A DNA stretch of 64,000 nucleotides, taken from assembly GCA_002269645.1 (NCBI GenBank), contig NIVC01000982.1, forward strand, positions 1 to 64,000. Direction: 5' to 3'. Of this stretch, positions 1 through 64,000 are shown one piece after another; position 1 is the first letter of the stretch, and each line of letters begins with the position of its first letter. The position numbers and the translations under genes are program-made. Source of the stretch: Macrostomum lignano (Eukaryota). The notes below the pieces were generated by a model. It saw only the letters and a program-made list of their open reading frames with translations. It was not told where the DNA came from and searched no databases.

Positions 1-30
1 GAATAGCTGGACCGTGGGAAATGTGCATTC

Positions 31-332
31 TGGATATCGGGATCTGGGATATTGGGATCTGGGATATCGGGATCTGGGATATCGGGATCTGGGATATCGG
101 GATCTGGGATATCGGGATCTGGGATATCGGGATCTATATCGGGATGATATCGTGATCTGGGATATCGGATCTGGGATATCGTGATCTGGGATATCGGGAT
201 CTGGGATATCGGGATCTGGGATATCGGGATCTGATATTGGATCTGGGATATCGGATCTGGGATATCGGATCTGGGATATCGGATCTGGGATATGATCTGG
301 GATATCGGGATCTGGATATCGGGATCTGGGAT
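31..332. repeat. Minisatellite, 15-bp unit GGGATATCGGGATCT
   Basis: Direct tandem repetition visible in sequence; some units carry small deletions. Confidence 0.95.
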
Positions 333-839
333 TGTGATATATTACGAAGTATCTTTACTATCTACCTGTATTTTTCATCCCTATAAAGCCTATACAATGC
401 TGTAGTTTAGAAAATTTGATCAACAAAACGAAAATAAACAAATACGAGTGCACTTTTTCGAGGGATTCGTGAGGAAAGGAGGGGGTAGAAAATTTCTGGT
501 TGCCGGGGGCTGCTCAGCTCTCCCCACAACCGGGAGTGAATTGAAGCGTGCAAGGCCCGAAGACGCCAACGTTAATGAGCACCTACTGCTCGAGTGTGAA
601 CAGGAATGAGCGAGTGCTCGCAATGCTGACTGACCAATGCTTAATTAAGGTGGGTGAAAAGGGTTGTACCTTGCACGGCTTGCATGGTCATTGCAGGATT
701 GCATTGCTCGATTCTGCGTCAGAAAATGCGGTCGCAGTCACAGCTTGTGAAACAGTAGTCACGTCTCACCCTTTCCAAAACATTTCATCATGACTACTAG
801 GAGCTACGTTCTCTCCTTTCTTGGCCCGCACTTCCCACA

Positions 840-2118
840 AACTTAGCGCCTCAATTTCCTCCAACTTGGCGCCTCACTTTCCTCCAACTTGGCGCCTCAC
901 TTTCCTCCGACTTGGCGCCTCACTTTCCATAAATTTGCGAATCACTTTCTCCATAAATTGGCGCCTCACTTTCCACCAACTTGGCGCCTCACTTTCCTCC
1001 AACTTGGCGCCTCACTTTCCTCCAACTTGTCGCCTCACTTTCCTCCAACTCAGCGCCTTACTTTCCTCCAACTCAGCGCCTCACTTTCCTCCAATTCGGC
1101 GCCTCACTTTCCTTCAACTTGGCGCCTCGCTTTTCTCCAACTTAGCGCCTCACTTTTCTCAAACTCAGCGCCTCACTTTCCTCCAACTCGGCGCCTCACT
1201 TTCCTCCAACTCGGCACCTCACTTTCCCTCCAACTTAGCGCCTCACTTTTCTCAAACTCAGCGCCTCACTTTTCTCAAACTCAGCGCCTCACTGTCCCAA
1301 AACTTGGCGCCTTGCTTTCTCATAACTTGGCGCCTTACTGTCCCATAACTTGGCGCCTCACTGTCCCATAACTTGGCGCCTCACTTTCCTAAAACTTGGC
1401 GCCCCGCTTTCTCATAACTTGGCGCCTCACTTTCCCATAACTTGGCGCCTTACTGTCCCATAACTTGGCGCCTCACTGTCCCATAACTTGGCGCCTTACT
1501 GTCCCATAACTTGGCGCCTCACTGTCCCATAACTTGGCGCCTTACTGTCCCATAACTTGGCGCCTTAGTGTCCCATAACTTGGCGCCTTACTGTCCCATA
1601 ACTTGGCGCCTCACTTTCCTAAAACTTGGCGCCCCGCTTTCTCATAACTTGGCGCCTCACTTTCCCATAACTTGGCGCCTTACTGTCCCACAACTTGGCG
1701 CCTCACTGTCCCATAACTTGGCGCCTCACTGTCCCATAACTTGGCGTCTCACTGTCCCATAACTTGGCGCCTTACTGTCCCATAACTTGGCGCCTCACTT
1801 TCCTAAAACTTGGCGCCCCGCTTTCTCATAACTTGGCGCCTCACTTTCCCATAACTTGGCGCCTTACTGTCCCATAACTTGGCGCCTCACTGTCCCATAA
1901 CTTGGCGCCTTACTGTCCCATAACTTGGCGTCTCACCGTCCCATAACTTGGCGCCTTACTGTCCCATAACTTGGCGCCTCACTTTCCTAAAACTTGCGCC
2001 CCGCTTTCTCATAACTTGGCGCCTCACTGTCCCATAACTTGGCGCCTCACTGTCCCATAACTTGGCGCCTCACTGTCCCATAACTTGGCGCCTCACTGTC
2101 CCATAACTTGGCGCCTCA
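840..2118. repeat. Minisatellite, 23-bp unit AACTTGGCGCCTCACT(T/G)TCC(TCC/CAT)
   Basis: About 55 tandem units; variant drifts from ...TTTCCTCC to ...GTCCCAT along the array. Explains ORFs 821-1762. Confidence 0.95.
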
Positions 2119-2909
2119 CCTATTAGAAACTTGGCAACTGTCTTCATTAGCGTTTTAACTCTGCTTTAATAAATCTCGGCAGCAGAGAAAGCAGATAAAA
2201 CCGCAATGGTCTACGCGGATCCACTTAACAGATCGGCATGAAAAGAAAAAAATCCAAGTAAAAACTGTCGCATGCAGGCGCAGTATTCAGCTACAGCTAT
2301 AGTGCTCAATGTGCGCAATTTACCCACTAAACTGTATATATTATTCTCAACAGCCCGAGTCAATGAAGACCCTGTGCGTCACTTGACCAAAAATTAGAAC
2401 AGGGCGGCAACGAGTAGTAAAGATCTTCGGGAATTTCCTTTAACGCTCACCGCGGAGCTTACCTGTTTATTGCTACCCGTAATTTTAATTTTAGTCAACA
2501 TCTATGAATAATCAGTTGGTACCGCGTGCTGAGGAATCAGTGAGGCGCAGCAATAGATATTCCAAGGAGTTGATCTCTCTTGCGAATAAACAAAGGTACA
2601 ACTAAAGTGTCCAAGGCCAAAAGTAAAGTGCTAGCCTGCACGAGAGAAAGAGAGAGTGACAGTGACTGACAGACAGAGACAGAGACAGAGACAGAGACAG
2701 AGACAGACAGAGGCGGTTTACAGAGATAGACAGACAGAGACAGTTTACAGGGGTAGACAGACAGACAGACGGAGAGAGTTGCAGCTGAGAGAGCTGAAAC
2801 AGATGGAGCGCATAGGGAGCTAACGAGGTAAATTAGAGAATAAAAAGTTCCTAAAAATATTTTTACAATCCTAAATAAAACTTAAAAACTTTGCAAAACC
2901 CTAAAAATT

Positions 2910-5900
2910 GGGTGCACGACAATTGACTGCCACAATTTGACTGCCACAATTTGACTGCGGTCAATTTGACTGCCGAGAAATTTGACTGCCGACAAAATGA
3001 CTGCGGACAATTTGACTGCCGAGCAATTTGACTGCCGACAAAATGACTGCCAACAATTTGACTGCGGTCAATTTGACTGCCGAGAAATTTGACTGCCGAC
3101 AAAATGACTGCGGACAATTTGACTGCCGAGAAATTTGACTGCCGACAAAATGACTGCGGACAAAATGACTGCCAACAATTTGACTGCGGTCAATTTGACT
3201 GCGGACAATTTGACTGCCGAGCAATTTGACTGCGGACAAAATGACTGCGGACAAAATGACTGCCAACAATTTGACTGCCAACAATTTGACTGCCAACAAA
3301 ATGACTGCCGACAAAATGACTGCCAACAATTTGACTGCCAACAATTTGACTGCCAACAATTTGACTGCCAACAAAATGACTGCCGACAAAATGACTGCCA
3401 ACAATTTGACTGCCGACAATATGACTGCGGCAATTTGACTGCCGACAATATGACTGCGGCAATTTGACTGCCAACAAAATGACTGCCGACAAAATGACTG
3501 CCAACAATTTGACTGCCGACAAAATGACTGCGGCAATTTGACTGCCGACAATATGACTGCGGCAATTTGACTGCCGACAATATGACTGCGGCAATTTGAC
3601 TGCCAGCAAAAAGACTGCGGCAATTTGACTGCCGAGCAATTTGACTGCCAGCAAAATGACTGCGGCAATTTGACTGCCGACAAAATGACTGCCGAGCAAT
3701 TTGACTGCCAGCGAAATGACTGCCGGAAAAATGATGCTCCCAAAGTTTAGCACTCTGTCAACCCTTTTAAGTCTATGCATGTAGTGAAATATTGTATTTA
3801 CGAGCTAGAATGATGCAGAACAGAATACATAACCTTTATACAAGCTGTAACGGCTGTTGAAACCCTCGGATTTTGAACAGTGGGAAATGGGAATTCTAAT
3901 CTTAGGAACTATTTTGCATATATTCTAAAATCTGAGTTTAAACTCAAGCAAAAACTTTTATTATTAGTTAGGAATTAGGATAGAGTTAAACATAACATAG
4001 ATTACATTCGTGGAAAATAAGGATTGGAGGCAAACTATTGATATTGTTGGCTGGGGTGCGGCGCAGAATGTCAGAAAAACTCTGGCCTCTACCTCTGCCT
4101 CTCGATCCCTATGTCCCTTGCATCCTTTGAACCTTCTATCTTTCTTCTGTTTTCTCACTTCTCTCTCGTCTCTGCTCTCTCATCTCCCCTCTCTTATCTG
4201 TCATCGACTCATCTTACTCTTATACTCGCATGTTCTCTCACCTCTCTCCTGTGTACTCTTCTCTTCCCCTCTTTCCTTTCTCCTTTCTTCCCTTTTCTTT
4301 TCTTCTCTTCTATACTCTCTCCCTCTCTTGTCTTCTCTCATCTCTCATCTCTCCTTTCATCTCTCTCATTTCTACTCTCTCATTGAGTCTCATCTCTCCT
4401 TTCATCTCCACTATCTCATCTCTACAATCTCACCTTTCCCCTGTCTTCTTTCTCAACTTCTCTCTCATCTCTCTCTCCTCTTTTGCATAACGAGAATGCG
4501 CCTAGCAAGCTTTTCAATTTCATTCGTCAATATAAAGCTGTGCACAACTAGGCTAAGCTTTTGGTTTTGGTGTTTGGGGTTGCCAACTTGGGGGTTTGGA
4601 GTCAAAAAATGAAAGTAGAGGGTGATCAGTGGAGCCCACAAGTTTAGGTGGCGAGCAAACTCATAAAACTCCATTGTGAGAGAGAGAGGGGGGGTTTAAA
4701 CTTTAAAGTGGCAAACATTGAGGGACTGGGTGAGAGAGGAGGAGGGGTGGCCTCTTGTTTTCTATATTAATTTTATGGGCTAATAAAATTTTATGGGTTC
4801 ACTAATTGTGACTTGGCATATCTGGTATGTCCTAGCATTGCCTACTAGTCTAGACTCTACTATTAAGGTGATGATTTCCACATTTAAAGGTTCTTTCTTT
4901 CTCCTATGTCATATTAATCTCATATATTGGATGGAATCTTCCAGATTTAAAAGCAATACCATAGACTCGTACTATACAATCTATTAATAGCCTAATAGAC
5001 TAATATTTAGTATATTTGGATTAATCAGTCAAAAGCTAAAGTTAATGGTAAGCTAGCTCTATAAAGAGCACTCTGCTCAACAAACCACAGCTATGTATAG
5101 ATGATCCGTTTGAACATTCGTCATAACACATGCATGTATTGCTGAAAGGCAAATGTAGCTTGCATCATTACTCGTAAAGAACGAATTTTTAGTCCTGCAT
5201 AAATATGATCAATACATATATAAAGAGGATGTACGTGTAGTATTTGAGGCAGTCATATTGCTCGGCAGTCATTTTGTTGGCAGTCATTTTGTCGGCAGTC
5301 AAATTGCCGCAGTCTTTTTGCTGGCAGTCAAATTGCCGCAGTCATATTGTCGGCAGTCAAATTGCTGCAGTCATATTGTCGGCAGTCAAATTGTTGGCAG
5401 TCATTTTGTCGGCAGTCATTTTGTTGGCAGTCAAATTGTTGGCAGTCATTTTGTCGGCAGTCATTTTGTTGGCAGTCAAATTGTCGGCAGTCAAATTGTT
5501 GGCAGTCATTTTGTCCGCAGTCATTTTGTCGGCAGTCAAATTGCTCGGCAGTCAAATTGTCCGCAGTCAAATTGTGGCAGTCAAATTGTGGCAGTCAAAT
5601 TGTCGGCAGTCAAATTGCCGCAGTCATTTTGTCGGCAGTCAAATTGTTGGCAGTCATTTTGTCGGCAGTCATTTTGTTGGCAGTCAAATTGTTGGCAGTC
5701 ATTTTGTCGGCAGTCATTTTGTTGGCAGTCAAATTGTCGGCAGTCAAATTGTTGGCAGTCATTTTGTCCGCAGTCATTTTGTCGGCAGTCAAATTGCTCG
5801 GCAGTCAAATTGTCCGCAGTCAAATTGTGGCAGTCAAATTGTGGCAGTCAAATTGTTGGCAGTCAAATTGTTGGCAGTCAAATTGTCCGCAGTCAAATTG

Positions 5901-5938
5901 TCCGCAGTCAAATTGTGGCAGTCAATTGTCGTAGACCC
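2910..5938. mobile_element. Non-autonomous Foldback/MULE-like DNA transposon with tandem-repeat TIRs
   Basis: Termini GGGTGCACGACAATTGACTGC... and ...GCAGTCAATTGTCGTAGACCC are inverted copies. Flanked by identical 9-bp CTAAAAATT (2901-2909 and 5939-5947). Arms (~2910-3722, ~5247-5938) are arrays of 15-bp AATTTGACTGCCGAC in opposite orientation. No transposase seen in the ~1.5-kb loop. Confidence 0.88.
4090..4480. repeat. CT-rich low-complexity tract inside the Foldback loop
   Basis: Almost pure pyrimidine sequence; produces S/L/F-rich spurious ORFs. Confidence 0.8.
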
Positions 5939-8060
5939 CTAAAAATTACAACCCGAACACCCCAAGGGGTTACTGCTTTTGATAGAAGGCGGACCCAATG
6001 TTCATCTTCTGATATCTTGCCTAATAGTTCTGCTGCAACTTCCAACCCATACTCGTGCACTCGTGTACTGTCAGTCTGTCACCCTTTTGTTGACAAAATC
6101 GTAAAAATAGAGATTCTACAAAGTTTGAATAGAGCCAGCCGCCGTAAGCTGTTTCTAGACGAAAAAAGCCCACTTTCAGCTTTAAAATAGGCTCGTATAA
6201 TAACAAGCGAGTCACATGAAAATACGATAATAAAAAAATATGCCCGTGTTTTTCTGCACAGTTTTGTTATTCTGCATCTTTTCTATAAAATGCCTGTTAT
6301 GCCATTCGGGGTCACGTCTAGTTCTAGTCAGGACCACAGGGCTTGGGTGAGACACTAGGTGCTCGTTTATAATCGAGTTTTGACGAGTAGTTACGGCATA
6401 AACAGCACTCAAGATTTGATAAGGACGGGAACCGCGGATTGAAAGTTTGAGAGTAATATTTACCACGATTTTCTTTCCCAGAAAACGCAGGAAATCAAAA
6501 CTTTCAAAAAGTGTTTTTTCCACGTGAGTTTGAAGATTAAGAAAGAAGCTCCACAGCTTTTTGATTTTGCTCATTGCACTGTATTTGTGCAGTTTAAATA
6601 ATAACGGGCTAGGAGAATACTCGGTACCCGGTACTCAGTCACTCACCTGCGCTGCAACTGCAATGCTGGGAATCCGCTGAATAAAAAGATCTCAATAGAA
6701 GTAATATATTATAATTTTAAGCGTATTTATTAGTACGTTAAAACTGATTCAATTTGAATAAAAAAACGCAAGCGAAGTCCAATATAAATAAATAGCGACT
6801 TTATCTGGCCGCGGAGTCCAACTGAAGATTGTAATTGGCTGCCGTAACTGCTGCAATAGGCCTCTGTAGCTATGTACACACTCTGCTGAATGTGCATGCT
6901 TTTCTAGCCCAGATAATATTACTGGCGATTTTCGCGCCCCTGGCTTTGGCAATATTAATTTCACCGAACAAAACACGAAGTGAATAACTCACGAGCTATA
7001 ATAAGAAAATCGCGCGCGTCGGCTCTTATGCGCTATCTTAGCACACCCCCCCCCCACCAAACTAAATTGCCTCTGCGCAAGAGTGAGGGTGGCGGGCGGT
7101 GTGCGGAATGACTCGAATGAGTGAGTGTACACTTTTTTAAAATTCAACCGCGGGTCAACGCAAAACGCGGCCACTAGCCAATGTGTTATTAAAGTAAGGG
7201 TTAGCAAATACCACTTTGGGAATGGAAAACCTTGTAGCTAAACTACTAAAATTGAGATCAAACAATCGCGACCGCCACTAAAAGCCTTGGCTGATTTGTT
7301 TAAAATTATTTTAATCAATAGTTTTAAATATGCACGCGCTATGTAATCTGGGAGAGTCGTATTTAAAAATGCGCTAAATTGCCCATTTGCACCAATGTAC
7401 AGCTGGCGCCCCCTCTGTACCTGTGCAAACCAATCGGCTCTGGCGCTGAAAGGTACAACCACTAGGCCTCGTCCCTTAGACTCTTTCCGCCTCTGGATGG
7501 TGCGGTAGCTGACGTTGCGACCAAGATCCCATTACCTATAGACTCCGGGCCCGGGTTGTTTGAAGGTACACGCCAGAGGTGCGGCCGCCACCAGTCACCT
7601 GTGCAAGAGTATACACCCGGTAAAATCTCCCACTAACGAGACGGAACTCCCGGTCTGCAACAGTTCTTGACCCCACCTGTAACCTGTACTAGAAAGGGCC
7701 GATTAATGGGCTCTATGCGAGGCTTACAAGGACAGTCCAGTCAGTGCTGGAAACGATTCGACTTTTGCATGGGGGATCTTTGAGCTGGTGAGCAGTTTTA
7801 GACTACGATTCCCTCCTAAGCCCCGGGATTCCAAGTGTGGATAATAGATAACGCCATATTAATATCTTTCCTCCTAGATGGGTTCGATGCAGCAGGAGAT
7901 GGGGAAGTGCAGGTCTCTGAGCTCAGAGCTGCACATCCTATGGGGACTTATTTAGAAGTATTGTTATACTGCTATGATCATTTGGTTAAATTCGGTTCAT
8001 ACTCGGTGATCTTCCACTCTGATCCTCAGCTTCTAGTCCATGCACTGCGACACGCGCACT

Positions 8061-11000
8061 ACTACGTATCGCGCCAAATCTGCAGGGTTTTCAGATGTTT
8101 TGACGCAAAAAACGCAAATTATACTACTATCTGAAAATGAAGTAAGTAGTATACAAAAACGCTATCCTAAGCGTGATATGGCAATATGTAGTCGTAATAA
8201 TCCATGTGCTCATATATGTACATTAATTCCATGTACATTAATCCCTAAATATCTCAAATTGGATATGTACATTAATCCCATGTACATTAATCCCTATCTA
8301 TCTCAAATTGGATATGTACATTAATTCCATGTACATTAATCCCTATCTCAAATGTCCATGTCTATCCCCAATTCTATATGTACACTCACATTAATCTACA
8401 GTGTCATCCCCAGACGGCCCGCGCGCGCACCAAAATTACAACTCGAAACCCTACTACATGTACAATCTCATCCAAATGAGTCAACATTCAAGTTTTACAA
8501 ACCACGTTATATACATATTCCTATTTATATGTCAATTATTCAAAACCTACATGTAGCTGATTACACTACTACCTTTAGTAGAGTTACAAATCAAGATTCT
8601 ATTGAAAAAGACTGTATTCATATAGTTTTCACATTGAAAAGCGTATATTTTCATTTCAATAATTGAAAAAGAGAGCAAAAACAGTAAGGAGACAACAGCA
8701 AGTTGAGACTTAATTATAGCCTGTACTACCAAACCCTCCTGCACCGCGAATTGAGCGGCTGCTGGAAGCAACCTCCTCATCGCCATTCCCTCTAGTATAT
8801 CCTCACCCCTCGAAGCCCCTATACTGAATGTTGAATCACCCTTTAACTCGGACCATAGTCAAATTCAACCCTGTTCGAAAACAGCCACCCCTCCGATGTT
8901 TACCAGACACAGCGCAGACCCCATAACAAATCGAGCTAAATTTTAACACTCGCCCCTGTTCTCTCTGTCCCCCCCCTTCTAAATGCCAAGGAATTTCGAC
9001 CCTCTCTCCATTTTCAGTGTACAGACAGATCTTTCCTCAGCACAGACCATATATTAAACTTCAAAACCCCTCTCTTCTCCGATTACGTCATCCATGCCGC
9101 CCCAGTTAGCAAGAAACCAACTTTTAATGCACACATCAACCCCCGCGAGCAAATCCGAGTCCGCCAACCTCTACCTGCATTGACAAACCCCAGCTGCATT
9201 TGTAAATGTACACAGCCTATGAATCAGTGTCTCCACCGCATGCAATTCTGATTTACTTGATTCTAAACTTTGTAAATTGTATAAGTCACCCTTGCGTTAT
9301 ACTAGAAGTAGTGAAGTCCACATATTTAAATACGTGAGGCTATTCAATTCTGCCTCTCCGCATCCCCTACCTTCTCACTTCAAGCTTTCAGACTTGGTCT
9401 TTGAGACGGTCGGTTTAATCTGTTAGAAGCAGGAATGAATCATGCACTGACCTCTCCATACAAAGTAAAGTTGGAATTTCAGACAAGAAATTTGGTTATT
9501 TTAAAAGCTAAATGACTAGAAAAGCACATTTTTTTCATTAAAATGCAGCTTTTACAGTTTTTTTACGATTTTAACCTTAAAATGCAGACTTTGTTGATCA
9601 AAATCAGTAGTTTCATCACTAGAAACCATACTTTCAACAGCTAATTTGTCCAAATGTCGCTTTCAACTTGACCTTAGACTGCTTTTAAGCAGGAATGAAC
9701 CCCACACAAACATCCACAAGCCAGCCCAAAATCATCCAAAGACATGGCTATTGAAGCCTAAATTGCTAGAAATGCGCATTTTTTTCATAAGAAAATACAA
9801 ATTTTCACAGTTTTTATGCATTTTTTACGTTAAAATGCAGACTTTATTGATCAAAATCAGTAGTTTCATCACTAGAAACCATACTTTCAGCAACTAATTT
9901 GTCCAAATATCGCTTTCAACTTGACCTTAGACAGCTTTTAAGCAGGAATGAACCCCCCACGAACATACACAAGCTAGCCCAAAATCATCCAAAGACGGCT
10001 GTTGAAGACTAAATTGCTAGAAATGAGCATTTTTTCATAAGAAAACACAAATTTTCACAGTTTTTACGCATTTTTTTCGTTAAAATGCAGACTTTATTGA
10101 TCAAAATCAGTAGTTTCATCACTAGAAACCATACTTTCAGCAACTAATTTGTCCAAATATCGCTTTCAACTTGACCTGTTGAAGTTGACCAATTTTAACA
10201 CAAAATTATCACAAATGCTACTTCTGGAACTCTGAGACAGCTTTGAGCAGGAATTATAACCGCACACGGATTACCCGAGCCAGTCCAATATTCCACTGAA
10301 GCCAGGGTTTTTTAAAGCTGAATTGTTAGAATTGCTCATTCTTTCGTTTAATAAATGACAATTTTCACAGTTTTATTATTTTCTAACGTTAAAATGCGAA
10401 ATGTATTGGTCAAACTTAGTAGTTTCATCCCAAAAAGCCATAATTTCAACCGCTAATTTGTCCAAATGCTGATTTCAAAGTTGGCAAGAGACAGCTTTCG
10501 AGCAGGAATGAGTCACACACTGATCTCCATATGCACACCCCGGCCCAAGTTGGAATTCCACCCAAGACATTTTCATTGAAAGCTAAATTACTAGAAATTG
10601 CACATTTTCGTTTTAAAAAGGTCAATTTTCACAGTTTTTACTCTTTTTAACGTTAAAATGCTGACTTTATTGAACAAAATTAATCACTTCATCAGCAGAA
10701 ACCATAATTTTTACAACTTAATGCTGTTTCATCATTCAAATGTATGTATTTTGTACGTGTAATACCCCTCAAGAAGTCAGGGAAGGGATTATTCTTGAAT
10801 ATTGGGTTAAAACGTACAGTTTGCTATAAACCTAGCTATAATAATTTTAACATATACAGTAGGCGAAGCGGCCCGTTGATTTCGATTGACATTTAAACTG
10901 TCCCTCCCAGACCTCTCTCTCTCTCTCCTTCTGCACCCACCGAGAAAAGTGACTCATGCGGCAATCAGTTTGACAGGTTTAGTATATTACTGAATTGGCA

Positions 11001-12276
11001 AAACAGCCAACACACAATGTTCATTAGACTCGTCTTCACAGCACAGACCCATGTAGAACAGAACCACTCGTCCCTGTCTCTCTGACCTTACCATTTCTAA
11101 CTGTCAAGGAATTCCGACCCTCCCTCTCCAGTTTCAGTGTACAAACAGATATTTTCACAGCACAGACTCATATATTGAGCCTCCTCCAACCAAAACCCTA
11201 TCTTGATTACGTCATCCACCTCCCCCATAGAAGCAGTTAGCAAGAAACAAAATTTTTCGATGCACATATGAACACTGTGAACCATGCAAAATAGCACATC
11301 TACGGGTCGATTTTGATTGACAATTTAATACCTTTTGTTGATGCTGCTGTGTACAGTAGTCTTATTTCCGAAGCCCTAGCAGTCATCTTTTAGATGTGGT
11401 GAATCAGTGTTGTTTTTGCCAACTTTACATCTTGATTCATCCTCCAAATTCTTCAACTCTGACCATATTCAATAATTTAACCCATGCAAGTAGATTTGCC
11501 AATTCGCCAAATTAGCCAATACGAATGGGGCCAGAGGACCCACCCAAATCGAGCCCTTGTCTCTCTCAGGCCTCTCTCTCCTACACATACCCCAGAAAAG
11601 TGACTCATGAGGCAATCAGTTTAACAGGTTCAGTATACTGAATTGGCAAAACAGTAAACACCCAATGGTCAATGGACTCGTCTTCGCAGCACAGACCATT
11701 TTGAATAAAGCCAAAACACACATACACCCCTATTCTCTGACCAAACCTTTCCATTTCTAGTTGTCAACGAAATTCGACCGGCCTCTCTCTCAATCCCAAT
11801 GTACATTTTGACGAAGCAAGCAGATCTTTTCACAGCACGGACCCAGCCTCCCCCAACCAAAGCCCTATCTCTGATTACGCCATCTATACATCCCCATAGA
11901 AGCAGTTAGCAAGAAAAAAATTTCGATGCGCATATATGAACAATGCGAACCAAGCAAATCCGCGCGTCTACCAAAGCCAACCCTACCCTGCGTGCTGTAA
12001 TTGCATTTGTCAATGTACACACCCTATGAATCAGTGTCTCCTTCTTTGGAACACACGAATGCATTAGTCAGAAAGTTTGGATGCAATTAAAAACTCTCTC
12101 GATGCTTTGCGTATAAACGAGTAATCGATTGAATCAATTGTACACTTGACACATTTAATTACGTGCTGCCATGCAACGGAAAGACAGGATAATGGGGTGG
12201 GTGGTCACGCAGCCTCATTCTCTCTTTCCTACTGATTTTTCATTATCTATCAATCTCAGCTCTTTCCGGGGCAACT
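8061..12276 (+). repeat. Left arm of giant inverted repeat, with internal sub-repeats
   Basis: Contains ATGTACATTAAT short repeats (~8200-8350), about five ~250-300-bp modules (AGCAGGAAT at ~9428, 9687, 9941, 10245, 10500) and three diverged modules (~8900-9240, 11040-11300, 11680-12040). Confidence 0.9.
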
Positions 12277-12916
12277 TACTTTACATTAGTAGTAGGCAGT
12301 AGAGACAGGGACTGTGCTGCGCACAGTCACGGTCCGGCCACCCTCCGCCCGCTGCCGCCGCCTCTCAATGAATGTAAAATAGGAGTGTTAGTTCATGTAT
12401 TAATGCTCCTTGACCTGCAAAAATTATACGGTTGCTAGGCAGTGTCGTAACACAGGACATGCGTTTTTCTGTAAAGTAATAATAACCCCACCATTAATAT
12501 AGACAGTTGGTCGTGTAAACGAATGATTTGAAAGTTTAGTCTATGTTTTACAAAATGTCTCTATGAAAACTCATCTTCCTACTGACAGTAGAGTTTGCAA
12601 AAATCAGTTCTTTGAATAATGCGACATTTTCGTGAAAATATTTAAACTGCTATATTGGGCCTATGGCAGATTTTTATTGAGAAACTATCGTCATTTCCAC
12701 AGAGAAAGATAAACATGTGAAGCTTTCGTGAAGATTTCATCTTCATACTACGGGTGTCAAATTTTCCTGTATTTGACTGAACGTACGTGCATTTAGTCAT
12801 AGTCGGGGGAGTGCTTCAACCATTTCTCAGGTTTAAATCGGCTGCCGCTTGCATATGTACATCACATGTAAATGAACATGTGGTAAATCTGATGAGGAAC
12901 TATGCACAAATGCGCG

Positions 12917-15900
12917 AGTTGCCCCGGAAAGAGCTGAGATTGATAGATAATGAAAAATCAGTAGGAAAGAGAGAATGAGGCTGCGTGACCACCCACCCCA
13001 TTATCCTGTCTTTCCGTTGCATGGCAGCACGTAATTAAATGTGTCAAGTGTACAATTGATTCAATCGATTACTCGTTTATACGCAAAGCATCGAGAGAGT
13101 TTTTAATTGCATCCAAACTTTCTGACTAATGCATTCGTGTGTTCCAAAGAAGGAGACACTGATTCATAGGGTGTGTACATTGACAAATGCAATTACAGCA
13201 CGCAGGGTAGGGTTGGCTTTGGTAGACGCGCGGATTTGCTTGGTTCGCATTGTTCATATATGCGCATCGAAATTTTTTTCTTGCTAACTGCTTCTATGGG
13301 GATGTATAGATGGCGTAATCAGAGATAGGGCTTTGGTTGGGGGAGGCTGGGTCCGTGCTGTGAAAAGATCTGCTTGCTTCGTCAAAATGTACATTGGGAT
13401 TGAGAGAGAGGCCGGTCGAATTTCGTTGACAACTAGAAATGGAAAGGTTTGGTCAGAGAATAGGGGTGTATGTGTGTTTTGGCTTTATTCAAAATGGTCT
13501 GTGCTGCGAAGACGAGTCCATTGACCATTGGGTGTTTACTGTTTTGCCAATTCAGTATACTGAACCTGTTAAACTGATTGCCTCATGAGTCACTTTTCTG
13601 GGGTATGTGTAGGAGAGAGAGGCCTGAGAGAGACAAGGGCTCGATTTGGGTGGGTCCTCTGGCCCCATTCGTATTGGCTAATTTGGCGAATTGGCAAATC
13701 TACTTGCATGGGTTAAATTATTGAATATGGTCAGAGTTGAAGAATTTGGAGGATGAATCAAGATGTAAAGTTGGCAAAAACAACACTGATTCACCACATC
13801 TAAAAGATGACTGCTAGGGCTTCGGAAATAAGACTACTGTACACAGCAGCATCAACAAAAGGTATTAAATTGTCAATCAAAATCGACCCGTAGATGTGCT
13901 ATTTTGCATGGTTCACAGTGTTCATATGTGCATCGAAAAATTTTGTTTCTTGCTAACTGCTTCTATGGGGGAGGTGGATGACGTAATCAAGATAGGGTTT
14001 TGGTTGGAGGAGGCTCAATATATGAGTCTGTGCTGTGAAAATATCTGTTTGTACACTGAAACTGGAGAGGGAGGGTCGGAATTCCTTGACAGTTAGAAAT
14101 GGTAAGGTCAGAGAGACAGGGACGAGTGGTTCTGTTCTACATGGGTCTGTGCTGTGAAGACGAGTCTAATGAACATTGTGTGTTGGCTGTTTTGCCAATT
14201 CAGTAATATACTAAACCTGTCAAACTGATTGCCGCATGAGTCACTTTTCTCGGTGGGTGCAGAAGGAGAGAGAGAGAGAGGTCTGGGAGGGACAGTTTAA
14301 ATGTCAATCGAAATCAACGGGCCGCTTCGCCTACTGTATATGTTAAAATTATTATAGCTAGGTTTATAGCAAACTGTACGTTTTAACCCAATATTCAAGA
14401 ATAATCCCTTCCCTGACTTCTTGAGGGGTATTACACGTACAAAATACATACATTTGAATGATGAAACAGCATTAAGTTGTAAAAATTATGGTTTCTGCTG
14501 ATGAAGTGATTAATTTTGTTCAATAAAGTCAGCATTTTAACGTTAAAAAGAGTAAAAACTGTGAAAATTGACCTTTTTAAAACGAAAATGTGCAATTTCT
14601 AGTAATTTAGCTTTCAATGAAAATGTCTTGGGTGGAATTCCAACTTGGGCCGGGGTGTGCATATGGAGATCAGTGTGTGACTCATTCCTGCTCGAAAGCT
14701 GTCTCTTGCCAACTTTGAAATCAGCATTTGGACAAATTAGCGGTTGAAATTATGGCTTTTTGGGATGAAACTACTAAGTTTGACCAATACATTTCGCATT
14801 TTAACGTTAGAAAATAATAAAACTGTGAAAATTGTCATTTATTAAACGAAAGAATGAGCAATTCTAACAATTCAGCTTTAAAAAACCCTGGCTTCAGTGG
14901 AATATTGGACTGGCTCGGGTAATCCGTGTGCGTTATAATTCCTGCTCAAAGCTGTCTCAGAGTTCCAGAAGTAGCATTTGTGATAATTTTGTGTTAAAAT
15001 TGGTCAACTTCAACAGGTCAAGTTGAAAGCGATATTTGGACAAATTAGTTGCTGAAAGTATGGTTTCTAGTGATGAAACTACTGATTTTGATCAATAAAG
15101 TCTGCATTTTAACGAAAAAAATGCGTAAAAACTGTGAAAATTTGTGTTTTCTTATGAAAAAATGCTCATTTCTAGCAATTTAGTCTTCAACAGCCGTCTT
15201 TGGATGATTTTGGGCTAGCTTGTGTATGTTCGTGGGGGGTTCATTCCTGCTTAAAAGCTGTCTAAGGTCAAGTTGAAAGCGATATTTGGACAAATTAGTT
15301 GCTGAAAGTATGGTTTCTAGTGATGAAACTACTGATTTTGATCAATAAAGTCTGCATTTTAACGTAAAAAATGCATAAAAACTGTGAAAATTTGTATTTT
15401 CTTATGAAAAAAATGCGCATTTCTAGCAATTTAGGCTTCAATAGCCATGTCTTTGGATGATTTTGGGCTGGCTTGTGGATGTTTGTGTGGGGTTCATTCC
15501 TGCTTAAAAGCAGTCTAAGGTCAAGTTGAAAGCGACATTTGGACAAATTAGCTGTTGAAAGTATGGTTTCTAGTGATGAAACTACTGATTTTGATCAACA
15601 AAGTCTGCATTTTAAGGTTAAAATCGTAAAAAAACTGTAAAAGCTGCATTTTAATGAAAAAAATGTGCTTTTCTAGTCATTTAGCTTTTAAAATAACCAA
15701 ATTTCTTGTCTGAAATTCCAACTTTACTTTGTATGGAGAGGTCAGTGCATGATTCATTCCTGCTTCTAACAGATTAAACCGACCGTCTCAAAGACCAAGT
15801 CTGAAAGCTTGAAGTGAGAAGGTAGGGGATGCGGAGAGGCAGAATTGAATAGCCTCACGTATTTAAATATGTGGACTTCACTACTTCTAGTATAACGCAA

Positions 15901-17131
15901 GGGTGACTTATACAATTTACAAAGTTTAGAATCAAGTAAATCAGAATTGCATGCGGTGGAGACACTGATTCATAGGCTGTGTACATTTACAAATGCAGCT
16001 GGGGTTTGTCAATGCAGGTAGAGGTTGGCGGACTCGGATTTGCTCGCGGGGGTTGATGTGTGCATTAAAAGTTGGTTTCTTGCTAACTGGGGCGGCATGG
16101 ATGACGTAATCGGAGAAGAGAGGGGTTTTGAAGTTTAATATATGGTCTGTGCTGAGGAAAGATCTGTCTGTACACTGAAAATGGAGAGAGGGTCGAAATT
16201 CCTTGGCATTTAGAAGGGGGGGACAGAGAGAACAGGGGCGAGTGTTAAAATTTAGCTCGATTTGTTATGGGGTCTGCGCTGTGTCTGGTAAACATCGGAG
16301 GGGTGGCTGTTTTCGAACAGGGTTGAATTTGACTATGGTCCGAGTTAAAGGGTGATTCAACATTCAGTATAGGGGCTTCGAGGGGTGAGGATATACTAGA
16401 GGGAATGGCGATGAGGAGGTTGCTTCCAGCAGCCGCTCAATTCGCGGTGCAGGAGGGTTTGGTAGTACAGGCTATAATTAAGTCTCAACTTGCTGTTGTC
16501 TCCTTACTGTTTTTGCTCTCTTTTTCAATTATTGAAATGAAAATATACGCTTTTTCAATGTGAAAACTATATGAATACAGTCTTTTTCAATAGAATCTTG
16601 ATTTGTAACTCTACTAAAGGTAGTAGTGTAATCAGCTACATGTAGGTTTTGAATAATTGACATATAAATAGGAATATGTATATAACGTGGTTTGTAAAAC
16701 TTGAATGTTGACTCATTTGGATGAGATTGTACATGTAGTAGGGTTTCGAGTTGTAATTTTGGTGCGCGCGCGGGCCGTCTGGGGATGACACTGTAGATTA
16801 ATGTGAGTGTACATATAGAATTGGGGATAGACATGGACATTTGAGATAGGGATTAATGTACATGGAATTAATGTACATATCCAATTTGAGATAGATAGGG
16901 ATTAATGTACATGGGATTAATGTACATATCCAATTTGAGATATTTAGGGATTAATGTACATGGAATTAATGTACATATATGAGCACATGGATTATTACGA
17001 CTACATATTGCCATATCACGCTTAGGATAGCGTTTTTGTATACTACTTACTTCATTTTCAGATAGTAGTATAATTTGCGTTTTTTGCGTCAAAACATCTG
17101 AAAACCCTGCAGATTTGGCGCGATACGTAGT
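12917..17131 (-). repeat. Right arm of giant inverted repeat
   Basis: Reverse complement of left arm; the only differences noticed are three single-base homopolymer-length changes (not exhaustively aligned). Confidence 0.9.
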
Positions 17132-17637
17132 CGCACTCACTACTCACATTTCAGGTCACGTCTCATATTAAATAAATAAACAGACAGAAACAAACGAGTT
17201 GAATTATAGCTAATGCTCTGAAATACTGGCCCTAAACCTGGCCTTAACCTCTCGGTTAATTATTAAAACGGAATTAGTAAGTTAAGATTGATAAACTAGG
17301 AGATGCAGATGATCAAGGGGGGACCGGGGCTGACTATACCCAACGCCAGCCCAGCGCAACAGATAAAGAAATACCTTACAGACGCGACCGACGGGCAGGG
17401 CTGCTTGGCGCGGTGGTCGTCGGGTAGTCACGGCGGGCGGTTGCAGTCACGGACGATTAGTCCAGACGAGGCGCGTCGGGAGGTTAAAGCCAAGGGAAGT
17501 TACAGCTCAGCACGGTGGTTACAGCTCAGCGCCGAAAAGGGTGAAGGGGCTCCAAACGGTTTTTGCAGCTCCAAAGTGTCCGTACAGAAGGGGAAGAGGA
17601 AGGAAGCGGGAAGAGGGAAATGCTTGCCCCTTTGAGC

Positions 17638-17961
17638 TCAAAACAGCTCCCATGGAACGGTAGGCAGTCCAGGCAAGCCCGGCACGCAGAGCACGACGGT
17701 CTTCTGCGTGTTGACCACCAGGCCGACGCTCGCCACAACGCTTAACAGCCGGTCCAGCTGGCGCTATGCTCCCTCGACGGTCAAGAACAGCAGGGCGAGA
17801 TCGTCGGCGTAGCCATGCAAGCACGCTGAGACGCCTCTTCGGTTGGCGTCGACCCACGCGTCGCTACAGCAGGAAGCCGTCGTCTTTAGAAGGGAGAGCA
17901 TCACCCAGTCAAGCACCAGAACGAACAGGAACGGCGCAGGCGTGACGACCTGCTGGATCCC
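17638..17961 (-). pseudogene. Degenerate non-LTR retrotransposon reverse transcriptase fragment
   Basis: One minus-strand frame reads GIQQVVTPAPFLFVLVLDWVML...GYADDLALL...GA*RQLDRLL...GLVVNTQKT, i.e. RT motifs B', C (YADD at 17811-17800) and D. In-frame TAG at 17766-17764. Confidence 0.85.
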
Positions 17962-18628
17962 GTTTGCCGCTGCAGGTAGACAGCCGCCTGCTCAGACAGC
18001 ATAAAATTTTATATAAAATGAGAAAATTTAGGCAGCCGCAACTTACTATACAGTATTCACTGTTAATAATACCCTCGAACTATACGATATACGCACTGAA
18101 CTATATACGCAAGTAACAATTGATGTAAGAACTCAAAACACAAATTAAAACAATAAAAATCCTGCCTTACATGCGTGCCTCAAAAGCATCAATCGAATTA
18201 TCATATTTTGAATACACCATGTATACGAGCTACTTCGATAGATTGCGAGCTCGTATAAAATTGTATCTAGAGCACAAAATATATTCTGTGATCTAGAGCC
18301 CGATGAAACAGTGTTCGATGCCAAAAAAGCAACATAAAATTGACGCAAAACGAAGCAAAAATAATAGATCGACTTATCGAGTCAGTCGAATTAATTAGTA
18401 AAATTTTAAATAGACATACTTTTCAGAAAAAATAACTAGCTATAACAAACGCATAGATTGACAAGTGCTTGACTAAAGTGAAGAGAAACAAAAAAATTGG
18501 ACAAATTATGGCTGTCCAACTTTCGGGAATTTTTTCTCCTTCGGAGCAAATGACTGCATGCATTGTTCACCCCGGACGAAAAGTCAATGCGAATTGATTG
18601 TAACACATGGCGAGTATACATGTACGAT

Positions 18629-19323
18629 TGACTAACTTGAATTAGCTGCGGGGGCTCCGTGCCTCCGGAAACAGCAAGGAGGCGTTGCCGCCCATTTCGC
18701 TAACCCCTGGTGACCACGGGCAGCTGGTGCTGCGGTGTAGCGCAGGGAGTTCCGGTGGTGCCGGTGTCTGCAGCGCGGTCCCCCTCCGGAGAGTCCAGGA
18801 GGTGGATTGTCGCTCGCCCGGTAGCCCTTAGGTAGCGGACGAGCTGGCAGAGATTCTCGGGCCTGAAAACGTCGGAGAGGTCCGGGTTTGGGCCGTGGTA
18901 GGTGAGCCTGACCTGAGTAAAGGCGGGCATTCACAGATAAAGTGCTCCGCATTCTCGACACCGGAGAGGCAGAATGGGCAATCCTCGCTGCGCATTTTTC
19001 CCTGGAGGTGACGATGCCTGGCAAAACAGCCATGACCCGAGAGGGCCATGGTCACCGCCCTGATGTCCCTGCGGTTGAGTCCAAGCAGGGCCCTGCGCAG
19101 GGCGGAGGAAGCTAGACAGGGGGCAGCCGCGCGCGGGATTGTCGGCAGTCGAGGGCGTTAGCCCACCTCTCCCTGTGCTTAGAAGCCACCGTTACTCACT
19201 GGTTGATCCGAGTGGTGACAACGGCGATGGGGGTGGGGGCCACGGGCAGGGGACCAGTAAAAGAACCGGTCGAGCCAGCCTTGGCCAGGCGATCGGCCAT
19301 GCAGCTCGTTGCCGGGGTGGCCC
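18629..19323 (-). mobile_element. 5'-truncated LINE (RNase H tail plus C-terminal CCHC zinc knuckle; I/R1/LOA-like group)
   Basis: Minus strand reads GHPGNE/ADRLAKAGS (RNase H end), then ALSGHGCF...[25 protein letters not shown] with frameshifts. Flanked by 15-bp direct repeat GTATACATGTACGAT (18614-18628, 19324-19338). Confidence 0.85.
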
Positions 19324-20548
19324 GTATACATGTACGATATATATATGGCTTGCAAAAGCCAATTGATAATGTATTTAATAGGTCGGATATTTAAAGAAAA
19401 ACAACATGTAAATGGTGACACGTACATGTACATGTTGCAAATGAGGAATTCAATATGTATTGTTCATACTCGTACATATGTACATTACAGTATTACACAG
19501 TTGCATGGTCCTGGTTTTGGAGTTGATCTAATTTTCAAGTCCACCTTGTAGAAGAAGAAGAAGCCATCCGCATATGAAGAATTCGCAGATGAATAATTAG
19601 ACCACCCCTGCTATGCTGCACCACACCCTCTCTCTTGTCAAGCGAGTGAACACCTTTTTGTGTTCGATTTCAACAAAACTCACATTCTATTTCGGCAAGC
19701 TGATCATTTTCATCATTCTATTCACAGCTACCTCAACATTCGAATTCGGCAAGGACCAGTCAATTTCAGTAATCACCATTGAATGCAATATCAATAATCA
19801 CAAGCTATTCAGAGCGCATTTTGGTGATCTTACAATAAAATAATTCATTTTAATTGTACATTGTAATTAAATACAATAATTAATTCTTAATTATTATTTT
19901 ATTGGTGACAGTTTGACTTAACATGATTACATCCCCAGTAGCATTTTGTAACTTTGTTATATTGCTTGTTTGTTTTAATAGTACAATGTATACAAATTTA
20001 AAGTTACACTTTCGTAGAAAATAAGTCTTCGTGTGTTTTTCAATGAACCATGAACGCTTACGCAGGCCTACGGCTTATGCTACAAATGAAAGTCTAAGAC
20101 AATAAACAATTAGTGCAAGTACTAGGATTATTAAATACTGACTTATAAAAATGAAACGCGAATTTTTGCAGAAAAAAGTAGTCTAAAGGATAATATATTA
20201 GCTTATTTACCATCTTTTTTAGAGTTTCTCTATTGTTTTCTACTTTCCAAAACCCTTAGGCCTTACTCCATACGACCATAGCATAGTATTCTTTTTACTA
20301 TGAACTGAAGCATCATTAGTATTCTTTTTTTGGTAACTGATGCTGACAATTTGCACCCGTGAACCAAGGACTGAGTTTATGATTACCAATCAGAATGAAT
20401 TTTCTCACTTTCATTCCCTGGTTTAAAATAGTCAACTCAAAAGTCAAAGTTAACATTATGATCTGCTTTTCAATTTTCATAAAAAACAATAACTGAGCCA
20501 AAGTCACTTGTTATAGCTAATGTTATATTAAAGTGATTGCAAAAATCA

Positions 20549-40524
<19,976 letters not shown>

Positions 40525-40937
40525 ATTCTCATTTAATAAAAATCTTCGCTTATTTTATAATAAACTCTTGCATTCCTACTGATAGTAGCAACTCAGCTCT
40601 TCAGTAGTATCGGTGGCTTATTCATGTTAAAGTGCATCAATATGCAATACTTTAATGGATAGTTCAATTTCAAAATTTGTCTGCAATATGACTTCATCAG
40701 CAGTTGTGCAATAATTTTATTGTGTGATCAGAAATTACACAGCTTTGATCATATTTTTTGCTTTCCTTTTTTCAACATAGTCAAGCATTATTTTTTGTAT
40801 GATCTAATTTAGGGCATCTTTTTACACTACTACTATTACTATATAGTGTATATTACGAGCTATTTTGTGCAATGTAGAGTTTCTAGAATGTGGCTTTTTA
40901 TTGTAATTTTGTCTATCAAATATTTGTACTGGAGGTG

Positions 40938-41779
40938 GGAGTCATTAGCTCACTGAAGGGAATTGGGGCTGTGGGTCATTAGCTCACTGAGAGGAATTGG
41001 GGCTGTGGGTCATTAGCTCACTGAGGGGAATTAAGGCTGTGGGTCATTAGCTCACTGAGGGGAATTGGGGCTGTGGGTCATTAGCTCACTGAGAGGAATT
41101 GGGGCTGTGGGTCATTAGCTCACTGAGGGGAATTGGGGCTGTGGGTCATTAGCTCACTGAGGGGAATTGGGGCTGTGGGTCATTAGCTCACTGAGGGGAA
41201 TTGGGGCTGTGGGTCATTAGCTCACTGAGGGGAATTGGGGCTGTGGGTCATTAGCTCACTGAGGGGAATTGGGGCTGTGGGTCATTAGCTCACTGAGGGG
41301 AATTGGGGCTGTGGGTCATTAGCTCACTGAGGGGAATTGGGGCTGTGGGTCATTAGCTCACTGAGGGGAATTGGGGCTGTGGGTCATTAGCTCACTGAGG
41401 GGAATTGGGGCTGTGGGTCATTAGCTCACTGAGGGGAATTGGGGCTGTGGGTCATTAGCTCACTGAGGGGAATTGGGGCTGTGGGTCATTAGCTCACTGA
41501 GGGGAATTGGGGCTGTGGGTCATTAGCTCACTGAGGGGAATTGGGGCTGTGGGTCATTAGCTCACTGAGGGGAATTGGGGCTGTGGGTCATTAGCTCACT
41601 GAGGGGAATTGGGGCTGTGGGTCATTAGCTCACTGAGGGGAATTGGGGCTGTGGGTCATTAGCTCACTGAGGGGAATTGGGGCTGTGGGTCATTAGCTCA
41701 CTGAGGGGAATTGGGGCTGTGGGTCATTAGCTCACTGAGGGGAATTGGGGCTGTGGGTCATTAGCTCACTGAGGGGAAT
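40938..41779. repeat. Minisatellite, 34-bp unit GGGTCATTAGCTCACTGAGGGGAATTGGGGCTGT
   Basis: About 24 highly homogeneous units downstream of the GIT stop codon. Confidence 0.95.
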
Positions 41780-42454
41780 TGTTACAGTGAATTTGTTGCA
41801 CCATTTTTAATTGCTTTTTCTTGAGAGTGATTTTGCTAAACGCTGAAGTATTACTGTTGTATATTCAGTCAAGTCGGTGACTTGCTGCCAATAGAGAAAA
41901 ATGTAATTCTCAAAAAAATGGATGAGAATCTCTCTGATTGGATTGCATGATTTTTCTACAAATTTTATCACAATTCTGAGTGAGTTTCCCTTATAACTAT
42001 TTTTCTTACATATTAGTTAAAATAAATGGTTTTTTTGCACTGCTGCAATAATGAACCCGAATTATGATATTCTGTGATATTATCGTTATTATTCATACTT
42101 AATTTTTATTGTTAATTGCTTAAAATATTATCTAATCGCTCTGATACGAGTGTATTGGCATTATAAATATGATTTATTATTTGCTTTTGCAGATCAGTTT
42201 ATTATCGAGTAAATTCGAGCTATTGTGTTATGAGTTCATCTTTAGATGCTTGTGCAGCAAATATACTGAATATTGCTGATGCTCCTTATACACAATATTC
42301 AGAATGTCCTTTACTGCTTCATTTTTATGCTTCTACTTTAACTTCAATAGGAACTTAACATTGTATTAGGCCTAATGTTAGATCACTGCAAAGCATTCTA
42401 TAATTTTTTTGGATTTTTTTCTTGCCAGTTATCTTTTTGTCTTAGTGTCCTCCT

Positions 42455-42975
<521 letters not shown>

Positions 42976-43021
42976 CCATCTGTCAGTCAGCCTCACTGCT
43001 CCAACCCTCAGCTAACCAGTC

Positions 43022-46000
43022 ATGTCGCACCCCAGCGCGCCCAGCAACCAGCCAAATGTGCTGCACCTGCCGCAGCTGTCCATCACGGAGGAGAACTGGT
43101 CGGCCGGCTTGCAGTCGCTGCTGGATCATGTCCGGCCCACTTGGCAGCTTGCCAACTGCGGCCAGCGCCTGTTCACCGAGGGCATCACCAACAAGCTGGT
43201 CGCGCTGCACTATGGCGAGCGATTCCAATTCGGTGATGACGTCATCCTTATTCGAATCTACGGCGAGAAGACCGAACTGATAATTGACCGCCAGGCGGAG
43301 GTGCGCAACATGCGCCTGCTGCACTCGCACGGCTTCTGCAAGCCCGTCTACGCCACCTTCGCCAACGGCCTCTGCTACGGATACGTTCACGGAGATGTGA
43401 GTGACGCTGCAATCTCGAATGTACCTGGTAGGATAATGCGATTCTGGCTGCACCTCTGGCATAGTGGGGTAGAGTGAGGTTAGGCCACTGTGAAGCTCAT
43501 GAAGCTGTCCTAGAGACCTGTCACAGGGCAATCATAAAGCTGTCATAAAACTGTCAGAAATCTGTCAAAACAGTCATAAAGCCATCATAAAATTGTCAGA
43601 AAGATGCCATAAAACTGTCAGAAAGCTGTTATAAAACTGTCAGAAATCTGTCATATAACTGTCAGAAAGCTGTCATAAAACTGTCAGAAAGCTGTCATAT
43701 AACTGTCAGAAATCTGTCATAAAACTGTCAGAAAGCTGTCATAAAACTGTCAGAAAGCTGTCATAAAAATGTCAGAAAGCTGTCATAAAACTGACAAACT
43801 GTCAGGAAGCGGTCATAAAACTGTCAGAAAGCTGTCATAAAACTGTCATAAAACTGTCAGAAAGCTGTCAAAACTGTCAGGAAGCTGTCATAAAACTGTC
43901 AGAAATCTGTCAGAAATCTGTCATCAAACTGTCGGAAAGCTGTCATAAAACTGTCAGAAAGCTGTCATTAACTGTCAGGAAGCTGTCATAAAACTGTCAG
44001 AAAGCTGTCATCAAACTGTCAGAAAGCTGTCATAAAACTTTCAGAAAGCTGTCATAAAACTGTCAGAAAGCTGTCATAAAACTGCCAGGAAGCTGTCATA
44101 AAACTGTCTGAAAGCTGTCAGAAAGCTGTCATAAAACTGTCAGTAAGCTGTCATAACACTGTCAGAAAGCTGTCATCAAACCGTCAGGAAGCTGTCATAA
44201 AACTGTCATAAAACTGTCAGAAAGCTGCCAAAACTGTCTGGAAGCTGTCATAAAACTGTCTGAAAGCTGTCAGAAATCTGTCATCAAACTGTCGGAAAGC
44301 TGTCATAAAACTGTCAGAAAGCTGTCATTAACTGTCAGGAAGCTGTCATAAAACTGTCAGAAAGCTGTCATAAAATTGTCTAAAACTGTCATAAAACTGT
44401 CAGAAAGCTGTCATAAAACTGTCTGAAACTGTCATAAAACTGTCTGAAACTGTCATAAAACTGTCAAAAAGCTGCCATAAAACTGTCAGAAAGCTGTCAT
44501 AAAACTGTCAGAAAGCCGTCAAAACAGTCATAAAGCCATCATAAAATTGTCAGAAAGCTGCCATAAAACTGTCAGAAAGCTGTTATAAAACTGTCAGAAA
44601 TCTGTCATATAACTGTCAGAAAGCTGCCATAAAACTGTCAGGAAGCGGTCATAAAACTGTCAGAAAGCTGTCATAAAACCGTCAGGAAGCTGTCAAAACT
44701 GTCAGAAAGCTGTCATAAAACTGCCAGGAAGCTGTCATAAAACTGTCAGAAAGCTGTCAGAAAGCTGTCATAAAACTGTCAGGAAGCTGTCATAACACTG
44801 TCAGAAAGCTGTCATAAAACTGTCAGAAAGCTGTCATAAAACTGTCTAAAACTGTCATAAAACTGTCAGAAAGCTGTCATAAAACTGTCTGAAACTGTCA
44901 TAAAACTGTCAGAAAGCTGTCATAAAACTGTCTGAAACTGTCATAAAACTGTCAAAAAGCTGTCATAAAACTGTCAGAAAGCTGTCATAAAACTGTCTGA
45001 AACTGTCATAAAACTGTTAAAAAGCTGTCAAAAAAATGTCAAAAAGCTGTCATAAAACTGTCAGAAAGCTGTCATAAAACTGTCTGAAACTGTCATAAAA
45101 CTGTCAGAAAGCTGTCATAAAACTGTCAGAAAGCTGTCATAAAACTGTCTGAAACTGTCATAAAACTGTCAAAAAGCTGTCATAAAACTGTCAAAAAGCT
45201 GTCATGAAACTGTCAGAAAGCTGTCATTAACTGTCAGAAAGCTGTCATAAACCTGTCTGAAACTGTCAAAAAATTATTGAGAATCTCACCCCAACCCGCA
45301 TGCAGGTGGCAGACGAGGAGCTGGTCCGGGAGCCCACCTTTGGCCGCCTGGTTGCCCGAGAGCTGGCCAGCCTGCACTGCCTGCAGGTGCCATCAGCCGA
45401 CGGCGAATCCGCCGCCCCTCAGCCGATGGTCTTCGCCACCATGCGCCGCTTCCTGGAGCTCGGCCCGGACGAATTCCCCGAGCCGGACAGGCAGGCCCGG
45501 TTCCGCGCTGCCCTGCCGGACAAGGCGGCTCTCCGCGCCGAGGTGGCCGACCTCGAGGCTCACCTGGTGCCGCTGGCCTGTCCTGTGGTGTTCAGCCACA
45601 ACGACACCTTGATTAAGAATTTCGTCTACGACCGGCGGGAACAGAGGGTGTTTCTAATCGACTTCGAGTACTGCGCCCACAACTACCTGCCGTTCGACCT
45701 GGCCAATCATTTCAACGAATTTGCCGGGGTGGCGACCGTGGATCATTCCAGGTGTGCAGGTGGGGGGGGGGCAGGTTAGCTCAGCGGTGACTCGTCTATT
45801 TGTTGAGTAGTGTCTACCTGTCAGAGTAGTGTCTACCTGTCAGAGTAGTGTCTACCTGTCAGAGTAGTGTCTACTTGTCAGAGTAGTGTCTACCTGTCAG
45901 AGTAGTGTCTACCCATCAGAGTAGTGTCTACCTGTCAGAGTAGTGTCTACCCATCAGAGTAGTGTCTACCCGTCAGAGTAGTGTCTACCTGTCAGAGTAG

Positions 46001-47030
46001 TGTCCACCTGTCAGAGTAGTTTCTACCTGTCAGAGTAGTGTCTACTTGTCAGAGTAGTTTCTACCTGTCAGAGTAGTGTCTACCCGTCAGTAGTGTCTAC
46101 CTGTCAGAGTAGTGTCTACCTGTCAGAGTAGTTTCTACCTGTCAGAGTAGTGTCTACCTGTCAGAGTAGTGTCTACCCGTCAGAGTAGTTTCTACCTGTC
46201 AGAGTAGTTTCTACCTGTCAGAGTAGTGTCTACCTGTCAGAGTAGTGTCTACCCGTCAGAGTAGTTTCTACCTGTCAGAGTAGTGTCCACCCGTCAGAGT
46301 AGTGTCTACCCATCAGAGTAGTGTCTACCTGTCAGAGTAGCATCTACCTGTCAGAGTAGTGTCTACCTGTCAGAGTAGCATCTACCTGTCAGAGTAGTGT
46401 CTACCTGTCAGAGTAGCATCTACCTGTCAGAGTAGTTTCTACCTGTCAGAGTAGTGTCTACTTGTCAGAGTAGTTTCTACCTGTCAGAGTAGTGTCCACC
46501 TGTCAGAGTAGTGTCTACCTGTCAGAGTAGTGTCTACCCGTCAGTAGTGTCTACCTGTCAGAGTAGTGTCTACCTGTCAGAGTAGTTTCTACCTGTCAGA
46601 GTAGTGTCTAGATCCGCAGAATGGCTTCAATGCTAGCTTTCGAGGGCCACCCTCTGAGGCCCAGAGAGTGTACATGTCTGACGGTGGACTGTTGGCTTGA
46701 TTAGCCGTTAAAGTGCAGAATAACAAACTTAGCTAACTAATAACTATAAATCTCAGGTACCCGAGTCGGGAGTTTCAGCTGCCCTGGCTGCGCAACTACC
46801 TGCAGTACAGGGACGGCTTCCTTGGCGGTGGCGGAGCGGACTCGCTGGACTCTCGAGTTGAGCAGCTCTACAGGGAGGTGACCAAGTTTTCTCTGGCCTC
46901 GCATCTGCTCTGGGCCCTGTGGGCCCTGGTGCAGGCCAGGCACTCCACCATCGATTTCGACTTTCTGGACTACGCCATCAGCCGCTACGGCGAGTATAAG
47001 GCTAAGAAGGCTGAGCGGCTGGCGTGCTGA
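43022..47030 (+). CDS. ETNK: Ethanolamine kinase (choline/ethanolamine kinase family), 364 aa
   Basis: join(43022-43396, 45306-45751, 46757-47030), GT-AG, phases 0 and 2. [20 protein letters not shown], Brenner-type [41 protein letters not shown]...IDFDFLDYA. Confidence 0.95.
43535..45270. repeat. Intronic minisatellite, 22-bp unit CTGTCATAAAACTGTCAGAAAG (dimer of 11-bp CTGTCA-N5)
   Basis: Fills ETNK intron 1. Confidence 0.94.
45808..46610. repeat. Intronic minisatellite, 19-bp unit CAGAGTAGTGTCTACCTGT
   Basis: Fills ETNK intron 2. Confidence 0.95.
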
Positions 47031-47114
47031 GGCCTTCAGACTGGCGCCTCTGCACCCTCAGTTCTGGCCTCCGGTTCTGACTGCATCCCGCTTCGTCAGT
47101 TTCTGCATACCGCC

Positions 47115-47285
47115 TTGACTCCTCTGCATCCTCCTCTCCTCCCTCTCCAGCCTCCTCCCTCTACATCTTCCTCTCCTCCCTCTGCACCTTCCTCTCCTCC
47201 CTCTGCATCTTCCTCTCCTCCCTCTGCATCTTCCTCTCCTCCCTCTGCATCTTCCTCTCCTCCCTCTCCACCTTCCTCTCTTCCT
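47115..47285. repeat. Pyrimidine-rich 21-bp repeat CCTCTGCATCTTCCTCTCCTC just 3' of the ETNK stop
   Basis: Several tandem units about 85 bp after TGA; probably in the 3' UTR. Confidence 0.8.
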
Positions 47286-47814
47286 TCAAATCTGTCAGTT
47301 AAGGTTTGGTTTTTGAGTTTTTGCCAACTCCAATTCAAACTGCCAGCTTTATTTCCTGTTAGGCTTAGATATTATTGACAATTGACAATTATGATTAATT
47401 TAATTGATTGGTGCAGCCTTGATATTTTTGCATGGTAATTACCTAGACTTTGAAATGAGTTTAATTAAATTAATTTATTATTGTTATTACTAATCCACAC
47501 AGTCGCATCATTTCCTTGCAATCTTACTCGATCTGTGCCTTGCTAAACTCTTGTCTTCTATGCTACTTACTGGCTGCCCTTTGTTAGTAGTGTGAGACCG
47601 AAATCTTATATGTTGAATGTTTATAATTCTTTAATCAAGCTAATAGAATTTTTTCTCAAATTTGAACTGTCCGAAGAGCTGGAAAAATTCATCTTTTTTA
47701 TTGCCTAAATTTATTTCATTGCCATCCGTCGATAAAAGCATCGAACTTGCTGTTTCTTGAGTTCTTTTTTTAGCTGCATGCAGATTCTCTGTATTGGCAG
47801 TGTTGAGACTCTAC

Positions 47815-48745
47815 TCTATAGGCAGATACCACTACTTTATAGGTAGACACTACTACTTTATAGGTAGACACCACTACTTTATAGGTAGACACTACTACTT
47901 TATAGGTAGACACCACTACTTTATAGGTAGACACTACTACTTTATAGGTAGACACCACTACTTTATAGGTAGACACTACTACTTTATAGGTAGACACCAC
48001 TACTTTATAGGTAGACACTACTACTTTATAGGTAGACACCACTACTTTATAGGTAGACACCACTACTTTATAGGTAGACACCACTACTTTATAGGTAGAC
48101 ACTACTACTATATAGGTAGACACCACTACTTTATAGGTAGACACTACTACTTTATAGGTAGACACCACTACTTTATAGGTAGACACTACTACTTTATAGG
48201 TAGACACCACTACTTTATAGGTAGACACCACTACTTTATAGGTAGACACTACTACTTTATAGGTAGACACCACTACTTTATAGGTAGACACCACTACTTT
48301 ATAGGTAGACACCACTACTTTATAGGTAGACACCACTACTTTATAGGTAGACACCACTACTTTATAGGTAGACACCACTACTTTATAGGTAGACACTACT
48401 ACTATATAGGTAGACACCACTACTTTATAGGTAGACACTACTACTTTATAGGTAGACACCACTACTTTATAGGTAGACACTACTACTTTATAGGTAGACA
48501 CCACTACTTTATAGGTAGACACTACTACTTTATAGGTAGACACCACTACTTTATAGGTAGACACTACTACTTTATAGGTAGACACCACTACTTTATAGGT
48601 AGACACCACTACTTTATAGGTAGACACCACTACTTTATAGGTAGACACTACTACTTTATAGGTAGACACCACTACTTTATAGGTAGACACTACTACTTTA
48701 TAGGTAGACACCACTACTTTATAGGTAGACACCACTACTTTATAG
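47815..48745. repeat. Minisatellite, 21-bp unit ATAGGTAGACAC(C/T)ACTACTTT
   Basis: About 44 units, degenerating further to ~48900; source of the VVSTYKV and GRHHYFI ORFs. Confidence 0.96.
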
Positions 48746-49141
48746 GTAGACACTCACTAATCTCTAAAGGTAGAAACCACTAATCTCTAAAGGTAGAAAC
48801 CACTAATCTCTAAAGGTAGACACCACTAATCTCTAAATGTAGACACCACTAACCTACAGGTAGACACTCCTTAATCTACAGGTAGGCACCGCTACTCTAT
48901 AGATGAAGTCGGTAAACTCTATAGACTCTAGGTAGAAGATACTATTATTCGGTTGAGCACTACTCTACACGCGGATATTAGTCCACTAGTAGGCACTAAA
49001 TCAGTGCAGTGCAAATAGACACCAATGCATTGTCAGGCAGTTCATCCAGCACAGAACGCCACTCTGCCCTGCAGACTATTATCGCTGTTATTTGCACCAG
49101 CTGGCAGCCACTTAGCAGTCGCGGCCCCTTCAATTCTTCAG

Positions 49142-49717
49142 GCGTCGTCAGGCAGCCGCGGTTCGACCCGGTCATCGGCCGCATCTGCTCAAATTCGACT
49201 GACCAGCCGCAGCCGTCAGCAGCAGCCGGCAGAGCAGCTGCAGCAGCCGCGCACCCGCAGCCAAAGAGCCTCCACGGGGACCCCCGCCACTCAGCAGCAG
49301 CGGCGATCGCGGCAGCAATCGTTGAAGCCGCCGCCGCCTCCGAGCTCCGATAGCGGCGCCAACTGCCGCGCCGAGGCCGCTACGTCAGGTCGCGGGCGCC
49401 GCCGTTGTCATGACAACAACGCCTCGACTGGCGGCAGAGTCGGCGCCAATGACGACAACGGTGAAGCCTCTGGCGGCAAGCGGAGCCGGCAGTCGGCCTC
49501 GATCTGCTGCCCGATCTGCCTGGACAGCCTGGACACCTTCGAGGACTCCGGCAAGCGCCTGGTGTCGGCCTACTGCGGCCACCTGTTCTGCTCGCTCTGC
49601 CTGGCTGCCGTGGAGGCGCGGCCGGCAGCTGACTGGGCCGCCCACTTCGGCTGCCCGGTGTGCCAGGTGCCGCTGAGGACGGGCGCCAGCCACCACCCGG
49701 TTTACTGGACCAGCTGA
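49142..49717 (+). CDS. RNF4-like RING (C3HC4) E3 ubiquitin ligase, terminal or only exon; start uncertain
   Basis: C-terminal ICCPICLDSL...GKRLVSAYCGHLFCSLCL...CPVCQVPL...HHPVYW parallels RNF4 (SCPICMD...GRLIVSTECGHVFC...CPTC...YHPIYI). Good acceptor TTCTTCAG at 49141; an in-frame ATG also exists at 49025. Confidence 0.75.
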   Translation, partial: ASSGSRGSTRSSAASAQIRLTSRSRQQQPAEQLQQPRTRSQRASTGTPATQQQRRSRQQSLKPPPPPSSDSGANCRAEAATSGRGRRRCHDNNASTGGRVGANDDNGEASGGKRSRQSASICCPICLDSLDTFEDSGKRLVSAYCGHLFCSLCLAAVEARPAADWAAHFGCPVCQVPLRTGASHHPVYWTS

Positions 49718-52432
49718 GCTCGACCAGCAGTCGCATTTACACACAGTCTCAAGCCTTTGTTTCCAGGCAGGAGAGGCCGTTCGGAACTCAACTGCCAACA
49801 ATTGTCAAACAATTTTATTTAATATTTAAACTCCCGTTTTTTATTCACCAGCTAAAAGGAAAATTATTTTCATTTTTCCGTTTAATTAAACGCACGCCTA
49901 ATCATAACTGCTTCATTGCTTGTGCATTTGTCACATTTGCTACTTTAAGTAGCCTAATAAGAGTGCGTGCAACGATATTCGAAGGTCCACTGTGACTTTA
50001 TTTATTTCGCGAGAATGATTTTTCTTCAAAATATGCAAGTTTTCTTTTTTGCTTTCTTTATTTTTTTGACAACAGTTGCATAAGACCGCAAATTCTAGAA
50101 TAACTAAGCATACCACTTGCAATTAAAGTTATGAAAAAAGTAGCTATAGCCTCTACTCTTTTTCAGTAGTTTGTCTGCGCAGTGTCATTTCAATTTAATT
50201 TTGAAGTTAAAATTTTCTTTCTTTAACCAGGGTTTGTGGCCTAAATGGGGTAGGAATAAACAGAAAACATTTAACTCGATGTACACAAGTGAATGCAAGA
50301 CGGACGAAACCCCGTCTACGGCAGGCCTCAGCCAATGTGGCTCAGCCAATGAGAGAGCAGTAAGGAGAGAGGTCAAAGTCAAATGAATGAAAATCAACCT
50401 AGGGACAGGCCCAATGTGGCTCATCCAATGAGAGAGCAGCAAGGAGAAAGAAAAAAGTCTGACATCTTTATTGGCCTGGCTGTGCAACCCCTTTTCTCTT
50501 GCTGGCTATGCACGCACTGTATTTGGTTTTTTCTGCAATCTTCAATATTAGTATATTTGTGTATATAACTGAAGCAGTGAGTATTTTTGCTTCATATCAT
50601 ACCTCAGCATTTCAGCATCATCTTATACAAGGGAAAGCATTTACAATCTACAGGGGAAGATTTTAAGCTACCTTACACTTCACGTAGCGCTCTCAATGCT
50701 CGGAATGTCGACACTGAAATATTCATGTCAGGAACTACTTAAGACTTGCTTGTAGCCTCGTGTTTGGCATTGTGACGCAATCAATTCCAAAGAATCCAGA
50801 CGGCTTTGGGCAGGATGTGGTGACAGTTGTACTTGGCAATGAGAAGCCCAATCGTGCTTTTTAGGGGACTGGACTCAACAAGCATCCTTACAGAAAGCGT
50901 CTCTTCTGAAGTTTAGAAAGAAGAAAAGAAGAAAAGAAAAGAAAAGAAAAAACTATAGACGACTCTAAAGCGACGAGATGTCACACTAAAATTTGCTAAA
51001 AAGTGGCCGGAGTCAATTTGAGGCGTTTTTACTGTCTGCGACTCTGAAACCACTCTGGAGCACTACTAAGAGTATAATGACTCTTCACTTTATGAATTAG
51101 AATTGCATTTCGCATTTATAACAACTCTATTTAGTCTACTTGAGTTAGTAGAGATTTAAGCGCAAACACGACTCTTGAATGATATTTTGAGACTCTTTCG
51201 ATTCTGAAACTCGCGTGATGCCTCTCAGTTAAATTACAGTCGTTTGAGTCGTTAAAGTGTTAAAAATTCGTCCCAGAGTCGCTAGAGTGAGTTGCTTGCA
51301 ATGACTCTTCAGCGATGCTTGTCACGGCTTGTAGTAGCAGTTTTCTAAAATTCAAAAGCCGCTAATTTCTCGTGCTTCAAGAGAATGGACCCCGGCTTGC
51401 TGCATCAGATCTAGTTCAGTAAAGGAAGGTTCTTTATCAGCGACCTCTAGTTTGTCGAGCATCCAGATGGCCCAGACCATCGAGCAACCATCAATACAGG
51501 TCGTGCAAATAAGGATAGACAACAGAACAAATATCATTTCCTTTTCTTTCCCAAGAATCTCTTTTTGGCCTCCCGACTATTTGCGCAGAGGTTAAAAACA
51601 AATTAGACGCAGCACCCAAGCTGCCCAAATCGATTTGATGTTGGTCAAACGGCGCCAATCCGTACGCTTTTAGTCTATTTAGTTCGGGGAACTTGTAACA
51701 GAAGCGAAAATGTTACTGTAAGTAATAAGAATAGATTAGAAGAGTATTTTAAGAGTGTTATTTGAGTCAAAATACAGAAAGCTCGATAACACAGTAAGCA
51801 ACCAGCTACGACTTAGGTAGGCCGCGTGCGCGCACTGAGCCCCGCGCTAAAACTGTGTTGTTTTGTGAAATTCGAAACCAAACTAGCCAAGTAAAGATTA
51901 AGGAAAAAACAGTTGTGCCGAAATTATCTATAGAAAGCAGCAAAGATCAGGATAGCCTTGGTTAACAATCAATAGAATCACAATATATATGCATAGCAGG
52001 GTACTCTTACCGAACCGTGCAGTATGGCACAGGTAGCAGACAGTAAGTTACAAATCTACCAATTTTATTTGCTGCATAGGAAATAATATGAAAAATTAGG
52101 GAAAGCAAAAACAGAGATTAATGTTAAAACAGGACAATACCATGCGGCGCAAACAGCAGAGCTGTTAATAGCAAATCCACAGAGCACGGAGAGGCGTATT
52201 AAAACAATTCAATTGCGAAAGAAAAAATCGAGGCAATGCAATAATTAAAAAAATATTTAAATTTGTGTGCCGACAATTGACAGCGCAGGTATTGCAACAA
52301 CTTGAGCTTGTTTCAATAATTAACTGTTTTTAAGTCATAGGTAATCTATAAGTAGATAAATTGAACTGATAAGGAAATTGCAGTAGTGTGTGAATCATAC
52401 ATACCTGCACTACTACTACTACAAAAAGAAAT

Positions 52433-52712
52433 GATAATAATAATTGATTACACCTGCCCTAATTGGGCCAGATGTGCAACCGACAGCATCTGAAGGCTGC
52501 GTACGGCTGTTCAGTCCAAGGACTGGGGAGTCGCCACGCACACTCTCAATTACCCCAGCTAATGCTGGCACCCATTTTACAGCTGGGTGAACTGAAGCAA
52601 TGCAGAGTTGAGTGTCTTGCTCAAAAACACAAATTATTCCGAGTGGGTCGAGAATCGAACCCCCAACCTTTCAGCCGTGAGTCCGACGCTCTGACCACTA
52701 CAACTACAACCT
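52433..52712 (-). mobile_element. tRNA-derived SINE, copy 1
   Basis: Minus strand: A-box-like GTAGTGGTCAGAGC, B-box GGTTCGATTCT, core TTGAGCAAGACACT...TTCACCCAGCTGTAAAATGGGT, tail (ATT)n. Homologous to 63605-63896. Confidence 0.85.
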
Positions 52713-53013
52713 CATACACTACTGCTACACTACTACTAGAATTTTAGGGTACATTGTGCCGTAATCAAGAAAATGATCAACACTATTTAGCTAACTTTTA
52801 GCTCGTACTACTAAGTAAAAGTAGTAAGGACAAGCACATTTTTAAATGACTAATTATCTGACTAGTTACCTAAACTACAGGTGGCAATTACTTAGTTAAA
52901 TAAAAAAGACAAGCAAAACAAGAGAAAACTTGCACCTCGCAAACCGGCTACTCATTAATATTATTATTACCGTAATTTTTTTATTATTACAGTCAAGTTC
53001 ATCAGCTTTCCTC

Positions 53014-56000
53014 TCATTCAGTCTTCTTACCGTTGCTACCATTAGCAACGTTATTGTTGACATGACCGTTGCCATTAGCAACGTTATTGTTGACATGACC
53101 GTTGCCATTAGCAACCGTATTTTTCTTAGCCAGCGAATAATCCGGCGTGAGCATTGGCGAATAGCGCAGCCTCACAGCTTCATCAATGTCAATGTCGCCA
53201 TTGACAGCGGCGGCAGCGGCGGCAGGCAGTTCGGAGGCGCCAGGCCGCTTGACCCGGGAGTAGGGCCCGATCTCGGGGTCGGTGATAAAGTCGTAAAGCA
53301 CGCGGGTCCACGAGCGATGGCAGGGCAGATTATCGTACCATTCGGGAGCGATGGCCCTCACCTGTGCGATATCGATTAGTGCAAAAATATGCATAATATT
53401 GCTTAACAAACAAATTCCCACATGCTCAGAATAAGGACTACTGAAGTTAAAAACAGGAAACCTCATTCTTATAGTTTTGAAGGCCGGTCTTTTGCAAAAA
53501 AGGCACTACAAAGACCATAAAGGTGTTCAATTTTGTTTCAATTTTCCTAGAAACCAAGTTTCCCGTTCTTGTGAATTCGTCCTTGATTTCAAATGCGAGC
53601 TAAAAACTCTCTGATTGAAATTTGCATAAAGATGGAGTCAGATTGCTTCTATACAGCTGTTTAAAATGCAACAATTTGTAACTGGCGACTGCATGTGGCT
53701 CAGCACCTCACGGGGAATTCATTTGACTTTTATCTCTGCCGCTTAATCCTTGAACTGCGGGCCTGGGACACAGAGACACTTAGCAACCCGCTGTAAACTT
53801 GCTATTTATTAAACTGAAAATATGTAGTTTAGCAGCCCTGCGTTTACAAATAACTTTTTCTATTTCAGACGGTTAAAACTGTAGATTAGCAAAAATAAGA
53901 GACAGATACAGTTCAGCAACGGGGGTGGTAGACCAGCAACTGAGGATGTGGGAGGCTGAACCAGCAACTGGGGATCTGGGAGGCTGAACCAGCAACTGAG
54001 GATGTGGGAGGCTGGCCCAGCAACTGACACTCTGGGAGGCTGGCCCAGCAACTGGGGATCTGGGAGGCTGGCCCAGCAACTGGGGATCTGGGAGGCTGGC
54101 CCAGCAACTGAGGATCTGGGAGGCTGGCCCAGCAACTGAGGATCTGGGAGGCTGGCCCAGCAACTGGGGATCTGGGAGGCTGGCCCAGCAACTGAGGATC
54201 TGGGAGGCTGGCCCAGCAACTGGGGATCTGGGAGGCTGGCTCAGCAACTGGGGATCTGGGAGGCTGGCCCAGCAACTGAGGATCTGGGAGGCTGGCCCAG
54301 CAACTGGGGATCTGGGAGGCTGGCCCAGCAACTGGGGATCTGGTAGGCTGGCCCAGCAACTGGGGATCTGGGAGGCTGGCCAGCAACTGGGGATCTGGGA
54401 GGCTGGCCCAGCAACTGAGTTCTGGCAGAGTTAGATTAAGTGATGCTTTAGGAGTTCACGGTGATATCAACGTAGTGGTTTTTGATTTGTAAACAAAAAT
54501 GATTTTCAAAGATTAGGGCAAATCTACCGCGCTGCCAGTGTTTGCCTCATCAATAAATATTAAATATGAAAGACAGTAAACAAAAGCCAACGAAATTAAA
54601 TTACAATTCAGTGCTAAAAAAATGAAATTGCCTAAATAGTCAATATTTACAAGAATGGATAATGCTTCAGATAAATAAAACTTAAAGCTGCAATGGTTGA
54701 TAAGTCCAGATCGAGGTTGCGTATTTGATAGTTATTACTGTTTTAGAATCTATATAACTAAATCTGAAAAGTTCCTTATATAAAAGAAACTAGCAGCTTA
54801 CATAGCGGACAGGCATACACAGAAGGTCGTCTCAGCGGAACTAAGGGGGCGGAGAAGGCGGGCTGAAGTGAAGACAGATAGCGGATAAGCTCGCTGACTG
54901 ACTCACTGGCAGCAGAGCAGGTAATTATCGGCAAGCATACAGTTGGAAATGATACACATAATCGCATACATATAACGGAAGAAGCCTATATAGAGTCACA
55001 TGATAAAGCAGTGAGACAAGTTCCGGGTAACAAAGTAATAAATAATTAAACAATTAGCAGTAAAAAACTTCTATTATTCGTCACTTACAACTTCAGTAGT
55101 TTTATAGAACTTCTGATTGGCTCATGCTAATGAGTCATTATCGATTTCTACGCTAGATGGTTTCTGATTGGCTAATGCTAATTAATCATTATCGATTTCT
55201 ATGCAAGATGATTTCTGATTGGCTCATGCTAATGAGTCATTATCGATTTCTACGCTAGATGGTTTCTGATTGGCTAATGCTAATTAATCATTATCGATTT
55301 CTATGCAAGATGATTTCTGATTGGCTCATGCTAATGAGTCATTATCGATTTCTACGCTAGATGGTTTCTGATTGGCTAATGCTAATTAATCATTATCGAT
55401 TTCTATGCAAGATGATTTCTGATTGGCTGATGCTAATGAATCATTATCGATTTCTATGCTAGATGATTTCTGATTGGCTGAAGCTAATGGGTCATTATCG
55501 ATTTCTATGCTAGATGATTTCTGATTGGCTGAAGCTGATGAGTCATTATCGATTTCTATGCTAGATGATTTCTGATTGGCTGAAGCTAATGGGTCATTAT
55601 CGATTTCTATGCTAGATGATTTCTGATTGGCTGAAGCTGATGAGTCATTATCGATTTCTATGCTAGATGATTTCTGATTGGCTGGACATAGTCTTCAATC
55701 AGTTGCTAGGAGACTCCTGACTGGTTCGATCGGGTAATCAATAACAGCTGGTAATCTGTGATTAAAATACATTACGAATAAACAGTCAAGGTAAATACAG
55801 CTTCTCTGCTCACCTTCGGCAGACGCGAGCCGGCCACGGACGGGAAATCGTGATGCTCATTGTGGTAGCCAACATTGAAGGTGATGCAGTTGAGCAAGCC
55901 GTAATAGCTGTAGGTTTCGTAGCCCTTCTTAAACATGTAGTGCTCGGAGATGAAGTGCCCAGCAACCGGGTGAATGCCCAGAGACAGCAGGGTGCCAACC

Positions 56001-57593
56001 ACCATATAGACCAGGGGCTTGAATCCTAGAAAGTACACCACCAGAACATCAAAACCGAGCTGTACAGCGATGTTGATAGCCTCCAGCTTGGTCATGGGCA
56101 TCGGATAGAGCACCAGCGGCCGAATGCTATAGAATAGCGGCTGCAGGAACAGCCAGATCAGCTTAGTGAAGCTGTTGCAGAACAGCATGCCCTCCATTCT
56201 GCTCGGCAAGTCCATGTCCCGCTTATCGTCACCTTGGTAGCGATGGTGCTCCAGATGATATTTCTTGAAGCTGACGCTGTAGGGAACTCCAATAGGCAGG
56301 TTGGCAAAGATGCCCAGAGCTCGATTGGCCATTGGCCGGGCGTGGCCGAATGCCAGATTATGCGAGATCTCGTGAATGGCCAGCGTCATTGAATGGTTAA
56401 TTGTGCCGCCGAGTACGTAGGAGAGAAGCAGCAACTGCCACCAAGGCGGATTCAGCTGGGCGATGGCAACAATGGAGGCCAGCTGGAAGGCCACCATGCC
56501 CAGTACGATCCATTTGAGCCGCGGGTCCGGGCCCATCAGCTCTTTGATCTCCGGGTGTTCGGCTGGACAAAATTTAAGATTTTAGTAAATTTTACTGGCA
56601 AAATGTTGCACCTGCCTACCTATTAAAATTCAGTAGTATGATGGGGTTTCTTCTGTTGCGGAACTCCGGCCCGCGAAGCTTTTCTATCCGGCCTCGGGTC
56701 CTTTAAAACTTCAAAATATAGCAAACCCGCCCAACGTTTACATCACTTCTCAAGCTCTCTTCTCTCCTCTACTCTCTTATCTTCTCTCCTCTTATCTTCT
56801 CTCCTCTTATCTTCTCTCCTCTTATCTTCTCTCCTCTCCTCTTATCTTATCTTCTCTCCTCTCCTATACTCTCTTCTCTCCTCTCCTCTTATCTTCTCTC
56901 CTCTTATCTTCTCTCCTCTCCTCTTATCTTATCTTCTCTCCTCTACTCTCTTATCTTCTCTCCTCTTATCTTCTCTCCTCTTATCTTCTCTCCTCTTATC
57001 TTCTCTCCTCTCCTCTTATCTTCTCTCCTTTCCTCTTATCTTCTCTCCTCTTATCTTCTCTCCTCTCCTCTCCTCTTATCTCCTCTCCTCTCCTCTTATC
57101 TTATCTTATCTTCTCTCCTCTCCTCTCATTTCCAATCCTCCATCCTCTCCTCTCATTTCTAATCCTCCATCCCCTCTCCTCTCCTCTCATTTCTAATCCT
57201 CCATCCCCTCTCCTCTCCTCTCATTTCTAATCCTCCATCCTCTCTCCTCTCCTCTCATTTCTAATCCTCCATCCCCTCTCCTCTCCTCTCATTTCTAATC
57301 CTCCATCCCCTCTCCTCTCCTCTCATTTCTAATCCTCCATCCTCTCTCCTCTCCTCTCATTTCTAATCCTCCATCCCCTCTCCTCTCCTCTCCGCTCTCA
57401 TCTGGCCCGCAGCCATGACACATTCATTGACTTCTATCAATTATTGATAGCAAATTTGAGTAATCTGCAACTTCGATCCAGGATGCCAAATGGCACAGCG
57501 ATGCAACTCACCAAGAATCAGCTTTCGCCTAGTAGCGTGCGGTTCCTCGGTATAAACCCATTCGAAATCGGTTCGCGACACTGACTGACCCAT
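53014..57593 (-). CDS. DEGS1: Sphingolipid delta-4 desaturase (dihydroceramide desaturase), 392 aa
   Basis: complement join(57512-57593, 55814-56562, 53014-53361), GT-AG, phases 1 and 0. [24 protein letters not shown], His boxes HEISH, HLEHH and [18 protein letters not shown]. The assignment is to the DEGS family; DEGS1 versus DEGS2 cannot be resolved. Confidence 0.96.
53932..54418 (-). repeat. Intronic minisatellite, 28-bp unit (same family as 35500-35822)
   Basis: TGGGAGGCTGGCCCAGCAACTG(G/A)GGATC repeated about 17 times in DEGS intron 2. Confidence 0.94.
55111..55683. repeat. Intronic minisatellite, 51-bp unit, with A/B dimer higher-order structure
   Basis: TTCTGATTGGCT recurs every 51 bp from 55111 to 55672 (12 copies); the first six units alternate two variants. 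Confidence 0.94.
56752..57392. repeat. CT-rich short-period repeats in DEGS intron 1
   Basis: CTCTCCTCTTATCTT-type units, then CTCTCATTTCTAATCCTCCATCC units. Confidence 0.9.
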
Positions 57594-58086
57594 CTGCAGT
57601 TTCGCTGGCTGGCGCGCAGAACACACGAATAAAATGAAACTCTTGGCTGAATGCTTTGAAGACGGTCGTTTTTATTCTTCTCTCTATTTCGTTCCCGACC
57701 TCTTATTTGCGCAGTGCTGAGCAGGGGGCTATTTATATCAGCAGCGCAAGACCAGATAATGTGAAACACATCGGACCATAATTATGAATTGCCGCACTAC
57801 AGTGCACGAGAGAAATGCTGTACATGGACTGGCTTAAGGCTATAATAGAATGGACACTTTTATACTCTTTTATCTATAGATATCTAATAGGCGTGCTATA
57901 CAAAGTATATCTTTGTGCAATGCCAGTGCACAGAACGCAAGCAGTCGGACCGACTCGGCAGGCGCGACGCAAACTGGTCTAGGCTGATTTAGTGGCTAAA
58001 GACAGAAGTAGAGACTGTAGAGTATTAGAAAAAAGTGGATGGACAGGATCCTGGAGATAAATAGCTCGTAGACAGAATGCTAGAGA

Positions 58087-59068
58087 CCTAGAGACAGGCG
58101 GACAGAATCCTAGAGACAGGCGGACAGAATCCTAGAGACAGGCGGACAGAATCCTAGAGACAGGCGGACAGAATCCTAGAGACAGGCGGACAGAATCCTA
58201 GAGACAGGCGGACAGAATCCTAGAGACAGGCGGACAGAATCCTAGAGACAGGCGGACAGAATCCTAGAGACAGGCGGACAGAATCCTAGAGACAGGCGGA
58301 CAGAATCCTAGAGACAGGCGGACAGAATCCTAGAGACAGGCGGACAGAATCCTAGAGACAGGCGGACAGAATCCTAGAGACAGGCGGACAGAATCCTAGA
58401 GACAGGCGGACAGAATCCTAGAGACAGGCGGACAGAATCCTAGAGACAGGCGGACAGAATCCTAGAGACAGGCGGACAGAATCCTAGAGACAGGCGGACA
58501 GAATCCTAGAGACAGGCGGAGTGGCGGACAGAATCCTAGAGACAGGCGGACAGAATCCTAGAGACAGGCGGACAGAATCCTAGAGACAGGCGGAGTGGCG
58601 GACAGAATCCTAGAGACAGGCGGACAGAATCCTAGAGACAAGCGGACAGAATCCTAGAGACAGGCGGACAGAATCCTAGAGACAAGCGGACAGAATCCTA
58701 GAGATAGGCGGACAGAATCCTAGACAGACCTAGAGACAGGCGGACAGAATCCTAGACAGACCTAGAGACAGGTGGACAAAATCCTAGAGACAGGTGGACA
58801 GAATCCTAGACAGACCTAGAGACAGGTGGACAGAATCCTAGAGACAGGCGGACAGAATCCTAGACAGACCTAGAGACAGGCGGACAGAATCCTAGAGTGA
58901 CCTAGAGACAGGCGGACAGAATCCTAGAGTGACCTAGAGACAGGTGGACAGAATCCTAGAGACGGACGGACAGAATCCTAGAGACCTAGAGACAGGCGGA
59001 CAGAATCCTAGAGTGACCTAGAGACAGGCGGACAGAATCCTAGACAGACCTAGAGACAGGCGGACAGA
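58087..59068. repeat. Minisatellite, 22-bp unit CCTAGAGACAGGCGGACAGAAT
   Basis: About 40 units upstream of DEGS. Confidence 0.95.
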
Positions 59069-59734
59069 AACGGATCATTATCAAGTTTCAAACGCTACAT
59101 TTTCTAGGCTAAAAAACTTAATAAATTAACAAAATGTCAAAAAAGTTTAAAGGGCTTCCAATAAGGGAAAAAAGTATAATTACTTAATAAAACGAATATC
59201 TAGAGACGCAAAATTGCAATGCATACAGATAACCAAGGTAAAGGCTAACGCATGTACATTATAGATTGCCATTTTACATTAATTTTACATGCTCGGTGCC
59301 GAGAGGGCCCAGCCCAACGCAGCGATTGTGCTCACGCGAATGGGGATGGTGAGGATACCCTTTCCCACAAAAAACTCCCCCAATTGCCAACAAGCCGCTA
59401 TCCCCTTAGAAATCAAAACGTACAAAGCAGCGCAAAGAAGGAAAAAAACTGGAGACAAAAAGGCAAAAGCTTAACAGAAAAGAAAAAACCTGGGAGCTGG
59501 GATGCAAAATAAAAAGCAAACAACTTTAGTGCGAAGGGAGAGCAGGCTAAGGCTGCACTCAATACGTTAAACTAGCAGCGCTTAATGGGTAAAAATGCAA
59601 ACTGAGGAATCGGGGTAATGGACGACTGAGATAAGGCGGCAAATTTTGAATCAATTACTGGGGAGTTTGCCGTCTCAAGCCGTCGCGCGACCAAATTTAC
59701 TTGTCGCTAGCTAATTCAGGGACTTCTGGCTGGT

Positions 59735-59900
59735 TGAACTGGACTGGAGAGACACCCTCAGCTAGAAATATATACCTGGACTGGAACTGGAAAGACACCA
59801 TCAGCTAGAAATAGATACCTGGACTGGACACCCTCAGCTAGAAATAGATACCTGGACTGGAAAGACACTATTAACTAGAAATAGATATTTGGACTGGAAA
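59735..59900. repeat. Short degenerate tandem repeat (CTGGACTGG...GACAC...CAGCTAGAAATAGATAC)
   Basis: About 4 diverged units. Confidence 0.65.
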
Positions 59901-60379
59901 ATGACATCCCACCCAAACTAGAAATAGATGCCTGAACTGAATTCCAGACAGTCCAGTTCCAGAAGTCCCTGGCCTGCTACAAACAAATATTTACAATACA
60001 CGCAACCGATCACTGTTGCAAAAGAAAAAAATGAAACATAAAAGAGAAATACCAGGGAAGATAGATGAAGAATGAAACTGCAATTTGGTCCCATTCGATG
60101 CAAAGTTGTAAGTGCTCGATGTTTAGCATGCGAACAAGGCTAGCATATTCCCAACTTTGAGCAGATAATATTGCGAAAATTAATAAAACAATTCAACCTC
60201 GAAAGCCACCGACAGAGAGTAAATAAAAAAGTAAATTTTATTACAATCTTATAAGGCCGGACAGAATTTGAGAAAGAAATGACGAACTTGCTCTAATAAT
60301 AGACCATTCTGGCATTGCTACCTGCGTTTTGTCTGTACTTAAATTGCCTTTAATTGAGTAGATAGTGATAAACCTATTA

Positions 60380-60852
60380 AGGGTGAATGTACACTGGGGT
60401 GAGGGGTGAGTGTACACCGGGGTGGGTGAGGGTGAATATACACTGGGGTGGATAGGGGTTGAATGTACACTGGGGTGGGTGAGGGGTTGAATGTACACTG
60501 GGGTGGGTGAGGGGTTGAATGTACACCGGGGTGGGTGAGGGGTGAATGTACACTGGGGTGGGTGAGGGGTTGAATGTACACTGGGTGGTTAAGGGGTTGA
60601 ATGTACCTCGTACACTGGGGTGGGTGAGGGGTTGAATCTACACTGGGGTGGGTAAGGGGTTGAATGTACACTGGGGTGGGTGAGGGGTTGAATGTACACT
60701 GGAGTGGGTGAGGGGTTGAATGTACACTGGGGTGGGTGAGGGATTGAATGTACACTGGGGTGGGTGAGGGATTGAATGTACACTGGGGTGGGTGAGGGGT
60801 TGAATGTACACTGGGGTGGGTGAGGGGTGAATGTACACTGGGGTGGGTGAGG
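60380..60852. repeat. Minisatellite, 28-bp unit TGAATGTACACTGGGGTGGGTGAGGGGT
   Basis: G-tract-rich tandem units. Confidence 0.93.
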
Positions 60853-61455
60853 CAGTCTGTACGAGAATGAGATCGCACATCATGGCCTGGACGATACCAT
60901 TTAACAAGTGTCTGGCAATAATTAGCACAAATTAAAACGGTTAAGAAGCAAACAGCACGCAAACTAAGCGCATAAATTAGGTGCTGCAACTTAAATTCTT
61001 AATGGGCATAAATACAGTCGCTAAGAGGTCAAAACTATTAAAAAAATGATTGCATAAAGTTAAAAAGCTTTATAAAAATAAAATTTGGAAAATTACAATG
61101 ATTATTCTATAACTGATTGCACAGAGCCTGCAACTGTGCAGGTGAGCTTACATAACTCAGATGAGCCTAAAACAGCGAGGTTCTTACTTACCTCTCTTAC
61201 TGACTGATTAAACCAACCAAATAAGTAGCTGAAAAAACAGCATTGCTAATTAATCTGGCGGGGTAGCGGCACTCAGGCAATGCAAGAGTTATCTATTATA
61301 AATATGATAATAAAATCCTTCCGACAAACACCGGATCAAATGAAACGGGATGCGAAATAGAAAGAGGCTGCACTTTAAATAATAAAAGTAGAGCGATTCG
61401 GTTCCTGGGAGACCAGGTTAAACGGACTGAAACCGCTTGTTCTTAACGGCAGCGT

Positions 61456-61644
61456 GGCCCGCTGTACCCTCTATCGGTGTGGTCCTCCGGGTGGGGCGGC
61501 CCGCTGTTCCCTCTATCGGTGTGGTCCTCCGGGTGGGGCGGCCCGCTGTTCCCTCTATCGGTGTGGTCCTCCGGGTGGGGCGGCCCGCTGTACCCTCTAT
61601 CGGTGTGGTCCTCCGGGTGGGGCGGCCCGCTGTTCACTCTATCG
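61456..61644. repeat. GC-rich 42-bp tandem repeat (4.5 copies)
   Basis: GGCCCGCTGT(A/T)CCCTCTATCGGTGTGGTCCTCCGGGTGGGGC; starts about 80 bp downstream of the CaaX-gene stop on the minus strand. Confidence 0.9.
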
Positions 61645-61725
61645 CTAGTTGCTTAACTGAATCCCCTAATAGAAAATGCTGTCTACGCAACAGGAAGTTC
61701 CTGTCAGATCAAATGAATCGCAAAT

Positions 61726-63479
61726 TCACATAACCGTACAGCAGGCCTTCTTAGCACCGCTGGAGTCCTCTCTAGTACTGCTGCTTTTACTCTGCTTTTT
61801 AGCTGCCAGCTTTCTGCTCTGCTGAGTCTTCTTGGCGTCGGCTACGCTGACCGCCTCGGCGATGTACGGCGCGGCGGCGTTCAGCGTGGCCGAGCAGACC
61901 TGAACTTCAACCATGTCAGCCGGAGCCGCAACCGGCGAGGCCAGACTGCTGCTGTCCAGCTGAGAACCTGGCCGCCGGCTACTGTCAGTAGGCAGCAGAG
62001 GGCTGTGACCGTTGGCTTTGCTAGCTGGCGAGGGCGCCGGTGCCGCCTCTTGGACTTCGCCAGCGTCCTCGTCCGCCTCGTCGTCGACAATGATGGCGGT
62101 GGTCACCTGGACAAGTGCATGCAGGCACGAGTGGAAGTTGATGAGAAATTAAGCACACTAAAAGTACATTAAAAAGTAACTGTTTGATAAACAACTAAAA
62201 ATTTGCAGTGGCCAGCGTTGTGGACTGAAACACGTTTTCAGGTTTTTTAGTCAAATCGATCGGGGTCAAAGTTGGGGACAAGGGATCGGGATCTAAAGAG
62301 GAAATTCACGGGATCGGGATCTAAGGAGGGAATTCACGGGATCAGGATCTAAGGGGGGAATTCAGGGGATCGTGATCTAAGGAGGGAATTCAGGGGATCA
62401 GGATCTAAGGGGGGAATTCAGGGGATCGGGATTTAGGGAGGGGATTCAGGGGATCGGGATCTAAGGAGGGAATTCAGGGGATCGGGATTTAGGGAGGGGA
62501 TCAGGATCTTGGGAGGGGAATCTAGGGAGCTGGATCTAAGGAGGGGATTCAGGGGATCGGGATCTAAGGGGGGAATTCAGGGGATCGGTATTTAGGGAGG
62601 GGATTCAGGGGATCGGGATCTAAGGAGGGAATTCAGGGGATCGGGATTTAGGGAGGGGATCAGGATCTTGGGAGGGGAATCTAGGGAGCTGGATCTAAGG
62701 AGGGGATTCACGGGATCGGGATCTAAGGAGGGGAGGGGATTCAGGGATCAGGATCTTGGGAGGGGAATCTAGGGATCTGGATCTAAGGAGGAGAGTCAGG
62801 GGATCGGGATCTAAGGAGGGAATTTAAGTGATTGGGATCTAAGGCGTGGATTCACGGGATCGGGATCTAAGGAGGGAATTCAGGGGATCGGGATCTAGAG
62901 AGGCGAATCAGGGGATCGGGATTCAGGGAAGGAATTCAGGGGATCGGGATTTAGGGAAGGAATTCGAGGGATTGGGATCTAAGGAGGGAGGGGATCGGGA
63001 TTTAAGGAGAGGATCCTGTAAGCCTAATAAATATGCAGGTTTCAACTAAAAAACTTGGGACACAATTTGGGAAATTGCAGCCAAGTTTCCGCCAAAAGAA
63101 AGCTAGCTTGCCTGAAATTCTTTTCAGGAGTGATCAGAAATGCAGTCATTACCTGGGTATCTGGCGAGACAATGCACACTGTGTCCTCATTGATTCGCAC
63201 GTGACCCTTGGAGTTGCGCCTCGGCTGCTGCTCGACCTGATCCCCGGTGGGGGTGAGCGCAGCCGACACACTATTATTGATGTCGGCGCCTCCGTCGACG
63301 CTCGAGTCGGCCAGAGTGGAGTCTGGCTTGTCGTTGGTCCCGCCAGCCAGTTGGATAGAATTGCGGGACACGTGCGAGCCGCGCAGAATGGAATCGGCCT
63401 CGCGGTCCAGCTGGCTTCCAGGCCGGAACGGATTGTCCCTATCGGATTCTTCCTCTTCCACTCTGGTTAGCTTGGTCAT
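61726..63479 (-). CDS. Uncharacterised acidic, disordered protein with DNPF motif and C-terminal CaaX (KKACCTVM), 235 aa
   Basis: complement join(63153-63479, 61726-62106), donor GTAATG, acceptor TTGTCCAG, phase 0. GC-rich coding-like composition; in-frame TAG upstream of the ATG; upstream acceptor at 63501-63503. Confidence 0.78.
62282..63012. repeat. Intronic G-rich minisatellite (GGGGATCGGGATCTAAGGAGGGAATTCA-type, ~28-29 bp)
   Basis: Variant tandem units filling the intron of the CaaX gene; shares the CGGGATCT core with the 31-332 array. Confidence 0.88.
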
Positions 63480-63604
63480 TGCTGCTGGTTGCTATGGCAA
63501 CTGCAGAAGTGTAGATAAGCTAAACAACCTTATACTGATGCACTGGCCAGCATAGATGGCCATTAAAATAAATACGGTCAGCATCTCTCGCCCAGCATAA
63601 GAGT

Positions 63605-63896
63605 AGGGATTGAAGCCTAGAGGTTAGAGTGTCGGAATCACGACTTGAAGGTCGGCGGTTCGAGTCCTGATCCCAATGGAACAAATTGTAGCCTTGAGCA
63701 AGACACTTAAGTCTGTATTGCTTCCAGTTCACCCTGCTGTAAAATGGGTGCCAGCATTAGCTGGGGTAATTGAGGGTGTTTGGGCGACCCCCCCCCCAGT
63801 CCTTGGACCGAACAGCCGTACGCAGCCTTCAGAAGATGCACTGCGCAATAACTGCGGCTGAGCTGTCGACTAGGCAGGTGTAATCAATTATTATTA
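63605..63896 (+). mobile_element. tRNA-derived SINE, copy 2
   Basis: A-box-like GCCTAGAGGTTAGAG, B-box GGTTCGAGTCC, core CCTTGAGCAAGACACTTAA...CTGTAAAATGGGT, 3' GGTGTAATCAATTATTATT shared with 52433-52712. Confidence 0.87.
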
Positions 63897-64000
63897 AGTA
63901 GCCTACTGGGCCTTTCCTAAGCTTCCTAAGTGCTTACAAGTCTTGCTTACTGGCATCAACTTTGCTAAAGAAATTTTACAAAATCTTCGAAGAAATAAGA

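What the first reader, a model, noticed from the sequence alone, without database searches (positions are those of the whole stretch)
8061..17131. 9-kb near-perfect palindromic element with 4.2-kb TIRs and an exact 6-bp TSD
Seen: 93% of the element is terminal inverted repeat (arms 8061-12276 and 12917-17131, spacer 640 bp). The termini are 5'-ACTACGTATC...GATACGTAGT-3', and CGCACT is duplicated flush against both ends. No transposase, integrase or polymerase is recognisable. Established: a 6-bp TSD with long TIRs is typical of Polinton/Maverick elements (DDE integrase), but those normally start with AG and have TIRs of hundreds of bp; Foldback/MULE elements give about 9-bp TSDs and CACTA elements 2-3 bp. 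Inference: this could be an undescribed non-autonomous, foldback-shaped mobile element mobilised in trans by a 6-bp-cutting integrase. The ACT-ACG terminus has the period-3 reiteration seen at protein-primed replication origins (AGTAGT in Polintons, CATCAT in adenovirus).
Basis: partly seen in the sequence, partly recalled or inferred. Interest (0 to 1): 0.88.

Follow-up and report, generated by a model that had tools for sequence, protein, structure and literature searches.

The report
Giant non-coding foldback transposon insertion
A 9-kb stretch of an invertebrate genome is a gene-less mobile-element insertion made almost entirely of two identical 4.2-kb mirror-image arms; it is a known kind of "foldback" transposon, but unusually large and perfect and with an atypical 6-bp insertion footprint.

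Summary
Arms 8061-12276 and 12917-17131 are reverse complements with 0 substitutions and three 1-nt homopolymer-length differences. A 640-bp asymmetric spacer separates them, and CGCACT lies flush on both sides (chance about 4e-4).

The element has no ORF above 108 codons. It gives no Pfam hit in six frames, no Rfam hit, no protein-database hit, and no relative in the window or in the viral, metagenome, phage or plasmid collections.

Each arm has the domain plan of foldback transposons such as Tetris and Galileo:
- a unique end;
- subterminal 15/49-bp repeats;
- a roughly 253-bp tandem array;
- an inner domain, next to a non-coding middle.

The best reading is a non-autonomous foldback-type DNA transposon. 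It would have been inserted as one unit by an enzyme supplied in trans that makes 6-bp staggered cuts, with its arms made or kept identical by copy-back synthesis or arm-to-arm conversion.

The superfamily is unresolved. The termini (AC...GT) fit neither Polinton/Maverick nor IS3EU. The "ACT-ACG" resemblance to Maverick ends is imperfect and on the opposite strand polarity.

The host genome is absent from all searchable collections. Copy number, empty site and autonomous partner therefore remain untested. Interest is moderate: a new variant of a known kind.

The parts
8055..8060 (.). Left copy of the 6-bp target-site duplication, CGCACT
   Evidence: chance of a flush 6/6 repeat about 4e-4
8061..12276 (+). 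Left arm (TIR), 4216 nt. It is G-poor on the strand read from the terminus towards the centre (A .315, C .244, G .147, T .294).
8061..8213 (+). Unique terminal domain beginning ACTACGTATCGCGCC. It contains a 9-bp-stem hairpin at about 8120-8153.
8214..8348 (+). Subterminal repeats: a 49-bp unit x2.8, built from six copies of the 15-bp motif ATGTACATTAATYCC (each with the 8-bp palindrome ATGTACAT). Candidate protein-binding sites (inference). Mirror copy at 16844-16978.
8947..9234 (+). Outermost copy of a dispersed 200-400-bp unit. Other copies lie at 10919-11303 and 11572-12041 (74-95% identity).
9428..10718 (+). Array of about five ~253-bp tandem repeats. Neighbouring copies are 92% identical; outer copies are about 70% identical. 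Mirror copy at about 14474-15764.
10719..12276 (+). Inner domain of the arm, containing two of the dispersed units. It ends sharply at the spacer.
12277..12916 (.). Asymmetric, non-coding middle domain (spacer), 640 bp. It has no strand skew and no residual palindromy.
12917..17131 (-). Right arm (TIR), 4215 nt. It is the reverse complement of the left arm, with 0 substitutions and three 1-nt run-length differences.
17132..17137 (.). Right copy of the 6-bp target-site duplication, CGCACT

Best explanation
The region 8061-17131 is one insertion of a non-autonomous, entirely non-coding, foldback-type class II (TIR) element in an intergenic region of an invertebrate genome. It lies about 3.4 kb upstream of a GIT-like ArfGAP gene.

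Shown:
- exact termini and a flush 6-bp duplication of the target;
- two identical 4.2-kb arms around a 640-bp asymmetric middle;
- the arm layout: unique end, subterminal 15/49-bp repeats, ~253-bp tandem array, inner domain;
- no coding capacity;
- a composition distinct from both flanks.

Inferred:
- The whole unit was joined to the chromosome by a DDE-type transposase or integrase supplied in trans. This enzyme makes 6-bp staggered cuts and recognises the identical ends, probably also the subterminal ATGTACATTAATYCC repeats.
- The perfect arms with sharp inner boundaries arose when one end of a more ordinary element was copied back onto the other side. This could be fold-back or template-switch synthesis running out to the very terminus, either before integration or in place. 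Alternatively, the arms are kept identical by arm-to-arm gene conversion.
- The internal repeats are old (70-92% identity) whereas the arms are identical, so the arm duplication or homogenisation is much younger than the arm sequence.

The superfamily is unresolved. Likely consequences are also inference: a long hairpin transcript that could feed small-RNA pathways if transcribed, and a fragile, recombinogenic site.
For: Structure and identity of the arms.

Exact ends and TSD. Empirical chance of a flush 6-mer repeat: 4e-4.

The arms are not stand-alone elements. The inner ends show no TIR with the outer ends (score 15 against a shuffle maximum of 22). The hypothetical per-arm TSDs do not match (CGCACT/TACTTT and TGCGCG/CGCACT). 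The unit was therefore inserted as a whole.

Compositional discontinuity: the arms have 14.7% G on the inward-reading strand, against 21-27% in the flanks and spacer.

Non-coding status: Pfam, 0 hits in six frames; Rfam, 0; no protein among 5.8e9.

The domain plan matches published foldback elements:
- Tetris has a flanking domain, ~220-bp tandem repeats, an inner domain and a non-coding middle. No autonomous copy of Tetris is known.
- In Galileo the longest TIRs occur in non-autonomous copies. They grow by tandem-repeat expansion and by recruiting internal sequence. Its subterminal repeats carry secondary transposase-binding sites.

A second, older foldback-like structure lies 2 kb away (2916-5933), which shows that this genome hosts such elements.

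Sharp arm/spacer boundary.
Against: - Only one copy is available. No second copy, fragment or related terminus exists in the other 55 kb of the window or in any collection searched. Membership of a repeated, mobile family is therefore not demonstrated.
- The TSD rests on 6 bp.
- The termini AC...GT match none of the 6-bp-TSD groups for which the tools hold end signatures. IS3EU/GingerRoot has TA..TA, rarely TG..CA. Vertebrate Mavericks have (AGT)2//(ACT)2 or (AG)3//(CT)3.
- Published foldback elements give 7-10-bp TSDs and have imperfect arms (for example 95% in Galileo).
- Zero substitutions in 4.2 kb is unusual for a transposed TIR element and needs the extra copy-back or conversion step, which is inferred and not shown.
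Confidence: 0.6

Rival explanations
1. The element is a defective 'copy-back' derivative of a Polinton/Maverick-like, protein-primed linear element. One long non-coding end was copied back during strand-displacement replication. This gave a nearly all-TIR molecule, which the family's retroviral-type integrase then inserted with its characteristic 6-bp TSD.
For: - A 6-bp TSD is the Polinton/Maverick hallmark.
- Identical TIRs running exactly to the terminal nucleotide are what terminal copy-back or panhandle repair would give (established knowledge of protein-primed replicons; inference here).
- The first six bases, ACTACG, share 5 of 6 letters with the (ACT)2 end motif of vertebrate Mavericks.
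Against: - The motif is on the wrong end and strand. Mavericks read 5'-(AGT)2...(ACT)2-3', whereas this element reads 5'-ACTACG...CGTAGT-3'.
- The reiteration is imperfect.
- No trace of pPolB, integrase, capsid, protease or ATPase appears in six-frame Pfam at E<=1.
- The TIR is 4216 bp, against 46-1447 bp in intact vertebrate Mavericks. The element is 9.1 kb, against 12.7-24.6 kb.
- The arm looks like foldback-transposon TIR domains rather than decayed genes.
- No Polinton genes are present elsewhere in the window.
Confidence: 0.12
2. This is a local inverted duplication made by replication template switching or fold-back repair of a chromosomal break, without any transposition. One arm and the spacer would be ancestral host sequence, and the CGCACT repeat would be a coincidence.
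For: - The arms are perfectly identical and have sharp inner boundaries.
- This is the only copy in the window.
- Palindromes with asymmetric centres are the known product of such repair (established knowledge).
Against: - This reading needs a flush 6/6 direct repeat by chance (4e-4).
- There is no microhomology that would explain the outer right junction. The continuation of the copied strand would read AGTGCG, whereas the flank reads CGCACT.
- Both arms, not just one, differ in composition from their flanks.
- The outer 300 bp has the unique-end-plus-subterminal-repeat layout of a transposon terminus.
Confidence: 0.1
3. The palindrome is an assembly, amplification or chimeric-read artefact, for example an inverted chimera from whole-genome amplification or a template-complement read.
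For: - The arms differ only by three homopolymer-length errors. This is the signature of error-prone long reads, and such data sets contain inverted chimeras.
- The source reads cannot be inspected here.
Against: - An inverted chimera continues into the reverse complement of the left flank. Here the right arm stops at exactly the mirror of the left end and continues into unrelated unique sequence.
- A flush 6-bp duplication and a 640-bp unique centre are present. A chimera would need two independent, precisely placed switches to produce them.
- The different run-length errors in the two arms show they were built from separate consensus sequences rather than copied.
Confidence: 0.07
4. The structure is a composite of two separate head-to-head insertions of one 4.2-kb element, flanking 640 bp of host DNA.
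For: The two units are identical and in inverted orientation.
Against: - Neither arm has its own TSD (CGCACT/TACTTT and TGCGCG/CGCACT).
- Neither arm has inverted-repeat ends of its own.
- Only the two outer flanks match.
Confidence: 0.02

Closest known systems
Tetris (foldback transposon of Drosophila virilis; PMC4079207)
   Same: - It has long TIRs built from an outer unique flanking domain, a block of ~220-bp tandem repeats and an inner domain. The repeats here are ~253 bp.
- It has a non-coding middle domain.
- No ORFs and no autonomous partner are known.
- Only a few structurally complete copies exist.
   Different: - Tetris TIRs reach 1,735 bp; here they are 4,216 bp.
- The Tetris TSD is 8-10 bp (assigned to Mutator); here it is 6 bp.
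- There is no sequence similarity between the two.
- The arms here are identical.
Galileo (P superfamily, Drosophila; PMC3573991)
   Same: - It looks like a foldback element.
- Its TIRs are lengthened by internal tandem repeats and by recruitment of internal sequence.
- Its longest TIRs occur in non-autonomous copies.
- Its subterminal repeats act as secondary binding sites.
   Different: - The TSD is 7 bp.
- TIRs reach at most about 1.26 kb, with about 95% arm identity.
- Transposase-bearing copies are known.
Polinton/Maverick elements (PMC8097293, PMC8969392)
   Same: Both have a 6-bp TSD and long TIRs. There is a trinucleotide-like reiteration at the very end.
   Different: - Mavericks encode pPolB, integrase and capsid genes; this element encodes nothing.
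- Maverick TIRs are 46-1447 bp and the elements 12.7-24.6 kb.
- The end motifs 5'-(AGT)2//(ACT)2-3' or (AG)3//(CT)3 differ in polarity and sequence from 5'-ACTACG//CGTAGT-3'.
IS3EU/GingerRoot DNA transposons (PMC10045372)
   Same: The TSD is usually 6 bp, and these are cut-and-paste TIR elements.
   Different: - Their termini are TA..TA, occasionally TG..CA; here they are AC..GT.
- No transposase is present here.
- Long TIRs are not described for them in that paper.
Large genomic palindromes maintained by arm-to-arm gene conversion (for example sex-chromosome palindromes; from general knowledge, not tested here)
   Same: The arms are near-identical around a unique spacer. This offers a way to keep arms identical without recent origin.
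   Different: Those palindromes are not insertions, have no TSD or transposon-like termini, and are usually much larger.

Membership tests
Foldback-type TIR transposons (structural class: FB, Tetris, Galileo-like) | Very long TIRs making up most of the element, with a short non-coding middle | tested here: met
   92.9% of the 9071 bp is TIR, with a 640-bp middle
Foldback-type TIR transposons (structural class: FB, Tetris, Galileo-like) | TIRs internally repetitive (subterminal short repeats and/or ~200-bp tandem repeats) | tested here: met
   15/49-bp repeats at 8214-8348; ~253-bp x5 array at 9428-10718; compare Tetris and Galileo
Foldback-type TIR transposons (structural class: FB, Tetris, Galileo-like) | Flanking TSD of fixed length across multiple dispersed copies | tested here: inconclusive
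   There is one copy with a perfect 6-bp TSD. No other copy could be retrieved.
Mutator-related Foldback elements (Tetris, Tm1, FB) | TSD of 8-10 bp | tested here: not met
   The TSD is 6 bp, and the repeat cannot be extended. Tetris has 8-10 bp.
Galileo / P superfamily | 7-bp TSD | tested here: not met
   6 bp here; 7 bp in Galileo
Polinton/Maverick | 6-bp TSD | tested here: met
   CGCACT on both sides; family value
Polinton/Maverick | Encodes protein-primed PolB and a retroviral-type integrase (plus capsid, protease and ATPase) | tested here: not met
   Six-frame Pfam gives 0 hits at E<=1, and no ORF exceeds 108 codons. A non-autonomous derivative is not excluded.
Polinton/Maverick | End motifs 5'-(AGT)2//(ACT)2-3' or 5'-(AG)3//(CT)3-3' (vertebrate members) | tested here: not met
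   The ends are 5'-ACTACG//CGTAGT-3'. This is opposite polarity, with 5 of 6 letters matching. Invertebrate members were not available for comparison.
Polinton/Maverick | TIRs of tens to about 1.4 kb in 12-25-kb elements | tested here: not met
   4.2-kb TIRs in a 9.1-kb element
IS3EU/GingerRoot | 6-bp TSD | tested here: met
   family value
IS3EU/GingerRoot | Termini TA..TA (occasionally TG..CA) | tested here: not met
   The termini are AC..GT, and no shift of the boundary gives TA..TA
LTR retrotransposon / solo LTR (3-6-bp TSD) | Direct LTRs, TG..CA ends | tested here: not met
   The repeats are inverted, the ends are AC..GT, and there is no RT or integrase
Other 6-bp-capable superfamilies (Dada, hAT subgroups) | Terminal 11-nt match to a classified family with the same TSD length (Repbase rule, PMC4455052) | not testable with these tools
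   No Repbase or Dfam library is available. The target is not a small-RNA gene (Rfam gives 0 hits).

The most novel reading that the evidence does not exclude
The element founds, or is the first sighted member of, an undescribed group of trans-mobilised, all-TIR elements with AC...GT ends and 6-bp TSDs. In the boldest form, it is a copy-back defective derivative of a protein-primed, integrase-using (Polinton-like) element whose identical arms are regenerated at each replication cycle.
Probability: 0.15. Interest if true: 0.7.

Novelty: new variant of a known kind. Interest (0 to 1): 0.4.

Why it matters
If the element belongs to a family of dispersed copies, it would extend the foldback architecture to an enzyme class that makes 6-bp staggered cuts. 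The foldback architecture is so far tied mainly to Mutator (8-10-bp TSD) and P (7-bp TSD) transposases. The 4.2-kb arms are also more than twice as long as those of the foldback elements read here, Tetris and Galileo.

The perfect identity and sharp inner boundaries of the arms would make it a clean natural example of how foldback elements are generated, whether by copy-back of one end or by arm-to-arm conversion.

For the host, a 4.2-kb perfect inverted repeat 3.4 kb upstream of a GIT-like gene is a potential source of hairpin RNA and a potential fragile or recombinogenic site.

If it is a single local event or an artefact, it has little wider meaning.

Tried and rejected
Searches for relatives, all empty:
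- Terminal 24-27-mer and subterminal 30-mer against viral contigs and JGI metagenome contigs.
- Arm plus spacer against the phage and plasmid collections by blastn.
- Translated terminal 1.2 kb against 5.8e9 proteins.
- blastn of the element against the rest of the window.
- 15-mer terminus with up to 3 mismatches: one extra hit, at chance level.

Host identification:
- A sphingolipid desaturase exon finds at best 56-65% identity (ostracod, molluscs, nemertean, hemichordate). The species and its close relatives are therefore not in the protein collection.
- For this reason look-ups of exact ORFs could not retrieve other copies.

Coding and RNA content: Pfam in six frames and Rfam at gathering and E<=1 thresholds found nothing, and tRNA search found none.

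Readings rejected:
- Two independent head-to-head insertions.
- A degenerate extension of the palindrome into the spacer.
- Alternative TSD or boundary placements such as 9 bp or TA..TA ends (by inspection).
- Paralogous empty sites in the window: the flanks are unique.

Folding of the terminal 300 nt and of the spacer showed only small local hairpins.


Full report
**1.

The repeat finder splits the palindrome into four blocks of 100% complementarity that abut one another. A global alignment of 8061-12276 against the reverse complement of 12917-17131 shows 0 substitutions. It shows three single-base length differences, all in short runs: A4/A5, C8/C7 and CC/C. Three indels with no substitution is the pattern of long-read consensus error rather than divergence, so the arms are best taken as identical.

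The 640-bp centre (12277-12916) is truly asymmetric. Its two halves are no more complementary than shuffled sequence, so identity falls from 100% to nothing at a sharp boundary.

The outer ends are equally sharp. The bases just outside the arms are not complementary, and CGCACT abuts both ends. Sliding the same geometry across the whole window gives a flush 6/6 direct repeat at 22 of 54,911 positions, or 4e-4.

**2. What the element contains**

Nothing recognisable is encoded:
- The longest stop-to-stop frame is 108 codons.
- Six-frame translation of one arm plus the spacer gives no Pfam family at E<=1.
- Rfam gives nothing at gathering or at E<=1, and there are no tRNAs.
- The translated terminal 1.2 kb has no relative among 5.8 billion proteins.

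The arm has a clear domain plan:
- a unique 150-bp end, 8061-8213;
- a subterminal block, 8214-8348, of a 49-bp unit built from six copies of ATGTACATTAATYCC;
- a complex stretch holding one copy of a 200-400-bp unit, 8947-9234;
- about five ~253-bp tandem repeats, 9428-10718, with neighbours 92% identical and outer copies about 70% identical;
- an inner domain with two more copies of the dispersed unit, 10919-11303 and 11572-12041.

The whole arm is G-poor on the strand read from the end inwards (14.7% G against 24.4% C). The spacer and both flanks are unskewed. The element is therefore compositionally foreign to its surroundings on both sides.

The internal repeats are old while the arms are identical. 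Whatever made or homogenised the arms is much younger than the arm sequence itself.

**3. Surroundings**

The window comes from an invertebrate animal. It carries the following genes:
- a sphingolipid delta-4 desaturase exon at 55775-56581, minus strand;
- choline/ethanolamine kinase exons at 43.0-47.0 kb;
- a RING-finger exon at 49.0-49.7 kb;
- a GIT-like ArfGAP gene on the plus strand, with a first coding exon near 20.5 kb, an ArfGAP exon near 22.3 kb, an ankyrin exon at 24.35 kb and an SHD exon at 32.0-32.3 kb.

The best desaturase matches are only 56-65% identical and come from several phyla. The species and its close relatives are therefore missing from the searchable protein collection.

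The element sits about 3.4 kb upstream of the GIT-like start codon. To its right lie fragments of a dispersed repeat that looks like the 3' part of a LINE. Two metagenome contigs align to 18628-19190 at about 69% identity and stop at the same boundary. The immediate flanks are unique in the window.

**4. How it most likely got there and works**

A flush 6-bp duplication around a unit with exact inverted ends is the footprint of strand transfer into a 6-bp staggered cut. The arms are not separate elements. Their inner ends share nothing with the outer ends, and neither arm has its own duplication. The 9-kb unit was therefore inserted whole, or an ordinary element was inserted and then remodelled in place. 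With no coding capacity, the enzyme must come from elsewhere.

The subterminal 15-bp repeats are the obvious candidates for binding sites. This follows the analogy of Galileo, whose subterminal tandem repeats hold secondary transposase-binding sites.

Perfect identity out to the last nucleotide, together with sharp inner boundaries, is best explained by copy-back. In this model one end of a parent element served as template for the other side, by fold-back or template-switch synthesis running to the end of the molecule, or by repair primed from the opposite TIR. Continuing arm-to-arm gene conversion is the alternative. These steps are inference.

I put the probability that this is a true integration event at about 0.8. 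I put the specific reading 'non-autonomous foldback-type class II element of unresolved superfamily' at 0.6.

**5. Rivals**

Polinton/Maverick-derived copy-back genome (0.12):
- The 6-bp TSD fits.
- No gene remnant is present.
- The TIR is three times the vertebrate maximum, and the element is shorter than any intact Maverick.
- The end motif is not the family's. Vertebrate Mavericks read 5'-(AGT)2...(ACT)2-3', whereas this element reads 5'-ACTACG...CGTAGT-3'.

Local inverted duplication without transposition (0.10):
- It needs the 4e-4 coincidence.
- It offers no microhomology at the right outer junction.
- It does not explain why both arms differ in composition from their flanks.

Assembly or amplification artefact (0.07):
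- An inverted chimera would run on into the reverse complement of the left flank.
- Here the sequence leaves the palindrome at exactly the mirror point, enters unique DNA, and carries a duplication and a 640-bp unique centre.
- The reads cannot be inspected here.

Two head-to-head insertions (0.02) is contradicted.

**6. Comparison with what is known**

*What it works like.* It resembles foldback transposons.
- Tetris has the same three-domain TIR with ~220-bp tandem repeats. It has a non-coding middle, no ORFs and no known autonomous partner.
- Galileo shows how TIRs lengthen in non-autonomous copies.

*Membership.*
- The Mutator-type foldbacks (8-10-bp TSD) and Galileo/P (7 bp) are excluded by TSD length.
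- Polinton/Maverick and IS3EU/GingerRoot share the 6-bp TSD but fail on end signatures. Polinton also fails on gene content and dimensions.
- Other groups that can give 6-bp TSDs could not be tested, because no repeat library is available.

The element is therefore an unclassified foldback-type element. It is a new variant of a known kind, notable for its 4.2-kb identical arms and 6-bp TSD.

**7. Limits**

Everything about family size, other TSDs, the empty site, an autonomous partner and read support remains open. No collection available here holds this genome. The descriptive analyses that would settle it are listed under decisive next steps. A functional test of mobility is not proposed.

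**8. Verdict**

| Item | Verdict |
|---|---|
| Observation | confirmed |
| Novelty | new variant of a known kind |
| Interest | 0.4 |
| Most novel reading not excluded | new 6-bp-TSD all-TIR group, possibly a copy-back derivative of a Polinton-like element |
| Probability of that reading | about 0.15 |
| Interest if that reading is true | 0.7 |

Noticed in passing
window 2916-5933: A second, older foldback-like structure. Inverted arrays of a 15-bp unit (CGACAATTTGACTGC, about 53 copies at 2917-3709; its complement, about 46 copies at 5248-5931; 81-85% matches) lie around a 1.5-kb CT-rich middle. Both ends start ACGACAATTGACTGCC. An 11-bp direct repeat CCCTAAAAATT lies a few bases outside each end (2899-2909 and 5938-5948). 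This would fit a 9-11-bp TSD with degenerate tips. It has no sequence relation to the main element.
   Followed up: partly
whole window, e.g. 820-2119, 22436-23191, 24500-25408, 27060-30400, 38417-39812, 40794-41909, 42432-43014, 45691-46540, 47643-48780, 58000-58900: The window has an extraordinary density of minisatellites. There are at least 20 arrays with periods of 8-43 bp, many 0.5-1.5 kb long and 90-99% homogeneous, including some inside introns of the GIT-like and choline-kinase genes. They create long spurious ORFs in several frames.
   Followed up: no
window 35525-35914 and 53863-54455: Arrays of a 28-bp unit lie in inverted orientation 18 kb apart (90-96% complementary). They bracket the choline-kinase and RING-finger genes. 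They could be two copies of one repeat family, or a very large inverted structure.
   Followed up: no
window 17300-17990 and 18628-19330 (minus strand); loci L001, L002: GC-rich fragments of a dispersed, LINE-like repeat lie just right of the element. They have no Pfam hit and no intact frame. Two short metagenome contigs (JGI 3300038379, ENA ERZ27271284) align at about 69% identity and end at the same 3' boundary (18628). Related eukaryotic DNA is therefore present in environmental data sets.
   Followed up: partly
window 8061-12276 vs 12277-12916: A strong, uniform strand asymmetry runs along the whole arm: G 12-15% in every 500-bp block on the inward-reading strand. It stops at the spacer. 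The G-rich strand therefore runs 5'->3' from the centre to both ends. The cause is unknown; it may be the nature of the repeat units, a transcription-related bias, or the polarity of a former linear replicon.
   Followed up: partly
window 8636-8641, 8962-8970, 10259-10261 and their mirror positions: The only arm-to-arm differences are run-length differences of one base. This suggests the assembly derives from error-prone long reads with residual homopolymer errors. It is worth remembering when reading frames elsewhere in this assembly.
   Followed up: no
window 20540-36000 (plus strand): A GIT-like ArfGAP gene has widely spaced small exons: start near 20.5 kb, ArfGAP near 22.3 kb, ankyrin at 24.35 kb and SHD at 32.0-32.3 kb. 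Its introns are filled with minisatellites. The foldback element lies about 3.4 kb upstream of its start codon.
   Followed up: partly
window 9083, 11207 (TTACGTCA); 10950, 11601 (TGACTCA): Each copy of the dispersed 200-400-bp unit inside the arm carries CRE-like and AP-1-like motifs at conserved positions. This may reflect promoter- or enhancer-like ancestry of that unit, or chance.
   Followed up: no
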